Shown: positions 1 to 52,840 of the stretch, piece after piece
Layout of the letters: each line of letters begins with the position of its first letter
How positions within the stretch are numbered: the first letter of the stretch is position 1
DNA from: a virus
Reading direction: 5' to 3' (one strand)
Length of the DNA stretch: 52,840 nt
Virus record (IMG/VR): IMGVR_UViG_3300000291_000011
The notes under the pieces: generated by a model
What the model saw: the letters and a program-made list of their open reading frames with translations, nothing else
What the model was told of the DNA's origin: nothing
The model's database searches: none
Translations under genes and position numbers: made by a program

Positions 1-84
1 TGACATATACGGCGGTATATGCTATAATAATAGTGTCAGGAGGGCGGTACAAAATAAAAGCCCCCGACAGAAAGAGGTAAGGAA
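1..84 (+). promoter_or_regulatory. Promoter/operator/leader cassette copy A, 3' part (5' part at 52754-52840 if circular)
   Basis: -10 TATAAT 23-28; palindrome CATATAC-GGCG-GTATATG in the spacer; leader hairpin 34-69 (UGUC/GACA closing pairs, G:C inner stem, loop GGUACAAAAUAAAA); RBS AAAGAGG 71-77; ATG at 85. Confidence 0.7.
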
Positions 85-675
85 ATGAAGCCCGAAAACT
101 ACGCGAAGCTGTCCCCTGCCGCGAAAAAGCTGTACGACAACCCAAAATTTGAGTTTGAAATCCTCACCAGCGGCGAACATGCCGGAATGCTGCATGTGAT
201 AGGTGGGGTGAAATCCATGCCGCGCCCTAATGCTGCCGCCTTGCAGGAAATCAAGGCTATTCTGCTGGAGGAAAAGGCGGAGCGCGACGCGGAAGAAGCC
301 GCGAAGCGCGAAGAAGCCGCCCGAATCGGCAGAGAGCGCGAAGCGCGCCGCGCCGCCATCCCCGGCGTGAAGCTGATTGAAAAGGCGCGTGAAGAGTGGG
401 ACAAGTGGCACGATGACACAGTGCGCGCCATCGACAACGGCGACGGCATCCATCCCGCCGAACCGAAGGTGAACATCGAAGAGCTGAAACAGCAGTTTCC
501 GCAAGCCGCCGCCCTGCTCAAAGCGGAATCTTATAGCCGCTCGACTAATTATGCCAAGGCATCCGCCGGAAGCAAGGCGCGCGAACGAATCATCGACGGC
601 GAGGACTACACGCAGGTCATTGCCGACATGGAGCAGGAATGGACAGACTATTGCCATAAGCACATGTGGGACTAA
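85..675 (+). CDS. Hypothetical protein, first gene behind cassette A (central E/R/A-rich coiled-coil segment)
   Basis: 196-aa ORF, ATG 8 nt after the cassette RBS; no family recognised. Confidence 0.7.
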   Translation: MKPENYAKLSPAAKKLYDNPKFEFEILTSGEHAGMLHVIGGVKSMPRPNAAALQEIKAILLEEKAERDAEEAAKREEAARIGREREARRAAIPGVKLIEKAREEWDKWHDDTVRAIDNGDGIHPAEPKVNIEELKQQFPQAAALLKAESYSRSTNYAKASAGSKARERIIDGEDYTQVIADMEQEWTDYCHKHMWD

Positions 676-699
676 TGTCAAACAGCAAAGAAAGGGATT

Positions 700-924
700 A
701 TGGCAATGCGGAAAGAGTACTACCAAGGCGAAGTGTCAGTCCGCGCAATGAAGAAGTATCGCGAGAAAGAAGGAATCAAAACGGTGCGCTTCGACGTTCG
801 CGCTGGGAGCAAAGAGGCGCTGGAAGAAGAAGCAAAGCGCCGTGGTCTTTCGGTGGCGCAGCTAATCGTTGATTCCGTAAACGCATACGTTGGACGTGTA
901 ATAATTTCCAACAGAAAACAATAA
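700..924 (+). CDS. Ribbon-helix-helix (CopG/Arc-like) DNA-binding protein, RHH-1
   Basis: 74-aa ORF; KTVRFDVRAGSKEALEEEAKRRGLSVAQLIVDSV fits a strand-helix-helix pattern; last gene before the terminator and cassette B. Confidence 0.55.
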   Translation: MAMRKEYYQGEVSVRAMKKYREKEGIKTVRFDVRAGSKEALEEEAKRRGLSVAQLIVDSVNAYVGRVIISNRKQ

Positions 925-930
925 TAGCAT

Positions 931-958
931 GGGCGCATCCGCTGGGGTGCGCCTTTTT
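931..958 (+). terminator. Rho-independent terminator
   Basis: GGCGCA..TGCGCC stem followed by TTTTT. Confidence 0.7.
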
Positions 959-965
959 CGTTGCG

Positions 966-1094
966 CAAAAAGTTTGCAAAAATCGCAAAAAAAATGTGAT
1001 TTACCCCTTGACATATACGGCGGTATATGCTATAATAATAGTGTCAGGAGGGCGGTACAAAAAATAAAGCCCCCGACAGAAAGAGGTAAGAATT
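966..1094 (+). promoter_or_regulatory. Promoter/operator/leader cassette copy B
   Basis: A-rich upstream tract; TTGACA 1008-1013, 17-nt spacer containing CATATAC-GGCG-GTATATG, TATAAT 1031-1036; hairpin 1042-1078; RBS AAAGAGG; ATG 1095. Near-identical to copy A over about 135 nt. Confidence 0.75.
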
Positions 1095-1304
1095 ATGAAG
1101 TTCGCGAGCATCAAGAAGGGCATCCGCATCACCGAGAAGATGGCGCAGAAGCTGGCTATCAACTGGTACTACGAAACGAAGAAATACTGCTACGAGTTGC
1201 AGTACGGGGAAGAAACGATGGATGGCGACTACGAGCGCAGCATCGTTCGCTGGAAGAAAGGCGAAGAGTACAAGCCTTCCGAAGTCGTTGCAACGCTGGC
1301 GTGA
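1095..1304 (+). CDS. Hypothetical protein, first gene behind cassette B
   Basis: 69-aa ORF at the cassette RBS; no family recognised. Confidence 0.6.
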   Translation: MKFASIKKGIRITEKMAQKLAINWYYETKKYCYELQYGEETMDGDYERSIVRWKKGEEYKPSEVVATLA

Positions 1305-1326
1305 ACAGGAAGGAGGAGCAAGTACC

Positions 1327-1635
1327 ATGTCAAACGAAGAAATTATCGTCAAGTCCGCCATCAGCGCGGGCATCTTCTCCGAAGAAGAAGCCGCCGCCTA
1401 CATCATGAACGGGTTGCGCCTCCCGATTCACACCTTCGCCGAGTGGAAAAACCACGGTTACATTGTCAAAAAGGGCGAACACGCCGCGCTGACCGTAAGC
1501 ATCTGGAAGCCCAAGACGCGCAAGAGGAAGAAGGACGAAAAGAACGTTGACGAAAAGGAAGAGAACAGCGGGTTCTTCCTGACGACCGCATACCTGTTCA
1601 CCAAGCAGCAGGTAGAAGCAATCAAGCCCGCCTAA
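1327..1635 (+). CDS. Small ArdC N-terminal-domain-like (ssDNA-binding / antirestriction-type) protein
   Basis: ATG 1327 after AGGAAGGAGGAG; HTFAEWKNHGYIVKKGEHAALTVSIWKP resembles the W-TF-QW..G..V-KGEK core of ArdC-N/DUF1738. Recalled motif, not searched. Confidence 0.4.
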   Translation: MSNEEIIVKSAISAGIFSEEEAAAYIMNGLRLPIHTFAEWKNHGYIVKKGEHAALTVSIWKPKTRKRKKDEKNVDEKEENSGFFLTTAYLFTKQQVEAIKPA

Positions 1636-1732
1636 TCGCAACAGAATGCCGCCTGTGAGCCGTTGGAGCAATCAGGCGACATGATTATGAGCAAAAACAA
1701 GCAAGACGTTAGAACGCGAGACAGGAGGCAAT

Positions 1733-2629
1733 ATGGGCATGTATTACGAAATCAACGAGGAAACCGCGAAGGCATCAAAGCTGATGATGTCACTTGACGA
1801 CTACGAAGAAAACAGCACGACGAACGAGTATCGCACAATGTGCGACAGGGCGCAGGAAATCGCAGAGGAGCAGAAGCAGAAGCACCCGGAATGCGCGGAG
1901 ACAATCGACATGATACTCAATCGATACTGCCGGAAGTTGGCGGAGTGGATAAACCGCGAGAACGCCATTGGTACGATGTGTCCTTCTGTCATGATTGCCG
2001 GTCCGGCTGGCATCAATCGAGCGAAGAAGGAAAAGCAGATTGCTGCATATAAAAGAAACGCGGAAAAGTACGAAGAAATCAGCGGATTGATTAGCCGCAT
2101 ACAGAGCGTCGGAACGGGCGGAATCAAGGCAGGAGACGCAAACGCGCTGGAAAAGCTCAAAAACAAACTGGAAAACATGGAGGAATGTTATCAGACGATG
2201 AAAAAGGCGAACGCCTACTACAAAAACAACGGAACGCTTGACGGGTTTTATCTCTTTGACGAGATAACAGAAGAAAAAATGCACGAATACAAACACAGCG
2301 GGCAACCGTTTAGTGCTTACACGCTGCAAAACTGTATCGCAGAGATACGGAGAATCAAGGCACGAATTGCAAGTATCACCACCGTGAAGGAGGAAGGGGG
2401 CGGCGAAAAGGTAATCAAGGGAATCCGCGTGGTGGAGGATACGGACGACATGCGCATTCGCCTGATTTTCCCGGATAAGCCCGACGAGGAGACGCGAAAC
2501 GCGCTAAAGGCAAACGGCTTTCGCTGGTCGCCGAAGAACAGCGCGTGGCAGCGGATGCTCAACGCAAATGGGCGCTGGGCGGCAAAGAACTTCCTTGCAA
2601 CGGTAAAAGATGAGAGCAATGAGAGCTAA
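1733..2629 (+). CDS. DUF3560-like protein
   Basis: 298-aa ORF with RBS AGGAGG; C-terminal RIRLIFPDKPDEETRNALKANGFRWSPKNSAWQR matches the G-F-RWSP..W-R end typical of DUF3560 proteins of conjugative elements and phages. Confidence 0.5.
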   Translation: MGMYYEINEETAKASKLMMSLDDYEENSTTNEYRTMCDRAQEIAEEQKQKHPECAETIDMILNRYCRKLAEWINRENAIGTMCPSVMIAGPAGINRAKKEKQIAAYKRNAEKYEEISGLISRIQSVGTGGIKAGDANALEKLKNKLENMEECYQTMKKANAYYKNNGTLDGFYLFDEITEEKMHEYKHSGQPFSAYTLQNCIAEIRRIKARIASITTVKEEGGGEKVIKGIRVVEDTDDMRIRLIFPDKPDEETRNALKANGFRWSPKNSAWQRMLNANGRWAAKNFLATVKDESNES

Positions 2630-2681
2630 AAGCGTGATATAATATAAAATGTAAAAAGCAGAAAGAGAGGCGCGAGCAGTA

Positions 2682-4148
2682 ATGCAAGCGTCTTTTTTGT
2701 TGGAAGAGGCGACTATGGAAGAGCTGCTCTTGCCTCTTCAGCGGCGGGATTTATGCGCGAGTGCGCTTTGTTGCGTTGGTGGGGACGCGACGGAAGAAGA
2801 GGAGGGAAAACCATTGCTTGACTGGAACGGCATCAAAATCGTCGAAACGGATTGTATGCTGCCGATTGACCGCGTGAAACCATACGCGAGAAACGCGAAG
2901 CGGCATCCGCAGGAGCAAATCGATGAAATCAAGGCAAGCATCAAGCGGTTCGGCATGGACGACCCCATCGGCATCTGGGGCAAGGAAAACCTGATTGTCG
3001 AGGGTCACGGGCGGCTGGAAGCGTGCAAGCAGCTCGGCATCCCGACAGTGCCGTGCATCAGGCTCGACCACCTTACGAAGGAAGAGCGCAAGGCGTACAC
3101 ACTGGCGCACAACAAAACCAACATGGACAGCGGCTGGGACTTTACGGCGCTTGACCAAGAGCTGGCGGAAATCGTTGATATTGACATGAGCGAGTTCGGT
3201 TTCGGAGTTCCCCTCTCAGAAGAAGAAGTCTGGAAAGAAAACGAAAACAGCATATCTCTTGCTGACAAATACACGGTTGCGCCATTTTCTGTCCTCGATG
3301 GCAGGAGTGACGAATGGCAAAAACGGAAAAAACAATGGCATTCCGTTATTGGCGATAGCAGGGAAGGGCGTGCAGAAGATTTAATCGGCGGGATTGCTGA
3401 TATTGCAAAAAGAAAGAATGCAAGGCTCTCCGGGACAAGTGAGTTTGACCCGGTTCTCTGCGAGGTGTTGATAAAATGGTTCTGCCCTCCCAATGGGAAA
3501 ATCGTTGACCCGTTCGCTGGCGGGAACGTTCGCGGCGTAATTTCCGCAATTCTTGGAAACGAATATCACGGAGTAGATATTCGAACAGAGCAGATTGCAG
3601 AAAATGAAGCGTCTTTACCCAAAATCCGTGAAGATTACGCACAAGCGCCGAAGTGGTATTGCGGCGACAGCGCGAATATTGACGTGATGCTATCAAAAGA
3701 AGCACCGTTTGATTTTTTTCTGATGTGTCCGCCGTATGGAGACTTGGAAAAGTACAGCGACGACCCGAAAGACCTATCAACGATGAAGTACGATGATTTT
3801 ATCGACACATACAGGCAAATAATTGCAAAGACAGTATCGCTTCTTTCGGAGAACGCATTTTGTGCCGTAGTCGTTTCCGACATTCGCGACAAAAAAGGGA
3901 TGTATCGTGGATTCACGTCTGACACGATTAAAGCGTTTACAGATTGCGGCGCGAAGTTGTATAACGATATGATAAAACTCGACCCAATAGGCACAGCCGC
4001 GGTTCGCGTCGAAAAACAATTCCGCGATATGCGCAAAGTCGTGCGCACCCACCAAAACGTTCTTGTTTTTGTCAAAGGAGACCAGCGCAAAATCAAAAAG
4101 GGAGAATACGAGTTTGATTTTGACGAAAGCGAAGCGGAGAATGCCTAA
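2682..4148 (+). CDS. ParB-like N-terminal domain fused to a DNA (N6-A/N4-C type) methyltransferase
   Basis: ParB-N segment (RNAKRHPQEQIDEIKASIKRFGMDDPIGIW..IVEGHGRLEA); SAM motif DPFAGG and catalytic-type CPPY motif. Start may instead be ATG 2715. Confidence 0.8.
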   Translation: MQASFLLEEATMEELLLPLQRRDLCASALCCVGGDATEEEEGKPLLDWNGIKIVETDCMLPIDRVKPYARNAKRHPQEQIDEIKASIKRFGMDDPIGIWGKENLIVEGHGRLEACKQLGIPTVPCIRLDHLTKEERKAYTLAHNKTNMDSGWDFTALDQELAEIVDIDMSEFGFGVPLSEEEVWKENENSISLADKYTVAPFSVLDGRSDEWQKRKKQWHSVIGDSREGRAEDLIGGIADIAKRKNARLSGTSEFDPVLCEVLIKWFCPPNGKIVDPFAGGNVRGVISAILGNEYHGVDIRTEQIAENEASLPKIREDYAQAPKWYCGDSANIDVMLSKEAPFDFFLMCPPYGDLEKYSDDPKDLSTMKYDDFIDTYRQIIAKTVSLLSENAFCAVVVSDIRDKKGMYRGFTSDTIKAFTDCGAKLYNDMIKLDPIGTAAVRVEKQFRDMRKVVRTHQNVLVFVKGDQRKIKKGEYEFDFDESEAENA

Positions 4149-4175
4149 AACATGTAGCAAGCGAGGTGCCCGCGC

Positions 4176-4931
4176 ATGAAGAAAGAGCCTGACGTTGACA
4201 TCGACATCCCGGAAATCCACTTCACGGACACAATCGAACTTGACGACGACATAGACTTCTCCGTCGCCGACTTTTCCATTGTAGACGAGGAAGAGCAGAC
4301 GCGCATCATAAAGCCCAAGATGGCAAAGTCAGCAATCTACAACAAGGCGGACTTTCAGTATGCACGCGACCTTGCCGCAAAAATTTGTCTGGAACGCAAC
4401 GCACGGACTACTTGCATCGTTCCTGGCAATTTCATTTTTGGCGACTTGCCGGAAGCGCTTGTGATGTATCGCGGCATCGACCTCAAAACAATCTACTGCT
4501 CCACGTTGTCGCTATCGGAAAACAACGTGGACAGCTTCAAAAATCTGCTGCTTTTCCGAAACGTGGAGAAAATCAATCTGATGCTGTCCGGCTACTTCTA
4601 CAGCCACTACAAAACGGATTTAATTCCGTACTTGTATGAGGAGCTGGACATCGACAACAAATTGCAAGTGGCTTTCACGAACACGCACATGAAAATCCTG
4701 CTGATGGAAACGCACAGGGGGAATCATTATGTGTTGACGGGAAGCGCGAATTTGCGGAGCGCATCGTGTCTGGAGCAGTTCGACTTCGAGGAGAACGAGG
4801 AGCTGTTTAACTTCTACAAGGAAGCGTTCGACAGCCTTATTGACAAGTATAAAACAATCGACTACACGAAACCAAAAATCGCAAGGGGGAATAACGCATG
4901 GCAAGCGGTTCGGGCAAAGGGCGAAAATTAA
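4176..4931 (+). CDS. Single-HKD phospholipase-D-superfamily (Nuc/BfiI-like nuclease fold) protein with acidic N-terminus
   Basis: HMKILLMETHRGNHYVLTGSANL fits HxK(x4)D/E..GSxN; N-terminal D/E-rich region. Confidence 0.6.
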   Translation: MKKEPDVDIDIPEIHFTDTIELDDDIDFSVADFSIVDEEEQTRIIKPKMAKSAIYNKADFQYARDLAAKICLERNARTTCIVPGNFIFGDLPEALVMYRGIDLKTIYCSTLSLSENNVDSFKNLLLFRNVEKINLMLSGYFYSHYKTDLIPYLYEELDIDNKLQVAFTNTHMKILLMETHRGNHYVLTGSANLRSASCLEQFDFEENEELFNFYKEAFDSLIDKYKTIDYTKPKIARGNNAWQAVRAKGEN

Positions 4932-5044
4932 CGCTGAAAGGCTCATCGTCCGCAAAGGGCAGACGCAGAAAATACAGTTCGCGGTTCAAACTCAACCGCG
5001 TAACGGGCGAAATCACGAACGAAAAGCGCAGCACGAGGGCTTAA
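4898..5044 (+). CDS. Possible small basic protein (48 aa) overlapping the HKD gene end
   Basis: ATG 4898 seven nt after AAGGGGGA; MASGSGKGRKLTLKGSSSAKGRRRKYSSRF..; fills the 4931-5067 gap. Below the ORF-track length cutoff. Confidence 0.25.
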   Translation: MASGSGKGRKLTLKGSSSAKGRRRKYSSRFKLNRVTGEITNEKRSTRA

Positions 5045-5066
5045 GCAATCAGGGAGGCGATAACGC

Positions 5067-5708
5067 ATGGAGTTCTCGCGTCTTTACGAGAATCTTTCCA
5101 AATGGTTTCCTTCCCCATCTGAATGTGCAGGAGCGTATGACATCCCGGTTATCGCGCCAACAAGCGAACCAGACGTGACGGAGTGGATTCCATTCAACGA
5201 CCTTTCCAAGCCTTTCAAGGCGACGCAGGGCATCCATATGTTTGTGGACGACTACCGCATGAAGCGCCTATGGGCGCAACCAGATAGGTATCTTGCGATT
5301 TTGGAGCTTGCCGGGTGCGTCGCATCCCCGGACTTCTCCATCTATCAGGACACGCCCGAAGCGCTGAACATATATTGCCACTACATGAAGCACTGGCTTG
5401 CGGCTTATTGGCAATCATACGGCATCAAGGTAATCCCTACAATCTGCTGGGGAAGCAAAAAGACGTTCAGTTGGTGTTTTGACGGAGAGCCGACGAACGC
5501 ACCGGTAATCGTTTCATCCGTTGGAACGCAAAAAAATCCAGAAAGCAAAAAAGCATTTTTGGATGGGTATAACGCGATGGTGGAGCGACTATCACCAACT
5601 GTAATTCTGCTTTGCGGGAAAAAGCCGAAAGAATGCACGGGTAATATCGTAGAAATCGCGCCATTCTACGACAGCGTTGTCAGGAGGAGAAAAGATGTTT
5701 CAGTTTAG
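5067..5708 (+). CDS. DUF4417-like protein
   Basis: FVDDYRMKRLWAQPDRYL..SPDFSIYQDTPEALNIYCHYMKHWLAAYWQSYGIKVIPTICW matches the recalled DUF4417 core. Confidence 0.65.
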   Translation: MEFSRLYENLSKWFPSPSECAGAYDIPVIAPTSEPDVTEWIPFNDLSKPFKATQGIHMFVDDYRMKRLWAQPDRYLAILELAGCVASPDFSIYQDTPEALNIYCHYMKHWLAAYWQSYGIKVIPTICWGSKKTFSWCFDGEPTNAPVIVSSVGTQKNPESKKAFLDGYNAMVERLSPTVILLCGKKPKECTGNIVEIAPFYDSVVRRRKDVSV

Positions 5709-6240
5709 GTTGCAAGCGTGGGGGGGGAGAGGCGGCAGCATTTCGGCGAAAAACACCTCTTCCACCTATGTTTCCGGCGGCAAAGTTGCAACCGTCGAAT
5801 ACTACAACCAAAATAGCGGCTCACGCGTCGAAAAAATCCGTACATTCGCCGACAATGACGGATTTGTAAAAGATTTGGAAGTGTTTGCTATGTCATATTT
5901 AGTCCCCAATAAGTATGACGTGGTTGTCCCACTGTATGTTGCGACCGCAAGAAGCGAAACCCCGTATCTTGGAAGCACCAAGGAAGCCGCTGCACTTGGA
6001 AAAAAAACAGGGAAAGTGGAAATGGCTCATATCGGCATCAATGTCAACACGCCGAAGGGTGTATCTGAAAAGCAAGAGGCATATGCCAAAAAGGTCGCAA
6101 CCCAAATGATTCGACGAAGCGCAGAGCATTTCGTCCAAGGCGTCGCACTTGGGCAAACGACGCTTGAAAATTTGGGAGAAGTGTTCAAGAAGCAGCCTGC
6201 ACTCTCTGCGAGACAGGTATTAGACGGGAAATTCAGGTAA
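5695..6240 (+). CDS. Hypothetical protein
   Basis: ATG 5695 after AGGAGGAG; 181 aa starting MFQFRLQAWGGRGGS; no family recognised. Confidence 0.65.
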   Translation: MFQFRLQAWGGRGGSISAKNTSSTYVSGGKVATVEYYNQNSGSRVEKIRTFADNDGFVKDLEVFAMSYLVPNKYDVVVPLYVATARSETPYLGSTKEAAALGKKTGKVEMAHIGINVNTPKGVSEKQEAYAKKVATQMIRRSAEHFVQGVALGQTTLENLGEVFKKQPALSARQVLDGKFR

Positions 6241-6255
6241 TCAGGCGGTGAGTAA

Positions 6256-6663
6256 ATGCCAACGGGACAGGAAACAAAACAGTATCCGCACGGGAAACAT
6301 CCAAACAGCCTTGCGAATCTTAAAAAGGGAAAACGCTTCGGGAATGGCGAGGGTAATACGCTGAACGCACGAGAAGAAAACCGAAAGTCCGTCGCAGTTC
6401 GGAGCGGGAACAAGACATTGCGTGAATTTGCGATTGATTTTGCAGATAAGCCGATGGGAAACGGCAAAACCTTCAAGGAGGCGTACATCATGCGCCTTGC
6501 AAAAATGGCTGCCGATGGAAACCTTGCTGCTATGCAGTATTTTGCAAAACTCATCGGGGAAGACCCCGGCGACGTTGTAACCGTCAAAGCGCCGACGCTT
6601 TCAGAGGACGCGAAAGCAGACATTGACAAGTTGCTGAAAGAGACGCGGGGAGAAGTAAAATGA
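6256..6663 (+). CDS. terS: Terminase small subunit
   Basis: 135 aa directly upstream of and overlapping terL; HPNSLANLKKGKRF and basic N-terminus are typical of phage small terminases. Confidence 0.7.
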   Translation: MPTGQETKQYPHGKHPNSLANLKKGKRFGNGEGNTLNAREENRKSVAVRSGNKTLREFAIDFADKPMGNGKTFKEAYIMRLAKMAADGNLAAMQYFAKLIGEDPGDVVTVKAPTLSEDAKADIDKLLKETRGEVK

Positions 6664-7931
6664 CGACGCTGACGCGGGATGAAGTGTGGAACATCTGGCG
6701 ATACCATCCCGCCGCCGTCGGAAGAATGTGCGGATTCCGTGATTTAACGGACGAACTTCACGGACGCTGGATGCAGCACATCATCTTCGGAGCGGACGAT
6801 TACACGCTCCAAGCACACCGCCTTTCCTATAAATCTTCCTGCCTTTCCGTCGCGCTTGCAATGTGGTGCGTTCTAAATCACGGCAAAAACGCGATTTTCA
6901 TGCGGAAAACCGACAGCGACGTTGTGGAGAGTATCGCACAGGCGAAAAAGGTATTCGCTAACGAGGCTTTTTGCTACATGGCGCAAATCCTCATGCAGCA
7001 GGACGTGACGCTGCTGAAATCAGGCGGCAACTGCATGACGGTGAGCGTGTACGATTCGCCGCGTGGCGCTGACCAGCTCATCGGCATCGGCTGCGGTTCG
7101 TCCATGACGGGCAAGCACGCAGATTTGATAGTATGCGATGACGTTGTAAACCTCAACGACCGCATAAGCCGCGCAGAACGAGAGCGCACCAAGGGCGTTA
7201 TACAGGAGCTGCGAAATATTGTCACCCGCGACGGGCGAATCGTATTCATAGGCACACCGTGGCACATCGAGGACGCGTTCACGCTGGTTGCGCCGCCGGA
7301 GAAGCACGACTGCTACACGACCGGGTTGATTGCGCCGGAGAAGCTGGAAGAGCTGCGGAAGTCCATGTCACCGTCACTTTTTGCCGCGAACTACGAGTTG
7401 CGCCACATTGCCGCCGAAAATGCGCTGTTCGATACGCCGCCGACGTTCACGCCGGAAGCGGAAAAGCTGCGGGACGGCATCGCGCACGTTGATGCTGCAT
7501 ACGGAGGCGAGGACTACACCGCGCTGACGTGCGCCAAGAGGGACGGCGACACGCTGTACTTGTACGGACGTTTGTGGCGAAAGCACGTTGACACGCTGAT
7601 GGAAGCACTGCAATCGGAGACGGAGCGCCTAATGTGCGCCCCGATTTACTGTGAAACAAACGGCGACAAGGGATATTTGGCGCGGGAATTGCGCCGCCGC
7701 AATATGGCAGTACGCGCATACCCGGAGAAGATGAACAAGTACCTGAAAATCAGCACATACCTCAAAAAGTGGTGGGGGAATATCGTGTTTTTGGAAGGCA
7801 CAGACAGGGACTATATCGCGCAAATTATGGACTACACCGAGGACGCGGAACATGACGACGCGCCGGACAGCGCCGCGTGTTGCTGCCGGATTCTCGACAG
7901 AAACGGCGCGAGTTTGTATGTTGGGGGGTGA
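6660..7931 (+). CDS. terL: Terminase large subunit
   Basis: Walker-A-like AHRLSYKSS, Walker B LIVCDDV, coupling motif GTPWH; C-terminal nuclease acidic residues (HVDAAYGGED, YCETNGDKG, DDAPDS). Confidence 0.9.
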   Translation: MTTLTRDEVWNIWRYHPAAVGRMCGFRDLTDELHGRWMQHIIFGADDYTLQAHRLSYKSSCLSVALAMWCVLNHGKNAIFMRKTDSDVVESIAQAKKVFANEAFCYMAQILMQQDVTLLKSGGNCMTVSVYDSPRGADQLIGIGCGSSMTGKHADLIVCDDVVNLNDRISRAERERTKGVIQELRNIVTRDGRIVFIGTPWHIEDAFTLVAPPEKHDCYTTGLIAPEKLEELRKSMSPSLFAANYELRHIAAENALFDTPPTFTPEAEKLRDGIAHVDAAYGGEDYTALTCAKRDGDTLYLYGRLWRKHVDTLMEALQSETERLMCAPIYCETNGDKGYLARELRRRNMAVRAYPEKMNKYLKISTYLKKWWGNIVFLEGTDRDYIAQIMDYTEDAEHDDAPDSAACCCRILDRNGASLYVGG

Positions 7932-7936
7932 TACAG

Positions 7937-9409
7937 ATGTTCACAAAAATCACATGGCAAGACTGGCAGAACGAGCCGGACAAGGCAAAGGCGACGCTGG
8001 CGGTTATTGGTGCATACAAGCACAGCGAGGACTTTGATAAAGCTGGAATCGCGCAAAGATACTATGAAGCGCAGAACGATACAGTTTCCGCGAAAGTCGT
8101 GCTGCGAGCCACAACATCAGAATCGGAACAAAAAACCGCCGACGGGAAAACAGTCAAGAAGAAGGGGACGGCGACGGAAGCAGTCCCCGGACAGCGCATT
8201 TACAGCGACTTTTTCCGCCGATTTACCATGCAACAGGCGAATTATCTGCTTGGAAACGGCGTTGAGCTGGAAGACGACGCAATGAAGGGCAAACTGGGCA
8301 TCGGGTTCGACACGACACTTGCGAAAATCGGACTGTATTCGCTTGTCCATGGCGTGTGTTGGGGATACTGGAATCTCGACCACGTTGAGATTCTGCGTGC
8401 GTACACGGACAAAAACAGCGGATTTGTGGCGCTGCTGGACGAGCTGACGGGCGAACCGATGGTTGGGGTGCAGTTCTGGCAGATTGGCGACGACAAACCG
8501 CTGATGGCGCGTGTATTTGAGCCGGACGGCGTGACGGTTTACAAAATGCGCGAGAATGCCTCTGATTTGGAGGTTGCGCAGGAAAAACGCGCCTACAAGC
8601 GGACATACGCACGAGACATCACAGGCGAGCGCCTTGTGTCCGAAGAGAATTACAGCGCATTGCCAATTGTGCCGCTGTACGCGAACGACAAGAAGCAGAC
8701 GGAACTGACGCTTGCAATCCGTTCCAAAATCGACTTGTACGACATCGTGCTTTCCGACTTTGGAAACAATCTGGAAAAGGCGAACGATGTTTACTGGGTG
8801 CTGAACAACTTCGGGGGCAACTTTGACGAGGTTGCGCTGATGCTTGAACAGATTCACCGCCTGAAAGCAATCGCGAACATTTCGGACGGCACGTCATCCA
8901 GCACAGTAACGCCGGAGACGTTTGAAGTGCCGTATGCCGCGCGCCAAACCGCGCTGGAACTGCTGGAACGGCAGCTATACCGCGATTATATGGCGCTGGA
9001 TGTGTCGGAGCTGACGGGCGGAAGCCTGACGAACGTTGCAATTAGGGCAAGCATGGCGAATCTGGACTTGAAAGCAAACGCCTACGAATGGCAGTGCTTT
9101 GATTTCGTACAGAAACTGCTGCGAATTCTGGGAATTGAGACGGAGACAATCCGCTTCAAGCGGCAGACGATTGCAAACGAAAGCGAAATCATCCAGAACA
9201 TCTACACCGCGCAAGGCGATTTGGACAAGGAGACGCGCCTGAAACTCAATCCGATGATTCTGCCGGAGGAAATCGACGACATCATGAAGCGCGGGGAGGA
9301 AGAATCGCTTTTGGGCATCCGCATGGCGCAACAGGCAATGCAGAAGACAGGCGAGGAGGAAGAAGATGCTGTATCTGATGGTGATTCTTCAAGTTCTGGC
9401 GGCGAATAA
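7937..9409 (+). CDS. Portal protein (SPP1 gp6-like)
   Basis: 490 aa after terL, ATG 7937 after GGGGGGTGA; size, position and acidic C-terminus typical of portals. Confidence 0.8.
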   Translation: MFTKITWQDWQNEPDKAKATLAVIGAYKHSEDFDKAGIAQRYYEAQNDTVSAKVVLRATTSESEQKTADGKTVKKKGTATEAVPGQRIYSDFFRRFTMQQANYLLGNGVELEDDAMKGKLGIGFDTTLAKIGLYSLVHGVCWGYWNLDHVEILRAYTDKNSGFVALLDELTGEPMVGVQFWQIGDDKPLMARVFEPDGVTVYKMRENASDLEVAQEKRAYKRTYARDITGERLVSEENYSALPIVPLYANDKKQTELTLAIRSKIDLYDIVLSDFGNNLEKANDVYWVLNNFGGNFDEVALMLEQIHRLKAIANISDGTSSSTVTPETFEVPYAARQTALELLERQLYRDYMALDVSELTGGSLTNVAIRASMANLDLKANAYEWQCFDFVQKLLRILGIETETIRFKRQTIANESEIIQNIYTAQGDLDKETRLKLNPMILPEEIDDIMKRGEEESLLGIRMAQQAMQKTGEEEEDAVSDGDSSSSGGE

Positions 9410-9521
9410 CGTCATCGTTCCGGACTGGCTTTTGTGCATCGGTTGGTGGCTGGTGGCGGTTCGACTTATCTTGCGCATCCTGATTACATTTTTTGACGCT
9501 GGGGAGACGGGCAAGCCGTGA
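9366..9521 (+). CDS. Possible 51-aa hydrophobic membrane peptide bridging the portal and MuF-like genes
   Basis: MLYLMVILQVLAANNVIVPDWLLCIGWWLVAVRLILRILITFFDAGETGKP; overlaps the portal 3' end and ends at the next gene's start. Confidence 0.25.
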   Translation: MLYLMVILQVLAANNVIVPDWLLCIGWWLVAVRLILRILITFFDAGETGKP

Positions 9522-10426
9522 CGGACGTGGAGCGCAACGATTTGCGCGAAGCCGCGCTGCAAATGCGCATAAAGTCGATGTACCAAGAGGCGCTTGACAT
9601 CGCCACGAAGCGCCTGAAAGACTTCTTGCGCAAAAAGCAACAAGTGGACGAAGGCAAGATAAAGCCGCCCGCGTACTACGACACGCCGGAAAAGGTGGAG
9701 CAATGGAAAGCGGGTTTTGTCCGTGAACTCATCCGCCAATATCGCGTGGAAGAAGTCATCATGGAGGAAATCTGCAAGGCTGGAAACCGTGCAACCGACG
9801 ACATCCGCAACACGATGGGCGACGTGTACGCCGATAGCTTAGGCGAGGCGCAAACCGTTATCGAGGCGCAGGCAGACCGCGCGGGTGTTAAGGTGTCGTT
9901 CGCGCAGCCGAATAAACGCGAAATCAAGGCGATTTTTGCCGCTAACGAAACAGCATTCACAAAGCTGGCGTACAAGAATCTGGGGCAAAACACCGAAATT
10001 CGCCACAAGTTGCAAAATGCGCTGGCGCTTTCGTCCACGCTGGGCGAGGACAGGAAGAAACTGATGAACCGCATCAGCGACATCACAGGACAGAGCGAGT
10101 GGCAAGCGCGGAGAGTAGCGCAGACGGAGCGGACACGTTCGCAAAACCAAGCTTCCTATGCCGCGTCACAGGAAGCCGCAGACCAAGGCGTGCCGATATA
10201 CAATCGGTGGCGGTGTCGTTTCCGCAATAGCCGCGAACCGCACATGGCTCGGCATGGGCAAGTTGCAAAGCAAGGCGAATGCTTTCCGAACAGTAACATT
10301 CGTTTTCCGGGCGACCCGAACGGCAGTGCTGCGGAAACCATCAATTGTCATTGCGGCATCCGCCCGATTGTGTTGCTTTCGACCGAGTACATGGGCGAAG
10401 ACGGCAAAATCCACAAAAAGGAGTAG
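9518..10426 (+). CDS. Head morphogenesis protein (SPP1 gp7 / Mu F-like)
   Basis: GTG start; C-terminal WRCRFRNSREPHMARHGQV..FPGDPNGSAAETINCHC typical of Phage_Mu_F. Confidence 0.8.
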   Translation: MTDVERNDLREAALQMRIKSMYQEALDIATKRLKDFLRKKQQVDEGKIKPPAYYDTPEKVEQWKAGFVRELIRQYRVEEVIMEEICKAGNRATDDIRNTMGDVYADSLGEAQTVIEAQADRAGVKVSFAQPNKREIKAIFAANETAFTKLAYKNLGQNTEIRHKLQNALALSSTLGEDRKKLMNRISDITGQSEWQARRVAQTERTRSQNQASYAASQEAADQGVPIYNRWRCRFRNSREPHMARHGQVAKQGECFPNSNIRFPGDPNGSAAETINCHCGIRPIVLLSTEYMGEDGKIHKKE

Positions 10427-10429
10427 CGT

Positions 10430-10849
10430 ATGCCGGGAATGAAAGACAATACTGCTCAAATTCAGCAGCAACTTGATAGGGCTATGAAAATCGCATTGCT
10501 GGCAATTCGAACTGACGCTGTTGGCATGGTGCGCGACACGATGGACTACGCATATCCCAAACCTATATACTACAATGGAGACTTGTGGCTCGATATTAGC
10601 GCGGAAATCAACAGCGAGGGGAACGGAATTGTCGTTGGAACAAATATGGAATATGCGCCATATGTGCATGATGGACACGCCGGACACGCCGTATTTTTCC
10701 CGAACATTGGAGACAAAGGCGAGTTTCGCGTTATGCCGGGAGGCTACACGCCGGGACGACCATTTTTAACCGACACATTTAAAAACAGCGAAAATGCACA
10801 ACGTCTCGTTGACATCGTAGCCGACCAAATCAAACAGAATATGGACTAA
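10430..10849 (+). CDS. HK97 gp10-like structural protein
   Basis: MEYAPYVHDGH..GRPFLTD resembles the YA-YVE-G..PFL motif of the gp10 family. Confidence 0.5.
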   Translation: MPGMKDNTAQIQQQLDRAMKIALLAIRTDAVGMVRDTMDYAYPKPIYYNGDLWLDISAEINSEGNGIVVGTNMEYAPYVHDGHAGHAVFFPNIGDKGEFRVMPGGYTPGRPFLTDTFKNSENAQRLVDIVADQIKQNMD

Positions 10850-10981
10850 TCACAGCAATATCAGCGCATGGCAAAGAACCGCCGTGCGCTGTTTGCATAT
10901 ATGCGGAAAGGCAAAGCACCGCATTTCCGCAAACAATCAAAGGCGCAAAGCACCGCGCCCCGAAGCAAAGGAGATTGAACC

Positions 10982-11578
10982 ATGAATATCCTCACCCGAA
11001 AAAACCTGAAAGCCCTGAATGTGCCTGATGAAGCGATTGACGCAATTGTGGAAGCCCACAGTGACGCAATCAACGACATCAAGGCGGAGCGTGATAAATA
11101 CGCAGAACAGGCGCAGCAGATTGCAGCGCTGACCACGGAGCGCGACACGCTCAAGCAGCAGCTTGCCGACGCGAAGAAGAGCGGCGGCGACGCGCAGAAG
11201 ATTCAGGAGGCGTTCGATACCTACAAGCAGCAGGTGGAGACGGAAAAGAAAACCGCGACGCTGACAACCGCCGCGAGAAAGCTGCTGACCAGCAAGGGGA
11301 TGCAGGAGAAACTTGCTGACCTTGTGATGGCAAAGCGCGGACTGGACGGCATCGAACTCGATGCCAAGGGCGCAATCAAGGACGGCGACAAGCTGATTGA
11401 CGCGCTCAAGGGCGAGTACGGCGACCTTTTCTCCACGCAGCAGCAGCAGGGTACACCTACCACCACCCCGCCGAGCGGCGGCAATGCCACGCACGGCAGC
11501 GGACGCGCCGCAGCACTGGCGGCGAAGTACGCGCAAGATATGTATGGCGCAGTTGCGCCGGAAGGAGCGAATAAATGA
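10982..11578 (+). CDS. Scaffolding protein
   Basis: 198-aa coiled-coil protein (E/K/Q/A-rich) preceding the capsid genes. Confidence 0.75.
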   Translation: MNILTRKNLKALNVPDEAIDAIVEAHSDAINDIKAERDKYAEQAQQIAALTTERDTLKQQLADAKKSGGDAQKIQEAFDTYKQQVETEKKTATLTTAARKLLTSKGMQEKLADLVMAKRGLDGIELDAKGAIKDGDKLIDALKGEYGDLFSTQQQQGTPTTTPPSGGNATHGSGRAAALAAKYAQDMYGAVAPEGANK

Positions 11579-11934
11579 GCTTTACCAGCAAGGCGACCGG
11601 GACTGTTTACCAGCCCGGTTATTTTCTTAAGAACGCGGAAGACGCAATCCGCGAAACCAAGCAGATTAAGCAGTCGGGCGCTACCACCGCCGAAAACGGC
11701 GCGAAGTACGTCAAGATGGGGACTGTTTACCCCGAGAACAACGGCACTGCCGTCGGCATCGTGTACGAGGACGTGGACGTTACCAGCGGCGATATGCCCG
11801 GCAGCGTCGTGACGCGCGGCACGGTTTACGAGAGCCGTCTCCCCGCCGAAATCAACAGCACCGCCAAGAGCGCGCTGACGGCAAAGGGCTTCTACTTCAT
11901 CGCCGCCGAAGCCGCGACGGTTCGCCCGTACTGA
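11575..11934 (+). CDS. Putative head decoration protein (position analogous to lambda gpD)
   Basis: 119-aa ORF overlapping the scaffold stop, directly upstream of the major capsid gene. Confidence 0.45.
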   Translation: MSFTSKATGTVYQPGYFLKNAEDAIRETKQIKQSGATTAENGAKYVKMGTVYPENNGTAVGIVYEDVDVTSGDMPGSVVTRGTVYESRLPAEINSTAKSALTAKGFYFIAAEAATVRPY

Positions 11935-11949
11935 CGAAAGGAGAATACT

Positions 11950-13308
11950 ATGCAGATTCCGTCTTTTGAGAACAATATTTTCGGTCTGATTCCCAAGGAG
12001 GAGTGGCTGGACGTTGGCTTTAACGTCAGCCGCCCGAACGACCCGGTTGACGCGCTGTTTCCCGACGAATACAGTGAAAATCTCGTGGCTAAGTGGCAGG
12101 AGATTGCCAACCAGTACCAGCTTCCCGTGATGGCTGACTTCCACAGCTTCGACAGCCGGACGAACATCGCCACCCGCATCCCCGTCGATACGCACAGCAT
12201 CGAGAAGGGACTGATTAAAGTAAAGATTAACCAGTCCGAGCGTATGCGTGCGCTGCTGCGTTCCGGCGTGCAGAATGACGCTATGTATGACTACGTTATC
12301 CGTGACGGCATCATGCTCGCCGACCAAGTTGTTACGCGAACCAAGGTTGCGAAGAACGAGGTTCTGGCAACCGGCAAGATGACCATCAAGGAGAACGACC
12401 TCGACCTGACTATCGACTATGGCGTGAAGCCGGAACAGACGGAATTCACGTTCGATTTCAGCGAGGACGCGGACATCCCGGCACAGATTCAGTTTGTGTC
12501 TGACACCGCGCAGGAAGCGGGAACAACGGTTGACACCATCGTTACAAGTCGCAAAGTGCGAAATCAGATGCGTGCAAACCGTGCAATCCAAAAGCGCATC
12601 AACGGCACGTTGAGCGATGGCGCGTATGTGAGCAACGCCGCGCTGGATACGTTCCTTTCCACGGAGTACGGCATCAACCGAGTTATTACCAACGATTTGC
12701 AGTACGCCATTGATGGCGGCATCGGCGAGGACGGGCGACCGATTCGAACCACGAAGCGCTATTTTCCGCAGAACAAGATGACGTTCCTCGGCACTGGCAG
12801 CGCCATGACGCGCATCGGCGCGGGCTTGTGGGGACAAACCCCGGAAGAAACGGTCAACACCGCAAACACCGGGCTTAATGTCAACCAGTCCGGTCAGCAC
12901 CGCTATGTGATGGTGTCGCAGTGGGTGGAAAACGACCCTGTCGTTCTGTGGACGCGGGCATCCGGCTTGTTTATGCCGGTTATCTTTAATCCGCAGAGCA
13001 TCTGGATTGCTACCATCACGGACGCGGCGACGGGACAGTTGACGGTTTCCTCTGCCGCTGGCACAGGCAAGGGCAACACGACGCTGACTGTCAGCCCCGC
13101 GAAGGAATCCAGCTCCAACCTGTACAAGGTGAAGGCTGGTACGACCGCTCCGACCGCAGCCTATGGGCAGAATGTCCGCACTTGGAGCAACTGGGACGGC
13201 ACGTCTGACCTTGCGATTGCGACGGGGCAGAAGGTGACGGTTGCGGAATGCACCAGCGACTACCGCGTGATTCGCTCCGGCAGCGCGACGGTGACGGCAG
13301 CGACTTAA
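11950..13308 (+). CDS. Major capsid protein (lambda gpE-like) with C-terminal Ig-like extension
   Basis: 452 aa after scaffold and decoration genes; C-terminal T/S/A/G-rich beta-type segment (LTVSSAAGTGKGNTTLTVSPAKE..). Confidence 0.8.
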   Translation: MQIPSFENNIFGLIPKEEWLDVGFNVSRPNDPVDALFPDEYSENLVAKWQEIANQYQLPVMADFHSFDSRTNIATRIPVDTHSIEKGLIKVKINQSERMRALLRSGVQNDAMYDYVIRDGIMLADQVVTRTKVAKNEVLATGKMTIKENDLDLTIDYGVKPEQTEFTFDFSEDADIPAQIQFVSDTAQEAGTTVDTIVTSRKVRNQMRANRAIQKRINGTLSDGAYVSNAALDTFLSTEYGINRVITNDLQYAIDGGIGEDGRPIRTTKRYFPQNKMTFLGTGSAMTRIGAGLWGQTPEETVNTANTGLNVNQSGQHRYVMVSQWVENDPVVLWTRASGLFMPVIFNPQSIWIATITDAATGQLTVSSAAGTGKGNTTLTVSPAKESSSNLYKVKAGTTAPTAAYGQNVRTWSNWDGTSDLAIATGQKVTVAECTSDYRVIRSGSATVTAAT

Positions 13309-13321
13309 TGGAGGTGGAAAC

Positions 13322-13750
13322 ATGGCTGTGACGCTGGAAATGGCAATGCGCGAGTGTAACAACTTTTTCGAGCGCTGCAAGTACACGGGAGAGATTCGCA
13401 TCTTGGGCGGGAAAATCGTCCCTGACGTAGGTTCGCCCTATGTGTACATCAGCGGCAGCGCGCGGAACGACGGCGTTCACAGCCTTGTTTCTGGCGCAAT
13501 GGAGGACGCGGCCGGGGAGGAAACTTTCGACGGCACGTTGTGGTTTCTGTACCCGCCGCGCCCGTTTATCGAGATTGCAAAAGAATGCGCGGAGTACGAG
13601 ACGAAAAACCCGACGGGGGCTTATACGTCGGAATCGTTCGGGCATTATAGCTATTCGCGGGCGACTGGCAGCAATGGCGTTGTGACGTGGCAAGCGGCAT
13701 TCGCGGACAAACTGCGACCGTATCGCCATATGTACACGGAGGTGGGCTGA
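13322..13750 (+). CDS. Head-tail connector/adaptor protein
   Basis: 142 aa, position after the capsid gene, translationally coupled (ATGA) to the next gene. Confidence 0.55.
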   Translation: MAVTLEMAMRECNNFFERCKYTGEIRILGGKIVPDVGSPYVYISGSARNDGVHSLVSGAMEDAAGEETFDGTLWFLYPPRPFIEIAKECAEYETKNPTGAYTSESFGHYSYSRATGSNGVVTWQAAFADKLRPYRHMYTEVG

Positions 13751-14091
13751 TGGCGTGGACTGATTTTCTGGATGACGCTTGCATTGTTGACAAGCGCACG
13801 GAATCCGACGGCATGGGCGGCATCGTTGTCACATGGGCAGACGGCGCGCCGTTCCGTGCTGGATTCATCCGCAACAGCAGCACAGAAGCCCGAATTGCAT
13901 ACCAGAACGGCATCCGCGAACTTTTCACCATCGTGTTTTCCGATATGCTGGAACTGCTTCCGAACGACCGCGTGAAGCGGATTTCCGACGGCAAAGTCTT
14001 CCGAATCACGTCCGACGCGCGGGATATGACAACGCCGGAGCAGAGCGATATGCACTTCCGGGAGGCGGACGCGGAGGTGGTGACGGCATGA
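13750..14091 (+). CDS. Head closure / head-tail joining protein
   Basis: ATG 13750 overlaps the previous stop; 113 aa; size and position typical. Confidence 0.55.
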   Translation: MAWTDFLDDACIVDKRTESDGMGGIVVTWADGAPFRAGFIRNSSTEARIAYQNGIRELFTIVFSDMLELLPNDRVKRISDGKVFRITSDARDMTTPEQSDMHFREADAEVVTA

Positions 14092-14486
14092 TTGACTTGC
14101 AGCGGAAACTATACAAGTTTTGGAACAGTTTCACCTACGAGGGCAAGCCAATTCCCGCGTATGTTGAGGACGCAGTGCCGGAGGAAGCGTCTTTTCCCTA
14201 TTTCGCGTTTCAGTTACAAGAGGGGGACGCGTTCGGAAAGTCCACAATGATTTGTACCCTTTGCTGTCAGGCAGAAAACGGCAGCAACGTAAACTTGCAG
14301 CGTGCGGCAATCCTTGACGAGGTTCGCCGCGCTATTCCGCCGGAGGGAACGGCAATCTATTGCGACGATGGTTTTATCACGCTATACCGCAACAATAGCA
14401 ACTTTTTCCGCCTTGAAGTGGACACGACGCTCAAAAGCGTCTGCTATGGGCGGATTTACTACGAAATCGTGACTTACTACACCTAA
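14088..14486 (+). CDS. Tail completion / neck protein
   Basis: ATG 14088 overlaps the previous stop (ATGA); 132 aa. Confidence 0.5.
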   Translation: MIDLQRKLYKFWNSFTYEGKPIPAYVEDAVPEEASFPYFAFQLQEGDAFGKSTMICTLCCQAENGSNVNLQRAAILDEVRRAIPPEGTAIYCDDGFITLYRNNSNFFRLEVDTTLKSVCYGRIYYEIVTYYT

Positions 14487-14500
14487 CAGGAGGTAACAAA

Positions 14501-15106
14501 ATGACGACTGGTCTTCGGGCAAGTACATTTGAAAACTTGCAGCTCAACGCCGGGATGTTTCTTGCCAATTTTGACTATTCCACCGCCACGGACGCGGCGA
14601 CGCTTGGCGCGCTGCTGAAAACGGAGCGCGAAAAGACAAGCGGCTCTGCGCTGATTGGCGCAACGCGCGGCGGCGGCACGTTCGTCTGCACGCCTAACAC
14701 GCGCAGCATCGAGGCGGACGGCAAGCGCGAGGAATGGAAAGGCAGCAGCGTCAACGATGGCTGGACTATCAAGCTGACGACTACCCTGCTGGAAATCAAT
14801 GCCGACAACCTTAAGCGTTCTTTCGGCACTGCTGACGTGACGGACACAGAGAAGAAGCACACCATCAAGATTCGCACCGACATCAAGGACGCGGACTATA
14901 TTGAGAGTCTCGTCTGGGTTGGCGACACCTCGAAGGGCTATGTGCTGATTGCCATCAAAAACGCGCTGAACACGGCGGGCGCAACGCTGACGTGGACGGA
15001 CAAGGGCGAGGGCACTATTCCGGTGGAGTTTACCGCGCATCAGGACGGTCTGGAAACCGACGGATATGCACCTTGCGAGGTAATTTTCTTCGACCCCGCC
15101 GCCTAA
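14501..15106 (+). CDS. Major tail protein
   Basis: 201 aa directly before the chaperone/tape-measure genes, followed by a strong terminator (attenuation point typical of tail operons). Confidence 0.75.
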   Translation: MTTGLRASTFENLQLNAGMFLANFDYSTATDAATLGALLKTEREKTSGSALIGATRGGGTFVCTPNTRSIEADGKREEWKGSSVNDGWTIKLTTTLLEINADNLKRSFGTADVTDTEKKHTIKIRTDIKDADYIESLVWVGDTSKGYVLIAIKNALNTAGATLTWTDKGEGTIPVEFTAHQDGLETDGYAPCEVIFFDPAA

Positions 15107-15112
15107 CAACAC

Positions 15113-15142
15113 GCGGCAGGGTTCGCGCCCTGCCGCATTTTA
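15113..15142 (+). terminator. Rho-independent terminator
   Basis: GCGGCAGGG-ttcgcg-CCCTGCCGC followed by ATTTTA. Confidence 0.7.
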
Positions 15143-15164
15143 GTGAATCTGAGGAGGAAAACGC

Positions 15165-15491
15165 ATGAATACCGCAACCGCATTTGAGCAGATGGCGAAC
15201 GCCATTCCGTACATCGACAAGCTGGTAAACAGCAAGGAAATGAAAGCTTTCGTGGAAGAAAAGAGCAAGGGCGACGTTGTCGGGCGCGACATCCTGATGA
15301 AGATGCTGCCGATTCTGTACGCAAAGCATCCCAAGGAAACGATGGGCATCCTCGGCGCGATGCACGGCAAGACGGCGGAGGAAGTCGCAGAAATGGACTT
15401 CACGGAAACCGCCGCCATGATGGACAAGGACACGCTCGATTCGCTGTTTGCTTTTTTTACCTTTGCGCTTCGTCTGGGGTGCATCATGTAA
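15165..15491 (+). CDS. Tail assembly chaperone (gpG-like)
   Basis: 108 aa between the major tail and tape-measure genes; contains a slippery site near its 3' end. Confidence 0.8.
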   Translation: MNTATAFEQMANAIPYIDKLVNSKEMKAFVEEKSKGDVVGRDILMKMLPILYAKHPKETMGILGAMHGKTAEEVAEMDFTETAAMMDKDTLDSLFAFFTFALRLGCIM

Positions 15492-15778
15492 TCCCTGTGC
15501 TGTACAAGTACCGCCCGCAAAACGTTCACGCGCTGGGGGTGCTTCTGGCGCACGAAACGCAGGAGGAAGCAAAACGCTGCTACATGGCTAATATGGCGTG
15601 GATGACGGTGCTTGCTATTTCGTCGTTTGGCGGAGCGAATCTGGAAATTCCATCATACAGCGACGTTTTCGGCGCAGAGAAGCACGAAACAAAGCAAAAA
15701 ACAGCAGAGGAAATCTGCGACGATATTATAAACGGACTAATGGCGAGGGGAGGTGCAGAAGATGGCGGAAGCATTTGA
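15165..15778 (+). CDS. Tail assembly chaperone frameshift product (gpGT-like)
   Basis: A -1 shift at 15452-15458 joins the gpG-like frame to the 15479-15778 frame (..DSLFAFF/YLCASSGVHHVIPVLYKY..). Confidence 0.7.
15452..15458 (+). promoter_or_regulatory. -1 programmed ribosomal frameshift slippery heptamer U_UUU_UUU
   Basis: Zero-frame GCU UUU UUU ACC. The -1 frame has no stop from at least 15380, the furthest upstream checked, through 15778. Confidence 0.75.
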
Positions 15779-18700
15779 GTTGTACGCAAGTTTTAAGATT
15801 GATACAAGCGGATACACGCAAGAGCTGAACAAAATCCGGCAGGAAATGGAGCAGTTTCAACAAGAGCTCAACAGCCTTGCTATTCATCCGACGTTTGACG
15901 GCGGACGTTTTCGGACGGAATTGCAGCAAGCGCAGCAGCAGTCCACGCAGGCGACGGAAGAAATCAAGCGTTTGCAGCAGCAAATCCAGTCCTTGCAGGA
16001 AGCCGCAGAGGATTCGGGGGACGATTCCAAAAACAGCATCACTGGGCTTCTAAAACGCATCGGCATCGTCGGCGAAATTGCAAGCGGACAGTTCCTCGGA
16101 AATATGTTTGTGAATGGCGTCAATACCGTTATCGACGGCGTCACAGGTTCAATCAGCGAATCAATCGAACTTGCGTCCGACCTTACGGAGACGCAGAACG
16201 TTGTTGATGTGACGTTTGAGGATTCCGCGTCCACCATTAACAAGTGGGCGCAGGAGGCTCTGAACGCCTACGGCATCACGGAAACCAAGGCGAAACAGTA
16301 TTCGTCTACACTGGGCGCTATGCTCAAGTCGATGGGCATCGCGGATGACCAAGTTCTCCAAATGTCTATGGATATGGCGGGGCTGGCGGCGGATATGGCA
16401 TCTTTCTACAATCTTGACCATGACGCGGCATTTGAGAAAATCCGCTCCGGAATTTCCGGGGAAACTGAACCGTTGAAGGCGCTTGGCATCAATATGTCCG
16501 TTGCGAACCTAAACGCCTTCGCCCTCGAAAAGGGCATGAATAAGGCGTTTGATAAAATGTCGCAGGCGGAACAGGCGACGCTGCGCTATCAATATCTGCT
16601 GGAAGCCACAAAGGACGCTCAGGGTGACTTTGCGCGAACCGGGGACAGCTTCTCAAACGAGATGCGCAAGCTGCAAACGAACCTCGACCGCATCAAGACG
16701 GAGTTCGGCAAGGGGCTGCTGGGCGTTGTAACGCCCGCGATTTCGCTGCTCAACAACGTGCTGTCTGACAAGTCATACCAGTACACGACAGCCGAAAAAA
16801 TCATGCAAGAGCGGGACGAATCAATATACGACGCAAAGGCGACCTATGCGCAGTCGCTCACAATCGTTAATTCCATGCGCAACATGGAGCAGGAGAGCGG
16901 CAAAGCTGTAAAGGCAACGAAAGCATGGCAGGAAGCCCTCGAAAACCTTAAAAACGTTATGCCGGGACTTTCGCAATACGTTGATTTAACCTCTGACGCC
17001 ATTATGGGCAACACGGAAAGAATTAAACAGTATGTGGATACCGTGAATGGCGTGTCGCTGTATGGTGCACATGATACCGCCGTTACCGATGCACAAGCAG
17101 CAGTTGATGAAACGGAAAAACAGCTTGAATCCCTATATGCACGCAGAGATTATCTAAACTCGCTAATTGTGGGGTCTAATGCTGAAGAAGTAAAAGCCGC
17201 ATATCATGATGTGGTAGAAAATGCCTATCAGTCCTTTGTCCGCACAATGGCTGGAACAAATGCCAACTATACGTTTGCCAATACATTTGACGAATTTTTT
17301 GCATCGCAATATGATGAAGTCGACAGGGCGATTCGCGGGGTTGGAGATTCTTCCATAAATCTCTTCGATTTCGGAGACATGCAAGCTGCGGCGTGGAGCA
17401 AGCTCACAGAAGCAATGAGCTTGCAAACATTCGATAGCAGCGCCGCCGCCGGAGAATTGGAAGATGTTAATAGGCAAATCGCAGAAACTAACGATAAACT
17501 GAACGAGAATCAGACCGCGCTTGCAAGGGCAACAGCGGAATGGGAAGCGTACAAACGTGCACACCCGGAAGCCGAAGAACAGGTAAAATTCAACGAAGCC
17601 GTCGAGAACGAGAAGAAAGCCCTCGAAGACCTAAAGACCGCGCTGAAAGACGTGGATACCTACCGCGCGGACACGCTGAAAAAGGCGCAGGAAGCTTACA
17701 AGGGCGTTGCGTCGGGCATGGGCTACATGGTAACGCACAAGCAGGAAGAAATGAAGAAGCTCCTCGATACCGATTACAGCAAGGAAAACGTGCTTAGTTG
17801 GTACGGCACGAATGCGGATGCGCTACACGCCTACAATGATGCTTTGCAGCAAGCCGAAGCGGCTGGCGTTGACGTTGGCATTTTGTCAGGGCTTACTACA
17901 TACTCCCGCGATAACGATGCGTACCTTTCGCGTCTGCTGAACCTAACGCCGGAAGAAATCAAGCAGCTAAATGCAGACTACCAGCGCGCCCGCGACGAAG
18001 AAAACGCGATGGCGGAAACCAAAACGCGGTATACGCTGGCGGACGATGAGACGTATCAGGCGATGCTGGAAACCGTGCAAAAGTCGCTCGAAGCGTTTGA
18101 GCAAAAGGACGCAATCGCGGCATACATGGCGGAAAATAACAGCGCGGTTTTGGCTGGCATCGACGACATGAAGCAGACACTCGTAAAAGAGATTCCGCAA
18201 ATTAACGCGTTGCTCAAAATCCTTGGATTTAACAACAAAATCGAAACCAAAATCCATGAATGGAGAACAGACTTTTCTCAAAATGAAACGCCATACGACT
18301 TCTTGGGTGATATTTCCACAGGAAAGGGGCGCGCTGCGAATGCACCGCTTGCAGTCGGCGGGCATCTGATGGAATACTGGGCGCCAAATCCAAAAACGAA
18401 TCCGCAGGAGCTTGCCGACGTTCTTGCTGCCCTCGAAGCGAAGCAGAAAGAGAATCAGAAAGTGCGCGAAGGAAACGGCTACTGGGACAAGGTACAGGAA
18501 GCAGCAGATAAAGCATACGAAAACAGAAAGCAAGTAGCGGAAAATTTGACGTTTATTCGCGAGATGCACACAACGCTTGAAACGATGCAGGAAAACTACC
18601 TAACCGCACTCAAAGAAAGAAAAGCTCCGAACATCACCAACAATGAAGATGGGGTGCTCTGGGTGCGCATCGAGAATCCAGCAGATGTTGCAAAAGCTGT

Positions 18701-18842
18701 TTCCGGGCTTCCTCCAACGACAATCCAGAATAATTTTTCCGTTGACGGGAAGATGATTGCGACAGCGATTGCGCCATATGTCAACTCCGCAATAGGCGGG
18801 ACAATTCGCTCCAACCTGATGTTTAAGAAGTGGGGTGATTGA
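15762..18842 (+). CDS. Tail tape measure protein
   Basis: About 1026 aa, ATG 15762 after GGGAGGTG; conserved core SFYNLDHDAAFEKIRSGISGETEPLKALGINM; long coiled coils. Confidence 0.9.
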   Translation: MAEAFELYASFKIDTSGYTQELNKIRQEMEQFQQELNSLAIHPTFDGGRFRTELQQAQQQSTQATEEIKRLQQQIQSLQEAAEDSGDDSKNSITGLLKRIGIVGEIASGQFLGNMFVNGVNTVIDGVTGSISESIELASDLTETQNVVDVTFEDSASTINKWAQEALNAYGITETKAKQYSSTLGAMLKSMGIADDQVLQMSMDMAGLAADMASFYNLDHDAAFEKIRSGISGETEPLKALGINMSVANLNAFALEKGMNKAFDKMSQAEQATLRYQYLLEATKDAQGDFARTGDSFSNEMRKLQTNLDRIKTEFGKGLLGVVTPAISLLNNVLSDKSYQYTTAEKIMQERDESIYDAKATYAQSLTIVNSMRNMEQESGKAVKATKAWQEALENLKNVMPGLSQYVDLTSDAIMGNTERIKQYVDTVNGVSLYGAHDTAVTDAQAAVDETEKQLESLYARRDYLNSLIVGSNAEEVKAAYHDVVENAYQSFVRTMAGTNANYTFANTFDEFFASQYDEVDRAIRGVGDSSINLFDFGDMQAAAWSKLTEAMSLQTFDSSAAAGELEDVNRQIAETNDKLNENQTALARATAEWEAYKRAHPEAEEQVKFNEAVENEKKALEDLKTALKDVDTYRADTLKKAQEAYKGVASGMGYMVTHKQEEMKKLLDTDYSKENVLSWYGTNADALHAYNDALQQAEAAGVDVGILSGLTTYSRDNDAYLSRLLNLTPEEIKQLNADYQRARDEENAMAETKTRYTLADDETYQAMLETVQKSLEAFEQKDAIAAYMAENNSAVLAGIDDMKQTLVKEIPQINALLKILGFNNKIETKIHEWRTDFSQNETPYDFLGDISTGKGRAANAPLAVGGHLMEYWAPNPKTNPQELADVLAALEAKQKENQKVREGNGYWDKVQEAADKAYENRKQVAENLTFIREMHTTLETMQENYLTALKERKAPNITNNEDGVLWVRIENPADVAKAVSGLPPTTIQNNFSVDGKMIATAIAPYVNSAIGGTIRSNLMFKKWGD

Positions 18843-18844
18843 TA

Positions 18845-19609
18845 ATGCTTACGCGTTATCGCGCGTGGATGGGAGAAGAAGCGCTGGAAGACCTCGACCC
18901 ATCCATCATCATCATCGACATTTCGGAGGATGCTCCACAGGAAGCCGTAACAACCGAAGCACGCCCCGGCGGGGGGATGTACCTCACCGGGCAGCTTCGG
19001 CAGTCCATCACGGTAACAATCGCCGTGGAAATCCACGAAGCAAACACCATCCACAGGCAGCTTGTCCTCGGTAAAATCATGCGCTGGGGCAGCGGTGGTC
19101 AGTACCTGCACACGTCATACCGCCCGGAACAACGGTTGTACATCGACAGCATCGAGGCGGCGAGTGCTTCCGCGCTCAAATGGACGGACACGCTGGAAAT
19201 CAAGCTGACTGCATATCAGCGCCCGTGGTGGGAGGAAGCAACTGTTTCCAAAATGGAAACAGTTGAAGCAAGCAAAAGTGGCATCCTGACGGTTTACAAT
19301 CGCGGGGACGTGGCGTGTCCGCTTGAAGCGGTTTTTGTGGCAATCGACCCGCTGACAAACGTTGCAATCAGTTGCGGAAGCGAAAAAATCGTGCTGACGA
19401 ATATCAGCGTGAAAACGGGCGAGGAAATCCGCATAGCACACGACGACAACGGCATCCAGCAAATCACGGCAGCGGGGACATCCGCGATGGGCAACCGAAA
19501 CGGACAATCTGCCGACGAAATCACGCTAAAGCCGGGGATTAACAAGGTATCGTTCAGCGGCGACGGGCTTTTGTCGCTGACGGTCACAGCGAGGGGGCGG
19601 AAATATTAA
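18845..19609 (+). CDS. Distal tail protein (Dit)
   Basis: 254 aa directly after the tape measure gene. Confidence 0.7.
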   Translation: MLTRYRAWMGEEALEDLDPSIIIIDISEDAPQEAVTTEARPGGGMYLTGQLRQSITVTIAVEIHEANTIHRQLVLGKIMRWGSGGQYLHTSYRPEQRLYIDSIEAASASALKWTDTLEIKLTAYQRPWWEEATVSKMETVEASKSGILTVYNRGDVACPLEAVFVAIDPLTNVAISCGSEKIVLTNISVKTGEEIRIAHDDNGIQQITAAGTSAMGNRNGQSADEITLKPGINKVSFSGDGLLSLTVTARGRKY

Positions 19610-19685
19610 CTACAAAGCATATGGCACACCGCAGGAAGTAACCCTAACGTCCAAAATAAAATGCCGTCTTGAGGTAAACCCTGAT

Positions 19686-21140
19686 GTGGAAAATCCCACT
19701 GGTTGGCAGATGGAGGTCGGCTATCCAACAATCGGAAGAACAAAGGTCGCTTTTCCGGTTGTTCTTCCAGCCGACGCAGTAATCACCTCCGCACGAGTAC
19801 ACGCAGATTTTCGGCGCGACCTTTGGGGCAATCAACAAAAGCAGGACGTAAACGACGTACACGTTGACGAGGCAGGATTCGCAACAGTAACACTTCCTGA
19901 CGGAGCAAGCACCGTATCCCTTATTGTAACACTATCCTTTCAAATGTGGGGAAAAGTTTACACGGATACGGTTGAACGGACTTTTAACGTAGACGTCCGC
20001 GACATCTACATCACAATCGACTATGTTTCCGGCATCATCCCCGACCCGGACGCAAGCAAGGCATACACCAACAACGTTCGTTTGCCGCGTCTGCTGGACA
20101 AAAATCTGCGAGAAATCAAGCAATTGCGCCCGTCTTCGCTGTCCTTGTCGCTAACAATCGACGACATTTCCACCGCAAGCATGACGCTCGTGGACGGCAC
20201 ATGGATGGACGTAACGCAGTTTGTGGAGTTGTACCACATCGGCGGAAGCGTCGGCATCTTCCGCTTGCGCTCGGACACGCAAACCTACAGAAATTACGCG
20301 ACGCAGGAAGTCAACCTTGACCACGCTATTTCTACGCTGATGGACGGGCTTCTACCGGAGCAGCTAAAAATCGGCAGTGCATCCGTTGACGCGGTTGATG
20401 TTCTGGCGCAGCTTCTCACCTACCAGCCGGAAACGCGCTGGCAGATTGGAACGTGCGAGTTATCGCAGCATCTCACATACGATTTCGACGCAGGGACGAA
20501 CATCTGGACAGCAATCAACAACGTCAAGGACTTGTCGCCCGCCGAAATGATGTGGCAGTACGACTTTTCCACCCATCCGTGGACGCTCAACCTCGTTAAT
20601 ATGCCAAACACTGTCTCCTGCGAAGCGCGTTTTAACGGCGCGCTGACCAGCGCAACGGTCAGCACAGACCGCGACGACCTTGTGACCCGTATGTACGCAT
20701 ACGGCAAAAACGGCATCACCGTTGGCACGGTAAACGATGGAAAGGACTACATCGACGCGGACACCATCGACGAGTGGGGCATCGTGTGCGGCAAATACTC
20801 GGATAACAGCATCACGGACAAGGAGACGCTGTTGGAAAACGCAAAGAAGGAACTGGCGAAAAAGAAAACCCCGCCGATTTCCATCGACGTTTCACTCGTG
20901 GAGCTTTCCGCCATAACAGGCTTGCCATACGACCATTTCCGGCTGGGGAGCATTTGCCGGGTTGCAATGCCTAAATTCGGGCGCTGCTATGATGAGCGCA
21001 TCCTCACGCTCAACGCGGACAATGTGCTGCTTGAGCCGCAGAAGGTACAAGTCACCATGTCAACGGAGGGAAAGAGCGTCAGCGGCATCATCGAGGCGCT
21101 GGGCGGCAAGAGTGGACTTATTTCCGCCGGAACGGAATAA
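19686..21140 (+). CDS. Tail-associated protein (Tal / prophage tail endopeptidase-type N-terminal domain)
   Basis: 484 aa after Dit; GTG 19686 ten nt after GAGGT. The frame is open upstream to 19581 (see findings). Confidence 0.7.
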   Translation: MENPTGWQMEVGYPTIGRTKVAFPVVLPADAVITSARVHADFRRDLWGNQQKQDVNDVHVDEAGFATVTLPDGASTVSLIVTLSFQMWGKVYTDTVERTFNVDVRDIYITIDYVSGIIPDPDASKAYTNNVRLPRLLDKNLREIKQLRPSSLSLSLTIDDISTASMTLVDGTWMDVTQFVELYHIGGSVGIFRLRSDTQTYRNYATQEVNLDHAISTLMDGLLPEQLKIGSASVDAVDVLAQLLTYQPETRWQIGTCELSQHLTYDFDAGTNIWTAINNVKDLSPAEMMWQYDFSTHPWTLNLVNMPNTVSCEARFNGALTSATVSTDRDDLVTRMYAYGKNGITVGTVNDGKDYIDADTIDEWGIVCGKYSDNSITDKETLLENAKKELAKKKTPPISIDVSLVELSAITGLPYDHFRLGSICRVAMPKFGRCYDERILTLNADNVLLEPQKVQVTMSTEGKSVSGIIEALGGKSGLISAGTE

Positions 21141-21149
21141 GGAGGACGC

Positions 21150-22112
21150 ATGAATGAGTTAAATTATACTTGCAACTTGTCTGCTGGGTTGCGGATGACA
21201 CCGCTCAAAGCGGCGCTCGTGCAAGGCGAAGCGAACGCCCACACGCTGAAAATCGCGTTTGAGAAGGATGGCGCGCCGTACAGCATGGATTCTGGCGCAA
21301 CTATTGTAGGCAGCTTTATCAGGCTGGATAGCGTTGCAAGCACAGACGAAAACCCGACAATTCTTTTGCAAGGCGCGGTTAGCGACGGCGTGGCATCCGT
21401 GACGCTTTCCGCTGCTTGTTACGCGGTTATTGGGCGTTTCCGCCTGATGGTTACAGCGACGGTCGGTGAGGACACGACGGCTGTCTTGTGGCTTGAGGGG
21501 CGCGTCGCGGCGGGGGCAACAGGGACGGTGTACGACCCGGATAACGTCATCCCCGACATTACGACGGTTCTTGCAAAGGTGGAAGACTGCAAAAACGCAG
21601 CGGCAAGCGCGAATGCAGCGGCAGAAAGCGCAACATCCGCAGCGCAGCAGTTTCTGGGGAAGTACATCACGGACGATGAAAAATTGTTACTGCTGGAACT
21701 GCTGCAAATGGGTGCATATCGCTCCAACACCGCCGCGCAAAATTATAACAAGCTATACGCAGCGTGGAAGGACGATGTATCAGCGCTTGAAGAGCAGCGC
21801 CCGCAAATCGTCAGCGTTGAAGCGGACAAAACAACAATCACCGTCGGCGAAAGCGTGACGTTCACGGTGACGCAGAAGAACGCGGCATCAATCCGCTTCC
21901 TTGTGGACGGTACAGTAAACGAACGAATCTATGACGTTCAGCAGGAAACGATAACGTTCACAAAGCAGTTTCAATTTACCGTGAGCGGAACGCGGATTGT
22001 TGCATTCCAGGCGGTTGACGCGAGCAGCAACGTCGGGCTGGAATCGGATAGTATCATCATCACAATTAAGGAGGCGGCTCAAAATGGCGTGGAATCTAAT
22101 CCGCAGGAATAA
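21150..22112 (+). CDS. Baseplate/tail fibre protein (BppU-N-like N-terminus, Ig-like C-terminus)
   Basis: 320 aa; position after Tal; C-terminal beta-rich VSVEADKTTITVGESVTFTVTQ.. segment. Confidence 0.5.
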   Translation: MNELNYTCNLSAGLRMTPLKAALVQGEANAHTLKIAFEKDGAPYSMDSGATIVGSFIRLDSVASTDENPTILLQGAVSDGVASVTLSAACYAVIGRFRLMVTATVGEDTTAVLWLEGRVAAGATGTVYDPDNVIPDITTVLAKVEDCKNAAASANAAAESATSAAQQFLGKYITDDEKLLLLELLQMGAYRSNTAAQNYNKLYAAWKDDVSALEEQRPQIVSVEADKTTITVGESVTFTVTQKNAASIRFLVDGTVNERIYDVQQETITFTKQFQFTVSGTRIVAFQAVDASSNVGLESDSIIITIKEAAQNGVESNPQE

Positions 22113-22293
22113 CGGCGAGACTATCCACACGGACTATGTTGAGTGGATGTTGGATAACGCCGCCGACATCTCCAATGGCACAGAGCCGGGGAAGTCTGGC
22201 AGTATCGGCAGTCTGGCGTACACCGCCGGGTTCGGCTCGATGTGGCAGAAGGACGCGCAGGGCGCGTGGGTAAAATTGGGAGGTGGCAACTAA
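22084..22293 (+). CDS. Small hypothetical tail-module protein
   Basis: 69 aa, ATG 22084, overlaps the previous gene by 29 nt; its stop overlaps the next start. Confidence 0.45.
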   Translation: MAWNLIRRNNGETIHTDYVEWMLDNAADISNGTEPGKSGSIGSLAYTAGFGSMWQKDAQGAWVKLGGGN

Positions 22294-23261
22294 TGGTTGA
22301 TGCAAGCACGATTGGTGTGATTCAGGCACTTTACGGCACAGGCGCAAACGGTGGGATTCCAACGGCGCTGGTGACGGACAAGATGCTGACGCTGGAGAAC
22401 CGCGCGGCGGACGCGAAAGCTGCTGGCGACGCTATCCGCGCGGTTACAAATACCGCTAACACGCTTTCCGCGCGCGCGAATGTTTTATCTGGCAGTGTGT
22501 CCGGCTCGTCGATTACTGCGACGGATTCTTTCGCCGCGCCTTTTGTCGGGCTGCGTGTCTGCGGCAAAAGCACGCAGGACGGCACGCCGCTCCCGACTGC
22601 GCCCGTGCCGATTGTCAGCGCGGGTGACGGCGGAACGGTGGTGGTCACGGTGTCGGACGGCGCGAATAATTCGCAGACGCTGACGCTGCAAACGCCGAAT
22701 GCGCTGCCGGGCATCCCGGTCACATCCGGCGGGAACTACACGGATGAAAGCGGGCAGCAGTGGGTGTGCGATGAGGTGGATTTGGCGCGCGGGGTGCGCG
22801 TGCAGCGCATCACCAAAATCAAGGTTACGTCGTCGCTCAACTGGCAGACGTCTGGACAAAAGGTTGATAGATACTTTGCGTGGTTCGCTGGCACTTCTGC
22901 GACAAATGTTCTTTGTACGCACTTTTCCACCACCGTAGGTTCGGAAGTTGTCGGCGGCGCTATCGCCAATCAAAACAACCTCATCGGCTTTGCATACGCA
23001 CAAAAAGGCGCATCAACACTTGATGAGTTCAAAGCATTCCTCGACGCGAACGAGGTATATGTTTGGACGTCGCTTGCAACACCCGTCGAAACCGCTCTTT
23101 CCGCCGCTGAAATCAGCGCGTACAAGGCGCTGACCACCTACGCCCCGACGACCGTCATCAGCGTGAGCGGCGGCGCTGGCGCGACGGTAACGTATCAGCG
23201 CGACGTGACCATTGTAATCAAAAATCTTGAGGATGCGATTGCGTCCATGACGCAAAATTAA
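22293..23261 (+). CDS. Tail fibre / receptor-binding protein
   Basis: 322 aa, ATG 22293 overlapping the TAA; G/A/T/S-rich beta protein at the end of the tail module. Confidence 0.55.
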   Translation: MVDASTIGVIQALYGTGANGGIPTALVTDKMLTLENRAADAKAAGDAIRAVTNTANTLSARANVLSGSVSGSSITATDSFAAPFVGLRVCGKSTQDGTPLPTAPVPIVSAGDGGTVVVTVSDGANNSQTLTLQTPNALPGIPVTSGGNYTDESGQQWVCDEVDLARGVRVQRITKIKVTSSLNWQTSGQKVDRYFAWFAGTSATNVLCTHFSTTVGSEVVGGAIANQNNLIGFAYAQKGASTLDEFKAFLDANEVYVWTSLATPVETALSAAEISAYKALTTYAPTTVISVSGGAGATVTYQRDVTIVIKNLEDAIASMTQN

Positions 23262-23273
23262 GGAGGTATCTTT

Positions 23274-23492
23274 ATGGCAATTAACAGCAAGGCACGGCAC
23301 GACTTGACGCTGCGCGCGATTAAGCGCGAGATTTCTGCGGGGCGCGATGTGGCATTTTGGCTCGATAAGGCGTACACACACCTCGATAACGGACTGTTTG
23401 TCGAGGACGACATCGCGGAGATTGAGAAGCTGGCGCAGGCGTACTATGATTCGCTGGACGCGGCGGAAAATGAGGGAGAAAACGCAATCTAA
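23274..23492 (+). CDS. Small hypothetical protein (XkdX-like position)
   Basis: 72 aa between the fibre and lysis genes. Confidence 0.45.
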   Translation: MAINSKARHDLTLRAIKREISAGRDVAFWLDKAYTHLDNGLFVEDDIAEIEKLAQAYYDSLDAAENEGENAI

Positions 23493-23587
23493 GTTGCAAT
23501 TAAGTTGTAATCAAGTTGCAATCTCGACTTTTAGCACTGCACAAATGCCGAAAAATCGGCATTTTTTAAGTTGCACGCAAGTTGCAA
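23491..23587 (+). repeat. Five AAGTTG(C/T)A(A) boxes in exact 11-bp register
   Basis: Box starts at 23491, 23502, 23513, 23568 and 23579 (all 23491 + 11k); they flank a terminator upstream of the endolysin gene. Confidence 0.8.
23543..23567 (+). terminator. Rho-independent terminator
   Basis: AATGCCG-aaaaat-CGGCATT followed by TTTTT. Confidence 0.7.
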
Positions 23588-23616
23588 GTTAGTACCAAGT
23601 TTTAGGAGGTGTCATC

Positions 23617-24393
23617 ATGCCCAAAATCGCAGTATCCGCCATTCTGGGCGACTTCCAGCGGATGCTTGACGAGCACTGGAAGTATACGGCTGGTGCAGCG
23701 GAGGCGGGGAACGTTGACTGCTCCGGCGCGTTTGTGTGGTCATACCGTCAGCACGGACAGAGCATCTACCACGGCAGCAACCGCATCGCGCGGACGGAAA
23801 TTGTTGAGCTTGTCCCGATTTCTGCCGCAAAGCCCGGAATGGCTGTTTTCAAGTGCCGGAATCCGGGTGATTCGCGGTATGCCTTGCCGTCTGGCTACAA
23901 ACAGGGCGGTAAGTACTACAACGGCGATTTGCGGGATTTTTACCACATCGGGCTGATGTGTGAGGACGGCAAGGTTCTCAATGCGCAGAGCAGCGCAACG
24001 GGCTTCGTCGCTTCACCCGTCAAGTCGTGGACGTGTGCAGGATACCTCAAAAAAGTCGAATACAAGGAGGATACACCAATGGTGGATGATAGCAACGATG
24101 TTATTTGCGTCGGACACGTGACAGCGCAGAGCGGCAGCACGGTCAATCTTCGCGCAGAGCCGAGCAAATCCGCAAAGGTGCTGGAAAAAGTTAAAATCGG
24201 CACTTCTGTCAACGTCATCGGGAATAGTGGCGGCTGGCTTCACGTCGAGACGGAGACGAATCAGGGCTACATGATGGAGGAGTTTGTCGATGTGGGTATT
24301 TCCAAAACGGAAACACCCACGCTCTCTGAGCTTGCGGAACGCATCGAAAAGCTGGTGGAACGCGTCACAGCACTGGAAGGCGGGGTAGGTTGA
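23617..24393 (+). CDS. Endolysin: NlpC/P60 (C40) peptidase plus SH3 cell-wall-binding domain
   Basis: NVDCSGAFVW catalytic Cys, FYHIGLM His; C-terminal VNLRAEPSKSAKVLEKVKIGTSVNVIGNSGGWLHVE is SH3_3-like. Confidence 0.85.
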   Translation: MPKIAVSAILGDFQRMLDEHWKYTAGAAEAGNVDCSGAFVWSYRQHGQSIYHGSNRIARTEIVELVPISAAKPGMAVFKCRNPGDSRYALPSGYKQGGKYYNGDLRDFYHIGLMCEDGKVLNAQSSATGFVASPVKSWTCAGYLKKVEYKEDTPMVDDSNDVICVGHVTAQSGSTVNLRAEPSKSAKVLEKVKIGTSVNVIGNSGGWLHVETETNQGYMMEEFVDVGISKTETPTLSELAERIEKLVERVTALEGGVG

Positions 24394-24394
24394 G

Positions 24395-24769
24395 ATGGAA
24401 AACATCACCGCCGATAAACTGATTCTGGCGCTGGGCGTGATTCTCGTTCTGCTGGGAGCATACAATACATTTTATACCGCGCGAAAAAATGTGAGGGACG
24501 AACGCAAGCGCCAGGAGCAGCCAACAAACGCGCTTGCATCCAACGTCGCTGACATCAATCGCAAGCTGGACACAGACAAGCGCCGCCTTGATGGGCACGA
24601 AGAGCGCATCGGAGGCTTGCGTGACGGATTGATGGTAACGTGCTCCGGAGTACAGGCACTTTTGGAGCATGAGTTGCACAACGGCAACGCCGAAGAAATG
24701 ACGGCGGCAAGCAGGGAAATTGATAATTGGTTGAGGGGCAATGCCCTAAAGGGAGGAAATGCAAAATGA
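24395..24769 (+). CDS. N-terminally membrane-anchored coiled-coil protein of the lysis cassette
   Basis: TM segment LILALGVILVLLGAY; coupled to the endolysin and holin genes. Confidence 0.6.
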   Translation: MENITADKLILALGVILVLLGAYNTFYTARKNVRDERKRQEQPTNALASNVADINRKLDTDKRRLDGHEERIGGLRDGLMVTCSGVQALLEHELHNGNAEEMTAASREIDNWLRGNALKGGNAK

Positions 24770-24987
24770 GTGAGAATTTGAAGCGCAAACTGACAAGCCG
24801 CAAGTTCTGGGCGGCAGTTGTGTCCTTTGTAACCATGCTGATTATGGCGTTCGGCGTGGCGGATGAAACCGCAACGCAGGTCGGAAGCATCATCATGGCG
24901 GGTGCTACGGTCATCGCCTATATCATCGGCGAGGGCATGACGGACGCGGCGGCAGTCGCGGAGGGCAAGGATAAACCAAAGGAGTAA
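24766..24987 (+). CDS. Holin (two TM segments)
   Basis: 73 aa, ATG 24766 overlapping the previous stop; FWAAVVSFVTMLIMAFGV and VGSIIMAGATVIAYIIG; charged C-terminus. Confidence 0.75.
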   Translation: MSENLKRKLTSRKFWAAVVSFVTMLIMAFGVADETATQVGSIIMAGATVIAYIIGEGMTDAAAVAEGKDKPKE

Positions 24988-24990
24988 CGC

Positions 24991-25242
24991 ATGAGCCGCG
25001 AAGTCGTATGGACAAAAGCGGTTGTAGATGCTTTTGTGGATGAAGCCTGTTTGTCCGATGAAGAGGAGCTGATTATCAGGTCGCGGGCGAAAGGCTGGAC
25101 ACGAACAAAGCAGTCGATACAGTACAACATGAGCATTCGCAAGATTGACTATATTATACACACGCTTAAAACCAAGTACGACGAAGCGCAGAAATACTCC
25201 GAGATTTTACCAAAGCGGAAAACAAAGAAAGCCGGGACGTAA
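24991..25242 (+). CDS. Small sigma-70 region-4-like HTH protein
   Basis: 83 aa; LSDEEELIIRSRAKGWTRTKQSIQYNMSIRKIDYII resembles region 4.2 / LuxR-type HTH. Confidence 0.5.
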   Translation: MSREVVWTKAVVDAFVDEACLSDEEELIIRSRAKGWTRTKQSIQYNMSIRKIDYIIHTLKTKYDEAQKYSEILPKRKTKKAGT

Positions 25243-25259
25243 TGTCCCGGTCTTTTTTT
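25231..25259 (+). terminator. Rho-independent terminator between convergent gene blocks
   Basis: CCGGGAC-gtaat-GTCCCGG followed by TCTTTTTTT; separates plus-strand lysis genes from the minus-strand operon. Confidence 0.8.
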
Positions 25260-25267
25260 GTTGTGCA

Positions 25268-25861
25268 CTATTCTTGCGCCTGACGCTTGCACTCAACGTC
25301 AAGTTCCGGATACACCCCCGCGATTTTCGCAAGGGTTTCAGTTTTTAGGCGATGGTACAACTCTTCCTTGCCGACAAGCCCGAACAGGTCAACTAATTTG
25401 TCATCATATTCGCAGAGGTTGTGGCGGATGAAATTAACCATCCAGCGTTCAAGCGTCTCGGTATTCGGGGACAATATATCCACATTGCCGTGTTCCAAAT
25501 ACCATTCTTGTTTTGCGTTCAGCGTCGCCTCTTCCAGGACGGGCATATCCCAGCGCGTAACGTGGATGGAAGCAATGAGGTCGTCGGCAATGGCTTCGGC
25601 GTTCTTGCGCTTCGTTTCGACGGCTTTTGCGGATGCCGCCTTCCGCGCGGCTGCTTTTGCCGCCATCGTCTGAAATTCCTGCGTCGCCATGACGGAACGC
25701 ACATCATCCTCGCGCCACAGCTTCATGGGCGCGGAGGACGCATAATGTGGATTCCGCTTAAGGATAGGCGGCGGCAGCAGCTTGTCTATCATGGACTTTG
25801 TGAAGCCCATAGACAATACGCCGCTTTGTGAAATGAGCTGTTCTTTTTGCTTTTCCGGCAT
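25268..25861 (-). CDS. Hypothetical protein (last gene of the cassette-C operon)
   Basis: 197-aa ORF; A/K-rich central linker; no family recognised with confidence. Confidence 0.7.
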   Translation of the reverse strand: MPEKQKEQLISQSGVLSMGFTKSMIDKLLPPPILKRNPHYASSAPMKLWREDDVRSVMATQEFQTMAAKAAARKAASAKAVETKRKNAEAIADDLIASIHVTRWDMPVLEEATLNAKQEWYLEHGNVDILSPNTETLERWMVNFIRHNLCEYDDKLVDLFGLVGKEELYHRLKTETLAKIAGVYPELDVECKRQAQE

Positions 25862-25877
25862 GGTGTCCTCTTTATAT

Positions 25878-26597
25878 CTACTTTGTAATATGTTCCTTTG
25901 ATTTGCGTTTCCTATAATTTTCTCTGGCTCTGCGATTTGCTTCTTCGCGTTGCTCCGCAGTCATCGCTTCATAGCGTGCTTTCTGTGCCGCACGTTTCTG
26001 TTCAGCACGCGACTTGTCATACTCTTTGAGATACTCCTTTTTAGCAGCAAGGCGGCATTCTTCTGAACAATATTCTCCATTTCCGATGGCAGAAAATGTC
26101 TTTTTGCAGTACTTGCAAATCTTCTCTTTTGGAACAACTCGTTTTCGCTCTCTAATAATATTCCCGGCGACCGCGTCATTGCGCTTTTCCGTCATTGCGG
26201 CACGTCGCTGTTCTCGGATTGCTTCTGCAGTAGCACTTTCCTTACATGCTGGGCAGTACTTCTGCTTCCCGCCAAAGACAATATAATCTTTCCCGCATCG
26301 CGCGCACTTATCCGTGCTTCCAAGCGGTCTTCTTGCGCCGCTTCGCCTGTAAATTGCGTTATGCAGCCGATTCGCTGCGTCCTGACATTCTTCACAGCGT
26401 GTGCACTTTGTCGGACGGGTCACAACTTTTCCGCAGTCCGGGCAAGCAAATGTATGCACCATTTCTGGATTCCCACTTTGAGCACCAGTCCCGACGCGCT
26501 GGCGACGTTTCTCGCTTATTTTGTAGCACCCTTCGCTGCAATAAATCCGCCGCCCGTCGGGAACGCGCCCACCACATATTGGGCAAGTCTTATCCAA
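25878..26597 (-). CDS. Multi-zinc-ribbon protein with basic R/K/E/Y-rich C-terminal helix
   Basis: 239 aa with at least five CxxC pairs (CPICG, CPDCG, CTRCEEC, CARCG..CPAC, CKYC..CSEEC); C-terminal KKEYLKEYDKSRAEQKRAAQKARYE.. Confidence 0.7.
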   Translation of the reverse strand: MDKTCPICGGRVPDGRRIYCSEGCYKISEKRRQRVGTGAQSGNPEMVHTFACPDCGKVVTRPTKCTRCEECQDAANRLHNAIYRRSGARRPLGSTDKCARCGKDYIVFGGKQKYCPACKESATAEAIREQRRAAMTEKRNDAVAGNIIRERKRVVPKEKICKYCKKTFSAIGNGEYCSEECRLAAKKEYLKEYDKSRAEQKRAAQKARYEAMTAEQREEANRRARENYRKRKSKEHITK

Positions 26598-26615
26598 CTC
26601 GACACCCCCTGCCGA

Positions 26616-27032
26616 TTATCTAATAACCGCAACGACCTCTGCATCGCACATGATAATCTCCTGCTCGTCCTCGCCAATATGGCTATTGTCTCCATCGCAG
26701 CGCATCAGGTACAGGTGCTCATTATAATACACCTTGTTAATGCGCAACGCCCGCGCGATATTCTTGAGCTGTTTTTCACGCGAATTTGCGATAACAATTT
26801 GCGTTGCACAGACGCCATCAAGTTCCTCATCGCTCATCTCTCCGTCGTACCAATTGTACGAGTTGGGGATGCTATCTCCAACACAGAACTCCCGGTCATC
26901 GTTGCGAAGACCCCAGTCGTAAAAATTCAAGCATTCATCTTCCTTTGCCTTTTCCATCTCCGCAAGAATTTTTTCCGCCGTAGCTTCGACGTCCATGTTA
27001 TCTGCAATCTCCATGATTTCCTTGCAATCCAT
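26616..27032 (-). CDS. Strongly acidic hypothetical protein, first gene behind cassette C
   Basis: 138 aa, many D/E residues; ATG at the cassette RBS. Confidence 0.7.
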   Translation of the reverse strand: MDCKEIMEIADNMDVEATAEKILAEMEKAKEDECLNFYDWGLRNDDREFCVGDSIPNSYNWYDGEMSDEELDGVCATQIVIANSREKQLKNIARALRINKVYYNEHLYLMRCDGDNSHIGEDEQEIIMCDAEVVAVIR

Positions 27033-27150
27033 ACGTTACCTCTTTCCGTCCGGGGCTCTGTTTTGTACCGCCCCTTGACATAATTTATTATAGCACAAGT
27101 TGTGTAACTTGTCAATAGTTTTTTAAGATTTTTCGCAAGTTTTTTGCGTT
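27033..27150 (-). promoter_or_regulatory. Promoter/operator/leader cassette copy C
   Basis: Minus strand: TTGACA (27115-27110), 17-nt spacer with ACAAGTT-ACAC-AACTTGT, TATAAT (27092-27087), hairpin 27080-27047, RBS GAAAGAGG, ATG 27032. Confidence 0.75.
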
Positions 27151-27296
27151 CTTTCCGCAAGCCACTGCGATAGGGCAAGGCGGACAACCGCCGAATCACT
27201 TAGCCCAATTCGCTGCCCAATCGCCTTAATTTGCTCATTCTGCTCGTGCGTCACAATGACGTTCTTAACAATCCGATTTCCATCTTTTTTCAGCAT
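27123..27296 (-). CDS. Ribbon-helix-helix DNA-binding protein, RHH-2
   Basis: ATG 27296 after AGGAGGAC; KNVIVTHEQNEQIKAIGQRIGLSDSAVVRLALSQWL fits strand-helix-helix; last gene before cassette C. Confidence 0.55.
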   Translation of the reverse strand: MLKKDGNRIVKNVIVTHEQNEQIKAIGQRIGLSDSAVVRLALSQWLAERTQKTCEKS

Positions 27297-27310
27297 TTTT
27301 TGTCCTCCTA

Positions 27311-28624
27311 TCATTTAAGCAGATTATCAATTGCTGTTGTCGTCCCCGTCCCGCTGAAATAATGGACGGAAATGCCGCAACCGCGCGCAACGTCGATGAC
27401 GGCGTAAAACTCGGTATGCGACATATACGCCGCCTGAATCCATAATTCCGACGCGCTGCGGATGACGCTTTCCGGGCAGGTCGTGCCGTGCGGATAGGCG
27501 CGGATGGAAGGGAAACGCTCGGTCAGGCGGCGCGCCCATACAGGATGCCCGCCGACGATGACAACACCGTCAGGAATGATTCTGGGGCGTTGCGTGTCGC
27601 CGGGGGCTTCCTGCGTGTCTTCCTGTGCGCTGCGCCAGAGCGCGTCGCGAAGGGCGGTCAGCTCCTGCGCATCCGCTTCATGTGTTTGGAGGGCGGCGAA
27701 TGATTTCTGCGCGTCTTTCTCCTGCTGACGGATGGCAGCTTCCAGCTCGGCAATGCGCTTTTCTGCGGCGGCGGCGCGCTGCTCGGCTTTTTCCTGCGCG
27801 ATTCGCGCTGCTTCCAAGGCGGCAGCGTCGCCGCGAAGGATTTTGTTGATGCAAAATGCCTTGTCCTTTTGGATTGCACGGGCAACCATCAGCGACGCGG
27901 CATTGAGCGCCGTTTTTTCGGGTGTGTCGGAAAGAATGATAGCGGCATCGTCCGCATTGATGCGGATGTCCGCGGTGTAATCCGAGACATCAATGCCAGC
28001 GCCATCGTACATGAGCGCGAACTCGTCAATCGCTTCCACGGCAAAACGGTCGTACAGGTCGCCGAAGCCAGCGACAGGCAGCTTTCCCAAATGTTTTTGC
28101 AGGACTTTTTTATCGTCCGAGGTCGTCTGCTCTTTTCGGATGCTTTTGATGTTAGACTGCAACAAAAGCCAGTCCGAGAGGTCGGCGAAGCTGTCATTGC
28201 TGGCGACTTTTCTTCCGGAAACAAGAATCTGGAAGAATGCAAGCATCGTGCGATAAAGCGCAGTATCGAGATTTTTGTCGAAAATCAGGCAGGAATCAAG
28301 CGAAATTTCCGCGCCCTGCGGGGATGACTTAATGGCATCATGCGTTTTATCGTATGTTTTGCGGTCAACCGCGCGGAGAAGTCCGCGAATGGTGGCTTCT
28401 TCTGCGGCGCGGAGAATGCCCAGCGCGTGAGCGGAAACAATCTGCTGTTCCGCGCGTCCGGCAGTAATTGCGACAGACGACTTGCCAGCGCCGCGCATGG
28501 TGTCCGCATAGTATTTCGCTGGTGACAGCGCATAAAACCGCTCCACCGCGTCGGGGTTGAGGAATGCCATTGCGCGCGCTACGATTGGCGCAAGGTCAAC
28601 GCTGACGCGCCCTGCGTTCTTCAT
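27311..28624 (-). CDS. Large hypothetical protein: unknown N-domain, coiled coil, DUF2325-like C-terminal domain
   Basis: 437 aa; RBS AAAGGAG; coiled coil AAALEAARIAQEKAEQRAAAAEKRIAELEAAIRQQEKD; C-terminal VVIVGGHP..ASELWIQAAYMSHTEFYAVIDVARGCGISVHYFSGTG resembles DUF2325. Confidence 0.7.
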   Translation of the reverse strand: MKNAGRVSVDLAPIVARAMAFLNPDAVERFYALSPAKYYADTMRGAGKSSVAITAGRAEQQIVSAHALGILRAAEEATIRGLLRAVDRKTYDKTHDAIKSSPQGAEISLDSCLIFDKNLDTALYRTMLAFFQILVSGRKVASNDSFADLSDWLLLQSNIKSIRKEQTTSDDKKVLQKHLGKLPVAGFGDLYDRFAVEAIDEFALMYDGAGIDVSDYTADIRINADDAAIILSDTPEKTALNAASLMVARAIQKDKAFCINKILRGDAAALEAARIAQEKAEQRAAAAEKRIAELEAAIRQQEKDAQKSFAALQTHEADAQELTALRDALWRSAQEDTQEAPGDTQRPRIIPDGVVIVGGHPVWARRLTERFPSIRAYPHGTTCPESVIRSASELWIQAAYMSHTEFYAVIDVARGCGISVHYFSGTGTTTAIDNLLK

Positions 28625-28720
28625 TGTGCTGCTCCTTTCATCGCCTAAAATGATTTCGACGCGTTGCGGTTGCTTCCGCGTCCTCCAATCGCGCTTTGCA
28701 GACCATGCGTCGAACTCGTC

Positions 28721-29197
28721 TTAGCGGGCTGTAAGCGTATCGATGATGTCCCTCGCCTCGGTGGCGGTTGAGACGACATAGGCAGCATATAGCCACTTGT
28801 ACGGAAACTTGTCAAGGTTTTGGCGAATAAATTTCTCTATGGTCACACCTGCTTTTTCCGCCGCCGCCGCAATCGCGGCTTGCTTGTCGGGGTCGTCGCG
28901 GGTAGCGATAGCATCCGCGACTGTCTTTTCGTGCGACGCAACAAATTTCGCACGCAGGTCTGTGGCGTACTCGACTTGCTTGTCGCTCACGCCGTGAATT
29001 GTCGGAAGGCTCAATGCCGCCGCCGCTTCGCGCTGCTGCTTGCGCTGCTGCTTGCGGTAGCAGTCGGCGCAAAGAAGGGGATGAGCTTCCGCCCATTCCT
29101 TTTTGCTGTCCGCGTCCCGGCGATTGAAGCCGTCAATGCGGCGTTCAACGGTAGCGCCGCAATCAGGGCATTTGTAGGTGGCAATTGCTTTTGCCAT
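28721..29197 (-). CDS. Zinc-ribbon protein, first gene behind cassette D
   Basis: 158 aa from ATG 29197; YKCPDCG..LLCADCY; then a helical domain (GVSDKQVEYATDLRAKF..). Confidence 0.7.
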   Translation of the reverse strand: MAKAIATYKCPDCGATVERRIDGFNRRDADSKKEWAEAHPLLCADCYRKQQRKQQREAAAALSLPTIHGVSDKQVEYATDLRAKFVASHEKTVADAIATRDDPDKQAAIAAAAEKAGVTIEKFIRQNLDKFPYKWLYAAYVVSTATEARDIIDTLTAR

Positions 29198-29335
29198 GGT
29201 CATTACCTCTTTCCGTCCGGGGCTCTGTTTTGTACCGCCCCTTGACACTATGTATTATAGCACGAGTTGTGCAACTTGTCAACACTTTTTCAAGATTTTT
29301 CGCAAGTTTTTTTGCAACTTTCTCGCGTTTTGTTT
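29198..29335 (-). promoter_or_regulatory. Promoter/operator/leader cassette copy D
   Basis: Minus strand: TTGACA (29282-29277), 17-nt spacer with ACAAGTT-GCAC-AACTCGT, TATAAT (29259-29254), hairpin 29247-29214, RBS GAAAGAGG; AAGTTGCA boxes at 29277-29270 and 29320-29312. Confidence 0.75.
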
Positions 29336-29388
29336 GCACTCCACAACCGCCCGAATCGCCTATACTATTATTAGTAGGAGGTGGTGCG

Positions 29389-29766
29389 GTGTATATCCAC
29401 TACAACCCTAATCCGCGCGGCTTGCGTGTCGGGGATTGCGCTGTCCGTGCAGCATCAAAAGCGGCAGGGGAGACGTGGGGCAGTACCTATGCGGCACTCT
29501 GTGCGCTGGGCTATGACTGCGGAGATATGCCTAACGCAAATCACGTCTGGGGACGATACTTGCATGAGCGCGGATTCTCGCGCCACGCCCTGCCGGATAC
29601 TTGTCCAATCTGCTACACCGTCGCGGACTTCTGCCGTGAGCATCCGCGCGGGGTGTACGTCCTCGGAATCGGCGACCACGTTGTGTGTGCCGTAGACGGC
29701 GACTGGTACGACGCATGGGATAGCGGCGCGGAAATACCTGCATACTATTGGGAGAGGGAGGGTTGA
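29389..29766 (+). CDS. Conserved hypothetical protein with a Cys/His/Asp pattern suggestive of a papain-like fold
   Basis: GTG 29389 eight nt after AGGAGG; YIHYNPNPRGLRVGDCAVRA .. GDHVVCAV .. DAWDSG. Confidence 0.55.
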   Translation: MYIHYNPNPRGLRVGDCAVRAASKAAGETWGSTYAALCALGYDCGDMPNANHVWGRYLHERGFSRHALPDTCPICYTVADFCREHPRGVYVLGIGDHVVCAVDGDWYDAWDSGAEIPAYYWEREG

Positions 29767-29769
29767 TGT

Positions 29770-30210
29770 ATGGCGTATGGTTATCCACAATATTATCCAC
29801 AGATTCCGTATTATAACGCGCAGCAGACGGCAATGCCCGACCAACTTGCGCAGCTTCGAGCGGCACAGCAGCCGATGATGCAGCAGCCATCGCAGCCGTC
29901 GAGCAACGGACTGATTTGGGTGCAGGGTGAAGCCGGAGCGAAGAGCTACCTTGTCGCCAATGGTTCGAGCGTGCTGCTGATGGACAGCGAGAAACAGACG
30001 TTTTACATCAAGTCGGCGGACGCGGCAGGAATGCCGTCCATGCGCACATTTGACTACACGGAGCGCAACGCATCCGTAAAGCCATCCAGCAGCGCGCAGG
30101 ATGCTCCGGAGTATGTAACGCGGGAAGAACTCAACACGCTGACGAAACGCCTTGAAGCGCTGGAAGGACGCAAGAAGAAGGGGGTAACGCAGGATGAACC
30201 CACTATTTAA
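29770..30210 (+). CDS. Hypothetical protein with Y/P/Q-rich N-terminus
   Basis: 146 aa; MAYGYPQYYPQIPYYNAQQ..; then LIWVQGEAGAKSYLVANGSSVLLMD. Confidence 0.65.
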   Translation: MAYGYPQYYPQIPYYNAQQTAMPDQLAQLRAAQQPMMQQPSQPSSNGLIWVQGEAGAKSYLVANGSSVLLMDSEKQTFYIKSADAAGMPSMRTFDYTERNASVKPSSSAQDAPEYVTREELNTLTKRLEALEGRKKKGVTQDEPTI

Positions 30211-30412
30211 TGCACTTGGTGACGGGCAGATGCCCGGAGCGCTGGGAAATTTCCAGCAGATGATGCAGCAGTTTCAGCAGTTCCGAGCGACGTTTCAAGG
30301 CGACCCGGAACAAGAGGTTCGCAAGCTGATTGCATCCGGCAAAATCTCGCAAAACCAGCTTAACCAGCTTCAACAGGCGGCGCAAATGTTTCAAGCGTTC
30401 CTTGGTTCTTAA
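30194..30412 (+). CDS. Q-rich small hypothetical protein
   Basis: 72 aa; FQQMMQQFQQFRATFQGDPEQ..NQLNQLQQAAQMFQ. Confidence 0.55.
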   Translation: MNPLFNALGDGQMPGALGNFQQMMQQFQQFRATFQGDPEQEVRKLIASGKISQNQLNQLQQAAQMFQAFLGS

Positions 30413-30476
30413 CTTTGGCTATATTTGTTGCGCAACAATTTAGCATATACTTCAAAAATCCGAAAGGAGAAAAAAC

Positions 30477-31229
30477 ATGAGTATGACTTCGGAACTCTCC
30501 GCGTCTGACGTGGCTCTGCTTTCCGGCAGAAACAACAACCAGAACGGCGACGGCATGTTCGGCGGAAACGGTGCGTGGTGGATTATTATCCTCTTCCTCT
30601 TCGTCTTCTGTGGGTGGGGCAATAATAGCTGGGGTGGCTTTGGCAATCGCAACGGCGGACAGGGTTCTATCATGGACGGTTACGTCCTCACCTCCGACTT
30701 CGCCAATATCGAGCGAAAAATTGACAACGTGAACAGCGGCTTGTGTGATGGATTCTACGCACAGGCGCAGCTCACCAATGGCGTACAGATGCAGATGGCA
30801 AACGGCTTTGCGCAGGCGGAACTCTCCCGCGCCAATCAGCAAACCGCGCTCATGCAGCAGCTTAACGCGATGCAGGCACAGGCGGCGGATTGCTGCTGCA
30901 AGACGCAGACGGCAATCCAGGGCGTAAACTACAACCTTGCCACTCAGGCTTGCGACACTCGCAACACCATTCAGAGCGGCGTTCGCGACATTTTGGACAA
31001 CGCCAACGCTAACGCCCGAGCGGTGATTGACGCACTGACGGCACAGCGCATCGAGGCGAAGGACGAGAAGATTGCAGCGCAGAATCAGCAGATTTTCGGC
31101 TTGCAGCTCGCCGCTTCTCAGGCAGCACAGAACCAGTACCTCGTGAATACGATTCGTCCTTGCCCTGTTCCGGCGTACACGGTAGCCAACCCGTTCTGCT
31201 GCAATCAGACGCAGTATTGCGCTGGTTAA
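30477..31229 (+). CDS. Membrane protein with G/N/W-rich N-terminus, Q/N/A-rich coiled coil and Cys clusters
   Basis: 250 aa; TM AWWIIILFLFVFCGWG; CCCK and C-terminal PFCCNQTQYC. Confidence 0.65.
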   Translation: MSMTSELSASDVALLSGRNNNQNGDGMFGGNGAWWIIILFLFVFCGWGNNSWGGFGNRNGGQGSIMDGYVLTSDFANIERKIDNVNSGLCDGFYAQAQLTNGVQMQMANGFAQAELSRANQQTALMQQLNAMQAQAADCCCKTQTAIQGVNYNLATQACDTRNTIQSGVRDILDNANANARAVIDALTAQRIEAKDEKIAAQNQQIFGLQLAASQAAQNQYLVNTIRPCPVPAYTVANPFCCNQTQYCAG

Positions 31230-31333
31230 GCTCCAGACAGCTTCCTGCCTGTGCAGGATGAGCCGATAACGGCAACTGAAAAAGCGGCGGGGCGTTGATT
31301 GATTCGCGCCCTGCCGCTGAAAGGAGAAAAATC

Positions 31334-31759
31334 ATGGCTGAATATACTGCGGCGGCGGCTCAAACCGTCGCCAATGGAAACAATGTCCTTTTTACAGACA
31401 CGCCCGTTTGCGCCACGCGGTGCATCGTCCATCGTGAAGGCTCTGGCATCGTAACGCTGCGAGGCATCACAAACGGACAGTGCCGCGCGCGTTTCCGCGT
31501 CAACTTTGGTGGCAATATCGCCATTCCGACGGGCGGCACTGCCGGAGCTATCTCTGTTGCGCTTGCAATCGCAGGGGAGGCGCTTCCGGCTTCTACCGCC
31601 ATCGTCACCCCTGCTGCGGCGGCGCAGTACCAGAACGTCAGCATTGATACCTTTGTGGACGTTCCGGCGGGGTGCTGCACAACCATCAGCGTCAAAAATA
31701 CCGCTGGCGTGGATATTGACGTGCAGAACGCCAACCTGATTGTCACGCGGGTTGCGTGA
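31334..31759 (+). CDS. BclA-C-terminal/C1q-TNF-like beta-sandwich protein (tentative)
   Basis: 141 aa from ATG 31334 (RBS AAAGGAG); NVLFTDTP..IVHREGSGIVTLRG..FRVNFGGNIAIP..ISVALAIAGEALP pattern. Confidence 0.45.
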   Translation: MAEYTAAAAQTVANGNNVLFTDTPVCATRCIVHREGSGIVTLRGITNGQCRARFRVNFGGNIAIPTGGTAGAISVALAIAGEALPASTAIVTPAAAAQYQNVSIDTFVDVPAGCCTTISVKNTAGVDIDVQNANLIVTRVA

Positions 31760-31775
31760 GGAAAGGAGAAACGCA

Positions 31776-32153
31776 ATGAAATATCTTCACGAACTTAAAG
31801 AAAAACTCTGCGAAGAGCTGCAAGAGATTGCGGAGAAGCAGGACATGTCTGCTGGCGACCTCGAAGCCGTTCACAAGCTGACAGACACCATCAAAAATAT
31901 CGACAAGATTGAGATGCTGGAAGCGGACGGGTACAGCAATAACGGCGGCGACTGGGAAGCGCGCGGAAGCTATGACGGTATTTATCGCGATGACCGATAC
32001 AGCCGCCGTGGACGCGATATGCGCGGGCGGTACAGCCGCCACGACGGCACGGACAAGCGCCTGATGGACGAGCTGGAAGAGCTGATGCGTACCATCGAGC
32101 CGGGGAAGCGTGACGTGATTCGGCGAGCGCTTGAAGAACTGAAAGAAGCATAA
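31776..32153 (+). CDS. Hypothetical protein with R/D/S/G/Y-rich low-complexity centre
   Basis: 125 aa from ATG 31776 (RBS AAAGGAG); GSYDGIYRDDRYSRRGRDMRGRYSRHDG. Confidence 0.6.
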   Translation: MKYLHELKEKLCEELQEIAEKQDMSAGDLEAVHKLTDTIKNIDKIEMLEADGYSNNGGDWEARGSYDGIYRDDRYSRRGRDMRGRYSRHDGTDKRLMDELEELMRTIEPGKRDVIRRALEELKEA

Positions 32154-32171
32154 CGGAAAGGGGCTGGCTGC

Positions 32172-32516
32172 GTGGTTACGCTGACGTGGATTGATGGGCA
32201 GATTGAGAAGGCAATCGAAGAGGGCAACAATCCGCAGAACATCCGCGATTTGGCGGCGCTGATTACAGTGCGTGAGTACCTCTCCACGCGGTCAGCCCCG
32301 AAAGTAGATGCACAGAGTGTGCAGGAATCCGCCGATGATAAGAAGCGCCGGGACGCGGTTGTCCTCATGACGCATAGCGCGGACTTGGACACCGTGCCGA
32401 CAATCCAGCAAGTGGAGACAGCGCTGCAATCCATCAGCGTCAACACGCCGGAGGAACGAAAGCGTGTACAGGATGCGAAGAAGTGGGCGCAGATTATCTC
32501 GCAGAAAAACGCTTGA
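32172..32516 (+). CDS. Hypothetical protein
   Basis: 114-aa ORF (GTG start); followed by a terminator. Confidence 0.5.
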   Translation: MVTLTWIDGQIEKAIEEGNNPQNIRDLAALITVREYLSTRSAPKVDAQSVQESADDKKRRDAVVLMTHSADLDTVPTIQQVETALQSISVNTPEERKRVQDAKKWAQIISQKNA

Positions 32517-32521
32517 CAAAA

Positions 32522-32558
32522 AATCCCCTCCATGAATGCAACACGGAGGGGATTTTTG
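32522..32558 (+). terminator. Rho-independent terminator
   Basis: AATCCCCTCC..GGAGGGGATT followed by TTTG. Confidence 0.7.
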
Positions 32559-32798
32559 ACCCCCGTTTTGACTACTTTGCACGACGGAAAGAGGGTCAAA
32601 ATTGCGAATCTGGGGATTGCAAAAACCATGTGCGATAACAGCAGATTGAGCAATTACAAGGCATACGCAAGCGCAGAGTAGCGAAGAGAAAACCGCTTTC
32701 GCTTTCTTCCATGGAAAGCAAACAAAATCCGTAAAACTGTTGGATTCTCTATGGTTCTCAGACCATTGCAACGCTGCTGACTACCATTTTGACTACTT
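32559..32798. other. Candidate attP region
   Basis: Non-coding stretch immediately downstream of int; exact 12-bp direct repeat TTTTGACTACTT at 32566-32577 and 32787-32798, extra TGACTAC at 32778; palindrome TTCCATGGAA at 32707-32716. Confidence 0.35.
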
Positions 32799-33842
32799 GG
32801 ACGTAGAAGTCAACATACTTTCGACCCTTCGGATGGCGTTTTCTTCCTTTTTTTTCGTGAGATGTGCATATATCCGCATTATCATCGTCTCATCCTCATG
32901 CCCCATCCAGCGCGCGGCAGTTTTAATGTCAACATCCGCATCATAGAGCATCGTCGCAAAAGTATGTCTGCAATCGTGCTGCCTGATTGCCACAGTTCTC
33001 CCCGCAATTTTTGTTAGATGATTTTGGTAACGCTTCCACGCATCGGTCACAGCGCTGAAAGAAATAATTTTGTTATCTTTCGATATTATCACGCTTCCGT
33101 GTCGCCCTCGCAAGACACCCCGTAACGGCGGAAACAGCGGCACGTCACGAATACCAGCTTTGGTCTTTGGTGCAGTGACAATATAGTCGGAACGTTCGCG
33201 TCGAATCGCCTTTCGGACGTGAATCACACCTTTTTCAAAATCAACGTCATCATCAATATCGAGCGCAAGCGCTTCTCCACGCCTAAGCCCTGCATACACC
33301 ATCACCATCGCGTAAATTCCCATCCTTTCGCTGTCACAAGTATCTCTGATTAGTTTTATTTCCCAATCATCAAGATTACGGTGCGTCCCTACTGCCCCTT
33401 TCTTCCGCCTAACGTTCTCGCAGGGAGAAATTGCAACTATTCCATCATTTTTTGCAGCGCGAAAAACCGCTCTTGTTGATTCGGCTATCTTCCTTAGCGT
33501 CCCTTCTCCGCGGTCGGAAAAAGCGTTATAAAGTCGCTGTATATCCGACGGCGTAATTAGCCTCATCTCCGTCTTTGGCAGGATTGAGGCTATCTGGTTA
33601 AGGCGTGAGACATATGCATCATATACATTTATGGTCACCTCGCTCTTGTACGTCGGCAGCCACTCCGCCGCGTACTCCGCGAACGTATACTTTTCCCGTG
33701 GTTTCCTGCCGTATTTTTCCTGCTTTTTGTACTCTTCACGGGCTGCAAGGGCTTCTGACTGCGTTCGCCCGTAGAACGAGAATCCCTTATATTTACAAAC
33801 ATAACGCCCGTCGGGGCGCTTTTTTAGTGTCTGGCGTGGCAA
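32793..33842 (-). CDS. int: Tyrosine recombinase / phage integrase
   Basis: TTG 33842 eight nt after AAGGAG; ..GLRRGEALAL.. (Arg), HDCRHTFAT (HxxR), RIYAHL (Tyr). Confidence 0.9.
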   Translation of the reverse strand: MPRQTLKKRPDGRYVCKYKGFSFYGRTQSEALAAREEYKKQEKYGRKPREKYTFAEYAAEWLPTYKSEVTINVYDAYVSRLNQIASILPKTEMRLITPSDIQRLYNAFSDRGEGTLRKIAESTRAVFRAAKNDGIVAISPCENVRRKKGAVGTHRNLDDWEIKLIRDTCDSERMGIYAMVMVYAGLRRGEALALDIDDDVDFEKGVIHVRKAIRRERSDYIVTAPKTKAGIRDVPLFPPLRGVLRGRHGSVIISKDNKIISFSAVTDAWKRYQNHLTKIAGRTVAIRQHDCRHTFATMLYDADVDIKTAARWMGHEDETMIMRIYAHLTKKKEENAIRRVESMLTSTSK

Positions 33843-34017
33843 GTGTATCACTCCTTTTCTCTTATTGTGCCGCAAAACGCAGCAAAGTGCCATCGTAAAA
33901 TGTGAACAAATTGAAAACATTTTGCAAATGCACGGAAAATTTTTTATCATATTTCGCTGTGCGTCAGCATATGGTATTGCGGTGGACGGTAAAAAATACG
34001 CGACTGGAGAGGAAAAT

Positions 34018-34146
34018 ATGCCTGTTTTTGATAAAAAGTTTGTTGTTAAAATGCTCGTCGAGAAGGTGAAGGAACTGCCGGATGACCTGCAAGCGGAATT
34101 TTTTTCGTGGCTGGAAAAGAAAATTTCTGCAAAGAAAACGTTATGA
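34018..34146 (+). CDS. Possible 42-aa protein
   Basis: ATG 34018 after GGAGAGG; MPVFDKKFVVKMLVEKVKELPDDLQAEFFSWLEKKISAKKTL. Confidence 0.3.
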   Translation: MPVFDKKFVVKMLVEKVKELPDDLQAEFFSWLEKKISAKKTL

Positions 34147-34185
34147 ATACATAAACAATATGAACTGCGGAGAGCATCGAATCCG

Positions 34186-34258
34186 AAAGCAAACGGAAGC
34201 AAAGCAAAAGCAAAAGAGAGCAAACAAAAGCAAAAGAAAGCAAAGCTAAGCAAAGAAA
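34186..34258. repeat. Purine-strand microsatellite (GCAAA/GCAAAA/GCAAAG)n
   Basis: About 13 consecutive GCAAA-type units. Confidence 0.85.
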
Positions 34259-34435
34259 AGCTATGCTATCATTTGCTATTCTATTTTTCCGGATGCGAAA
34301 GTCAGGAAAGGTAAAACCACGCCCATGAAGGTCAGGGAAAGTCAGAAAATGATGCACTTCATAATTTGCAAAAGCGCCTGAAATACAGTGATTGCAAGGC
34401 TTTGCGCCACGCTGACGCAAAAATCCGCAAAATGC

Positions 34436-34570
34436 GATAGCTATGCTAAAAATAAAATAGCTTAGCTATTAAAAAAATAGCTGAATTATTTTTGCTATTA
34501 AAAAAAATAGCACAGCTAAAAAATAAATAGCAGAATTATTTTTGCTATGCACATTTTTTGTGCTATTTGG
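34436..34570. repeat. A-tract plus ATAGC/GCTAT iteron-like repeat zone
   Basis: A6-8 tracts each followed by TAGC; repeated units such as AAAAAAATAGCTGAATTATTTTTGCTATT and AAAAAATAAATAGCAGAATTATTTTTGCTATG. Confidence 0.8.
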
Positions 34571-34610
34571 CGCTAATAATCTCCGCGTTTTACAAGTGGC
34601 GTTTGTTGTC

Positions 34611-34654
34611 TCGCGCGCGCGACATAGTTATATTATAATACACACTTGTGTGTA
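34611..34654. repeat. Two perfect palindromes: TCGCGCGCGCGA and TACACAC-TT-GTGTGTA
   Basis: 12-bp alternating CG palindrome at 34611-34622; 16-bp inverted repeat at 34639-34654, at the boundary of the AT-rich block. Confidence 0.85.
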
Positions 34655-34770
34655 ATAATAATATATATATCATACAGTATAATATAAGTTGCTATATAGT
34701 ACAAGTATGGATATATAATAATATAAGCAGCTATATAACACAAGTATGTATATATAAATAATATATAATA
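34651..34770. repeat. 39-bp AT-rich tandem repeat, about 2.5-3 copies
   Basis: GCTATATAGTACAAGTATGGATATATAATAATATAAGCA (34691-34729) versus GCTATATAACACAAGTATGTATATATAAATAATATATAA (34730-34768), plus a degenerate copy upstream. Confidence 0.75.
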
Positions 34771-34945
34771 AAAGACCACTACTACCACCACAAGAACACA
34801 TACTCGACAGAGTGGGGTAGGGGGATAATAGGGGGTATAGAGTAATAGGGGGTATGGGGGGAAGAGAGAAAAGGGGGGAAGAAGCGGGAGGGGAGAGGGA
34901 CGGGCGGTGGTTTTGTGGTGGTGGCAGCGGCGGTGGTCTTTTTTT
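34770..34945 (+). other. G-tract block enclosed by a long-range interrupted stem and followed by T7 (candidate structured RNA or terminator-like element)
   Basis: 34774-34793 (GACCACTACTACCACCACAA) pairs with 34913-34938 (TTGTGGTGG..GGTGGTC). The enclosed about 119 nt carry ten or more G3-6 runs and no C from 34811 to 34884. A4 precedes and T7 follows. Confidence 0.4.
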
Positions 34946-34958
34946 ATCCAGCACCTTT

Positions 34959-35080
34959 CTGCGGGCATCCGCAGCATGGTCATCTTCGCGGCTTTGCGAA
35001 ATTGATAGCCGCGGGGCAGACCATTTTCGCGGCATCACGCAAATGGTTCTCGCTGCCCGTTTTGTTGGGGTCAACAAAAC
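34959..35080. other. Four stem-loops, three directly abutting
   Basis: H1 34959-34974 (CTGCGG/CCGCAG); H2 34987-35013 (CGCGGCT/AGCCGCG); H3 35014-35058 (GGGCAG+ACCATTT / AAATGGT+CTGCCC); H4 35059-35080 (GTTTTGTTG/CAACAAAAC). Confidence 0.6.
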
Positions 35081-35121
35081 GTCTTGCCATTTTTGCCCAA
35101 CAAAAAAATCAGCAGGGGGAC

Positions 35122-35150
35122 TTGACAAGCGGGGCAATCTGGCATATAAT
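35122..35150 (+). promoter_or_regulatory. Consensus sigma-70/A promoter pointing into the 3' end of the repressor gene (antisense)
   Basis: TTGACA 35122-35127, 17-nt spacer, TATAAT 35145-35150; bracketed by the 9-bp inverted repeat AATCAGCAG (35107) / CTGCTGATT (35181). No credible ORF downstream. Confidence 0.6.
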
Positions 35151-35285
35151 CATGGCATCTTGCTTCTCCGCTCTGCTCCTCTGCTGATTCTCCTGATTGT
35201 CCTCACGCGCTTGCCGCTCTCAGGCGTTCGGGGACGCGCGGTTCTTCTTGCTGGTTTCATGTTCCCGACATTCGCGCCGTGGGCA

Positions 35286-35699
35286 TCACGGTTCTCCCTT
35301 TTCAGCATCCCCCTTGTCCGCCATGCGCTTTAAGCTATCACGTTCCTTGCGCTCCTGCCGCATCCGACGTTCCGCCCTCGCGGTGAGGTACTCAACGTAG
35401 TCCATCGCCTCGCGCACAACGTCATCCGGCGCACCCATCAGCTTGGCGATAATCGCCTCGCAGGTTGCGTCGAGGATAGGGCGGTCAGACGTTCCATGCG
35501 GGTTGTCGGACAGTCCGCAAAGGTAGTCGGTGGTCACGCCGAGCGCTTCGGCGAACTTCACGACGCTGGTAATCTCCGGCGTGATGGTTCCACGCTCATA
35601 GCAAGAATACGTCGCTTGCGACACTCCAACGATGCTTGCCATTTCGGCTTGCGTCTTTTTTTTTGCCTTTCTCGCTTCCTTGAGCCTATCTCCAAGCAT
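35286..35699 (-). CDS. CI-like repressor (XRE-family HTH, no S24 peptidase domain)
   Basis: 137 aa; LKEARKAKKKTQAEMASIVGVSQATYSCYERG; divergent from a cro-like gene. Confidence 0.75.
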   Translation of the reverse strand: MLGDRLKEARKAKKKTQAEMASIVGVSQATYSCYERGTITPEITSVVKFAEALGVTTDYLCGLSDNPHGTSDRPILDATCEAIIAKLMGAPDDVVREAMDYVEYLTARAERRMRQERKERDSLKRMADKGDAEKGEP

Positions 35700-35731
35700 G
35701 AAAACACCTCAAAAATTTTTTGCATATTACC

Positions 35732-35760
35732 TTGACATATATAATCGAGTGTGCTATTAT
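35732..35760 (+). promoter_or_regulatory. Promoter for the cro-like gene (switch 1)
   Basis: TTGACA 35732-35737, 17 nt, TATTAT 35755-35760. Confidence 0.6.
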
Positions 35761-35796
35761 TAGCATTGATAATAAGCACTGATTGGAGGGATGCGG

Positions 35797-35997
35797 ATGC
35801 AGAACCGCGTGCGTGAGTTCCGCGCAAAGAAGGGCTTTACGCAGATGCAGCTTGCGTGCGAAATCGGATGTGAGCAGGGGCTTGTGTCTCTGTATGAGAG
35901 GGGTGTAAATACCCCGTCACTGCATAACGCTCTTCGCCTTGCCCGTGCGCTTGGCACGACGGTCGAAGCCCTTTTCGGGGGTGAGGTCGATGGCTGA
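35797..35997 (+). CDS. Cro-like XRE-family HTH protein
   Basis: 66 aa; REFRAKKGFTQMQLACEIGCEQGLVSLYERG. Confidence 0.75.
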   Translation: MQNRVREFRAKKGFTQMQLACEIGCEQGLVSLYERGVNTPSLHNALRLARALGTTVEALFGGEVDG

Positions 35998-36529
35998 GAA
36001 GCTGCGGCACTTTCTCCACGTCGCCGGGGTTCAAGGAATCAGCGTCGCCGCGCTGTCCGAAAAGTCGGGTATCTCGAAGCCGACTATTTACCGATACGCC
36101 AACGGACAGGGAAGTCCAACTGTTGACGCGATGAAGCGCATTGCGAAAGCCCTCGGATGCACAGTCCGAGAGACGTTCCCGGAGGTTTACGGCGAGAAAG
36201 CGGACGTGCCGACCGTCAACATCACGGACACGCAGCCCATCAGCACGGCAAAGCTGGCGATGCAGTACGGCATGACAACACGCGAGTTCAATCAGGCGCT
36301 GTTCCGCGCTGGCATCCAGATACAGCGCGCCGATGGCTCTTGGGTGGTCGCCGGGGACTTTGCCGACATGGTGACTTACAAGCCCGTCAAAACGGAGAAC
36401 GGCACTGTGCGGCTGTTCGCCATGTGGACGCTGACAGCGCGAAAGGTGATTCAGTCCTTGCTTGAGGAGCAAGGGATAGTTCCGGCAACTGGCGTGAACG
36501 TGGGGTCGTCGGAGCGCCCGACGAGATAG
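35990..36529 (+). CDS. HTH plus KilA-C/ANT-like antirepressor-type protein
   Basis: ATG 35990 overlaps the cro stop; N-terminal ISVAALSEKSGISKPTIYRYANG; C-terminal ISTAKLAMQYGMTTREFNQALFRAGIQ is ANT-like. Confidence 0.6.
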   Translation: MAEKLRHFLHVAGVQGISVAALSEKSGISKPTIYRYANGQGSPTVDAMKRIAKALGCTVRETFPEVYGEKADVPTVNITDTQPISTAKLAMQYGMTTREFNQALFRAGIQIQRADGSWVVAGDFADMVTYKPVKTENGTVRLFAMWTLTARKVIQSLLEEQGIVPATGVNVGSSERPTR

Positions 36530-36714
36530 TCGAGCGACACGCCGTAGAAGTCAGCAATGCGGACAAGTGCCGAAAGCGTCGGTTCGCTGCATCCAGACTT
36601 GTAAAGCTGGTACGCGCGAACAGTAATCCCTGCTGCCTCTGCAATCTGCGCATTGCGATAGTCAAAAAACGTCTGCAAGTCGCAGAGACGAGAGCGAAAG
36701 TCAGACAAAAACAA
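36451..36714 (-). CDS. XRE-family HTH regulator (switch 2, leftward)
   Basis: 87 aa; NAQIAEAAGITVRAYQLYKSG; its 3' end overlaps the convergent 35990-36529 gene by 79 nt. Confidence 0.7.
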   Translation of the reverse strand: MFLSDFRSRLCDLQTFFDYRNAQIAEAAGITVRAYQLYKSGCSEPTLSALVRIADFYGVSLDYLVGRSDDPTFTPVAGTIPCSSSKD

Positions 36715-36735
36715 TCACCAACTTTCAGAAATCGC

Positions 36736-36764
36736 TTGACGTGAAGAATAATTCGTGCTATAAT
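36736..36764 (+). promoter_or_regulatory. Promoter (switch 2, rightward)
   Basis: TTGACG 36736-36741, 17 nt, TATAAT 36759-36764. Confidence 0.6.
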
Positions 36765-36797
36765 GAGCATGAAGAATACTTCACGGAAGGAGTGGAG

Positions 36798-36989
36798 ATG
36801 CAGAATGTTCAGCTTGTCAATGCGCGGAAAGCCTCGAATATGACGCAAGTCGAGGTTGCAAGCCGCTGCGGGGTTACAGTCCGCGCATATCAGCACTACG
36901 AAGCAGGACAGCAAACCCCCAGCGTTACGACAGCGATTCGCATTGCCGACGCGCTGGGGGTGGAAGATGTCAGGGCGCTATTTGGATAG
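36798..36989 (+). CDS. XRE-family HTH protein (switch 2, rightward)
   Basis: ATG 36798 after GGAAGGAGTGGAG; ARKASNMTQVEVASRCGVTVRAYQHYEAG. Confidence 0.7.
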   Translation: MQNVQLVNARKASNMTQVEVASRCGVTVRAYQHYEAGQQTPSVTTAIRIADALGVEDVRALFG

Positions 36990-36992
36990 GCA

Positions 36993-37766
36993 TCACAAAG
37001 GCATTCCAACTGGCTTCTTGCCCTTCTCGCAGACGATGCAATACACAAAATTGCCATCTGCGTCCGTGAAGTATAGCGAAACCTCATTCGGCGCAATATC
37101 GGCAATCGTCTGCAAGACAGAGGCGTATTTATCGCGGATTTTGGTAAAGTCTGACGATGTTCCTTCCTGCTTCGCCTTGATAAAGCTGGTCGAGAATGCG
37201 CCACCGACACGGATTCCGTAATCTCCATCGGCGTAGATTACCGACTGCAAAAAATCCGACTGACCGTACACCTCGTTGATTTTCTCAAAAATCGCCGGGT
37301 CTGCACCTTCTTTAACAAAGCTGTTTGTATCGGCATTGATTGGCAACTTCGTCTCCTTGATGGTATAGACTGCGCCTTCGGAGGACATAATCAGGAAGGG
37401 TTCGCCAGAAAAGTCCCTCGAGAAAAAGAAATCAATCTCGACGCAGTACGAATCATTGCAGAACTCCCAAGTCATCTCCGTAATCTGAACCAGCAACTCG
37501 GCATACGAATCCTTGATTTCCTTGTAATTTTTAGGGTCGCATGTTGCGAATGTTGCAGTGTTTTGAGACGACACCTTGATGATATAACAATGCCGTTCGG
37601 GGTCTAAGGAAACATTGTAGTACAATCCGATTGATTTGTCATCTTTGCAATATGCTTGCAAAACCCCCAAGAGGTAGTCTTCCAACGCGGCTTTTTCCGC
37701 CAGCGCGGGGACACAGGAAGCCATCAGGCAGCAGAGAACCAGCAGGACGGAAACAAACTTCTTCAT
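36993..37766 (-). CDS. Secreted protein or lipoprotein
   Basis: Signal peptide MKKFVSVLLVLCCLMASCVPALA with a possible lipobox (LMAS-C); 257 aa, no family recognised. Confidence 0.7.
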   Translation of the reverse strand: MKKFVSVLLVLCCLMASCVPALAEKAALEDYLLGVLQAYCKDDKSIGLYYNVSLDPERHCYIIKVSSQNTATFATCDPKNYKEIKDSYAELLVQITEMTWEFCNDSYCVEIDFFFSRDFSGEPFLIMSSEGAVYTIKETKLPINADTNSFVKEGADPAIFEKINEVYGQSDFLQSVIYADGDYGIRVGGAFSTSFIKAKQEGTSSDFTKIRDKYASVLQTIADIAPNEVSLYFTDADGNFVYCIVCEKGKKPVGMPL

Positions 37767-37803
37767 CGTGATGATACCCCTTTCGTGTTTTGGAGGTGTG
37801 AAC

Positions 37804-38151
37804 GTGTATCAGAGCAAACGGCAGTTGAAAAAGCAGATTCAGGATTTGAAGGAGCGCATCGAGTACTTGGGAAAAGAGAACTTCGCGCTTCGCAAGGAAA
37901 CGTACATGAGCGAGGGATTGTTAAAGAGTAACCCGCTTTTGAGCTGGTACGGCAAGGAGTTGTGCCTTGCGTTCGGGCGAATCCTCGTTGCTCCGCGCTA
38001 TATGCAGCTGGACTTCGACCAGTACAGCAAGTATATGCGCGATGTGCTGGACTACCTGAAAGAAATCAGGCTACTTGAAGAGAGCTATCAGCGAGAGAAT
38101 CAAGCTGACGGCGGAGATGCCGACGGGAAGCAGGAATCGCAAGCAACTTGA
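37804..38151 (+). CDS. Hypothetical coiled-coil protein
   Basis: GTG 37804 after GGAGGTG (alternative start 37768); KRQLKKQIQDLKERIEYLGKEN. Confidence 0.5.
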   Translation: MYQSKRQLKKQIQDLKERIEYLGKENFALRKETYMSEGLLKSNPLLSWYGKELCLAFGRILVAPRYMQLDFDQYSKYMRDVLDYLKEIRLLEESYQRENQADGGDADGKQESQAT

Positions 38152-38346
38152 CTTGTACTGCTCCATTTCATCCAGCGCGTGACGGTTCAGCTCCGGCACA
38201 TAATCCGGCGGACGTGCATCAAGGTCGGATGGGTGCGGCGGCGGTGGCGTCAAGAAGTCGGACGAACGCAACCGCGCAAGCTGTTCCGCCGAAAGCTGTT
38301 TGCCGCGCTGAAAGTCGCGGCAGAGACGATATTCCGATTCAAGCAA
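38071..38346 (-). CDS. Possible tail-anchored membrane protein
   Basis: C-terminal TM LLPVGISAVSLILSLIALF; proposed TTG start 38346 after GGTGGTGAG; overlaps the convergent gene by 81 nt. Start uncertain. Confidence 0.35.
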   Translation of the reverse strand: MLESEYRLCRDFQRGKQLSAEQLARLRSSDFLTPPPPHPSDLDARPPDYVPELNRHALDEMEQYKSSCLRFLLPVGISAVSLILSLIALFK

Positions 38347-38397
38347 GGCATACTCACCACCTTTCACGCATACGATAAGAGCAGGGAGGTGAATCCG

Positions 38398-38478
38398 ATG
38401 TACCACGTCAACCCGCCAGACATCGAGAACCGGGTGAAGTACGCCATCACGACGCGGCGGACGCGAAAAAGGCTTTAA
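38398..38478 (+). CDS. Possible 26-aa basic peptide
   Basis: ATG 38398 seven nt after GGGAGGTG; MYHVNPPDIENRVKYAITTRRTRKRL. Confidence 0.25.
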   Translation: MYHVNPPDIENRVKYAITTRRTRKRL

Positions 38479-38618
38479 ACGGAAGCAACGTCTAATTCGC
38501 ACAAAAACGCCCGCAGGAGCGCTTGCACGTCGAGAGTGGTATTCCTCACCTGACGGGCTGGAAGCGCTCAGAACGTCGTTTTTGTCCTTGTAGAGTGTGT
38601 GTCCGACGCAAACGCGAA

Positions 38619-38930
38619 TCAGGAGCGCGATTTGATGAACTCGATGTACTTCATCACATCCGCACGCTGGAGCGCGGAAAGAGACTTCACCTGTTCTGTC
38701 AGCGGGTCGAAGTCGGGCGGCGAGAACGCGTTCTCATCACGTCCAACGAGTGTATCAAGAGAAACGCCGAGGACATCCGCGATTGCGATAAGCCGCGTCG
38801 GAACGGGGTTGCTTCTTCCAGATTCATAGTTCTGGATTGTAATCTCTGCGACATTGGCGCGTTCTGCAAGCTGTTGCTGGCTCAGCCCGTTCGAGAGCCG
38901 AAGCGCAAGCAGAATTTCCGGGAACGGCAC
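38619..38930 (-). CDS. XRE-family HTH regulator
   Basis: 103 aa; RLSNGLSQQQLAERANVAEITIQNYESG. Confidence 0.75.
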   Translation of the reverse strand: MPFPEILLALRLSNGLSQQQLAERANVAEITIQNYESGRSNPVPTRLIAIADVLGVSLDTLVGRDENAFSPPDFDPLTEQVKSLSALQRADVMKYIEFIKSRS

Positions 38931-38941
38931 GGTGCATCACC

Positions 38942-39268
38942 TCACTTGCGCGGGTTCGCCCGGACGTATCGAGCGTACCGCATGACTTCTTCCCGGTCTG
39001 ACGGAGCAAGCGCGGAAATCTCCAAGTAGAGCGTGTCCGTTTCTTTGGGAGACGGCGCACCGTCGCAACCGGCAAGATAATCGTAGGAAACGCCGAAGAG
39101 GTCGGCAATTTTTCCGAATACCTCAACGCTGGGCGAACGCTGGCACTTCTCCAACTGCGTCACGGACGCGCCGGAGATACCAAGCGCATCACCAAGCGCC
39201 GCAACGGAAAGCCCTGCTTGCTTGCGCAACGCCAAAAGGCGGGAAGCAAATTTTTCTCGCGAAAACAT
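38942..39268 (-). CDS. XRE-family HTH regulator (switch 3, leftward)
   Basis: ATG 39268; LRKQAGLSVAALGDALGISGASVTQLEKC. Confidence 0.7.
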   Translation of the reverse strand: MFSREKFASRLLALRKQAGLSVAALGDALGISGASVTQLEKCQRSPSVEVFGKIADLFGVSYDYLAGCDGAPSPKETDTLYLEISALAPSDREEVMRYARYVRANPRK

Positions 39269-39278
39269 TGAAAACCTC

Positions 39279-39307
39279 TTGACATCAACGCAAAGTTGAT
39301 GTATAAT
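39279..39307 (+). promoter_or_regulatory. Promoter with in-spacer palindrome (switch 3, rightward)
   Basis: TTGACA 39279-39284, 17-nt spacer containing CATCAAC-GCAAA-GTTGATG, TATAAT 39302-39307; an extra GTTGATG half-site lies downstream. Confidence 0.65.
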
Positions 39308-39360
39308 GTAAACAAGCAAGCGGAAAACACTTGCCGAGAGTTGATGAGAAGGGAGTAACA

Positions 39361-39552
39361 ATGAGAGCCGCATTAAAGCGGGTCAGAGCCTTGCAAGGCT
39401 GGTCGCAAACCGATGTTGCAAAGCAACTCGGAATCACGGTACAGGCTTACAGCCTAATCGAGACTGGGAAGCGTGACCCGTCCTATCCTGTGTTGGTAGC
39501 GCTGGAGGACGTATTTCACACTTCCCATCGAGTACTACTGAGAGAGGAGTGA
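39361..39552 (+). CDS. Cro-like XRE-family HTH protein (switch 3)
   Basis: 63 aa; RALQGWSQTDVAKQLGITVQAYSLIETG. Confidence 0.7.
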   Translation: MRAALKRVRALQGWSQTDVAKQLGITVQAYSLIETGKRDPSYPVLVALEDVFHTSHRVLLREE

Positions 39553-39559
39553 CACGGAG

Positions 39560-39703
39560 ATGCCACACGCAGACCCGGCAGGATTCGTCTTTTTGGGACT
39601 GAGCGTCGCAATCATCGCCGCGCTATGGCTGATTAACGAGGTGGCAACCTACATCAGCGTAGAACGCGAGGGACGACGCGAAAACAGAATCCTGCACAAG
39701 TAG
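39560..39703 (+). CDS. Possible 47-aa single-TM peptide
   Basis: ATG 39560 after ACGGAG; GFVFLGLSVAIIAALWLI, then a basic tail. Confidence 0.35.
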   Translation: MPHADPAGFVFLGLSVAIIAALWLINEVATYISVEREGRRENRILHK

Positions 39704-39814
39704 TCTATCACGGGGAAGGGTGGAAAATCAAACACCCCCTCCCGAAGAAGAAAGAAAATCAATTTTTTTTAGCGAAAAACTTGACCGCTGGGCAAGTCAA
39801 GGAAAGGAGAAACG

Positions 39815-39997
39815 TTGGTAAACATTAGAAACCTTGCGGAAAGTAGGGGGTTGAAGATGGCGGACATTGCGCGAATCACGGGCATTTCAGAATCAATGCT
39901 TTCGCGGATTGCGAATGGTGAACGCAACGTTACGCCGAAAGTTGCAAAAAGCATTGCGCCGACTTTGGGCGTGGACTGGTGGACACTTATCGACTGA
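39815..39997 (+). CDS. Small XRE-type HTH protein
   Basis: TTG start after AAAGGAG; LKMADIARITGISESMLSRIANGER. Confidence 0.6.
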   Translation: MVNIRNLAESRGLKMADIARITGISESMLSRIANGERNVTPKVAKSIAPTLGVDWWTLID

Positions 39998-40034
39998 TAG
40001 CGCAAAAAGCGCAAAGATAGAAAGGGGTATCACA

Positions 40035-40283
40035 ATGGAAAAGGATTCTATCAAGTTGCAAATTGCAAACCAGCGCGGTTGCGTATCGCGCGGGGACGCG
40101 AACATGACGATTTTCGCCATTCGTCAGAGCGCGCGGAAGCTGAAAGCCATGACGCGCGACGAGTTCGCGAGGCTGGGGGGCTGGGACGATATCAACAAAG
40201 CATACGGCGCGTATGAAGCCGTGATGGAAGCCCTGCTGTTGGCGGTTGAGCATGAAATGGACAAGACGGCGGTTGCTGTCTAA
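40035..40283 (+). CDS. Hypothetical protein
   Basis: 82 aa, ATG 40035 after AAAGGGG. Confidence 0.55.
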   Translation: MEKDSIKLQIANQRGCVSRGDANMTIFAIRQSARKLKAMTRDEFARLGGWDDINKAYGAYEAVMEALLLAVEHEMDKTAVAV

Positions 40284-40298
40284 GGGAGGGGAAAGGAA

Positions 40299-40625
40299 AT
40301 GAAAATCCTGAATCTTGAGAAAATCGTGCCGGACGAGGAAGCCAGGAAGGAACTCTTTGAGCAGCACATGATGGAAACCACGCTGCGGCTCAATGCGCCG
40401 CGCATCATCCGCGAACTCGACAACGCTTGCGACAGCAAGCGCACCGCCGACCGCATTTGGAAGATTATCTGGATGGACGTGCGGAGCGGGAAGGCGAAGG
40501 ACTTTTCGGATTTTCAGCGGGTCTGCCACGATGGCGGATACGATGCCTACGAGGTTTACGACCGTGCGCTGTGCGCCCTGTGCGAAGAAATCAAGGACAA
40601 GATGGAGGCGCTTTGGAATGACTGA
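40299..40625 (+). CDS. Hypothetical protein
   Basis: 108-aa ORF with RBS GGGAGGGGAAAGG. Confidence 0.6.
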   Translation: MKILNLEKIVPDEEARKELFEQHMMETTLRLNAPRIIRELDNACDSKRTADRIWKIIWMDVRSGKAKDFSDFQRVCHDGGYDAYEVYDRALCALCEEIKDKMEALWND

Positions 40626-40965
40626 CTTCCAGCGAGCAACCGGGGTAACGATGCAGCCAGAGGAAGGCGAGGGGCTGCGGTGGTGTCCCATCGACGCGGT
40701 AATAGTCAAGCAGATTCGCAACCATCTGGGAGACAGTGCCGCAATGCGCATCGTCTACGACGCTGTTTGCAACATGGCGGGCATCAACACGCCGGACGAC
40801 ATCACCAAGCTGACGTTTGAGCGGGCGTATAGCCGCGCATTGTCCGAGACGGGACGGTATCAGGCGGGGGAGATTGACGCACAGGGCAATTTCATCGCGG
40901 AGGTAATCGCGACGGCTTTCACCATTGCGCCTACTGAGATGATAACACAGAAGGGGGCAAAGTAA
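40618..40965 (+). CDS. Hypothetical protein
   Basis: 115 aa, ATG 40618 overlapping the previous gene's end. Confidence 0.55.
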   Translation: MTDFQRATGVTMQPEEGEGLRWCPIDAVIVKQIRNHLGDSAAMRIVYDAVCNMAGINTPDDITKLTFERAYSRALSETGRYQAGEIDAQGNFIAEVIATAFTIAPTEMITQKGAK

Positions 40966-41418
40966 ATGCCGGAATTTCGCGGTTATGAGCTGCGAACCGC
41001 CAGAGAGCAAGCAGGGTTGCGCTTGTGGCAAGTTGCGCAGGAAATCCACACATCGGAATCGTGCATTCGCCGCTGGGAAGGAGACGAAGCAGAGCCGTCG
41101 CCGGAAGTCATCGACCAGCTTGAAGAGCTGTACAAATGCCCTATGCTGTGGCATCGATGGATGCTGTCACACAGCGACAGTTATCGACGGCATTACAGCC
41201 CAATTAGCGATACAACAACGATGGGGAGCGTTCTGCGGAATCGGTACGCAATCGAGGACATACTGCGATTGCAGGAAGCCATTGAGCGCGACGTGAGCGA
41301 CGACGGCAAAATCGACAACATGATGAACCGCGACAAGTATGTCGAGTTAATCAAGAAGGCGGTTGCTTGCCTGTCTGACACACTGGCGAGAATCGAGAAA
41401 AGGGGTGGCGCGAAATGA
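40966..41418 (+). CDS. XRE-type HTH protein with C-terminal helical domain
   Basis: 150 aa; LRTAREQAGLRLWQVAQEIHTSESCIRRWEG. Confidence 0.6.
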   Translation: MPEFRGYELRTAREQAGLRLWQVAQEIHTSESCIRRWEGDEAEPSPEVIDQLEELYKCPMLWHRWMLSHSDSYRRHYSPISDTTTMGSVLRNRYAIEDILRLQEAIERDVSDDGKIDNMMNRDKYVELIKKAVACLSDTLARIEKRGGAK

Positions 41419-41699
41419 CGCAGTACCTCAACACCGAGCGCGTCGCCGAAATCCTCTGCATCAGCAAGGAAAGCGCCCGGAAATTCATGCGCGAAATGCC
41501 GCACATCTGCATCGGCGGCAAGGCGCGCGAAACCATCCGCGTCACGGTCAGCGACTTTGAGCAGGAGTTGGAGCGGCGCAAACGTTACCCGACGCAGGAG
41601 TGGGAGAACGAGGTCATCCGCCAGCGCAAGAAGCGCAACGACCTTGTTGCACGCGGGCTGATGAACCCTGACGGCACAATCGCCCGGAGAAGGGCATAA
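41415..41699 (+). CDS. Excisionase-like (MerR/HTH_17-type) DNA-binding protein
   Basis: 94 aa; YLNTERVAEILCISKESARKFMREMP. Confidence 0.45.
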   Translation: MTQYLNTERVAEILCISKESARKFMREMPHICIGGKARETIRVTVSDFEQELERRKRYPTQEWENEVIRQRKKRNDLVARGLMNPDGTIARRRA

Positions 41700-41808
41700 A
41701 AAAAGCGCCCGTGCCGCGGGTACAAAGCGCGAACACGAGCAGACAGAAAGGGTAATGTGGCGGTTAAGCCACTATCATTCTAACACAAAAACGAAAGGAA
41801 GTCAAGAT

Positions 41809-42324
41809 ATGGAGCAGTTTATTAACGAAATCGAGGAGAACGAGCAGGAAGAACGCGCGGGGTTTGTTATCGACAACGACCAGAAGGCGGACTGGGCGGT
41901 TCGCCGCATCGCAGAGCTGGAAGCCGACACGCAGAAATGGAAGGACTACTACAAGGCACAGAGTGAGCGCGTGGCGCAGTCCAATCAGCAGAGCATTGAC
42001 TACTTCACCGCCCTGCTGGAACGCTACTTCGACAGTGTGCCGCACAAGGCGACGAAGACCAGCGAGAAGTACAAGCTGCCGAGCGGCGTTCTGGTTCGCA
42101 AGGCGCAAGCGCCGGAGTACGAGCGCGACGATGCGCAAATTATCGCGTGGTGTGCCGAGAATGCGCCGTCCTGCGTGGAGAACGTGCCGAAGCTGAAATG
42201 GACGGCGCTGAAAGGGTTGTTTGTAGAAAACAACGGACAGGCGATTGACGAAATTACGGGCGAAGTCGTACCCGGTATCAAAATTATCCCGCGCGACCCG
42301 GTTTTCGCTGTGCAAAAGGGGTGA
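41809..42324 (+). CDS. Gam-like / Gp157-like host-nuclease-inhibitor-type protein
   Basis: 171 aa; IDNDQKADWAVRRIAELEADTQKWKDYYKAQ pattern; located upstream of ERF. Confidence 0.5.
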   Translation: MEQFINEIEENEQEERAGFVIDNDQKADWAVRRIAELEADTQKWKDYYKAQSERVAQSNQQSIDYFTALLERYFDSVPHKATKTSEKYKLPSGVLVRKAQAPEYERDDAQIIAWCAENAPSCVENVPKLKWTALKGLFVENNGQAIDEITGEVVPGIKIIPRDPVFAVQKG

Positions 42325-42329
42325 GCAAA

Positions 42330-42527
42330 ATGGCAAGACGCTGCTGTCTGTGCGGGGCATATCTGGATAGCGGTGAGCGCTGCGACTGCGGATGCAGCCA
42401 GACGGACGAAGTGCCGCGAGGGTGCAGGAAGCCCGTGCGGAGAGTTGACGAAGCCAGCCGCACGGGTGAAGATTGGCGCTGGGAGAAGCACATCAACGAC
42501 CAGTATCAGAGATGGTACGAATGCTGA
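42330..42527 (+). CDS. Small Cys-rich (zinc-binding) protein
   Basis: MARRCCLCGAYLDSGERCDCGCS; ATG 42330 after AAGGGGTGA. Confidence 0.5.
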   Translation: MARRCCLCGAYLDSGERCDCGCSQTDEVPRGCRKPVRRVDEASRTGEDWRWEKHINDQYQRWYEC

Positions 42528-42541
42528 CAGGAGGAACGAGC

Positions 42542-43222
42542 ATGGAAAACGGGCAGATTTACGCCGCAATCAGCGCGGCGATGGCGGACATTTCCGCAAT
42601 TGGCAAGGACAAGTACAACCAGCAGCAGGGTTTTAAGTTCCGCGGCATCGACGATGTGATGAACGCCTTGAAGCCCATCCTGACGAAAAACAAGATTTTC
42701 ACTGTTCCACAGGTTTTGGAGCAGACGCGAGAAATCAAGGTAACAGCGAAAGGTGGAGAACTGCGGTACAGTCTTCTTAAAATCGCGTTCCGCTTCTATG
42801 CCACCGACGGCAGTTTTGTCGAGGCGGTGACGCTGGGCGAAGGCATGGACAGCGGCGACAAGGCAAGCAACAAGGCAATGGCGATTGCTTACAAGTACGC
42901 GCTTTTCCAAGTATTTTGTATCCCAACCGAGGAGATGACCGACCCGGACGGTGAAAGCTACGAGACAAAGCACGAGACGCAGAAGAAGCCTGAGCAGCCG
43001 AAGCCGCAGAGCAAGCCAGTAGAGAATCAGACGGAAACGCCGACGAACTATATCATGCGCGAGTGCGGAAACATCGGCATGGATATGCAGGAGTTAGGCA
43101 GAGTTCGCGCCGCGCTTGTGGAAGCAAACATCGTCCGCAACATCCCGACGAAAGAGATGACGATGGCGGACGCAAAGGCGCTGATGGACGCGGTGAAAGC
43201 CAATTTCCGGGAGGCATCGTAA
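42542..43222 (+). CDS. ERF-family single-strand annealing protein
   Basis: QQQGFKFRGIDDVMNALKPIL..GDKASNKAMAIAYKYALFQVFCIPT is typical of ERF. Confidence 0.8.
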   Translation: MENGQIYAAISAAMADISAIGKDKYNQQQGFKFRGIDDVMNALKPILTKNKIFTVPQVLEQTREIKVTAKGGELRYSLLKIAFRFYATDGSFVEAVTLGEGMDSGDKASNKAMAIAYKYALFQVFCIPTEEMTDPDGESYETKHETQKKPEQPKPQSKPVENQTETPTNYIMRECGNIGMDMQELGRVRAALVEANIVRNIPTKEMTMADAKALMDAVKANFREAS

Positions 43223-43575
43223 TGAATAGGGCAGAACGCAGGAGAGCGGCGCGGGACATGACCCACGCCACGCAGAGCATCATGAGGGCGCGGGGAGGCT
43301 ACGAACGCGAGTATGAGCGCGGAGCGAAGGATGCAGAACGCCATGCAATCAAGATGATTTTCGCCGGAATGTGCCTTGCGATGAAAGAAGAGTTCGGATT
43401 TGGCGCACAGCGGATTCATAGGATGCTGACGGCAACGCAAAAGTATCTTCAACCCGGCGCGTACTTCACAACGGCAGAATTGATTGATGAGGTGCTGGAG
43501 AAGACGGGCATCAGGCTGGATTTCGACGACCCGTTTGACATGGTGGAGCGAATCGAGAAAGGGGAAAGACGATGA
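43222..43575 (+). CDS. Hypothetical protein
   Basis: 117 aa, ATG overlapping the ERF stop. Confidence 0.6.
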   Translation: MNRAERRRAARDMTHATQSIMRARGGYEREYERGAKDAERHAIKMIFAGMCLAMKEEFGFGAQRIHRMLTATQKYLQPGAYFTTAELIDEVLEKTGIRLDFDDPFDMVERIEKGERR

Positions 43576-44150
43576 ATGTAGTCAGCAACGTGGAAATCAT
43601 GGGGCTTGTGTCGAGCGTAAAGGCAAGCCGCTATCCGATGGCAACCGCCACGGAGAATTGCAGCGCGGAAGTCACAGAGCGGACGATGGCGCTTGCAAAC
43701 TGCCAGACGGGGAGCGGACACGACCAGTTTTTGACTGGAATCGTCGTGCAGTTCGACCTCACGTTCACCGTCAAGGCGTGGGTTGAAGCCGAACGGTATC
43801 ATTTTCTGGATTTTGTATCGAGTCAGTCCACCATGCACCGCATAACAAGCATGGACATCGACGAGCAGTGCATTGACTATGTTCGGCGGGAGACAATCGA
43901 GCTTGTGGATAAGCTGGTTGCGGAGTACAAGGAAGCCCCAACGCCGGAACGGTATCTTGCAGTTCTCTACAACGTGCCTGTTGGCTTGCGGCTGACGGCG
44001 CGGATGACCACCAACTACCGCCAGCTTAAAACCATCTACCAGCAGCGGAAAAACCACCGTCTGCCGGAATGGAGGGCGTTCTGCGCATGGATTGAGACGC
44101 TGCCGAGAGCGGAGTTTATCACAGGGAAGCGAGCTGACGCAAATGGATGA
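43572..44150 (+). CDS. Divergent ThyX-like protein lacking the canonical RHRxxS motif
   Basis: GSGHDQFLTGIVVQFDL..AERYHFLDFVSSQSTMH..TTNYRQLKTIYQQR..LPEWRAF parallels SGH..Exx.F.., RHR..S..QSQRY and ..NxRxLxH..xR of ThyX, but R-H-R is R-Y-H. Confidence 0.4.
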   Translation: MNVVSNVEIMGLVSSVKASRYPMATATENCSAEVTERTMALANCQTGSGHDQFLTGIVVQFDLTFTVKAWVEAERYHFLDFVSSQSTMHRITSMDIDEQCIDYVRRETIELVDKLVAEYKEAPTPERYLAVLYNVPVGLRLTARMTTNYRQLKTIYQQRKNHRLPEWRAFCAWIETLPRAEFITGKRADANG

Positions 44151-44451
44151 ACGTGGGGAAGCCCGTCGCGAATATCAGCGGGCTTACTATCAAGCGCACA
44201 AAGAAGAGCTTCAAAAACGTCATCGAGAATATTACTGGAAAAACAAAGAAAATTCGCGGGCTTACTATCAAGCGCACAAGGAAGAGGTGCAAAAACGGAA
44301 TCGCGAATATTACTGGAAAAACAAAGAAAATTCGCGGAGATATAATCGAAAGCATTACTTAGCGCATAGTGAAAAAATCTGTAAAGCCGCACGTGAACGT
44401 TACTACAAACTTAAAGCAGAACGCATGGAGAAAGGGGCGGAAAAACTGTGA
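44143..44451 (+). CDS. Basic repeat protein (2 x 26-aa exact-type repeats plus a degenerate third)
   Basis: RAYYQAHKEELQKRHREYYWKNKENS / RAYYQAHKEEVQKRNREYYWKNKENS encoded by a 78-bp tandem repeat at 44179-44334. Confidence 0.65.
   Translation: MDERGEARREYQRAYYQAHKEELQKRHREYYWKNKENSRAYYQAHKEEVQKRNREYYWKNKENSRRYNRKHYLAHSEKICKAARERYYKLKAERMEKGAEKL
44179..44334 (+). repeat. 78-bp tandem direct repeat (2 copies) inside a CDS
   Basis: Unit starts at 44179 and 44257; few mismatches. Confidence 0.85.
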
Positions 44452-44954
44452 CAAATAAAAACAAGAAGTTTCCACGCTGCCCGTGGTGTGGTGCAGAAAT
44501 GAAAGCAGACACAGACGATGTTTTCATAACGGACAATGATGGCTGGGTTGGGCGCTTGTCATGTGACGAGTGCGGCGCAAACTCATCGTTTGTGTACGGT
44601 AAAGCGACAAAAAAAGAAGCGGTGGACGCCTTGCGTGAGTTGAAGCCGAAAGAAGAGCCGAACCGAGTTTTGACGCTGGGAGAGGTGCTGGAAATCGCAA
44701 ACGAAAACGAGGACTGGTATAATCGCGTTTGCTGGCTCGAATGGGGAAAAGATTCTCTAATTTATCCGGGATGTATAAAAGAAGGATATACCATTGGCGA
44801 TAGGTATTTATCATTCGATGAAATCATATGTGAAGAAGCAGCTTTTTATAGTACAAAAGAGTATGGAGAAAAATGGCGCTGCTGGTTGCGTAATCCGACA
44901 AAGCAGGAGAGGACAGAAACGCCGTGGGAGGGAGAAAGTGACAATGCCGACTAA
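44448..44954 (+). CDS. Lar-like zinc ribbon fused to a WRCW-motif domain
   Basis: GTG start; FPRCPWCGAEM..LSCDECGANS..EAVDAL, then NRVLTLGEVL..YGEKWRCWLRNPTKQERTETPWE. Confidence 0.55.
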   Translation: MTNKNKKFPRCPWCGAEMKADTDDVFITDNDGWVGRLSCDECGANSSFVYGKATKKEAVDALRELKPKEEPNRVLTLGEVLEIANENEDWYNRVCWLEWGKDSLIYPGCIKEGYTIGDRYLSFDEIICEEAAFYSTKEYGEKWRCWLRNPTKQERTETPWEGESDNAD

Positions 44955-45216
44955 GCAGCGAAACCGCGTTCTGACGTTTGCCGAAGCAATTACGCAGAAC
45001 CAAAAGACGGCGCGTGTTTGGGTGGAACTGCGCTACAATATTCCAATCTGCGCGTATTTCCTCGTGCGCACAAACAAAACGTGCCGAGTGATTCCGTACA
45101 ATCTTGGTATTGGCAGCTTCGTCGTCGGAGAAGAGGACTACGGCACAAAGTGGCGGTGCTGGGAGAAAGAGCCGACACGAGAAGAAACCAAACGCGAGCC
45201 GTGGAGTGAGCCATGA
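44944..45216 (+). CDS. WRCW-motif domain protein (paralog 2)
   Basis: NRVLTFAEAI..YGTKWRCWEKEPTREETKREPW; ATG 44944 after GGGAGGGAGAAAG. Confidence 0.6.
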   Translation: MPTKQRNRVLTFAEAITQNQKTARVWVELRYNIPICAYFLVRTNKTCRVIPYNLGIGSFVVGEEDYGTKWRCWEKEPTREETKREPWSEP

Positions 45217-45926
45217 TTGCGACAATCGGCAAGGTCATCGAGCAACCGGGCAGCCTGACAATCCAGACTGCCCGCCCCGATGCGGAAAACCTATCGGATA
45301 CCGTCACGGTGCTTTGGCAGGACTGCCGCACAATCAGTCCAGAGCAACGGCGCAAGGCGTGGGCGCTGATTGGCGAGATTGCCGCCGCGACGGGATACAT
45401 CGGACAGGGCGACAAGAGCGACCTCAACACGATGCTCAAGGCGGAGTTTCTGCGAGCGCGAATTGACAAGCTGCAAGCGGAGGCAATTAAGGCATTCAGC
45501 CTGTCCGACGTGGATATGACAACCGCGCGGCTCTATATTGATTGGCTTGTTGAGTTCTGCGTGGTAAACGACATTCCGACAAAACAGCCGCTTGTGGAGT
45601 ACGCGGAGGACATCGGCGCGTATATCTATGCTTGCGTGATGCACAAACAGTGCGCCGTCTGCGGACGCAGACCGTCAGACTTGCACCACTGGGAGCGCGT
45701 CGGAATGGGCGCAGACCGCACAGAAATCAATCATATCGGGCTGAAGTGCGAACCGCTTTGCCGGGTACATCACACAGAGTGCCACACGATGGCACAGGCG
45801 GATTTCGACGAGAAGTACCACATTCAGCCCGTAAAAATCGACGAGAAAATAGCGAAGCTGTACAAACTTGGGAGGAAAAGCAATGAACAAGCTGACAATC
45901 ATCGGAAATCTAACGCGGGACGTTGA
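45213..45926 (+). CDS. HNH-type nuclease (HNHc_6 / DUF968-like)
   Basis: CAVCGRRPSDLHHWERVGMGADRTEINHIGLKCEPLCRVHHTECH. Confidence 0.65.
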   Translation: MIATIGKVIEQPGSLTIQTARPDAENLSDTVTVLWQDCRTISPEQRRKAWALIGEIAAATGYIGQGDKSDLNTMLKAEFLRARIDKLQAEAIKAFSLSDVDMTTARLYIDWLVEFCVVNDIPTKQPLVEYAEDIGAYIYACVMHKQCAVCGRRPSDLHHWERVGMGADRTEINHIGLKCEPLCRVHHTECHTMAQADFDEKYHIQPVKIDEKIAKLYKLGRKSNEQADNHRKSNAGR

Positions 45927-46284
45927 GTTGCGCACGACGCAGAGCGGCAAGAGCGTCGCCAATTTCACAGTTGCGGTCAATCGCCGCGCGAAACCGGGTG
46001 AAAAGGCGGAAGCAGACTTCTTCCGCGTGTCCGTCTGGGACAAGCAAGCGGAAACGTGCCAAAAGTACCTTGCCAAGGGACGCAAGGTGTGTGTGATTGG
46101 CAGCGTCAGCGTCAGCACATACACCGCCAACGACGGAAGCACACGCGCGACGCTTGAAGTATTTGCGCAGGATGTTGAGTTTTTGGACAGCGCGAAACAG
46201 GATGCACCGCAGGTGGCGCATGAGGCGGCTCAACCGCCCGCGCCGCAGTACACCCCGGTATACAACGAGGATTTGCCGTTCTAA
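45883..46284 (+). CDS. ssb: Single-stranded DNA-binding protein
   Basis: MNKLTIIGNLTRDVELRTTQSGKSVANFTVAVNR..FFRVSVWDKQAE; acidic tail ..EDLPF. Confidence 0.9.
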   Translation: MNKLTIIGNLTRDVELRTTQSGKSVANFTVAVNRRAKPGEKAEADFFRVSVWDKQAETCQKYLAKGRKVCVIGSVSVSTYTANDGSTRATLEVFAQDVEFLDSAKQDAPQVAHEAAQPPAPQYTPVYNEDLPF

Positions 46285-46306
46285 CGGCAGCTGATGGAGG
46301 TAGCAA

Positions 46307-47068
46307 ATGGAGCTTGAGTATGTGCCTGTGCAGGTAGCCATGCGCCGGGAAATCGCGAGACTTTCCGACGAAGAAGCCGGACGTGCGCTTAAAGCCATTC
46401 TTGATTATGTGGCGACGGGTGAGGATGTCGAGCCGGAAGGAAACGCGGCGTTTTTGTACCTTGCGCTGTTGCGAGAATGCGATAAAATCTGCAAGATTCA
46501 CGAGGTGCGTTCCGCAGGTGGCAAGGCTGGCGGACGTGGTCGCCCGAAGAAAACAAAGTCAGAAGAAATCCAGCAGTCCGAATCGGAACAGGCGCAGCTC
46601 AACCCCGAACCAGAGCAGAAGCCCGAAGTGCGCGCTCCTGCATCCTTCATTAGCGACGAAGAAGCAGCAGAAATCCAGCAAGGCACAAACGAGGTGCTAA
46701 ACGAAGCGAAACGGCAGGGATTCCCCGACACAACGGCGACGATGGACAATATCAACCAGCTTGTGGCGGACAACGGCACGGAAGAAGTGCTGGAATGCGT
46801 GAAAATCGCCGGAGAATCTGGGAAGCCTAACATTCGATACCTCAAAGGCGTAATCAACGGACGCGCGAAAGAAAAACAAACGGAAGCGCAACGAGAGCAA
46901 GCGCGGATTGAGGCGGAAAAGCATCCGATAAGGTTTATCAATAGCACAGATGAAATCGAAGTGCGCGAACCGCCGAAAATCAAACAAAGAGATGTATTTA
47001 TAAACAGCGTGGGGTATCCAGAGGTACGGACGAAGTTGGAAGAAATAGCAAAAAAATGGAGTAGTTAA
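46307..47068 (+). CDS. Replisome organiser / DnaD-domain protein
   Basis: 253 aa upstream of dnaB; C-terminal VLECVKIAGESGKPNIRYLKGVINGRAKE is DnaB_2/DnaD-like. Confidence 0.6.
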   Translation: MELEYVPVQVAMRREIARLSDEEAGRALKAILDYVATGEDVEPEGNAAFLYLALLRECDKICKIHEVRSAGGKAGGRGRPKKTKSEEIQQSESEQAQLNPEPEQKPEVRAPASFISDEEAAEIQQGTNEVLNEAKRQGFPDTTATMDNINQLVADNGTEEVLECVKIAGESGKPNIRYLKGVINGRAKEKQTEAQREQARIEAEKHPIRFINSTDEIEVREPPKIKQRDVFINSVGYPEVRTKLEEIAKKWSS

Positions 47069-47070
47069 AG

Positions 47071-48378
47071 ATGGACGCATACATCAACGAGGACGCGGAA
47101 AAAAGCCTGATTGGGCTTGCGATGCAAGACGCAATCGTGGCGCAAGAGGTCGCCGCACTGCCTGATGCACTCTTTGGCTTAAAGCAGATGCAAGCCTGTC
47201 AGCGCGGAATCATGCGCCTTGTGAAGCAGGGAAAAAGCGTTGACCTTGTGACGCTGGACGCAGAAGTGCAATGCGACTTCCAAGATACCGCACTCTTGAT
47301 GCAATGCGTACAAATGGGTATTTCACCCATCATGTCCCGGCAGTACATAGCGATTTTGGCAGAGTGCGCGAAACGCCGCGAACTTGCGACGCTGGCGCGA
47401 AAAATCCTGCAAGATGTAGGAAATCCGGGCGTGTCGGTTGCGGCGCTGCAAGCGGATTGCGCAGCGGCGGCACAGTCATCAACCGCTGTTGATGATGGGG
47501 TGACGATGCACGAAGCGTCGCTCATGCTTGCGAATTCTTTCGACAAGAAAGATGGCGTAACTTGCGGAATCGCAGACCTTGATGTAATGCTGGGCGGATT
47601 CAAGCCGGGACAGCTAATCTACATCGGCGCACGTCCGGGTGTCGGTAAAACGTCGCTGGCTATCTGCATGGCGAAGTACGTTGCGGAGCACGGCGGCGGG
47701 GTGCTGCTTGTGTCGCTGGAAATGAACCCAGTGGAAATTGCAGCGCGTTTCATGGCGAACGAATCCGGCGTTGACTTGCAGAAAATTTCCACGGGCAAGA
47801 TGGAGTTAGAAGATTTCGCGCAGATTTCGCCATGCTATCAGGCGCTTGCAGATTTACCAGTTACCATCGAAGAAAGAGCAGTTACACCGCTTCAAATCCG
47901 AAACGCGGCGGCAAAAATGAAAGCGAGCAAGCAGGGGTTGAGCCTGATTGTGGTTGATTATATCCAACTCATGCGAGCCGACGAGAAGTGCGGAAATCGT
48001 ACGGAGGAGGTAACGCAAATCAGCCGCGAGTTAAAGCTGATGGCGATGGATTTAGGCGTTCCGCTGCTCTGTATGACGCAGTTTAACCGCGAGAGCGAGA
48101 AGGGATTCGGCAAAGCGACAAGAAGCGAGCCGGATATGTCACAAGCGCGAGACAGCGGCGCGATTGAGCAGGACGCGAACGTGTTTCTCATCCTGCACGA
48201 GCCGGAAGAGCCGCAGGACGAGAACAGCGACAGATGGCAGATGTATCACAATTGCAAAGCGAACGGTTTGACGTGGCAGACGTGCAGAATCAGAAAAAAC
48301 AGAAACGGCGCAACGGGGCTCGTGCATCTGGGCTTCGATAAGCCGCATATGCGGTATACTTGCCTAAAAAAGGACTAA
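47071..48378 (+). CDS. dnaB: Replicative DNA helicase DnaB
   Basis: Walker A GARPGVGKTS, LVSLEM, LIVVDYIQLM, SRELKLMAMDLGVPLLCMTQFNR. Confidence 0.9.
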   Translation: MDAYINEDAEKSLIGLAMQDAIVAQEVAALPDALFGLKQMQACQRGIMRLVKQGKSVDLVTLDAEVQCDFQDTALLMQCVQMGISPIMSRQYIAILAECAKRRELATLARKILQDVGNPGVSVAALQADCAAAAQSSTAVDDGVTMHEASLMLANSFDKKDGVTCGIADLDVMLGGFKPGQLIYIGARPGVGKTSLAICMAKYVAEHGGGVLLVSLEMNPVEIAARFMANESGVDLQKISTGKMELEDFAQISPCYQALADLPVTIEERAVTPLQIRNAAAKMKASKQGLSLIVVDYIQLMRADEKCGNRTEEVTQISRELKLMAMDLGVPLLCMTQFNRESEKGFGKATRSEPDMSQARDSGAIEQDANVFLILHEPEEPQDENSDRWQMYHNCKANGLTWQTCRIRKNRNGATGLVHLGFDKPHMRYTCLKKD

Positions 48379-48391
48379 AAGGAGGAAAGCC

Positions 48392-49147
48392 ATGTACAAC
48401 ATCATCGTTTTCGAGAACAAACGGTTTGGAAACATTCGGACATTCGTCGAAGAAGGAAAACAAGAGCCGTGGTTCGTGGCGGCGGATGTATGCCGAGCGC
48501 TGGAAGTCAAGAACGCACGGGATGCAGTGGCACGTCTGGACGACGACGAAAAGAATACCGTCGTTTTAACCGACGGAAATCGCGGCAATCCAAATGTGAC
48601 TGTCGTCAGCGAACCCGGGCTGTACGCACTCGTCCTCAGCAGTCGCAAGCCGGAGGCGAAAGAGTTCAAGCGCTGGATTACGCACGATGTCATCCCATCA
48701 ATCCGAAAGAGCGGCGGCTACATCGCAGGGCAGGAAGACATGAGCGACGCTGACCTGATGGCGAAAGCCCTGATTGTTGCCCAGCGACAGATTGAGCAGC
48801 GCGACAAGCAAATCACGGAGATGCAGCCAAAGGCGCTGTTCGCGGATGCTGTGAGCGCAAGCAAAACAAGCATCCTTGTGAACGAGATGGCGAAGCTGCT
48901 GCGGCAGAATGGCGTTGAAATCGGCGAAAAGAAGCTGTTCAAACTCCTGCGCGTGAACGGATATTTGTGCAGCAAAGGAGAGCTTCACAACTGCCCGACG
49001 CAAAGAGCTATGGATATGGGACTTTTCGAGATAAAGGAAACGGCTATCACAACGTCGGACGGCAGCGTTATACTGCGGCGAACGCCGAAAGTGACGGGAA
49101 AAGGGCAAGTGTACTTCATCAAAAAGTTTAAGGGGGGATGGGCGTAA
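48392..49147 (+). CDS. Antirepressor (BRO-N plus KilA-C/ANT domains)
   Basis: FENKRFGNIRTFVEEGKQEPWFVAADVCRALE..PGLYALVLSSRKPEAKEFKRWITHDVIPSIRKSG; C-terminal ANT-like. Confidence 0.8.
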   Translation: MYNIIVFENKRFGNIRTFVEEGKQEPWFVAADVCRALEVKNARDAVARLDDDEKNTVVLTDGNRGNPNVTVVSEPGLYALVLSSRKPEAKEFKRWITHDVIPSIRKSGGYIAGQEDMSDADLMAKALIVAQRQIEQRDKQITEMQPKALFADAVSASKTSILVNEMAKLLRQNGVEIGEKKLFKLLRVNGYLCSKGELHNCPTQRAMDMGLFEIKETAITTSDGSVILRRTPKVTGKGQVYFIKKFKGGWA

Positions 49148-49341
49148 TGCGAGTAAAACCAAAGCCTTGCCCGAATTGCGGAAGCAAGTACGTGGAAATG
49201 TGGACTAAATTTTTCGGCGGTAACGGTTTTGAGGTAAGATGCTTGGACTGTGGTTATATCGGTGAGCTTGGAAAAACAAGAGCCGCAGCCGCGAGAGCGT
49301 GGAATAACGACGAAAGGAGAAAGAAGAATGCAGGATTATAA
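49147..49341 (+). CDS. Lar-family-like restriction-alleviation zinc-ribbon protein
   Basis: KPCPNCGSKYVEM..VRCLDCGYIG..AAAARAWNN. Confidence 0.55.
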   Translation: MRVKPKPCPNCGSKYVEMWTKFFGGNGFEVRCLDCGYIGELGKTRAAAARAWNNDERRKKNAGL

Positions 49342-49729
49342 GCTGAAACCGTGCCCGTTCTGTGGAAGAAGTCCTGATGTATACCAAGCTCCAAATATGA
49401 TGATTTTGATGGGGATGCCGTATTTCGCTGGAGAATGGATTTGCTTATGTCTGCATTGCCAAATGAGTGCCGTCGGAGGGAAGAAGTATTCGGATGTTGT
49501 GCAAAAGTGGAATCGACGAGCGCCGGGATGGGTGTCCGTGGATAAGGTGCTGCCGCTAAATAGAACGCACGTCATCGGATTTGATATAGAAAGTGGGTGG
49601 AACTATCCATCGTTGTGTTTTTGTCCAGACACAAAGGAGTTTTTGGACGAAACATACGACTACAAGCCTGTGAGCATCACGCACTGGATGCCATTCCCGG
49701 AAGCGCCGTGGGAGGACGAAGGAAGATGA
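49328..49729 (+). CDS. Lar-like zinc ribbon fused to a DUF551-like domain
   Basis: LKPCPFCGRSP..CLHCQMS..VVQKWNRR, then GWVSVDKVLP..ITHWMPFPEAP. Confidence 0.55.
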   Translation: MQDYKLKPCPFCGRSPDVYQAPNMMILMGMPYFAGEWICLCLHCQMSAVGGKKYSDVVQKWNRRAPGWVSVDKVLPLNRTHVIGFDIESGWNYPSLCFCPDTKEFLDETYDYKPVSITHWMPFPEAPWEDEGR

Positions 49730-50004
49730 ATGAGTACAAAAACCGTGTGCTGTCCCTTGCAGAGCTTGCGGTAAGCGCAGAAACGCTCGTATGGATTGAA
49801 GATAACAACGGGGACGACGAGCCGTGCGTCCGTGCGCGAATGTTAACGTACTGGGAACCTAAAAGCCATCGCATATATTTCGACGGCGGACGCACATGGT
49901 ACGCCGATTATACATACGGCGAGACGTGGCGCTGCTGGTTGAGGAATCCGACGGAGCAGCAGATGAGGGACACGCCGTGGGAGGAAAGCAAAAATGAAGT
50001 ATGA
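49726..50004 (+). CDS. WRCW-motif domain protein (paralog 3)
   Basis: NRVLSLAELA..YGETWRCWLRNPTEQQMRDTPWE. Confidence 0.6.
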   Translation: MNEYKNRVLSLAELAVSAETLVWIEDNNGDDEPCVRARMLTYWEPKSHRIYFDGGRTWYADYTYGETWRCWLRNPTEQQMRDTPWEESKNEV

Positions 50005-50557
50005 GTTCACTGGCGAAGTGAAATACATCGGCCGTAAGATATTGCATCGAATCCGCGCAGTGCGAGACATCCCGGAATACGAGATTAAAAGCGGCGACAT
50101 GGGAGGATGGCTCGAAACAGAGAAAAATCTTTCACATAACGGCTCAGCGTGGGTGACGGATTCTGCGGTGGTGATGGACGCGGCGTTCGTGACGGGAGAT
50201 GCGCGTGTGATGGATTCTGCGCGGGTGACGGGTTTGCCGCTGGTGGCTGGAAATGCGTTGGTGATGGAAAATGCGCGTGTAATGGGCGTGGCGCGGGTGA
50301 CGGGAAATGCGCATATAATGAACTCGGCTGATTACATCACCATCAATACAATCAAAAACTGTGACGATACAACCACCTTTTATCGCGGCGCAGATGGGGG
50401 AATATATGTCGCCTGCGGACGCTTCAGCGGCTCAATTGACGACTTCGCCGCAAAAGTCAAGCAAGTCCATGCCGGGACAAAGCACGAAAGGACGTACCTG
50501 TTGGCAATCGAACTGGCAAAGGCGCAGATTGCGACGGAGGAGGAAAATGATGGCTGA
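49994..50557 (+). CDS. Beta-helix repeat protein
   Basis: Repeats of about 6 residues: AWVTDSAVVMDAAFVTGDARVMDSARVTGLPLVAGNALVMENARVMGVARVTGNAHIMN. Confidence 0.6.
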   Translation: MKYEFTGEVKYIGRKILHRIRAVRDIPEYEIKSGDMGGWLETEKNLSHNGSAWVTDSAVVMDAAFVTGDARVMDSARVTGLPLVAGNALVMENARVMGVARVTGNAHIMNSADYITINTIKNCDDTTTFYRGADGGIYVACGRFSGSIDDFAAKVKQVHAGTKHERTYLLAIELAKAQIATEEENDG

Positions 50558-50855
50558 CCGAAAAATCACGGCTATGCACCGAGTATACGGGCAAGACGAT
50601 GCGCATAAGTGCGCGGATTGCTTGAACCTCTGCATCTATGTAACGTCGAGCCATACGCAATATAAGTGCATGGCGTACGGAGCGAGCGCTTCCGCGGCGA
50701 CTGACTGGGCGAAGCGCTGGACAGCTTGTGGATTGCACGGAAAAACGCTTGCGATTGACCATGTGCCGCTCATGAAGCGCCTAAAACCTGCGAGGCGGCA
50801 GGAAGAGCCGCTTGATGGGCAGATGACATTCTTGGAAACGGAGGATGGAAGCTGA
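50547..50855 (+). CDS. Hypothetical Cys-containing protein
   Basis: 102 aa, ATG after GGAGGAGGAAA. Confidence 0.55.
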   Translation: MMADRKITAMHRVYGQDDAHKCADCLNLCIYVTSSHTQYKCMAYGASASAATDWAKRWTACGLHGKTLAIDHVPLMKRLKPARRQEEPLDGQMTFLETEDGS

Positions 50856-51043
50856 TGAAAACTGTGACGCTGCCCGCGGCGGTGATTTTCGGCACGATGA
50901 TTGGTCTGGGGCTGACGGGCTTCCTGCTGGCGAAGGAAACGCGCCCGTGGTACATTTACATTCTGCTGGCGCTCGTCAACTGTATCATTTCGATTCTTGT
51001 GTACGCCGGAACGGATACGCTTGCCGCGTGGTTATGGGGATGA
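50855..51043 (+). CDS. Small membrane protein (2 TM)
   Basis: 62 aa; LPAAVIFGTMIGLGLTGFLLA and WYIYILLALVNCIISILVYA. Confidence 0.55.
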   Translation: MKTVTLPAAVIFGTMIGLGLTGFLLAKETRPWYIYILLALVNCIISILVYAGTDTLAAWLWG

Positions 51044-51120
51044 CAATGACGGTTATCGGTCTGCTGTGTCTGCTGGCGGCTACGGTGTGCGTGGCTTGCG
51101 CATTTATCAACAAGGAGTGA
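51034..51120 (+). CDS. Possible 28-aa TM peptide
   Basis: MGMTMTVIGLLCLLAATVCVACAFINKE; overlaps neighbours at both ends (coupled starts and stops). Confidence 0.3.
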   Translation: MGMTMTVIGLLCLLAATVCVACAFINKE

Positions 51121-51122
51121 TG

Positions 51123-51464
51123 ATGGTTGTGAAAGAATTGCAAGATGAAATTGTAACGGTTGTGTTCTCCGAGCTTCTCCGAGCGCAAAAAGAGCATGGA
51201 GAAACGTTCAACTCCATGCCGGAGGCGTTCTCCGTCATCTGGGAGGAAATCGAGGAAGCGAATGAAGAGATGCAGCGCGTTCGGCAAAAGGCGAATGACG
51301 TGTGGCTGGCAAATCGACGGGACGATGCAGACGCGTTTCGGATGTGCGCGAGCAAAACAGCGGCGGCAGCTACACTGCTGGCTTGCGAAGCTGTGCAGGT
51401 TGCCGCTATGTGCATCAAGGCGCAGAAAGGAGGTGCAGCATGGTCGAAAAGCAAGATTGGCTGA
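51123..51464 (+). CDS. Hypothetical helical protein (possibly MazG-like pyrophosphohydrolase fold)
   Basis: ATG 51123 after AGGAG; FSVIWEEIEEANEEMQ acidic helix. Weak resemblance only. Confidence 0.4.
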   Translation: MVVKELQDEIVTVVFSELLRAQKEHGETFNSMPEAFSVIWEEIEEANEEMQRVRQKANDVWLANRRDDADAFRMCASKTAAAATLLACEAVQVAAMCIKAQKGGAAWSKSKIG

Positions 51465-51598
51465 ACGCATTGACAATCTGCCCGGTTTGTAACGCAGTAA
51501 TGAAACGATACACTACGATTGATGTGCAAGGAGGCGCATGGGTAAAATGTACAAATCCAAAGTGCGGACTACACGGCGTTCTATTTATGCCGATGTAA
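51440..51598 (+). CDS. Small zinc-ribbon protein
   Basis: ATG 51440 after AAAGGAGGTG; CPVCNAVM..CTNPKCG. Confidence 0.45.
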   Translation: MVEKQDWLNALTICPVCNAVMKRYTTIDVQGGAWVKCTNPKCGLHGVLFMPM

Positions 51599-51957
51599 TT
51601 CCGACAGAGGACGAAGAGCAGGAAGCCCTTTTCCGCTGGGCGGAGACTCAAAGCGCAACGAAGCCGTGGCTGAAAGGGATGTTCGCCATCCCGAACGGCG
51701 GTTATCGCGCCAAGGCAACCGCCGCGAGGATGAAGCGAACCGGGACGCGTGCAGGAGTGCCGGACATCTTCCTGCCCGTCTCAAACGGGCGCGAACACGG
51801 GCTTTTCATCGAGATGAAGCGGAAGAAGGGCGGGACGGTATCGTCATCACAGAAGGTGCGCATGAAGATGCTGACTGCCGAGGGATATCGCTGCGTTGTG
51901 GCAAAGGGCTGCCAAGAAGCGATTGATGCAATTATGCGATACATGGACGGAGAGTGA
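51538..51957 (+). CDS. VRR-NUC domain (PD-(D/E)xK) nuclease
   Basis: EEQEALFRWAE..GVPDIFLPVSNGREHGLFIEMKRKKGG. Confidence 0.75.
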   Translation: MGKMYKSKVRTTRRSIYADVIPTEDEEQEALFRWAETQSATKPWLKGMFAIPNGGYRAKATAARMKRTGTRAGVPDIFLPVSNGREHGLFIEMKRKKGGTVSSSQKVRMKMLTAEGYRCVVAKGCQEAIDAIMRYMDGE

Positions 51958-51961
51958 GACA

Positions 51962-52243
51962 ATGCTGGACACCGACGAAATCCGTTACTCCTTTTGGCTG
52001 GAGAAAGAGCTGGAAAAGAACGTAAAGCGGCTTGCGGGGAACGTTTCGCGCGGATGCAAAAGCCGCCACGATGCCTACAAAGTCAGGGCGACGCAGGACG
52101 CAATCAGGCGGCTAAACGGCGAGAAGGAGGCAAACGGAGCAATCGAGAAGGTACAAGATATGCTGTACACGGAGCTTATGAGCGGACAGATTCGCCCTGC
52201 GCTGTATACAGCTATCGTCAAGGCGTTTGAAGGGGTAAAATAA
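51962..52243 (+). CDS. Hypothetical protein
   Basis: 93 aa from ATG 51962. Confidence 0.55.
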   Translation: MLDTDEIRYSFWLEKELEKNVKRLAGNVSRGCKSRHDAYKVRATQDAIRRLNGEKEANGAIEKVQDMLYTELMSGQIRPALYTAIVKAFEGVK

Positions 52244-52268
52244 TCGTGGGCGGTTGCGGGAGGGGAAA

Positions 52269-52718
52269 ATGGTTGACTTAAAGCGGATGCGGTATCTCAT
52301 CAGGCGGTATCCTATGGCTTGCTTGCGAGCAGAACAGGCGCGAATCCGGGCGCAGAAGCTGACGCGGACAATCAGTGATGCGCCGCGCGGGGGCGGGAGT
52401 ATGAACAGCACGGAGGAAGGGCTGCTGTATCGCATCGAGGCGCTGGAACGCAAGAAAGCAATCTGGGACGAGTTGTGCAAGATGCGCGAAGAGCTTTCAC
52501 CGATAATCGACGCGCTGGAAGTTCAGGCTAAGAAGCGTTTTGCGGAAACGGATGACGAAAAAAGAGCGCGAAGAGATATGCTGGAAGTGCAGTGCATGAG
52601 GATGCGGTATCTGGAGGGACGGAGCGCCCGGGAAATCAGCTACAATCTGGCGTATTCCGAGCAGCACGTCTTCCGCGTGATTGGTAACGCGGAGCGTAAA
52701 ATCCAGAGCGCGGAATAA
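52269..52718 (+). CDS. ArpU/RinA-type or sigma-region-4-like late transcriptional regulator
   Basis: ATG 52269 after GGGAGGGGAAA; C-terminal RMRYLEGRSAREISYNLAYSEQHVFRVIGNAERKI is a region-4-like HTH. Position is the last gene before the packaging side of the genome. Confidence 0.55.
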   Translation: MVDLKRMRYLIRRYPMACLRAEQARIRAQKLTRTISDAPRGGGSMNSTEEGLLYRIEALERKKAIWDELCKMREELSPIIDALEVQAKKRFAETDDEKRARRDMLEVQCMRMRYLEGRSAREISYNLAYSEQHVFRVIGNAERKIQSAE

Positions 52719-52723
52719 GGCGG

Positions 52724-52753
52724 TCGCGCATCGAAAGGTGCGCGATTTTCTTT
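52724..52753 (+). terminator. Rho-independent terminator
   Basis: TCGCGCA-tcgaaagg-TGCGCGA followed by TTTTCTTT. Confidence 0.65.
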
Positions 52754-52840
52754 GCAAAAAATCCGAAAAAAATGTGATTTGCCTCTTGACATATACGGCG
52801 GTATATGCTATAATAATAGTGTCAGGAGGGCGGTACAAAA
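52754..52840 (+). promoter_or_regulatory. Promoter/operator/leader cassette copy A, 5' part
   Basis: A-rich upstream tract; TTGACA 52786-52791, 17-nt spacer with CATATAC-GGCG-GTATATG, TATAAT 52809-52814. It continues at nt 1 if the genome is circular. Confidence 0.7.

Follow-up and report, generated by a model that had tools for sequence, protein, structure and literature searches.

A repeated promoter-leader cassette with predicted ribbon-helix-helix operators heads variable cargo operons in a temperate phage of probable Clostridia origin

What is the function of a promoter and leader cassette of about 130 bp that stands at four sites of a single phage genome, each time ahead of a different cargo operon? 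We addressed this question in a 52,840-nt stretch of viral DNA (hereafter the window), in which the same 54 nt stand at both ends, so that the genome is a circle of 52,786 bp and the cassette split between the two window ends (copy A) is a single copy spanning the junction. The presence of integrase, CI-like repressor, terminase and endolysin genes marks the phage as temperate, and the host flank of a prophage points to Clostridia; we therefore read the source as a temperate phage whose host is an uncultured member of the gut-type Clostridia. A megablast search against GenBank phages returned no match for either half of the window, no tRNA genes were found in the window, and a scan of GTDB genomes with the leader pattern yielded 27 matches, all attributable to chance and none with promoter or hairpin context.

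The shared cassettes at the four sites are confirmed as real. Each consists of an A-tract, a TTGACA-17-TGnTATAAT promoter, an 18-bp palindrome of 7-4-7 form within the promoter spacer, a leader hairpin and the ribosome site GAAAGAGGTAA. All four copies named in the original prediction were recovered where it had placed them, each with the perfect TTGACA-17-TATAAT promoter it had described, and all four also carry the TG of an extended -10. Promoters of the form TRTGnTATAAT are typically found in Bacillota. With up to two mismatches allowed, TTGACA-17-TATAAT matched 14 times in the window (2.3 expected), and GAAAGAGGTAA was confined within the window to the four copies (4 vs. 0.6 expected), always 4-8 nt upstream of the start codon.

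Copy A lies on the plus strand. Its first part (52754-52840) comprises the A-tract/UP region (52754-52785), the -35 (52786-52791), the predicted operator CATATACGGCGGTATATG (52790-52807) and the -10 (52809-52814), and continues at window position 1; its second part (1-84) shows the operator again at 4-21 and the -10 at 23-28, followed by the hairpin UGUC...GACA (34-69), the extended Shine-Dalgarno GAAAGAGGTAA (70-80) and an ATG at 85. Copy B (966-1094, plus strand) has A-tracts at 966-1007, the -35 at 1008-1013, the predicted operator at 1012-1029, the -10 at 1031-1036, the hairpin at 1042-1078, the Shine-Dalgarno at 1079-1089 and an ATG at 1095. On the minus strand, copy C (27033-27150) runs from A-tracts (27150-27116) through the -35 (27115-27110), a perfect 7-4-7 predicted operator (27112-27095) and the -10 (27092-27087) to the hairpin (27080-27047), Shine-Dalgarno (27046-27036) and ATG (27032), and copy D (29198-29335) runs from A-tracts (29335-29283) through the -35 (29282-29277), a predicted operator with one mismatch to a perfect 7-4-7 (29279-29262) and the -10 (29259-29254) to the hairpin (29247-29214), Shine-Dalgarno (29213-29203) and ATG (29197). 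An intrinsic-terminator-like hairpin with a T-run (52724-52749, plus strand), seen by inspection of the sequence, lies just upstream of copy A and 3' of a sigma70-region-4-like gene (52269-52718; Pfam Sigma70_r4 match below threshold), and an intrinsic terminator (931-954, plus strand) occupies the gap between operon A and copy B.

The four operons carry different genes. Operon A opens with a 196-aa protein of no known family (85-675, plus strand). The cargo of operon B (1095-4148, plus strand) begins with a 69-aa protein and includes an ArdC-N-like protein (1327-1635; Pfam 26.9 bits, cutoff 22.6), a PHROG 'primase' family protein (1733-2629) and an orphan ParB_N plus N6/N4 DNA methyltransferase (2682-4148), all on the plus strand; the operon heads towards the packaging genes, and no plus-strand intrinsic terminator was found between the B promoter and position 6000. 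On the minus strand, the cargo of operon D (27311-29197) comprises a Cys-rich 158-aa protein (28721-29197) and one of 437 aa (27311-28624), both without a known family, and that of operon C (25268-27032) comprises proteins of 138 aa (acidic, pI 4.25), 239 aa (Zn-ribbon/HNH-like) and 197 aa, with a bidirectional terminator (25231-25251) ending the operon. The cassette had been expected at the head of all accessory operons and of no replication genes, which proved too broad: the PHROG 'primase' protein sits in operon B, a leader of the same type precedes a Mu Gam-like gene, other strong promoters that lack the leader head XRE-family regulator genes, and the terminator-free stretch behind the B promoter comes near the packaging genes. 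A leaderless promoter was also seen at 35122, with no obvious gene in its transcript.

Among the related IMG/VR loci that we retrieved, there were 201 cassette copies (152 unique), including tandem arrays of two to three units in different relatives, and patterns for divergent cassettes yielded only a handful (L136, L164, L224, L226 and L227). At least 14 unrelated first-gene families stand behind the same cassette, and the same cargo occurs behind different operator flavours, in keeping with the earlier description of a modular expression device. The cargo is shuffled, unannotated and often acidic, with many unannotated proteins having a pI of about 4. Pfam and PHROGs returned nothing for ten further cargo families, PADLOC applied to all cargo matched only the methyltransferase, and the ArdC-N-like domain and the methyltransferase were the only cargo matches to a validated anti-defence family in these searches. 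We infer that the small genes of the cassette operons are probably anti-defence genes.

On sequence grounds, the spacer palindromes are very probably operators. Each spans the last bases of the -35 through the TG of the extended -10, and within the window the two palindromes occur only in cassette promoters, one in A and B and the other in D and C. The last gene of operon A encodes RHH1 (700-924, plus strand; 74 aa), a putative ribbon-helix-helix (RHH) repressor with the beta-strand VRFDVRA; its proposed targets are the CATATAC-N4-GTATATG operators of A and B. Operon D likewise closes with a regulator gene, that of RHH2 (27123-27296, minus strand; 57 aa), a CopG-like RHH protein with the beta-strand VIVTHEQ. 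The 3' end of this gene overlaps the A-tract of copy C, and we propose that RHH2 recognises the ACAAGTT-N4-AACTTGT operators in D and C. The AF2 model of RHH2 (pLDDT 85.8) shows the RHH fold, with a beta-alpha-alpha arrangement (strand 8-15, helices 17-30 and 34-56) whose best Foldseek matches were to CopG (1ea4, 1b01 and 2cpg, the first two being CopG-DNA structures) and then to other RHH proteins (PutA, NikA, AmrZ and Arc), with probability up to 0.87, target TM 0.76 and E-values near 1. RHH1 is only weakly recognised as an RHH protein (PHROG 'transcriptional regulator', E = 2.4e-4; Pfam RHH_1, E = 0.0076, below cutoff; VapB26, E = 0.6), and its AF2 model is poor (pLDDT 57.5) and leaves the expected strand unstructured. 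A PDB sequence search with both proteins returned nothing significant.

Across relatives, four beta-strand variants match four palindrome flavours, VRFDVRA pairing with CATATAC-N4-GTATATG, ITIEVQA with CATATT-GCCGGG-AATATG, VIVTHEQ with CAAGTTG-N3-CAACTTG, and both IIVTREQ and IILTKEQ with CAAGGTATATACCTTG. In de-duplicated related loci, the strand motif predicts the flavour of the repressor's own promoter in 57 of 58 cases and that of the next promoter in 69 of 71, a concordance that is kept despite shuffled cargo between promoter and repressor gene; as some 100 bp separate each repressor gene from the promoter that follows it, this association may partly reflect linkage and shared descent. 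The RHH variants differ mainly in the DNA-reading strand, and one natural chimera, found in a flavour-I operon, places the VRFDVRA strand on the helices of another variant. As an exception, one locus with a flavour-IV promoter has an operon that encodes a flavour-I-type repressor. The suggestion of an operator-swappable strong promoter is thus borne out by four palindrome flavours on one scaffold, each paired with its operon-encoded RHH variant. A CI operator in the leader was also considered and rejected, as the dyads of the cI-cro region look different.

Small RHH repressors encoded within the operon they control, such as Arc at P22 Pant and CopG of pMV158, bind short symmetric operators within the core promoter. 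Those are systems of a single promoter and a single specificity, whereas here the scaffold is multiplied, with four specificities and swappable cargo. An architectural likeness is also found to Aca14, an RHH protein that represses its own and a neighbouring anti-defence operon (Feussner et al., NAR 2026, PMC13551039): in both systems an inverted repeat lies within a strong early promoter and recurs in the promoter of the neighbouring downstream operon, one gene of the operon codes for a small regulator, and the cargo genes are small and of unknown or anti-defence function, and some Aca families have hairpins in the 5' UTR and between genes. The repeat here, however, fills the spacer between -35 and -10, while that of Aca14 overlaps the -10; two non-cross-reacting RHH/operator pairs are predicted in this phage and four in the family; the leader hairpin is common to all flavours, and is therefore unlikely to be an RNA site of the repressors; and the host belongs to Clostridia rather than Proteobacteria, with no validated Acr in these operons. 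On the Bacillus plasmid p576, a strong-promoter sequence that occurs four times, ahead of ardC and further establishment operons, is under the control of the RHH protein Reg (PMC8708921). This EGeRS2/Reg system (Val-Calvo et al. 2021) resembles ours in having four conserved sigma-A promoter copies before variable, mostly unknown operons, an RHH repressor encoded in one of the controlled operons and, as we would predict here, transient expression on entry. In contrast to the 7-4-7 spacer palindrome, the operators of Reg consist of direct dual heptamers (TTATCCCnnTTATCCC) that flank the promoter, the carrier is a conjugative plasmid rather than a phage, and no shared 5' hairpin leader is described there.

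Sequence conservation in the cassette is concentrated downstream of the promoter. A comparison of flavours I and II gave identities of 81% for the leader and 92% for the ribosome site, vs. 53% for the A-tract region, 44% for the spacer and 51% for the downstream DNA; as leader identity within a flavour equals that between flavours, leader variants are not linked to flavour. The hairpin begins at a nearly fixed distance after the -10 in all 201 cassettes (5 nt in 107, 6 nt in 94). A covariance model of the leader scored 63-83 bits for the four copies, with the next match in the window at 13.5 bits. The four hairpins fold as had been claimed, at -9.6 kcal/mol for A and B and -14 to -16 kcal/mol for C and D, with those of A and B marginally more stable than dinucleotide shuffles (z = -1.3), and among unique hairpins the outer stem is closed in the minimum-energy fold in 76 of 79 (mean dG -10.9 kcal/mol, mean z -3.2).

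Two further claims about this hairpin did not hold. The arm differences between A/B and C/D had been taken as compensatory, and they amount to a register shift of the G-run against the C-run and a single replacement of U-A by U-G. When 72 unique leaders of relatives from the main family were analysed with RNAalifold and by counting pairs, there was essentially no covariation: a double change occurred once, and the score did not exceed that of shuffles. The main-family stem carries about 20 disruptive single changes vs. about 10 that preserve pairing as wobbles. The loop GGUACAAA is common to all operator flavours, with its 5' half conserved as well as the stem or better, and it is not invariant: GGUGCAAAA, GGUACGAAA and GGCACAAAA occur as well, and many copies bear point changes in the loop.

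Support for the hairpin comes from a fifth, promoter-less leader and from distant cassettes. The former (41710-41754, plus strand) lies directly upstream of the ATG of a Mu Gam-like gene (41755-42324) and consists of the hairpin CGUGCCGCG[GGUACAAAG]CGCGAACACG (41710-41737) followed by GACAGAAAGGGUAA (41742-41754), so that the GGUACAAA loop and the GACAGAAAGGG site are kept on a different stem; variants of this leader show C-G, U-A and A-U at one stem position. This internal copy cannot be a primary 5' end. The distant cassettes (L136, L224, L226 and L164) keep the promoter, a 5-nt gap, a hairpin and GAAAGAG, with other stems, U-A/U-G exchanges and other A-rich loops. The whole window gave no Rfam match at gathering score, and an E-value scan of copy B gave matches at chance level only. 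Several candidate functions were rejected: an intrinsic terminator or attenuator for either dyad, as no U-tract follows the spacer palindrome or the leader hairpin on the sense strand and neither dyad is among the terminators called on its strand; a site for RNase III, given a stem of about 10 bp with bulges; and a CsrA-type site, the GGA not being kept between A/B and C/D.

We assign a probability of roughly 60% to the reading that the cassette is a self-contained unit, in which a strong RHH-repressed promoter is coupled to a 5' stabiliser leader in the service of swappable cargo operons. The UP-like A-tract together with the consensus -35, 17-bp spacer, TGn and -10 would drive maximal initiation by the main sigma factor of the host, and the palindrome would serve as the operator of the small RHH repressor encoded by the last gene of the operon transcribed from that promoter. 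RHH1 would shut off A and B, and RHH2 would shut off D and C, the predicted outcome being a burst of expression followed by negative feedback, with two circuits in this phage that would operate without cross-talk and four such circuits in the cassette family. Transcripts are expected to start at or within 1-2 nt of the hairpin base, where the hairpin would guard the 5' end against 5'-dependent decay and prevent the ribosome site from pairing with whichever gene has recombined behind it. The extended Shine-Dalgarno directly 3' of the hairpin, AGAAAGAGGU, approximates the complement of the 3' end of Bacillota 16S rRNA (CCUCCUUUCU).

Our best guess for the leader is thus a 5' stabiliser combined with a strong extended Shine-Dalgarno, and its fixed 5-6 nt position and constrained sequence make the original wording, a 5' stabiliser or regulator-binding hairpin, plausible. 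The aprE leader is stabilised by a 5' stem-loop together with ribosome binding (Hambraeus 2002, as cited in PMC3997798), and other Bacillota 5' stabilisers named in that citing source are the STAB-SD of cryIIIA and the polypurine stabiliser of SP82; together with aprE they are covered by its references 106, 109 and 179. The likeness to the aprE type lies in a hairpin predicted to stand at the very start of the transcript, in the strength and extended form of the Shine-Dalgarno after it and in proposed protection from 5'-dependent decay; the differences are the copy internal to an operon and a loop whose conservation exceeds what a purely structural stabiliser would need.

Such loop conservation would suit a hairpin that is mainly a recognition site, showing GGUACAAA to a trans-acting phage or host protein or to a small RNA that co-ordinates translation or decay of the five leaders across repressor circuits, a reading we hold to be possible but unlikely. 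The loop is the same in all flavours, the promoter-less gam copy presents it on a different stem, and Aca1 and Aca2 bind hairpins in the 5' UTRs of their own operons, with such motifs also found between genes (PMC13551039). Nevertheless, a candidate binder was not found. The two RHH proteins differ and the loop does not, and the only loop-complementary site in the phage (a 10-nt match at 46452) is within chance. The point changes tolerated in many copies and the other A-rich loops of distant cassettes also speak against it. A more speculative form, which we regard as doubtful, would make the loop the address of an RNA-binding regulator that joins five early/anti-defence units while the RHH/operator pairs remain orthogonal; such pairs may diversify because an incoming phage could find its anti-defence operons shut down by the repressor of a related resident prophage.

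The diversity of cargo also invites a reading in which the cassette serves mainly as a linker for recombination and owes its uniformity to gene conversion and to the repeated homologous exchange that shuffles cargo, with a G-run/C-run stem-loop that is incidental or acts at the DNA level. Its model would be the promoter-early stem-loop (PeSL) of T4-type phages (Arbiol et al. 2010, PMC2839356; Comeau et al. 2014, PMC4122927), which likewise is a composite of about 100 bp, made up of an AT-rich tract, a strong sigma70-type promoter, a stem-loop often made of G-runs and C-runs and a Shine-Dalgarno, and which is repeated before unannotated genes in plastic regions and tied to modular shuffling; PeSLs are built of the same parts as this cassette, GGGG...CCCC stems among them, and their recombination takes place within these parts (PMC2839356). 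In addition to the variety of first genes, the cargo shared between flavours, the tandem units and the lack of linkage between leader variants and flavour, the cassette is broken inside the hairpin in three related loci (two sequence variants), and two tandem repressor genes in L228 are identical, which suggests gene conversion. However, PeSL stems are described as terminators or attenuators with no known cognate repressor, whereas here there are two dyads, an inferred operator and a leader hairpin without a U-tract, in a temperate, siphovirus-like phage of Clostridia. A linker role is compatible with a regulatory one, and by itself it leaves unexplained the fixed distance to the -10, the gam copy with its other stem, same loop and absent promoter, and the divergence of A-tract and spacer beside a constant leader. 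We consider it improbable as the chief function.

The put and nut sites lie just downstream of their promoters, as this hairpin does, and a cis-acting antitermination or pause signal of put/nut/boxB type could carry transcription through downstream terminators, for instance from operon A through 931-954 or from the long operon B into late genes. We judge this very improbable: operon B has its own promoter and would not need read-through from A, and the leader has neither a boxA-like partner motif nor an Rfam match. The ribosome site directly after the element in every copy, including the intercistronic gam copy, favours a role in translation or stability over antitermination. That the spacer palindromes are instead stem-loops in RNA or DNA attenuating upstream read-through, as proposed for the stems of T4-type PeSLs, whose commonest position is between or over the promoter boxes and which terminate transcription (PMC2839356), is hardly credible given their AT-rich 7-bp stems, 4-nt loops and missing U-tract, the separate GC-rich terminators already upstream of A and B, and the co-variation of four flavours with the DNA-reading strand, which a terminator role does not predict.

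With the preferred reading of an RHH-repressed promoter joined to a stabilising leader, the findings on Aca14 and Reg576 would extend to phages of Bacillota, with a shared leader added. The cassette offers a compact, searchable flag for early and accessory operons in widespread temperate phages of uncultured Clostridia, hosts for which almost nothing is known about anti-defence genes, and through this regulatory sequence about 15 unannotated cargo families, many of them small and very acidic, become candidates for anti-restriction and anti-CRISPR screens. Finally, the four pairs of repressor strand and operator on one scaffold form a natural series for studying specificity change in RHH proteins, and could serve as orthogonal switches in Gram-positive synthetic biology.

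All four copies of the promoter-leader cassette were confirmed where the original prediction had placed them: A (52754-52840 plus 1-84), B (966-1094), C (27033-27150, minus strand) and D (29198-29335, minus strand). Because the first 54 nt of the window (1-54) exactly repeat the last 54 nt (52787-52840), the assembly is circular, with 52,786 bp, and copy A is a single copy spanning the junction. Each copy carries phased A-tracts upstream, a perfect TTGACA, then 17 nt of spacer and TGn plus TATAAT, a hairpin starting 5-6 nt past the -10, and a ribosome site (GAAAGAGGTAA) with the start codon 4-8 nt downstream. These features are beyond chance: the window holds 14 consensus-like promoters vs. 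2.3 expected, the ribosome site is confined to the four copies, both palindromes occur solely in these promoter spacers, and a covariance model of the leader (hairpin plus ribosome site) gives the four copies 63-83 bits and everything else in the window at most 13.5 bits. The cassette is real and well defined, and its original interpretation was largely right in spirit.

Using exact-pattern scans of IMG/VR, we found the leader in about 100 stretches, most of them from 30-55-kb contigs of one large dataset, and a total of 201 cassettes (152 unique) across all fetched loci. At the A/B position, relatives hold two or three tandem units; three-unit tandems in the order flavour IV, I, I (flavour denoting the type of spacer palindrome) occur in the related loci L228 (616-2900), L154 (4775-7050) and L005 (minus strand). 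A handful of distant cassettes have retained the consensus promoter, a 5-nt gap, a hairpin and GAAAGAG, with different stems (such as GGGGA/UCCCC in L136 and an AU-rich one in L164), A-rich loops and no spacer palindrome, so the promoter-hairpin-ribosome-site core predates the operators. Exchanges of U-A to U-G were seen among L136, L224 and L226. In three related loci (spacers TATACGTCAGTATATGC and TATACGGCAGTATATGT), the cassette is broken within the hairpin, with the promoter and GTGTCAGGAGGGC joined to unrelated sequence (ATGAGCCAACCGACAAGG...), which points to recombination junctions inside the leader.

The last gene of operon A encodes a 74-aa putative ribbon-helix-helix (RHH) protein (RHH1; 700-924, plus strand) in which RHH signals are weak, and that of operon D a 57-aa CopG-like protein (RHH2; 27123-27296, minus strand) with a confident beta-alpha-alpha AF2 model (pLDDT 85.8); in structure it comes closest to CopG-DNA complexes and next to PutA, NikA, AmrZ, Arc and RHH antitoxins. 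The repressor proteins are found in many ENA, Logan and JGI assemblies. Relatives show four kinds of spacer palindrome, matched by as many variants of the N-terminal strand, the DNA-reading part of the RHH fold: VRFDVRA with CATATAC-N4-GTATATG (flavour I), ITIEVQA with CATATT-GCCGGG-AATATG, VIVTHEQ with CAAGTTG-N3-CAACTTG, and IIVTREQ or IILTKEQ with CAAGGTATATACCTTG. Across de-duplicated loci, the strand predicts the flavour of its own promoter in 57 of 58 cases and that of the next downstream promoter in 69 of 71. Since 0.7-2 kb of cargo that varies among phages separates the repressor gene from its own promoter, adjacency alone is not the whole explanation of this concordance, which may also reflect shared descent. 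The repressor variants diverge mainly in the strand and little in the helices, and a natural chimera, combining the VRFDVRA strand with another variant's helices, is located in a flavour-I operon. The sole discordant case is an identical second copy of the chimera gene in the adjacent flavour-IV operon of L228, whose promoter is thereby left without a cognate repressor, both repressor genes being identical chimeras; the duplicate looks like gene conversion between tandem units. It is highly probable that the spacer palindromes are operators of the operon-encoded RHH repressors.

The leader is more constant than its surroundings. Its hairpin starts 5 or 6 nt past the -10 in all 201 copies, the outer stem is closed in the minimum-energy fold of 76 of 79 unique hairpins, and these have a mean dG of -10.9 kcal/mol and a mean z of -3.2 vs. 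shuffles. Identity between flavours I and II is 81% in the leader and 92% in the ribosome site, vs. 53% in the A-tract region, 44% in the spacer and 51% past the start codon, indicating that the leader is kept constant while all surrounding sequence changes. What had been read as arms differing on both sides comes down to G-runs shifted in register relative to C-runs. In 72 unique leaders, 88.7% of cells pair, covariation amounts to one double change with a score equal to shuffles, and pair-breaking single changes are about twice as common as wobble-leaving ones. Leaders with the GGAGGGC 5' arm, for which six C's are required on the other side, hardly ever have the shorter 3' arm (21 vs. 1), a weak hint of possible covariation. 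AGAAAGAGGU nearly complements the 3' end of Bacillota 16S rRNA, CCUCCUUUCU, and this accounts for the conservation of AGAAAG. The leader belongs to no Rfam family.

A fifth leader lies inside an operon. The covariance model's next-best match in the window (41701-41755; weak by itself, E = 0.2) contains a hairpin with the GGUACAAAG loop and GACAGAAAGGGUAA (41710-41754, plus strand; CGUGCCGCG[GGUACAAAG]CGCGAACACGAGCAGACAGAAAGGGUAAUG), followed directly by the ATG of a Mu Gam-like gene; it has no promoter, and the preceding gene's stop codon is just upstream. By an arithmetic estimate, GGTACAAA followed by GACAGAAAG within 30 nt is expected about 2e-4 times per window-sized sequence. This leader is conserved in 52 viral contigs, and its 27 variants include C-G, U-A and A-U at one stem position, with some variants mismatched and some lengthening the stem to about 16 bp. 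Gene callers start gam in related contigs 18 codons after the ATG that follows the ribosome site. With the same loop on a different stem, the fifth copy is the best evidence suggesting that the hairpin, and specifically its loop, matters, and that the leader may act at the RNA level independently of the promoter.

Overall, we assign a probability of roughly 0.6 to a repressed sigma-A promoter coupled to a 5' hairpin and an extended Shine-Dalgarno leader. A maximal sigma-A promoter would be turned off by the RHH repressor of its own operon, with RHH1 controlling A and B, and RHH2 controlling D and C; as the 18-bp dyad reaches from the last bases of the -35 as far as the TG in the extended -10, a repressor bound there would keep RNA polymerase out, and a strong initial burst would give way to negative feedback. 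The 5'-terminal hairpin would shield the message, and the extended Shine-Dalgarno would load ribosomes whatever gene is recombined behind it, although we hold this leader part tentatively, at somewhat under even odds. Among the main alternatives for the leader, the conserved loop might instead be the address of a trans-acting RNA-binding factor, which we consider rather unlikely. Slimmer still is the chance that the unit serves mostly for recombination, as a linker kept uniform by gene conversion, which would be compatible with the other readings. Antitermination by the leader hairpin and termination by the spacer palindromes are both unlikely.

Behind the cassettes lie diverse genes. Of the four operons, A encodes an unknown protein of 196 aa together with RHH1. 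B encodes a protein of 69 aa, one that is ArdC-N-like, a member of the PHROG 'primase' family and a ParB_N plus N6/N4 methyltransferase that lacks a restriction partner; on its strand, no terminator was found as far as position 6000, close to the packaging genes. D holds genes for a Cys-rich protein of 158 aa, another of 437 aa and RHH2, and C for an acidic protein of 138 aa, a Zn-ribbon/HNH-like one and one of 197 aa. The RHH2 gene overlaps promoter C, whose A-tract/UP region (27123-27150, minus strand) encodes the final RHH2 codons (…ERTQKTCEKS), and operon D has no terminator ahead of C. The first gene after the cassette varies among relatives: at least 14 unrelated ones occur, none with a Pfam or PHROG family, and the same first gene occurs behind different flavours. 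Several of their products have a pI of 4.0-4.3, as is the case for DNA-mimic proteins that counter restriction and for many anti-CRISPRs. The phage carries no known defence system. From the ArdC-N domain, orphan methylase, Gam and acidic unknowns, we infer a putative anti-defence role for the cargo.

The phage is temperate and siphovirus-like, encoding a tyrosine integrase (32793-33842), a CI-like XRE repressor (35286-35699, minus strand), several small XRE genes each with its own strong promoter, Mu Gam-like and ERF recombination genes, a sigma70-region-4-like gene (52269-52718), a large terminase and an NlpC/P60-SH3 endolysin, with a bidirectional terminator at 25231-25251. Copies A and B are flanked by the sigma-like gene on one side and the packaging genes on the other; D and C, on the opposite strand, occupy the interval from the lysis genes to the integrase end, the usual site of prophage accessory genes. 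No similar GenBank phage was found. A 203-kb scaffold carries an identical integrase adjoining bacterial genes, and the best named relatives of the Lgt protein in that flank are Clostridia and Eubacteriales MAGs (about 42% identity); the TRTGnTATAAT promoter form also fits Bacillota.

We also observed other strong promoters. One at 39279-39360 (plus strand), kept in relatives, is a perfect TTGACA-17-TATAAT with a 7-5-7 spacer palindrome (CATCAAC-GCAAA-GTTGATG) and, some 35 nt further downstream, a third GTTGATG half-site that immediately precedes a 63-aa XRE-family gene (39361-39552). The cassette's operator-in-spacer design recurs here with a helix-turn-helix regulator and no hairpin leader. 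Another perfect consensus promoter (35122-35300, plus strand), kept in relatives with its transcript start, yields a pyrimidine-rich transcript without an obvious gene that enters the 3' end of the CI-like repressor gene in antisense, and may be an antisense RNA belonging to the lysis-lysogeny switch. Small XRE genes are headed by two near-consensus promoters whose leaders are short (36736-36800 and 35732-35800, both plus strand); at the former, GTGAAGAATA is present twice, in the spacer and after the -10, and may be a direct-repeat operator.

The transcriptional half of the cassette matches the scheme of Aca14, an RHH regulator that represses its own and a neighbouring anti-defence operon via a promoter inverted repeat (PMC13551039), as well as that of plasmid p576, where four copies of a strong-promoter sequence stand before ardC and other establishment operons and the RHH protein Reg controls them through direct heptamers outside the core promoter (PMC8708921). 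The likeness is by scheme, and we keep the cassette apart from both because its operator geometry differs. Aca1 and Aca2 bind 5'-UTR hairpins, while in the same study the RHH family yielded no RNA motif with covariation (PMC13551039). PeSLs of T4-type phages are likewise composite repeated motifs with G-run/C-run stems before shuffled unknown genes; their stems are terminators, without a known repressor (PMC2839356). The leader is similar in type to that of aprE, with its stem-loop at the 5' end and its binding of ribosomes (reference 109 in PMC3997798). Novel here are the four repressor-strand/operator pairs built on a single scaffold, the hairpin leader they share, which has a conserved loop and is present inside an operon as well, and the host group, a finding that specialists would call neat rather than startling. 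In practical terms, it can serve to search Clostridia phages for anti-defence candidates, and it supplies a natural series for studying the specificity of RHH proteins.

Follow-up and report, generated by a model that had tools for sequence, protein, structure and literature searches.

A two-operon cargo block of a temperate phage, very probably RHH-regulated, resembles counter-defence islands of the acr-aca type

The window analysed here is a 52,840-nt stretch of viral DNA (IMG/VR record IMGVR_UViG_3300000291_000011). Near the junction of its lysis genes and integrase lies a block of six minus-strand genes, which is organised as two operons with a gene for an RHH regulator at the end of the first. 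On balance, and with confidence slightly above even, we read this block as an acr-aca-like anti-defence island gated by its own RHH repressor. Its gene structure, regulatory anatomy and mosaicism are directly observed and go together in a layout typical of phage counter-defence islands. The regulatory part of this reading is well supported, and the anti-defence role of the cargo we infer by association only.

The sequence-only reading had described six minus-strand genes at 25268-29197, between the lysis module and attP-side cargo, and had taken them for an accessory set in a moron position with its own regulator. Both the description and the flanks hold (Table 1), and the block is indeed an accessory, self-regulated region of the moron type where the lysis genes meet the integrase. 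The ORFs tile 25268-29248, and a protein-level search that covered all six products found conserved homologues for each of them. None of the six resembles a structural, lysis or replication protein in Pfam, PHROGs or NCBIfam, again as had been proposed. The block is encoded on the strand opposite to the late genes and ends at a bidirectional terminator, and the AT skew is negative over 25-30 kb, in agreement with minus-strand coding.

Table 1. Features of the block and its flanks (positions in the window)
Feature	Position	Strand	Remarks
NlpC/P60+SH3 endolysin	23617-24393		
Bidirectional intrinsic terminator	25231..25251		Common to the block and the convergent plus-strand gene 24991-25242
g197	25268-25861	-	197 aa; most persistent cargo gene
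g239	25878-26597	-	239 aa; TTG start; pI 9.7; variable cargo
g138	26616-27032	-	138 aa; acidic, pI 4.25; variable cargo, slot 2
Direct repeat, copy at operon 2	27036-27145		
5' UTR hairpin, operon 2	27048..27079	-	
Promoter P2	27087..27115	-	TTGACA, 17-nt spacer, TGcTATAAT; 12/12
P2 operator	27096-27111		CAAGTTacacAACTTG
RHH regulator	27123-27314	-	63 aa; conserved form 57 aa, start at 27296
g437	27311-28624	-	437 aa; variable cargo, slot 1; in 19/42 block versions
Zn158	28721-29197	-	158 aa from ATG behind RBS; variable cargo, slot 1
Direct repeat, copy at operon 1	29203-29312		
5' UTR hairpin, operon 1	29215..29246	-	GTCAAGGGGC..loop..GCCCCGGAC, then RBS AAGAGG
Promoter P1	29254..29282	-	TTGACA, 17-nt spacer, TGcTATAAT; consensus 12/12, extended -10
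P1 operator palindrome	29263-29278		CAAGTTgcacAACTCG, within spacer
Tyrosine integrase ORF	32793-34253	-	Real start probably internal

A direct repeat of 110 nt, whose two copies are 93% identical, splits the block into two operons, Zn158-g437-RHH (operon 1) and g138-g239-g197 (operon 2). This repeat had been overlooked in the sequence-only reading. Both operons start in the same way, with a perfect TTGACA-17-TATAAT promoter whose spacer holds a palindromic operator, and with a hairpin in the 5' UTR. At P1 as at P2, the palindrome, CAAGTTnnnnAACTTG, is framed by the -35 and -10 boxes, and no other copy occurs in the 52.8-kb window. The two repeat copies are identical over 36 nt, which make up most of the hairpin and the RBS. 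For the hairpin of operon 1, RNAalifold predicts seven pairs, three of them with compensatory changes that are mainly owed to a single locus, L021.

Operon 1 ends with the RHH gene, whose longest ORF has a 4-nt overlap with the stop codon of g437. Members of the family are found in nearly all related loci and are 52-63 aa long, that is, a bare DNA-binding fold without a C-terminal neutralising tail. An RHH fold is supported by PDB matches of the family profile, to ORF56 (2k9i, E 8e-5) and then to CopG, and the homologue in L030 clears the Pfam RHH_1 threshold. Among related phages, one residue of the beta-strand, Asn12 in the window RHH, pairs perfectly with one operator base at 60 of 60 sites, a comparative and not a biochemical result from loci that are phylogenetically related: Asn goes with AAG(T/A)T (45/45) and Cys with AAGGT (15/15), in other words, Asn with T/A and Cys with G. 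The covariation also holds in RHH lineages as divergent as 41-52% identity, and P1 and P2 of one phage change operator type together. Since a residue of RHH tracks the operator in this way, the phage-encoded protein very probably represses both operons, and the earlier proposal that the block carries its own regulator is borne out.

In related phages, we found 42 distinct versions of the block between conserved flanks, with 28 gene orders and approximately 28 ORF clusters, a number that includes a few spurious ORFs over the promoter region. The frame that persists among these versions consists of P1, RHH, P2 and usually g197, so the notion of one co-conserved six-gene system has to be given up; Zn158, g437, g138 and g239 are interchangeable cargo. 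Small, acidic proteins are frequent in the alternative cargo, several of them with a pI of 4.0-4.4, and HTH_23 proteins also occur.

Zn158 has an N-terminal Cys4 zinc ribbon (CPDC..CADC) followed by a helical C-terminal part; its longest ORF, from a GTG at 29248, encodes 175 aa. It matches phrog_16123 (E 6e-11), and its homologues form 31 clusters and occur in L030, L068/L069 and Dulem virus 39. In g437, a helical N-domain (residues ~1-265) is followed by a long coiled coil (267-335) and a small C-domain (354-436), which is Rossmann-like and DUF2325-like. The family comprises 14 clusters at 90% identity and ~27 full-length distant relatives, and the module of coiled coil and C-domain is found in >1000 proteins, of which, among those listed, most have 600-800 aa. 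The DUF2325 likeness had already been noted from the sequence; it is real, the AF2 model matching from end to end a viral protein annotated as "DUF2325 domain-containing protein" (E 3e-13), and indirect. Because g437 itself has no Pfam match at E up to 1 and the relatives of its C-domain reach 18-21 bits against PF10087 (DUF2325), below the cut-off of 33.6, the domain is a distant relative of DUF2325 at best, and membership of PF10087 was rejected.

The acidic g138 protein matches phrog_18666 (E 4e-12), and in Mannheimia phage 3927AP2 its homologue stands alone behind a promoter of its own. For g239, the five or more zinc ribbons counted earlier reduce to four Cys4 zinc-binding units, followed by a basic Lys/Arg/Glu-rich tail; it matches phrog_1271 (E 8e-10) and has homologues in 11 phage records, and 272-aa variants in related phages bear a C-terminal Xre-type HTH. 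The homologues of g197 form 117 clusters. This protein has an XPA/Rad14-like domain (residues ~9-97) and then a helical C-domain with the motif RWMVNxIRHxLxxYD. When its predicted structure (pLDDT 91.7) was compared with the PDB by Foldseek, the best eight matches were all XPA or Rad14 (probability 0.93-0.99, E 0.05-0.35). Against PF05181 (XPA_C) it scores 13.5 bits, under the cut-off of 25, so membership of that family was rejected as well, and it lacks the Cys4 finger of the XPA zinc-finger subdomain, just two Cys being present. By fold likeness, the N-domain is consistent with an XPA-like DNA-binding domain.

The association with counter-defence genes comes from related loci. The operon of L030 has the same promoter and hairpin layout as the window block, contains homologues of Zn158 (33% identity) and g197 (58%) together with an AcrVA2 homologue (match to PDB 7ci1, E 8.8e-12), and ends with an RHH gene whose product is 33% identical to that of the window. 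L018 has elements that match the frame of L030, namely the first RHH (similar in both), an HTH gene and the terminal RHH, and its cargo is a g437 homologue. In L068/L069, an ArdC gene (ArdcN 6.5e-24, MPTase-PolyVal 1.2e-36) is preceded at 1.2-1.7 kb, on its own strand, by homologues of g197 and Zn158; the L068 cluster adds a c4-like and a c10-like gene and that of L069 a c16-like gene, and the ArdC-bearing elements with such homologues measure 82-107 kb. In Dulem virus 39, the Zn158 and g197 homologues come after a Cro/C1-type HTH gene, and the set can be read, from its position, as an early operon. The six window proteins have no homologue among characterised anti-defence proteins, and an AcrVA2-like or ArdC gene is absent from the window. 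Where the sequence-only reading had offered either an anti-defence or a defence set, the evidence leans to anti-defence, given these associations, the acr-aca-like layout and the lack of PADLOC matches at E <0.01. The argument is one from association, which is weak where most neighbours are uncharacterised.

As for the mechanism, P1 would drive Zn158, g437 and RHH, and P2 would drive g138, g239 and g197. Since consensus promoters of the sigma-70 type need no phage activator, both would fire upon entry of the DNA into the cell. An RHH dimer, as the covariation suggests, would bind both promoters at the palindrome in the spacer and shut them off, so that expression would burst early in infection and stay low and steady in the lysogen. 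The conserved 5' UTR hairpins may serve mRNA stabilisation or translational control. The interchangeable cargo would most likely serve establishment by acting on nucleic acids, be it through inhibition of host immunity or otherwise. Candidates are the zinc-ribbon proteins Zn158 and g239, the XPA-like g197, which may bind DNA junctions or lesions, the acidic g138, which could be a DNA mimic, and g437 with its coiled coil and DUF2325-like Rossmann domain.

The prophage end is also well known as a place for defence and exclusion genes, and the block might be a prophage defence or superinfection-exclusion island whose cargo, above all g437, acts as single-gene immunity or abortive-infection factors at a lysogen level set by RHH. 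We consider this unlikely, even though the site between lysis genes and integrase, the strand opposite to the late genes and the constitutive-type promoters all suit it, negative autoregulation would keep the lysogen level steady, and hotspot-like turnover of cargo is equally typical of defence islands. The g437 protein is also large for an inhibitor, which counts against the anti-defence reading. Its relatives are found as lone genes directly after a lysis cassette, and relatives of its C-terminal module adjoin a type I RM S subunit, a reverse transcriptase and a HepT/MNT pair in mobile elements, which would also fit a defence role (the three contexts viewed are short or mobile-element contigs, one with the S subunit and one with the HepT/MNT pair). 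Against this reading, no PADLOC-DB v2 model of a known anti-phage defence system matches the six proteins at E <0.01 (two matches, at E 0.012-0.013, are at chance level), and no nuclease, NADase, protease or ATPase effector is recognisable among them. Furthermore, homologues of Zn158 and g197 travel with counter-defence genes (the AcrVA2 homologue and ArdC) and stand behind a Cro-type HTH gene in Dulem virus 39, and much of the alternative cargo is small and acidic.

The nucleic-acid-binding look of most cargo (zinc ribbons, Xre-type HTH variants of g239, HTH_23 and the XPA-like domain of g197) would also suit early regulatory or DNA-transaction accessory genes without an immunity role, such as modulators of host transcription, DNA repair or lysis-lysogeny, and an RHH-controlled operon beyond the late genes recalls P22 immI. 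This seems quite improbable to us: core regulatory genes would not be expected to be gained and lost between phages that are nearly identical, counter-defence genes neighbour the homologues in related operons, and an antirepressor domain of the Ant, KilA or Bro type was not found in the block. It should be mentioned that autorepressors also govern RM and TA modules, and that RHH antitoxins autoregulate via palindromic operators. The 4-nt overlap of the longest RHH ORF with the g437 stop, and the co-occurrence of both genes from 100% down to 45% g437 identity (L021, L022), could then mark the two as a toxin-antitoxin or addiction pair, which the remaining genes accompany as passengers. We give this very little credence, as RHH persists without g437 in over half of the blocks, in many of them with both promoters, relatives of g437 are known without an adjacent RHH gene, and RHH, considered as a type II antitoxin, has neither an obligate partner gene nor, at its short length, a neutralising C-terminal extension.

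The anti-defence reading can be extended to a bolder picture, which as a whole we regard as quite improbable: the block would be a general RHH-gated cassette holder in phages of uncultured (mostly metagenome-derived) bacteria, its cargo including several new classes of immune inhibitor. If so, g197 would be an XPA-like junction or lesion binder, protecting phage DNA against nuclease-based immunity or repair, the coiled-coil protein g437 would use its DUF2325-type Rossmann domain to intercept a nucleotide-based defence signal, and the Asn/Cys switch of RHH, paired with the operator, would set up "regulatory immunity groups", such that co-infecting relatives could not silence each other's islands.

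Among known systems, P22 immI (arc, ant, mnt), in which RHH repressors control an antirepressor, likewise has small RHH repressors acting on a strong promoter, that of an accessory operon situated away from the main immunity region; the window differs in having mosaic cargo, with neither an Ant-type antirepressor nor a second regulator such as Mnt. Conjugative elements carry anti-restriction/establishment clusters with ArdC, and homologues of g197, Zn158 and the cargo families c4, c10 and c16 share a same-strand cluster with ArdC in the elements of 82-107 kb, whereas the window has no ArdC, ArdA, SSB or PsiB-type gene and comes from a temperate tailed phage instead of a conjugative element.

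The classical acr-aca operons are those of Aca1 (Pseudomonas phage JBD30), Aca2 and the AcrIIA1 loci of Listeria prophages, the last of which lie next to the lysin gene at the prophage end. They share with the block a strong promoter, variable small cargo, a terminal (in the block, putative) autorepressor on promoter inverted repeats, and cargo turnover among near-identical phages. Their regulators are HTH proteins, whereas that of the window is an RHH protein; the window cargo contains no known Acr, and two of its proteins are large (437 and 239 aa). As regards the criteria for acr-aca operons, the block has a regulator gene at the 3' end within the operon, an inverted repeat in the core promoter and cargo that differs among close relatives; a homologue of anti-defence cargo is absent from the window and present in L030 (AcrVA2) and L068/L069 (ArdC). 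RNA elements in the 5' UTR, a further likeness to the block, have been reported for the Aca1 and Aca2 families (bioRxiv 10.64898/2026.07.27.740549).

Aca14 of Pasteurella multocida is an RHH-type anti-CRISPR-associated regulator that has been shown experimentally to repress its own and the neighbouring operon (bioRxiv 10.64898/2026.07.27.740549). The window RHH has only the fold class in common with it: BLASTP against Aca14 (WP_005725436.1) gave no alignment at E up to 100, so that membership of this family was rejected, and the N-terminal helical extension of Aca14 is missing from the window protein. The Aca14 repeat is AT-rich and lies over the -10 box (TGTATATG..CATATACA), whereas the palindrome of the window takes up the spacer and borders on the -35 box; Aca14 is a proteobacterial protein, and the window phage is uncultured. 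The authors of the Aca14 study saw no 5' UTR motif with significant covariation, in contrast to the conserved hairpin of the block (bioRxiv 10.64898/2026.07.27.740549). The operons of Aca14 nevertheless resemble the block in their small RHH gene in the aca position, the inverted repeat within the core promoter, the largely unannotated cargo and the repetition of the same site before the neighbouring operon. Through this repeated site, one regulator controls two operons in the case of Aca14, and very probably in the block as well.

The six minus-strand ORFs of the block were found at the positions where the sequence-only reading had placed them; they tile the interval with small gaps, and the AT skew goes negative over the block. 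Because every one of them has protein-level homologues of matching length elsewhere, these ORFs are real genes rather than products of chance. They belong to a temperate tailed phage, whose late genes in the window run on the plus strand. Scanning the window for Rfam families and tRNAs found none, and blastn with the block found no counterpart among 50,697 phage records.

Features of the window discussed in the text
Feature	Position	Strand	Remark
488-aa ORF	2682-4148	+	near packaging genes
NlpC/P60+SH3 endolysin	23617-24393		holin-like ORFs behind
Bidirectional terminator	25231-25251		closes the block
g197	25268-25861	-	ORF
g239	25878-26597	-	ORF
g138	26616-27032	-	ORF
Direct repeat, g138 side	27036-27145		110 nt
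A-rich element, g138 side	27116-27150	-	
RHH	27123-27314	-	ORF
g437	27311-28624	-	ORF
Zn158	28721-29197	-	ORF
Direct repeat, Zn158 side	29203-29312		110 nt
A-rich element, Zn158 side	29283-29317	-	
attP-side cargo	29400-32520	+	diverges from P1
Tyrosine integrase ORF	32793-34253	-	true start probably internal
Low-GC segment	34001-35000		between integrase and CI-like repressor
CI-like HTH repressor	35286-35699		
Regulator-rich immunity region	35286-39552	alternating	
257-aa ORF	36993-37766	-	amid Xre-type regulators

Directly upstream of both g138 and Zn158 lies one copy of a direct repeat, the two copies being 93% identical. Each contains a perfect TTGACA-17-TGnTATAAT promoter (the sole 12/12 matches in the region), a palindrome in the promoter spacer (CAAGTTacacAACTTG and CAAGTTgcacAACTCG), a hairpin (GTCAAGGGGC..GCCCCGGAC), and an AAGAGG ribosome-binding site. 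From the promoter copies, P1 on the Zn158 side and P2 on the g138 side, and the closing terminator, the layout is therefore P1-Zn158-g437-RHH (operon 1) and P2-g138-g239-g197 (operon 2); the stretch from the RHH gene to P2 showed no terminator. We rejected the palindrome as the operator of the main repressor of the phage, because outside the two promoters its sequence occurs nowhere in the 52.8-kb window, the immunity region included. In the more distant loci, the pairing of the 5' UTR hairpin is kept via compensatory changes (seven predicted pairs, three with double changes), which is modest evidence that the hairpin may be a functional RNA element.

Relatives of the block were gathered via g437 and via g197, and 42 distinct versions of the interval, with the same flanking genes, were compared. 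The frame is retained across these versions: P1, the RHH gene, P2, the terminator side, and in most cases g197. Two promoter copies are kept even in L021, a related locus whose g437 is only 45% identical. The cargo comes in 28 gene orders and about 28 ORF clusters, which include a few spurious ORFs over the promoter region, and g437 is found in 19 of the 42 blocks. In operon 1, the alternatives include proteins of 125 and 335 aa, the latter with a sub-threshold DUF3560 match (cluster c7), and a 54-aa ORF; those in operon 2 include a repeat protein of 449 aa, proteins with an HTH, and small acidic ones (pI 4.0-4.4). Apart from the DUF3560 match and the HTH domains, Pfam and PHROG scans of this alternative cargo gave almost nothing. 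The sequence-only reading had grouped the six genes as one block and had itself named co-conservation as a check; by that measure, the turnover among the 42 versions shows that they do not form a single co-conserved system. In other words, the six genes are, judged from these comparisons, passengers in a conserved, regulated holder. The 449-aa protein (L012, 12209-13558; also in L010, L043, L062, and L067) takes the place of g239 in some phages; it contains an internal tandem repeat of ~100 residues (WTLADxDGNIY..NGWTALD) and has no significant family match.

The retained regulator is a 57-63-aa protein with a strand-helix-helix pattern. A profile of its relatives matches ORF56 of pRN1 (E 8e-5), CopG, and VapB-type antitoxins in the PDB, and the homologue in L030, a locus of a different phage, exceeds the Pfam RHH_1 threshold. 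Aligned with each other, the RHH sequences diverge too much to seed a wider scan. RHH proteins contact the major groove through their beta-strand. Variants with the beta-strand ..VKNV/I.. go with AAG(T/A)T..AAC operators at 45 of 45 sites, those with ..KCI/V.. go with AAGGT..ACCTT operators at 15 of 15 sites, and within one phage both promoters switch operator type together. The Cys type occurs in RHH lineages 82%, 60%, and 52% identical to the window protein, and the Asn type from 100% down to 41%. In L038, a recombinant-looking RHH has Asn in an otherwise Cys-type background, and the operator is still AAGTT. Since it is a residue of this DNA-reading strand that covaries with the operator, we have strong comparative evidence that the RHH protein would bind the palindromes and repress both operons. 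One related phage (seen as L013 and L082) has a second, divergent RHH inside operon 2, with 52% identity and a Cys-type beta-strand, and thus two RHH genes per island. Both -35 boxes are also directly preceded by an A-rich element that contains a small inverted repeat (CGCAAAAAACTTGCG) and is invariant between phages while the main operator switches. It was rejected as a second RHH site for this reason; the element is probably not bound by RHH and may be a UP element or the site of another factor.

The cargo proteins themselves are hard to place. Pfam, NCBIfam, and PADLOC gave no meaningful match for any of the six proteins, PDB sequence searches with g437, g197, Zn158, g138, and g239 gave nothing significant, and the PHROG matches are to families of unknown function, bar one partial match of g239 to the zinc-ribbon region of a family labelled “HNH endonuclease”. 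In g239, for which five or more zinc ribbons had been proposed, we counted four Cys4 units, and an Xre-type HTH is present in variants of this protein. An acidic protein is encoded by g138, whose homologue in a Mannheimia phage stands alone behind a promoter of its own. In the g437 model (mean pLDDT 74.5), a helical N-domain is followed by a coiled coil of 70 residues and a Rossmann-like C-domain with four strands; in Foldseek searches of the PDB, the C-domain found only generic matches (PTS-IIB, flavodoxin, designed Rossmann 2x2) and the N-domain none. The DUF2325 likeness proposed for its C-terminus holds, but indirectly: a viral “DUF2325 domain-containing” protein matches along the whole of g437 (E 3e-13), and a profile search found about 27 relatives of full length, besides over 1000 proteins sharing the coiled coil and C-domain only, several of which reach DUF2325 below threshold. 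We found no functional information on DUF2325 or DUF3560 in the literature, and two scans for g437 relatives in genome contigs found none. The g197 model is confident (pLDDT 91.7), and for its first ~90 residues the top of the PDB fold list consists only of XPA/Rad14 DNA-binding domains, in agreement with a weak XPA_C Pfam match and a shared K-x-N-P-H..M-K-L-W/Y motif; the XPA zinc finger is lacking. If this reading is right, it would be an unusual phage borrowing of a eukaryote-type damage-recognition module.

It is the company of the homologues that ties the cargo to counter-defence. In L030, promoter, palindrome, and hairpin are arranged as here in an operon that encodes homologues of Zn158, of g197 (58% identity), and, in a protein of 334 aa, of AcrVA2 (PDB 7ci1, E 8.8e-12); its last gene is an RHH 33% identical to that of the window. 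A precomputed “AcrVA2-like” match of the L030 protein was not reproduced by a Pfam scan; the AcrVA2 homology was confirmed against PDB 7ci1. On two elements of 82-107 kb (L068 and L069), g197 and Zn158 homologues lie 1.2-1.7 kb upstream of a clear ArdC gene on the same strand, with c4-like and c10-like genes on the former and a c16-like gene on the latter, and with an AcrVA2-like gene ~10 kb off on the contigs. In Dulem virus 39, Zn158 and g197 homologues come after a Cro/C1-type HTH gene, and by its position this cluster looks like an early operon. A further locus, L018, has matching frame elements (a similar first RHH, an HTH gene, and a terminal RHH), with a g437 homologue as the cargo instead. 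In this other phage lineage, the RHH-like protein at or near the operon start (L018, 7441-7629; L030, 4453-4641) is a different, 62-aa protein with a KKNW..AN..I motif, so that one putative regulator stands at each operon end; its similarity to Aca14 is not significant (E 0.037, 14 residues).

Anti-defence is thus the best-supported reading of the island's function, by association; none of the proteins in the window has homology to an inhibitor that has been tested. The chief alternative, that of a prophage defence or exclusion island, fits the position of the block and some contexts of the g437 relatives, which occur as lone genes after a lysis cassette or in an early region, or in the cargo of mobile elements, next to an RM subunit or a HepT/MNT pair. 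We disfavour it, because there is neither a PADLOC match nor a recognisable effector enzyme and because the homologues keep counter-defence company. It was also considered that g437 and RHH form a dedicated pair or toxin-antitoxin module, a view that we reject since RHH persists without g437.

Several other features of the window should be mentioned. The 488-aa ORF was rejected as a large terminase; it is a ParB-N/methyltransferase-type gene. Its matches among phage proteins carry the annotation ParB N-terminal domain or DNA adenine methyltransferase (including Listeria B054 and Enterococcus phiFL3A; 35-40% identity), and it may be an orphan methyltransferase that would itself protect against restriction. 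Among the ORFs of the attP-side cargo are ones of 146, 250, 154, and 137 aa; that of 250 aa is rich in Gln/Asn and has a hydrophobic segment and a Cys-rich end. The cargo gave no Pfam matches; most of it is conserved alongside the island as far as L021, at a g437 identity of 45%, and part of it in the truncated locus L022. The low-GC segment (0.39 versus about 0.53 elsewhere) may be the attP region or a foreign insert. The immunity region is unusually rich in regulators, with at least six Xre-type HTH ORFs, and the 257-aa ORF, with an N-terminal signal peptide and a lipobox-like start (MKKFVSVLLVLCCLMASC), could be a lysogen-expressed surface or exclusion lipoprotein.

In the regulatory model, which the sequence comparisons support well, the two consensus promoters would fire on entry, and RHH would build up and then shut both. 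If the anti-defence reading is right, the promoter-operator-hairpin-RHH frame is a sequence-searchable bait that would mark counter-defence genes in metagenome phages, whose genes are almost all unannotated, and the locus family already gives about 28 candidate ORF clusters. The main value of the locus would lie in such a bait for new cargo families and in a clean case of repressor/operator co-switching, a natural experiment in RHH specificity in which one beta-strand residue changes with one operator base. In its overall logic the island matches acr-aca loci, with a strong promoter that contains an operator, a putative autorepressor encoded at the end, and cargo that changes fast, and our best reading is an RHH-gated, acr-aca-like accessory island. 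Aca14, also an RHH protein, has been shown experimentally to repress its own and a neighbouring anti-defence operon (bioRxiv 10.64898/2026.07.27.740549). Since no similarity to Aca14 is detectable in the window RHH, the latter is an analogue rather than a member of that family, and the RHH-type Aca logic of one regulator for two adjacent operons would extend to a further RHH family.

Follow-up and report, generated by a model that had tools for sequence, protein, structure and literature searches.

Gene Content of the Locus and Its Genomic Setting

The studied locus lies on the minus strand of a circular, approximately 52.8-kb genome of a temperate, Bacillota-type phage and comprises two successive operons, D and C, each preceded by a promoter cassette. 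The window, i.e., the whole stretch of 52,840 nucleotides analyzed, has contig ends overlapping by 54 nt (bases 52787-52840 equal bases 1-54), representing an artefact of circular assembly, and, for this reason, the promoter of cassette A on the plus strand (52786-52814) runs on into bases 1-28. The phage possesses genes for an integrase and for about nine XRE-type helix-turn-helix (HTH) proteins, and its TerL is approximately 48% identical to those of Enterococcus phage phiFL2A and Lactococcus P335-type phages. Comparison of region 25000-30000 with INPHARED by blastn gave no matching known phage, and the tRNA search found no tRNA gene.

On both strands, the open reading frames and their order were recovered as described previously in the sequence-only reading. 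The first gene of operon D (28721-29197, minus strand) encodes a 158-aa protein (phrog_16123) with N-terminal zinc-ribbon-like CxxC pairs and is kept as the first gene of this operon in relatives. The second gene (27311-28624, minus strand; 437 aa) is considered to be variable cargo, because relatives carry genes for 96-aa and 277-aa proteins in its place. The last gene (27123-27296, minus strand) encodes RHH-2, a 57-aa protein of the ribbon-helix-helix (RHH) fold and the predicted repressor acting on the palindromes of cassettes C and D. The final RHH-2 codons extend into the UP-like region of cassette C, the stop (27123) being located 7 nt from the -35 element of that cassette, in agreement with the earlier statement that RHH-2 is the final gene ahead of the second cassette. 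No terminator was predicted between RHH-2 and the cassette C promoter, suggesting that transcripts from the promoter of cassette D (PD) read through into operon C. The three genes of the latter, all on the minus strand (25268-27032), encode a 138-aa protein (26616-27032; phrog_18666), a 239-aa multi-zinc-ribbon protein (25878-26597), and a 197-aa protein (25268-25861), with no RHH protein among them. A bidirectional terminator-like hairpin (25231-25251) closes operon C as well as the convergent plus-strand lysis operon.

The plus strand features a corresponding arrangement. The cargo of operon A (85-675, plus strand) is a gene for a 196-aa protein, the position of which is occupied in relatives by genes for proteins of 141, 128, 68, 60, or 56 aa. 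It is followed by RHH-1 (700-924, plus strand; open reading frame of 74 aa), representing the alpha allele with the beta-strand KTVRFDVR and the predicted repressor for the palindromes of cassettes A and B; its true start is likely the ATG at 706 (MRKEYY...), the start found in the majority of relatives. Behind the RHH-1 stop (924), an intrinsic terminator with a 10-bp stem and a T run (931-962, plus strand; 931-954 in a narrower delimitation) precedes cassette B, and the order formerly proposed for these elements was confirmed. Operon A is therefore insulated from operon B by a terminator, unlike the D/C pair. In relatives, the terminator stretch represents a conserved site at which RHH and cassette modules recombine.

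The first genes behind cassette B (1095-4148), all on the plus strand, encode a 69-aa protein, a 102-aa protein with an ArdC-N domain (1327-1635), a 298-aa protein (phrog_19458), and a ParB-N and N6/N4 DNA methyltransferase protein (2814-4148), the same gene string also including TerL (6660-7931) and the portal gene (7877-9409). Accordingly, the proposed long gene string driven by cassette B was found, while its description as purely accessory does not hold, because no terminator was predicted ahead of the terminase and portal genes. The cargo proteins of operons D, C, and A showed no informative match in Pfam, PHROGs, NCBIfam, or PADLOC.

Four Promoter Cassettes with Pair-Specific Palindromes and a Shared Leader

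Four homologous cassettes were found at the sites given in the sequence-only reading, A and B on the plus strand and D and C on the minus strand. Each one contains a perfect sigma-70-type promoter (12/12) with a TG-extended -10 element, following the common consensus TTGACA-17-TGnTATAAT with an A-rich region upstream; promoter matches with at most one mismatch occur eight times in the whole window, compared to 0.07 expected by chance. Cassette D (29198-29312, minus strand) is composed of an A-rich UP-like region (29283-29312), the promoter (29282-29254) with the -35 element TTGACA (29282-29277) and TGc followed by the -10 element TATAAT (29259-29254), and a leader (29253-29198). Cassette C (27033-27145, minus strand) likewise contains an UP-like region, the promoter (27115-27087; -35 at 27115-27110, -10 at 27092-27087), and a leader (27086-27033). 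On the plus strand, the upstream part of cassette A (52751-52840) includes an UP-like region, the -35 element (52786-52791), the -10 element (52809-52814), and the first part of the leader; in the numbering of its continuation (1-84), the -10 element is located at 23-28 and the leader, with a possible hairpin and a ribosome-binding site, at 29-84. Cassette B (973-1094, plus strand) carries an UP-like region, the promoter (1008-1036; -35 at 1008-1013, -10 at 1031-1036), and a leader (1037-1094).

In each cassette, the promoter spacer is filled by an 18-bp palindrome of 7-4-7 architecture, which in all four cases covers the final 3 bp of the -35 element and continues up to the base preceding the TG of the extended -10 element. 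The palindrome consequently overlaps the core promoter in 4/4 cassettes, as does an operator in an autoregulated RHH circuit. The palindrome of cassette C (27095-27112; ACAAGTTACACAACTTGT) represents the type ACAAGTT-NNNN-AACTTGT without mismatches, and that of cassette D (29262-29279; ACAAGTTGCACAACTCGT) is of the same type with one mismatch. Both palindromes of the other pair, A (52790-52807, corresponding to 4-21) and B (1012-1029), are perfect copies of CATATAC-GGCG-GTATATG (CATATACGGCGGTATATG), so that the palindrome flavour is indeed specific for each pair, as had been claimed. Beyond the four cassettes, no further palindrome copies with at most two mismatches were detected in the whole window. 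Identity amounts to 93% between cassettes C and D (110 nt) and to 93-94% between A and B.

All four cassettes also possess a conserved leader of approximately 55 nt with a possible 5' hairpin and a strong 3' Shine-Dalgarno sequence, a feature absent from the sequence-only reading. The leader motif GGCGGTACAAAA occurs five times, compared to 0.39 expected occurrences, and the leader is common to all operator types. Possible hairpins were located at approximately 29247-29215 in the D leader, with the ribosome-binding site GAAAGAGGTAA, and at approximately 27080-27048 in the C leader (both minus strand). Their thermodynamic support was modest (z between -1.8 and -2.8), and analysis of 54 unique leaders by RNAalifold retained only the outer 4-bp stem with no compensatory pair; for this reason, the leader is not claimed as a proven RNA element. 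In Rfam, no family was matched by the whole window at the gathering threshold or by region 26900-29450 at E<=1, and the leader does not belong to a structured RNA leader family known there. A function in processive antitermination was considered and rejected, because operon A stops at a strong terminator directly ahead of cassette B.

Co-Variation of RHH Proteins and Palindromes among Related Phages

Scanning IMG/VR for the leader recovered 115 cassettes on approximately 60 related contigs, and a corresponding pattern scan of 185k species genomes returned 66 matches, none being a genuine cassette. Across the approximately 60 contigs, four variants of the RHH beta-strand co-vary with four variants of the palindrome, the cargo between them changing, with cassette-to-RHH cargo lengths ranging from 530 to 2160 nt. 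KTVRFDVR was accompanied by CATATAC-N4-GTATATG in 24/25 cases upstream and 34/34 downstream, KN[VI][IV][VI]TH by ACAAGTT-N4-AACTTGT in 14/14 and 13/13, KCII[LV]T[KR] by a ACAAGGTATATACCTTGT-type palindrome in 10/10 and 10/10, and KITIEVQ by CATATTGCCGGGAATATG in 5/7 and 8/12, respectively; the independent events are fewer than these pairing counts suggest, because many of the loci are near-identical relatives originating from one metagenome. The match between RHH protein and operator is nearly one-to-one for both the promoter driving the RHH gene and the next promoter. The downstream half of this association could be mere linkage, since the RHH genes are located only 7-90 bp from the downstream cassette.

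Differences between the specificity classes cluster in and beside the N-terminal strand of the RHH proteins, which lends indirect support to the presumed DNA contact via paired beta-strands. Among members of the RHH-2 family, residue 12 (N/C/S) and residue 17 (H/R,K) follow the inner operator bases TTGCGCAA / GGTATATACC / TTATATAA, and the exchanges N12C/H17R in RHH-2 are predicted to retarget the protein from ACAAGTTGCGCAACTTGT to ACAAGGTATATACCTTGT.

The pairings were also detected outside this group of contigs. The exact promoter TTGACATATAC-N4-GTATATGnTATAAT (F1) occurs, without the leader, in 22 unrelated low-GC loci, and all of them (22/22) encode an RHH protein of the type K[YH][VA]RF... 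200-400 nt downstream. For the second type (F2), locus L205 couples ACAAGTTATATAACTTGT to an RHH-2 homologue. Furthermore, operons lacking an RHH gene of their own (B, C, and the third cassette of L010) bear the operator of the neighbouring RHH gene, as expected for regulation in trans. Taken together, the co-variation and the leader-less recurrence strongly support the proposal, made previously from the layout, that each RHH protein is matched to the palindrome of its own promoter pair.

Recombinant exceptions were observed in three loci, all of them combining RHH-1 alpha or beta alleles with F1 or F3 palindromes: CATATAC operators accompany the KITIEVQ allele in two of the loci (L004 and L053), and in the third, L079, the KTVRFDVR allele is driven by a CATATTG cassette. 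These mismatches may indicate that specificity is loose between the closely related F1 and F3 operators or that the recombinants are misregulated. The recombination breakpoint of L004 falls in conserved flanking sequence, and P0065 represents a chimeric RHH-1.

Such recombinants also bear on the idea that the cassettes are recombination linkers, comparable to lambdoid boundary sequences, with palindromes being incidental to a strong constitutive promoter and the relevant regulation exerted through the leader, by RNA or by another DNA-binding factor. This would account for one leader being shared across all operator types, for the strongly mosaic cargo, and for the breakpoint and the chimera just described. 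However, an incidental spacer would not occur as four distinct palindromes of perfect 7-4-7 form, with an RHH strand variant corresponding to each, and the operators recur beside RHH genes without the leader; moreover, a linker role is compatible with regulation and does not replace it. As a substitute for repression by the RHH proteins, we regard this explanation as quite improbable.

It is also improbable, though slightly less so, that the palindromes are operators of another phage regulator, with the RHH genes being linked passengers of an antitoxin-like or relaxosome-like nature. Candidates would include the CI-like or another XRE HTH protein of the 35-41 kb immunity region or a sigma-70-region-4-like protein (52269-52718). 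The integrase and HTH repertoire of this phage suits such an assumption, and promoters of perfect consensus would have to be kept silent in a prophage. A palindrome of 18 bp whose arms are centred 11 bp apart is also suitable for an HTH dimer, and the mismatch between RHH protein and operator is tolerated in the three recombinant loci. In contrast, both palindromes are absent from the immunity region and the rest of the window, the promoters of the immunity region feature other inverted repeats, and the operator type is not reflected in whether the long or the short variant of the sigma-like protein occurs. The RHH type keeps to the operator type while the cargo varies, and unrelated elements without the immunity region of this phage show the pairings again.

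Identity of RHH-1 and RHH-2

The AlphaFold2 model of RHH-2 (pLDDT 83) features a beta-alpha-alpha topology with a strand at residues 8-15 and helices at residues 17-30 and 34-55. Searching the PDB with Foldseek placed CopG (1ea4/1b01/2cpg) on top, with TM values between 0.71 and 0.75 on the target, followed by PutA-RHH, MazE6, NikA, VapB, AmrZ, and FitA; most of the other matches were RHH proteins, too. Judged by its modelled fold, RHH-2 belongs to the ribbon-helix-helix (MetJ/Arc/CopG) superfamily. The protein itself had no match in Pfam or NCBIfam, but its homologues did: the L205 protein (35% identity, BLASTP 7e-13) scored 29.1 bits on Pfam RHH_1 (gathering cut-off 20.5), and the L012 protein reached 21.9 on RHH_3 (cut-off 21.6).

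For RHH-1, the match to Pfam RHH_1 (E=0.0076, 16.6 bits) is below the cut-off of 20.5, and its AlphaFold2 model is poor (pLDDT 58, strand region unmodelled) and unfit for a fold search. The profile of the RHH-1 family, compared with the PDB, retrieved AvtR (E=0.001), followed by VapB26, PutA, ParG, NikA, and CopG, all of them RHH proteins. These weak but coherent profile matches suggest that RHH-1 is a ribbon-helix-helix protein as well. Single-sequence searches of the PDB with RHH-2 and RHH-1 gave noise or marginal matches only. The two proteins are treated as separate RHH lineages, because the profile-profile comparison of their families was not significant (probability 2.9%). Neither of them matched the Pfam Arc model (P22 Arc/Mnt family) at E<=0.01 to 0.1, and they are not assigned to that family.

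The Foldseek and PDB matches include the RHH antitoxins VapB, MazE6, TacA, and FitA, and P0046, a homologue with 75% identity, is named 'antitoxin' by one source; in addition, the F1 promoter elsewhere drives a hydrophobic, toxin-like peptide of 34-43 aa followed by an RHH gene. Hence, the RHH proteins might be type II antitoxins, with the palindromes as ordinary operators of toxin-antitoxin modules and the upstream cargo as toxins. Several observations argue against this: RHH-2, with 57 aa, is essentially a bare DNA-binding domain without a C-terminal toxin-binding extension; its neighbouring gene is not conserved (437 aa in this phage, 277 aa in loci L154-L159, 121 aa in L161), nor is the partner of RHH-1 (56 to 196 aa); searches of Pfam, NCBIfam, and PADLOC assigned none of the cargo proteins to a toxin family; and a second operon without an RHH gene bears the same operator. 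With neither a conserved adjacent toxin nor an antitoxin extension found, a type II toxin-antitoxin module was rejected, and we consider this explanation the most improbable of those weighed here.

Proposed Regulatory Circuit

The locus most likely represents one half of a two-repressor, four-promoter regulon of a temperate, Bacillota-type siphophage. In our assessment, the cassettes are probably self-limited by their predicted cognate RHH proteins, each repressor acting on its own and on the sister promoter. At the level of the layout, the postulated autoregulation agrees with the gene order, RHH-2 occupying the third gene position after PD and RHH-1 the second position after PA, and no promoter or terminator was predicted between PD and RHH-2 or between PA and RHH-1. 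The term feed-forward control, which had been applied to the second operon, is incorrect, as the layout corresponds to negative autoregulation combined with co-repression by one repressor.

According to this model, each cassette would be a portable expression unit consisting of a near-perfect host sigma-A promoter, the 18-bp palindrome, and the leader. Two RHH dimers would occupy the two 7-bp arms, the centres of which are 11 bp (one helical turn) apart, thereby blocking RNA polymerase. Upon entry of naked phage DNA, the host polymerase would fire all four promoters; accumulating RHH-2 would then switch off its own promoter PD together with PC, and accumulating RHH-1 would switch off PA and PB. 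The predicted outcome is a self-limited burst of expression followed by a low, autoregulated level that would also persist in the lysogen. The XRE-type HTH proteins, at least nine in number, might influence these promoters in addition. The burst logic is supported by the gene content, since cassette B opens with the ArdC-N-domain protein and the ParB-methyltransferase, and genes of this class are under transient control of Reg576 on plasmid p576 (PMC6294495).

Since a lysogen would retain autoregulated RHH protein, immediate-early operons of superinfecting relatives could be silenced in trans, and the RHH proteins and cassettes might form a second immunity layer apart from the CI/Cro switch, a view that we regard as rather doubtful. 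In that case, the anti-restriction and establishment operons of superinfecting phages carrying the same operator would be silenced, diversification into at least four orthogonal RHH/operator specificities, swapped at the conserved leader and terminator sequences, would be driven thereby, and the leader would serve as a portable expression or stability element or as the target of a further regulator. The K-x-V-R-F strand together with CATATAC-N4-GTATATG was also observed in small-peptide/RHH operons of unrelated mobile elements; this shared specificity hints at cross-talk between elements.

If confirmed, the system would provide, as a natural collection, four or more orthogonal pairs of small repressors and operators on one sigma-A promoter/leader scaffold, usable as compact regulatory parts in Gram-positive bacteria. 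It is also suited for studying how RHH beta-strands read DNA, because correlations between amino acids and bases are visible in the sequences. Moreover, burst control of the 'zygotic-induction-like' kind described for Reg576 would be extended to temperate phages, and the cargo genes (158, 437, 138, 239, 197, and 196 aa) would become candidates for early, anti-defence, or host-takeover functions.

Comparison with Known Systems

By analogy, the closest counterparts appear to be Reg576 of plasmid p576, Arc/Pant of phage P22, and CopG. In the immI region of P22, the Arc operator is located between the -35 and -10 elements of the strong Pant promoter, and Arc limits early expression. The arc gene is co-transcribed with the genes that Arc shuts off and is the first gene of the operon; its operator also serves the divergent promoter Pmnt, and a second RHH protein, Mnt, acts in lysogeny. 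The phage studied here resembles this arrangement in that the RHH gene is co-transcribed with its predicted target genes and a two-arm operator occupies the promoter spacer, whereas its RHH gene is the last and not the first of the operon. To our knowledge, immI has neither a duplicated cassette nor a shared leader, both of which are present in this phage. The Arc operator spans approximately 21 bp with two subsites, to which two dimers bind cooperatively (PMC2724298, PMC6294495).

Reg576, encoded by the Bacillus pumilus conjugative plasmid p576 (Val-Calvo et al. 2018), is a small, autoregulating RHH repressor acting on several sigma-A-type promoters with a TGn-extended -10 element, its targets being clustered genes mostly of unknown function and an ArdC-type anti-restriction gene (PMC6294495). 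Two dimers bind per operator, expression following DNA entry is transient and 'zygotic-induction-like', and an inverted repeat in a 5'-UTR of p576 boosts the expression of one operon (PMC6294495). The likeness comprises a small RHH protein, control of its own and several extended -10 promoters, and an ArdC-type gene, all of which are predicted on the phage side. In contrast, the Reg576 operator consists of TTATCCC heptamers repeated directly with 2-bp spacing, mostly upstream of the -35 element (PMC6294495), while the phage operators are inverted 7-4-7 repeats within the spacer. Furthermore, p576 possesses one repressor, whereas each phage genome has two orthogonal repressor/operator pairs and the family as a whole at least four or five. 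Reg576 belongs to a plasmid and not to a phage, and the RHH gene studied here is the last one of a cargo operon. No sequence kinship is detectable between Reg576 and the phage RHH proteins, and they are set side by side from their description only.

CopG, acting on Pcr of pMV158, is a minimal RHH protein that is co-transcribed with its target and blocks RNA polymerase at its own promoter, a single one that serves repB copy-number control and whose -35 region forms the centre of the operator (PMC2724298). It is the best structural match of the RHH-2 model and likewise minimal, but pMV158 features no cargo operons and no second promoter, both being present in the phage. Omega of pSM19035 and related ParG-type proteins represent a further case, in which one RHH protein represses several promoters, including its own, via short repeated subsites. 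These subsites are heptad arrays of variable number and orientation, and the proteins are tied to partition ATPases and copy control, neither of which is present in this phage. The control logic itself is not new, as Arc, CopG, omega, and Reg576 work alike; it is the modular form that is unusual.

Promoter cassettes and gene order

All four promoter cassettes proposed in the sequence-only reading were confirmed, namely on the plus strand cassette A (52751-52840 plus 1-84) and cassette B (973-1094), and on the minus strand cassette C (27033-27145) and cassette D (29198-29312). Cassette A spans the window-end junction, because the assembly is circular (approximately 52,786 bp), as deduced from the identity of bases 1-54 with bases 52787-52840 (54 nt). 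The four cassettes are homologous; each begins with an A-rich UP-like stretch and features TTGACA, a 17-bp spacer, and TGnTATAAT, corresponding to 12/12 consensus positions. Eight consensus promoters with at most one mismatch were found in the window versus 0.07 expected. In every cassette, an 18-bp palindrome with two 7-bp arms around a 4-bp centre (7-4-7) extends from the ACA of the -35 element to the base preceding the TG. The palindromes of A and B are identical (CATATAC-GGCG-GTATATG), those of C (ACAAGTT-ACAC-AACTTGT) and D (ACAAGTT-GCAC-AACTCGT, one arm mismatch) are of one type, and no further copies with up to two mismatches occur in the whole window outside the cassettes. The palindrome type is thus specific for each cassette pair, as had been claimed.

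The ORF map likewise reproduced the gene order described earlier, including an RHH gene directly before each second cassette. RHH-1 (700-924, plus strand), the last gene of operon A, is separated from cassette B by a terminator (931-954), and RHH-2 (27123-27296, minus strand), the last gene of operon D, ends 7 nt from the -35 element of cassette C with no terminator between them. The UP-like A-tract of cassette C (27123-27145, minus strand) also encodes the last RHH-2 codons (…KTCEKS*); some relatives lack the stop codon, so that the ORF extends into the promoter, resulting in proteins of 67-79 aa (homologues P0003, P0025, and P0046).

RHH-2 (57 aa) yielded a confident strand-helix-helix AlphaFold2 model (pLDDT 83), for which CopG was the best match in a structure search against the PDB, the remaining list comprising mostly RHH proteins; moreover, the Pfam RHH_1 threshold was exceeded by a homologue that an unrelated phage encodes (35% identity). 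RHH-1 matched RHH_1 with E=0.0076 (16.6 bits, below the cut-off of 20.5) and a PHROG 'transcriptional regulator' family with E=2.4e-4, and its family profile retrieved AvtR (E=0.001), VapB26, PutA, ParG, NikA, and CopG from the PDB; its AlphaFold2 model was poor. RHH-2 is thus an RHH protein by predicted fold and RHH-1 probably one by weak profile matches, with no relationship between the two families detectable by profile-profile comparison.

A leader common to all cassettes

A leader of about 55 nt, not mentioned in the earlier reading, is common to all four cassettes (29-84 and 1037-1094, plus strand; 27033-27086 and 29198-29253, minus strand) and follows the pattern GTCA.G.GGGCGGTACAAAA...GCCCC.GAC.GAAAGAGGTAA. 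Across related phages, it accompanies all operator types and occurs in 78 variants, of which 69 are unique once trimmed to the hairpin region. Almost all of these can form the same two-part hairpin (GUC..GGGGC / GCCCC..GAC, A-rich loop of 12-18 nt), positioned only a few nt away from the predicted 5' end, with energies between -7.6 and -17.4 kcal/mol; the z-scores of the four window leaders were only -1.8 to -2.8. RNAalifold detected no compensatory pairs in the leader alignment, some C-to-T changes preserve G-U pairs, and Rfam gave no match to the leader (whole window, gathering threshold; 26900-29450, E<=1). The most economical reading would be a 5' stabiliser combined with a strong Shine-Dalgarno sequence, a comparable UTR effect being described for Reg576 (PMC6294495). 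At three loci (L040:2949-, L087:268-, and L178), the leader is cut directly after GTCAGGAGGGC and joined to ATGAGCC..., placing the start codon inside the former stem; these cassettes may be leaderless or short-leader derivatives.

Pairing of RHH and palindrome types in related phages

The family was sampled by a leader-based scan of IMG/VR, which is neutral as to palindrome and RHH type and yielded 87 stretches from about 60 contigs (28-58 kb) with 115 cassettes of the same architecture. At the sequence level, four operator types (F1-F4) match four variants of the RHH beta-strand. The RHH-1 allele alpha (KTVRFDVR) was found with F1 (CATATAC-N4-GTATATG) at 24/25 driving promoters and 34/34 next downstream promoters, and allele beta (KITIEVQ) with F3 (CATATTGCCGGGAATATG) at 5/7 and 8/12, respectively. 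RHH-2a (KN[VI][IV][VI]TH) was accompanied by F2 (ACAAGTT-N4-AAC(T/C)TGT) in 14/14 and 13/13 cases, and RHH-2b (KCII[LV]T[KR]) by F4 (ACAAGGTATATACCTTGT / ACAAAGTATATATCTTGT) in 10/10 cases at either position. Tight linkage does not explain the association with the upstream promoter, because the cargo between driving cassette and RHH gene varies: its length ranges between 530 and 2160 nt, and the 437-aa gene of the window corresponds to genes of 96 aa and 277 aa in L154-L159. Residues unique to F4-type RHH-2 proteins (N12C, H17R/K) are located within or beside the strand, and an S12/K17 homologue pairs with a TTATATAA centre.

Mismatched loci showed the order F3, beta, F1, beta, F1 (L004 and L053) or F3, alpha, F1 (L079). 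In the alignment, the L004 breakpoint lies in the conserved terminator/UP region between RHH gene and cassette, and the chimeric RHH-1 protein P0065 combines an alpha strand with a beta-type helix 2; the conserved terminator and the interior of the repressor gene were thus evidently both sites of recombination. Since F1 and F3 have the same outer CATAT...ATATG, partial cross-recognition between them is possible.

The same pairings were also encountered in unrelated elements. A promoter-only scan with F1, for which the leader was not required, detected the exact promoter and palindrome (TTGACATATAC-N4-GTATATGnTATAAT) in 22 unrelated viral contigs of low GC content, the leader being absent (loci L162-L195; e.g., L162:5455-6003, L180:6726-6958, and L195). 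On the same strand, the promoter is followed by a hydrophobic peptide of 34-43 aa, type-I-toxin or holin-like, and then by an RHH protein of 60-75 aa (KYVRFPLDL...) with a K[YH][VA]RF strand; in L180, L181, and L186 the RHH gene comes first, followed by an IS30-like transposase, and L194 is truncated. These RHH proteins and RHH-1 alpha have K-x-V-R-F in common at an overall identity of only ~24%. The loci look like a separate, possibly undescribed, family of small operons having one RHH/operator specificity in common with the phage. Likewise, the RHH-2/F2 pairing was seen again in an unrelated element (L205).

Genome content of the phage

Judged by its gene content, the phage (53% G+C) is a temperate siphophage of Bacillota, encoding TerL (6660-7931), a portal protein (7877-9409), an SH3-domain endolysin with holin-like genes (23.6-25.0 kb), a tyrosine integrase (ORF 32793-34253, minus strand), and about nine XRE-type HTH proteins (35.2-41.4 kb). 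The TerL proteins of Enterococcus phiFL2A and Lactococcus P335-type phages show ~48% identity to that of the phage; blastn of window 25000-30000 against INPHARED revealed no nucleotide-level relatives, and no real cassette was among the matches of the leader pattern in 185k species genomes. Directly 5' of cassette A, a sigma-70-region-4-like 'transcriptional activator' (PHROG; 52269-52718, plus strand) is encoded, likely a late-gene activator; its 131-aa and 149-aa forms among relatives (18-aa indel) showed no correlation with operator type.

A fifth perfect consensus promoter (39279-39307, plus strand) resides in the immunity region, with an in-spacer palindrome (CATCAAC-GCAAA-GTTGATG, 7-5-7) and without the shared leader. 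This promoter precedes a Cro-like XRE gene (39361-39552); a second XRE gene (38942-39373, minus strand) is arranged divergently to it. Other near-consensus promoters (35122-35150, 35732-35760, and 36736-36764) lie between divergent XRE HTH genes (35286-35699 and 36451-36714, minus strand; 35791-35997 and 36798-36989, plus strand). Several stacked CI/Cro-like switches appear to be present in this region. The stretch separating the integrase from the first repressor-like gene contains an AT-rich repeat array (AAATAGCT.AGCTAT type; 34430-34548), which may represent an attP site or an origin region. Further repeats comprise an 18-nt periodic repeat (50147-50304) within gene 49994-50557 and a 78-nt tandem duplication near 44.2 kb (44170-44325; copies 88% identical).

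Proposed mechanism and comparison with known systems

Since the palindrome takes up the spacer between perfect -35 and -10 elements, repression by occlusion is proposed, in which a bound RHH protein would exclude RNA polymerase. Arc binds as two dimers that lie on the same side of the DNA helix, and by analogy two RHH dimers may occupy one face on arms centred 11 bp apart. Because the repressor gene is the last in the first operon, a burst followed by shut-off would be expected, and afterwards a low, autoregulated RHH level, which would hold for the lysogen, too. Having no RHH gene of their own, operons B and C would be controlled by the neighbouring RHH protein, and transcription from the promoter of cassette D would read on into operon C. 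Rather than the feed-forward control suggested previously, this dependence would make the layout a module of one repressor and two promoters. An ArdC-N-domain protein (1327-1635, plus strand; 102 aa; 27.6 bits versus a cut-off of 22.6) and a fusion of ParB-N with an N6/N4 DNA methyltransferase (2814-4148, plus strand) are encoded between cassette B and the terminase genes, which fits an 'establishment/anti-restriction first' programme; no plus-strand terminator was predicted between cassette B and the packaging genes.

Reg576 of plasmid p576 is an autoregulated RHH protein that represses several sigma-A promoters, among them that of ardC, so that expression after entry is transient (PMC6294495). 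The logic proposed for the phage circuit matches that of Reg576, and is the same as in P22 Arc/Pant and CopG/Pcr (PMC2724298). In contrast to these systems, the phage operator is an inverted 7-4-7 repeat located wholly in the spacer, the repressor gene is the last in the cargo operon, two orthogonal pairs occur per genome (at least four in the family), the cassettes have a shared leader, and modular swapping of cargo and repressor/operator units is clear. The control logic is therefore already known, whereas operator form, gene position, number of pairs, leader, and modular exchange differ.

Follow-up and report, generated by a model that had tools for sequence, protein, structure and literature searches.

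A 1.4-kb spacer separates the integrase gene from the repressor gene in an uncultured temperate phage of the human gut. Within it lies a cassette of about 350 noncoding bases (about 34598-34946), in which AT-rich repeats lead into a block of G tracts enclosed by a long-range stem. This raises the question of what such a cassette might do in the lysogeny region of a phage. We examined it in the window, defined here as the whole 52,840-nt stretch of DNA of IMG/VR record IMGVR_UViG_3300000291_000011, and in a comparison set of about 46 related phage contigs. We hypothesize, at a probability of roughly 0.4, that the cassette is an optional, moron-like noncoding transcription unit, in which a promoter that is weak or needs an activator yields an RNA of about 170 nt that ends at a terminator.

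Anatomy and setting of the cassette

The cassette lies among the following genes and signals:

32793..33842, minus strand: tyrosine integrase gene, int (Pfam Phage_integrase, 1.1e-21; 349 aa from the gene callers' start)
34018..34146, plus strand: conserved 42-aa open reading frame (ORF) with a Shine-Dalgarno sequence, divergent from int
35107..35189, minus strand: inverted repeat (35107-18 / 35178-89, loop of 59 nt) and then U7, between cI and the cassette
35122..35150, plus strand: perfect TTGACA-17-TATAAT promoter, from the promoter scan
35286..35699, minus strand: cI-like HTH repressor gene (Pfam HTH_3, 6.7e-15; PHROG transcriptional regulator or repressor)

The unit of the 42-aa ORF, for which a family search returned no match, would be a source of rightward transcription into the spacer. 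The inverted repeat at 35107-35189 is likely the terminator of the repressor gene, and its arms covary between alleles (TCAGCAGGGGG/CCTCTGCTGA, ACAGGGA/TCCCTGT, and GCAGGGG/CCCCTGC). A long-loop design, here a covarying hairpin with a 59-nt loop followed by U7, occurs in the same phage behind cI. The perfect promoter is predicted to drive a C/U-rich RNA antisense to the 3' region of cI, with a terminator-like hairpin at 35276-35292, and the promoter scan detected no minus-strand promoter to the right of the cassette. Palindromic iterons (ATAGC-N3-GCTAT) lie directly to its left.

A Firmicute host is probable, given promoters of the sigma-A consensus type, ribosome sites of the GGAGG type, and a terminase that shares 49% identity with its Enterococcus phage counterparts. 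No DNA-level similarity to the window phage was found among cultured phages, and its proteins are only about 40-49% identical to cultured-phage proteins. A scan of genome contigs for the G-block pattern returned no match, and an integrase search returned a sole relative that was 20% identical.

Within the cassette, we distinguished the following features:

34598..34624, plus strand: junction motif J (CGTTTGTTGTCTCGCGCGCGCGACATAG, (CG)5 core), the left edge common to all cassette copies
34625..34773, plus strand: AT-rich promoter-like segment (82% A+T) with a 39-bp repeat, ACAAGTATG-type motifs, and TATAAT boxes
34641-49 (inverted, one mismatch), 34701-09, and 34740-48: three ACAAGTATG-type motifs in the AT-rich segment
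34679-34765: 39-bp tandem repeat (TRF: 2.2 copies, 87% matching, score 132)
34764..34769, plus strand: conserved TATAAT, the only box kept in all relatives except the deletion variant L055 (invariant alignment columns)
34774..34793, plus strand: left stem arm, GACCACTACTACCACCACAA, invariant save for an uncompensated 3-nt ACT indel in 7-8 relatives
34794..34912, plus strand: loop of 119 nt, with a small hairpin (34799-34813) and then the G block
34913..34938, plus strand: right stem arm, TTGTGGTGGTGGCAGCGGCGGTGGTC, of (GGY)n type, pairing with the left arm
34939..34945, plus strand: T7 (T7-T9 in relatives), a U-tract on the plus strand and an A-tract on the minus strand

The original prediction described 34625-34772 as almost pure A/T, which slightly overstates an AT-rich composition in which 26 of 148 nt are G or C (82% A+T). 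Likewise, the 39-bp tandem repeat exists, in 2.2 copies as opposed to the 2.5-3 proposed, and ranges from 1.2 to 2.2 copies among relatives, some of which are exactly one unit (39 nt) shorter. The palindrome TACACAC-TT-GTGTGTA was located as described, at 34639-34654; it is perfect in the window only, with most relatives reading TACATAC..., and is therefore not conserved. The AT-rich repeats and the palindrome are thus variable between relatives. TATAAT hexamers, already noted in the original prediction, occur on the plus strand at 34634, 34678, 34714, and 34764 (four, versus one on the minus strand). A TATAAT within sequence that is 82% A+T is weak evidence for a promoter, and a promoter scan of the segment yielded at best 9/12 matches with no recognisable -35 box, unlike the other promoters of this phage, which match the full consensus. 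No motif shared with the cI/cro operator region was found in the cassette.

The stem was recovered as first drawn: 34774-34793 pairs with 34913-34938 as two helices that enclose 119 nt, with A4 before them (34770-73) and T7 after them (34939-45). The two-part helix totals 19-26 bp and is closed by GACCAC/GUGGUC, with U7 (U7-U9 in relatives) immediately 3', and on the minus strand the tail of the stem is UUUUAUUAU. Minimum free energies were -41.7 kcal/mol for the plus strand (z -3.4) and -35.5 kcal/mol for the minus strand (z -4.9), and the loop is unpaired in the centroid fold of the plus strand. The cassette thereby has the GC-rich hairpin and U-tract of about 7-9 of an intrinsic terminator, with a loop of 119 nt in place of about 3-10 nt, and a terminator scan that allowed loops of 3-8 nt did not call the stem. 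Compensatory change was seen among relatives in none of the 36 pairs, one of which changed from G-C to G-U, and the right arm varies without compensation in three contigs (L058, L067, and L069).

In the G block, the stretch reported to be free of cytosine (34811-34884) is so, and the run is in fact longer, at 76 nt (34809-34884); the next-longest C-free run in the window is 34 nt, and the chance expectation for a 76-nt run is about 3e-5. The ten or more G3-G6 tracts that had been proposed were counted as ten tracts of at least three (34814-34904), including G3-A-G4-AGA-G3-AC-G3, with short loops and on one strand. The duplicated unit, TAATAGGGGGTAT, indeed occurs twice in the block versus 0.02 expected, alongside a 17-nt tandem duplication (34826-34859) and six GGA motifs. 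Degenerate tandem units make up both the block (17 nt x2 and GGGGGGAAGA-type) and the repeat of the AT-rich part (39 nt x2.2). Two of the checks that had been suggested indicate quadruplex potential: G4Hunter scores were 1.81 over 100 nt (window mean 0.11, sd 0.19) and 2.28, the window maximum, over 25 nt, and G4-aware folding predicted two quadruplexes inside the clamp (-93.7 versus -38.5 kcal/mol for the plain fold). With at least four tracts of three or more, short spacers, and a high G4Hunter score, the block has the attributes of a G-quadruplex, the formation of which is predicted. The G tracts show no helical periodicity, independent G-rich C-free blocks were absent from the other fetched loci, and a search of the literature on G-quadruplexes in phage lysogeny regions found nothing relevant. 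The G block, AT-rich segment, and stem features are extreme relative to the rest of the window.

The cassette is noncoding, because near-identical relatives differ in it by indels of 1, 7, and 17 nt. These indels and T7/T8 variation break the frame of a 159-aa ORF that gene callers place at 34854-35333 (plus strand), which is spurious, and Pfam returned no match for three ORFs that cross the element. A small hydrophobic peptide or type I toxin on the minus strand of class-B relatives was rejected since an A7-A9 run shifts its frame between close relatives. Screening against Rfam 15 gave 0 matches at gathering scores across the whole window and, at E up to 10, only sub-threshold chance matches in 34598-34946 (covering RsaOG, CsrB/Rsm, ToxI, and 6S), and ARAGORN found no tRNA or tmRNA remnant. 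Arrays of the ToxI/CptI type consist of tandem 34-45-nt repeats followed by a terminator and toxin gene; a Type III antitoxin-like array was rejected given only 1.2-2.2 repeat copies, no toxin gene, and no Rfam match. A transposable element or MITE was likewise rejected, given no terminal inverted repeats, one copy per genome, and all flanked copies at one locus; the direct repeat of about 20 nt that flanks the cassette is the resident terminator motif and not a target duplication. Lastly, the cassette is not attP or an integrase arm region. Many contigs stop 100-130 nt beyond the 3' terminus of int, where two integrated copies (L079 and L080) give way to non-phage genes, which places the attachment site on the opposite side of that gene.

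Distribution among relatives and the mosaic spacer

Of the contigs compared, 22 carry the cassette, invariably at the same locus, and 21 lack it; this presence or absence at one position among close relatives is what would be expected of a moron. At empty sites (L002/L092, L090, and L027/L110), the right flanks are at least 91% identical. The cassette spans integrase lineages only 58-75% identical and two repressor alleles about 72% identical, and is confined to one closely related phage group. It was also found in ENA, JGI, and Logan gut assemblies, bringing the total to dozens of independent assemblies, and a CRISPR spacer (type I-C array L072) matches 34838-34866. Collectively, the 22 IMG/VR contigs, the other assemblies, and the spacer indicate that the element is real DNA and not an assembly artefact, which the original prediction had named as a possible refutation. 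Assemblies break within 34807-34880 in at least nine independent cases. Two odd metagenome matches (L075 and L076) of 27-31 nt are compatible with chance.

Homology among all cassette-bearing relatives begins at J, to the left of which the flanks are of three different types. J is doubled in two contigs (L093/L095) and forms a deletion joint in two others (L004/L122). At the right edge, the right arm and T-run form a terminator-like motif that is near-universal in relatives: a strict pattern, (GGY)n-GGTC-T7-9, matched 36 of 46 loci, and most others are truncated or variant spellings. The 3' part of the arm, GCGGYGGYGGTC, also occurs in relatives without the G block. Arm and T-run are not peculiar to the G-rich element, since nearly all relatives keep the motif, G block or not. 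In 10 of 17 complete copies, a second GCGGYGGYGGTC-T7-8 motif lies directly to the left, so that a direct repeat of about 20 nt borders the cassette on both sides. All relatives in which the site is covered have either the resident terminator (module m4) or the element, and because the element is the only copy of the motif in seven window-type phages, it replaces m4 there. The G block survives in a deletion variant (L055) from which the -10 box and left arm are gone. The int-cI spacer is a mosaic whose small noncoding modules have been exchanged by way of short repeats, and the element, far from being without relatives, is one module of this spacer.

Relatives vary in the lengths of their G runs and in repeat copy number, and substitutions in the G block are purine-to-purine with the sole exception of one G>T. 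Among relatives this close, conservation of the block (mean pi 0.05-0.10) does not exceed that of flanking noncoding DNA, and no purifying selection is demonstrated.

A putative small-RNA unit and its rivals

If the cassette is a moron-like transcription unit, RNA polymerase would start at about 34775, in the first bases of the left stem arm, from the conserved TATAAT at 34764-69. As this box sits 5 nt ahead of the stem, the 5' end of the predicted RNA would pair with its 3' end. A promoter without a -35 box would probably need an activator, for which the ACAAGTATG motif at the -35 position, which recurs upstream, is a candidate site. The plus strand would be transcribed up to T7-8 after the long-range stem, yielding an RNA of about 170 nt with 5' and 3' ends clamped by the two-part helix of 19-26 bp. 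Because the 119-nt loop almost lacks cytosine, G-C pairing could not sequester the ten G tracts, which would be single-stranded or form two G-quadruplexes. Such an RNA may act in trans as a decoy for C/U-rich RNAs, as do RosA and RsaI of Firmicutes; an alternative target would be a protein that recognises G-rich or GGA RNA. We infer promoter use, start site, termination, and, above all, target and benefit from the nucleotide sequence.

Several observations argue for this unit. Its layout is self-contained, with an AT-rich segment, an RNA body, and a hairpin with T7-8, and the loop stays C-free among relatives. The optional status of the cassette and its frequent position right after the resident terminator suggest an independent transcription unit, that is, a moron. 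It has a predicted terminator of its own (stem and T7-8), which duplicates the resident motif on its left in 10 of 17 copies, and a second plus-strand terminator makes sense only if a new plus-strand transcript starts between the two. Also in favor are the excess of TATAAT boxes on the plus strand (four versus one), the conserved box just ahead of the stem, the frame-breaking indels, the two predicted G-quadruplexes, and the scant leftward transcription expected at the element. Conversely, the unit is weakened by the lack of a recognisable -35 box, by a stem with no compensatory change and with uncompensated changes in both arms, and by the L055 variant, which keeps the G block after losing the -10 box and left arm. 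A terminator hairpin with a 119-nt loop is also unusual, and slippage alone could generate degenerate tandem repeats.

Prophage sRNAs at moron sites, for example, the anti-sRNAs AgvB and AsxR of EHEC prophages, antagonise host sRNAs (PMC4104026; PMC3594210). Like these, the cassette is an optional insert between conserved phage genes that is variably present in close relatives, and consists of a promoter-like region, a short noncoding body, and a terminator, right after a resident terminator. It differs in lying between int and cI and not downstream of PR', in a homopurine body of about 170 nt as compared to Hfq-binding RNAs of 51-60 nt, and in its putative promoter and predicted transcript; there is no sequence similarity. 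The G-rich regions of RosA (B. subtilis) and RsaI/RsaOG (S. aureus) bind C-rich regions of RoxS, FsrA, and RsaG/D/E (bioRxiv 10.1101/814905; 10.1101/278127). The cassette would similarly encode a stand-alone RNA, in a class of about 150-230 nt, with exposed G-rich regions able to pair with C-rich regions of sRNAs, in a host that is probably also a Firmicute. It departs from RosA and RsaI, whose G-rich regions number two or three, in carrying ten G tracts within a single C-free loop, in being phage-borne, and in lacking Rfam homology.

Regarding a sponge, the G tracts are exposed in the predicted fold, and no partner RNA for the G block was found. Complementarity to the neighboring C/U-rich RNA is not special (-78 kcal/mol versus a window background of -54 +/- 15, z -1.65), and this RNA was rejected as the target on those grounds. 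On a bolder reading, which we consider rather unlikely, gut Firmicute phages have in the cassette an exchangeable lysogeny-module gene for a clamped sRNA of about 170 nt, whose C-free loop presents ten G tracts, unpaired or as tandem G-quadruplexes, and which titrates C-rich host regulatory RNAs, or a G-rich-RNA-binding protein, in the lysogen. Such a phage-borne G-tract sponge would be of a hitherto undescribed design.

The alternatives first offered for this locus, namely a bidirectional terminator and a DNA-level G-quadruplex or cruciform, are less probable than the moron-like unit. A terminator or insulator without an RNA of its own, which we consider rather unlikely, would be an extra bidirectional terminator between the rightward 42-aa-ORF unit and the leftward repressor unit. 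Like intrinsic bidirectional terminators, the cassette has a GC-rich helix with U7-8 on one strand, UUUUAUUAU on the other, and an A-tract upstream, lies between convergent units, and has a 3' arm and T-run as in the ordinary-looking terminator of its relatives. The near-universal (GGY)n-GGTC-T7-9 motif, with m4 or the element at every covered site, is consistent with this role, as are the significant fold of the minus strand (-35.5 kcal/mol, z -4.9, tail UUUUAUUAU) and the covarying long-loop hairpin with U7 that this phage already has behind cI. Unlike intrinsic terminators, its loop is 119 nt as opposed to 3-10 nt, and its helix is interrupted and contains trinucleotide-like repeats.

On the minus strand, the loop is G-free and C-rich over >100 nt, an almost ideal Rho-loading (rut) site. 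The AT-rich segment would serve as the release zone, and transcription that runs past the cI terminator would be halted before the iterons and int. The excess of C over G peaks at 56% within 78 nt, the highest value in the window, the bubble area is 5478 %.bp, and a chain of ten (YC)N9-13 dimers is present. As at rut sites (e.g., lambda tR1; descriptors in PMC6144790), the C>G bubble extends far past 78 nt and the tract is YC-rich, untranslated (no conserved ORF), unstructured because it is G-free, and next to an AT-rich zone; unlike them, it is enclosed in a hairpin and lies behind an intrinsic terminator. In E. coli, Rho-dependent termination occurred on every template examined that had a C>G bubble of >78 bp (PMC6144790). 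However, the cI terminator upstream would make such a terminator superfluous in every copy, as would m4 immediately downstream in 10 of 17; half of the relatives lack the element; and ordinary termination requires neither the 119-nt homopurine loop nor the 150 nt of AT-rich repeats. Moreover, little leftward transcription is expected at the element, because no minus-strand promoter lies to its right and cI has its own covarying terminator before it.

It is unlikely, more so than a terminator, that the cassette has no selected function and is a minisatellite-like G-rich/AT-rich expansion with an inverted copy of the terminator arm, which arose once by the conserved terminator and was then carried or lost by recombination. 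Its degenerate tandem units (17 nt x2, GGGGGGAAGA-type, and 39 nt x2.2), the free gain and loss of repeat units, a spread limited to one closely related phage group, its absence from half of the relatives, and the lack of both stem covariation and conservation in excess of the flanks would all fit neutral expansion. Yet the cassette is retained in 22 contigs across integrases 58-75% identical and repressor alleles about 72% identical, its strand asymmetry is perfect over 76 nt and preserved by the observed substitutions, and drift is unlikely to have produced 19-26 bp of complementarity over a distance of 119 nt (z -3.4 and -4.9).

The least probable of the three rivals is an element that acts as DNA, through a cluster of non-B-DNA features comprising (CG)5, palindromes, A-tracts, a G4- or triplex-prone homopurine tract, and a long inverted repeat. 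These could serve as a recombination joint, a protein-binding platform, a polymerase block, or, if transcribed rightward, an R-loop stabilised by the G-rich non-template strand. The spacer is modular and its variants are explained by recombination between J, a J-like sequence at about 35230, and the 20-nt terminator repeat; in addition, the G4Hunter maximum of 2.28, the slippage evident in G-run lengths and repeat copy numbers, and the adjoining ATAGC-N3-GCTAT iterons are consistent with a DNA-level role. The breaks of at least nine independent assemblies inside 34807-34880 also fit but may be purely technical. No binding protein or motif common with the cI/cro operator region was found, the G tracts lack helical periodicity, and int lies between the cassette and the attachment site, all of which argue against such a role, as does the fact that phage origins usually lie in the replication module. 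ColE1 RNA II and mitochondrial CSB II are G-rich R-loop or G-quadruplex elements; the cassette resembles them in having ten G tracts of at least three on one strand downstream of an AT-rich promoter-like region, and differs in being far from replication genes and in that its G-quadruplex is predicted only.

Implications for gut temperate phages

If the plus-strand RNA exists, the cassette would give uncultured temperate phages of the human gut their first described noncoding moron, encoding an unusually pure G-tract-exposing RNA with no cytosine in 76 nt and with clamped ends. It would extend the sponge idea of RosA and RsaI to phage cargo and offer a naturally occurring system in which bacterial RNA G-quadruplexes can be tested. 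If the cassette is instead a terminator, this phage family would use long-loop hairpins and may combine intrinsic and Rho-type signals that insulate the repressor unit from int. Either way, the mosaic int-cI spacer should be useful to phage annotators, because gene callers place a spurious 159-aa ORF in it, and G-rich repeats like those of the cassette break assemblies.

Anatomy of the G-rich element

The window represents the genome of a temperate phage (~53 kb) in which the tyrosine integrase gene (int) and a cI-like repressor gene are separated by a spacer of ~1.4 kb. The relevant features are as follows.

Features of the int-cI region
32793-33842, minus strand: tyrosine integrase gene, int (Pfam Phage_integrase, 1.1e-21, and gene calls)
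34018-34146, plus strand: conserved 42-aa ORF
34625-34772: AT-rich stretch, 82% A+T
34774-34793 paired with 34913-34938: long-range stem
35107-18 / 35178-89, minus strand: inverted repeat followed by U7, the probable terminator of the repressor gene, located before the element
35286-35699, minus strand: cI-like HTH repressor gene
35791-35997, plus strand: cro-like gene

The original prediction described AT-rich repeats that lead into a cytosine-free block of G tracts closed by a long-range stem and T7, and all of the features that it listed for 34625-34946 were found in the sequence. The AT-rich stretch holds 2.2 copies of a 39-bp tandem unit, and the element has four TATAAT boxes on the plus strand versus one on the minus strand. 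The stem, with A4 on its 5' side and T7 on its 3' side, encloses a 119-nt loop that comprises ten tracts of at least three G and a C-free run of 76 nt (34809-34884); no other C-free run in the window exceeds 34 nt, and ~3e-5 runs of the 76-nt type are expected by chance. The unit TAATAGGGGGTAT is present twice in the loop (0.02 matches expected). G4Hunter over 100 nt yields 1.81, compared to a window mean of 0.11 (sd 0.19). Relative to shuffled sequences, the fold is stable on both the plus (-41.7 kcal/mol, z -3.4) and the minus strand (-35.5 kcal/mol, z -4.9). These figures are extreme for the window. A G4-aware minimum free energy of -93.7 versus -38.5 kcal/mol is obtained with two predicted quadruplexes.

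The element is carried by 22 IMG/VR contigs and was also identified in independent ENA human-gut assemblies and in Logan assemblies. One metagenome match (L072; ENA ORCP01003961) is a type I-C-like CRISPR array (400-7100, repeat GTCGCCCCTCGCGGAGGGGCGTGAATTGAAAT) in which ~40 spacers match the phage all along the window, including one that matches 34838-34866 in the guanine-rich, C-free part of the loop (the G block). The array provides a link between this phage and a host and is evidence of heavy targeting. An assembly artefact, which had been raised as a way in which the prediction could fail, is excluded by this recurrence in independent data sets. At least nine independent assemblies start or stop in the G block (contig ends at window 34807-34880; L043, L030, L036, L059, L060, L061, L063/L071, L081, and L082), which points to low coverage of the G-rich repeats, to tangles in the assembly graph there, or to within-sample heterogeneity.

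A 159-aa ORF reported by gene callers at the element was rejected as spurious, since indels of 1 nt (in G-run length), 7 nt, and 17 nt within the block, and T7 versus T8 in the T-run, distinguish nearly identical relatives, and since ORFs crossing the element had no Pfam match. An Rfam search, proposed as a check on a possible small RNA, returned no match at gathering scores across the whole window and chance-level matches only in 34250-35350; no tRNA or tmRNA genes were found. The element is genuine and peculiar, and it carries no annotation.

Modules of the int-cI spacer among relatives

Approximately 46 related phage contigs were retrieved with the integrase and repressor proteins. No close relative was found among cultured phages, and the element was found in none of the reference bacterial genomes. 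The relatives fall into two classes, with 22 contigs that carry the element (five of which break inside it) and 21 that lack it. Contigs L002/L092, L090, and L027/L110 lack it and are natural empty sites, since their right flank is at least 91% identical to that of the window. Where the element is absent, its position is occupied by a terminator-like module, m4.

Parts of module m4
Part 1: A-rich homopurine tract
Part 2: small hairpin, CGCTGACGCG paired with GCGGTGGCG
Part 3: GCGGYGGYGGTC followed by T7-9

The third part is the motif that also makes up the 3' portion of the right arm of the element with its T-run, and was detected in 36 of 46 loci by a strict pattern, most of the others being truncated or variant in spelling. 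Each relative that covers this position has at least one of the two, m4 or the element. Of the 17 complete copies, 10 adjoin m4 on their left side, such that a cassette of ~390 nt sits between direct repeats of ~20 nt; in the other seven, the window included, m4 is absent and the element provides the sole copy of the motif. The sequence common to all copies begins on the left at a junction motif, J (CGTTGTTTCCTCGCGCGCGCGACATAG, 34598-34624), which is present twice in some relatives, flanking a 40-nt hairpin module, and which forms the deletion joint in L004/L122. Collectively, these patterns of presence and absence, m4, the bracketing repeat, and the variants of J show that the spacer is a mosaic in which small noncoding modules have been reshuffled via short repeats, and that the element (~34598-34946) is one optional module among them. 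A transposon was ruled out because all copies with flanks sit at one locus.

The only credible gene in the spacer is the 42-aa ORF (MPVFDKKFVVKMLVEKVKELPDDLQAEFFSWLEKKISAKKTL; ribosome site GGAGAGG), which diverges from int, has no match in Pfam, PHROG, or NCBIfam, and has no terminator directly 3'. A promoter-like TTGCAA-17-TATCAT at 33922-50 belongs to it. Just past it, an (AAAGC)n-type tandem repeat forms a 64-nt T-free run (34183-34261); in some relatives (L022 3560-3720) this repeat is opposite an inverted (GCTTT)n array, forming a palindrome of ~150 nt. The entire spacer is purine-rich on the plus strand. Iteron-like palindromes at 34437-34570, ATAGC-N3-GCTAT (three) and ATAGC-N12-GCTAT (two), have A-tracts between them, ~20-bp spacing, and a 50-bp unit repeated twice, and look like binding sites of a dimeric DNA-binding protein; relatives have other versions (e.g., AAATAGCTGAGCT in 2-4 copies). 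At 34976-35050, two tandem palindromic units lie ~41 bp apart (CATCTTCGCGGCTTTGCGAAATTG, CATTTTCGCGGCATCACGCAAATG), with a perfect 10-bp hairpin at 35058-81. These candidate operator sites are upstream of a perfect promoter and are ~71% identical in relatives without the G block.

Beyond the spacer, five small early-region HTH genes surround a gene for a 257-aa predicted lipoprotein (36993-37766, minus strand; signal peptide MKKFVSVLLVLCCLMASC), likely a protein-coding moron and possibly involved in superinfection exclusion. In two Logan contigs (L079 9312-10505, L080 7315-8508), the sequence past the 3' end of int is a 397-aa ORF that matches no family, in place of phage lysis genes; this ORF probably marks the junction of an integrated prophage with its host. 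Many other contigs stop 100-130 nt after int.

Possible transcription of either strand

Among the TATAAT boxes, only that at 34764-69 is kept in relatives, with the exception of one deletion variant. It lies 5 nt ahead of the stem; a plus-strand transcript would accordingly run from ~34775 to the T-run with its ends paired. A further plus-strand terminator right behind m4 serves a purpose only where another plus-strand transcript begins between the two. A ACAAGTATG motif at the -35 position, which recurs upstream, would suit an activator-dependent promoter. Counting against the plus strand, the site has no -35 box, although the phage's other promoters are of the consensus type (TTGACA-17-TATAAT, 35122-50; TTGACA-17-TATTAT, 35732-60). 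Also against it, the deletion variant L055 retains the G block but neither the left arm nor the -10 box.

We favor, tentatively (probability ~0.4), the reading that the element is an optional moron-like unit encoding a ~170-nt G-rich RNA clamped at its ends by the stem. Its G tracts would be exposed or G4-forming, as the loop lacks cytosine, and the RNA would be a decoy, aimed at either C/U-rich RNAs or a protein. The original prediction of such a transcript is upheld in part: the anatomy, polymorphism, noncoding status, and folding potential are observed, whereas the use of the promoter, the ends of the RNA, its termination, its target, and its benefit are putative.

Less probably, the element would be an additional bidirectional terminator, or an insulator, whose minus-strand loop resembles a rut site. 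Read on the minus strand, the loop is G-free and C-rich (C minus G up to 56% in 78 nt; bubble area 5478 %.bp; ten suitably spaced YC dimers), and a U/A-rich zone comes after the C-rich tract. These values are far beyond the C>G-bubble criterion, under which E. coli templates always terminated Rho-dependently (PMC6144790). The phage also probably already has a long-loop terminator: the arms at 35107-35189 co-vary among alleles (TCAGCAGGGGG/CCTCTGCTGA, ACAGGGA/TCCCTGT, GCAGGGG/CCCCTGC), and this hairpin with U7 probably terminates cI across a 59-nt loop, which lends credibility to a terminator role of the element's own hairpin, with its 119-nt loop. However, no minus-strand promoter was found to the right of the element, and the repressor gene's probable terminator stands before it. 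Transcription of the rut-like tract is doubtful.

The 59-nt loop itself contains a perfect sigma-70-type promoter on the plus strand (TTGACA-17-TATAAT, 35122-50), kept in both allele classes, which differ in transcript sequence. It would give a C/U-rich RNA of ~145 nt that ends at a hairpin (35276-92) and is fully antisense to the cI 3' UTR and last cI codons. As a candidate partner of the G block, this RNA gave a negative result: the energy of the predicted duplex (z -1.65) is within the window background.

Sequence constraint and likeness to known systems

Alignment of the relatives revealed low divergence (mean column identity 95%). RNAalifold kept the inner helix in 21 of 21 distinct sequences and identified compensatory changes in 0 of 36 predicted pairs, one pair alternating between G-C and G-U. 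The terminal helix is altered without compensation in L058, L067, and L069, and a 3-nt ACT indel in the left arm is likewise uncompensated. The G block has only about six variable sites, and the loop stays C-free because substitutions there are purine-to-purine, except for one G>T. Purifying selection is not demonstrated, given the low divergence, the lack of covariation, and a G-block diversity (0.05-0.10) that is not below that of flanking noncoding DNA. The latter two points would agree with neutral repeat expansion beside a conserved terminator, which we nonetheless consider unlikely. Retention of the cassette among integrase lineages that share only 58-75% identity, and with either of two repressor alleles, argues against pure drift. 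Least likely is an action at the DNA level, as a non-B structure, a recombination joint, or an R-loop zone.

The architecture of the element fits the definition of a moron (PMC3594210), with a promoter that is putative. Its layout is similar to that of sRNA genes carried by prophages at moron sites (PMC4104026), although position and RNA type differ. The proposed action is like that of RosA, a G-rich sponge, and of the RsaI G-tracks, both of which bind C-rich regions in other Firmicute sRNAs (bioRxiv 10.1101/814905; 10.1101/278127), without homology to either. The element has the stem and U-tract of an intrinsic terminator but not the short loop, and on the minus strand it has the sequence attributes of a rut site. 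It matched no Rfam family and is not a MITE, an att site, or a ToxI-type array. Among the genomes compared, the element is limited to one closely related phage group, in which it is dispensable. We class it as either an accessory noncoding unit or a terminator module, with an unusual, statistically extreme body.
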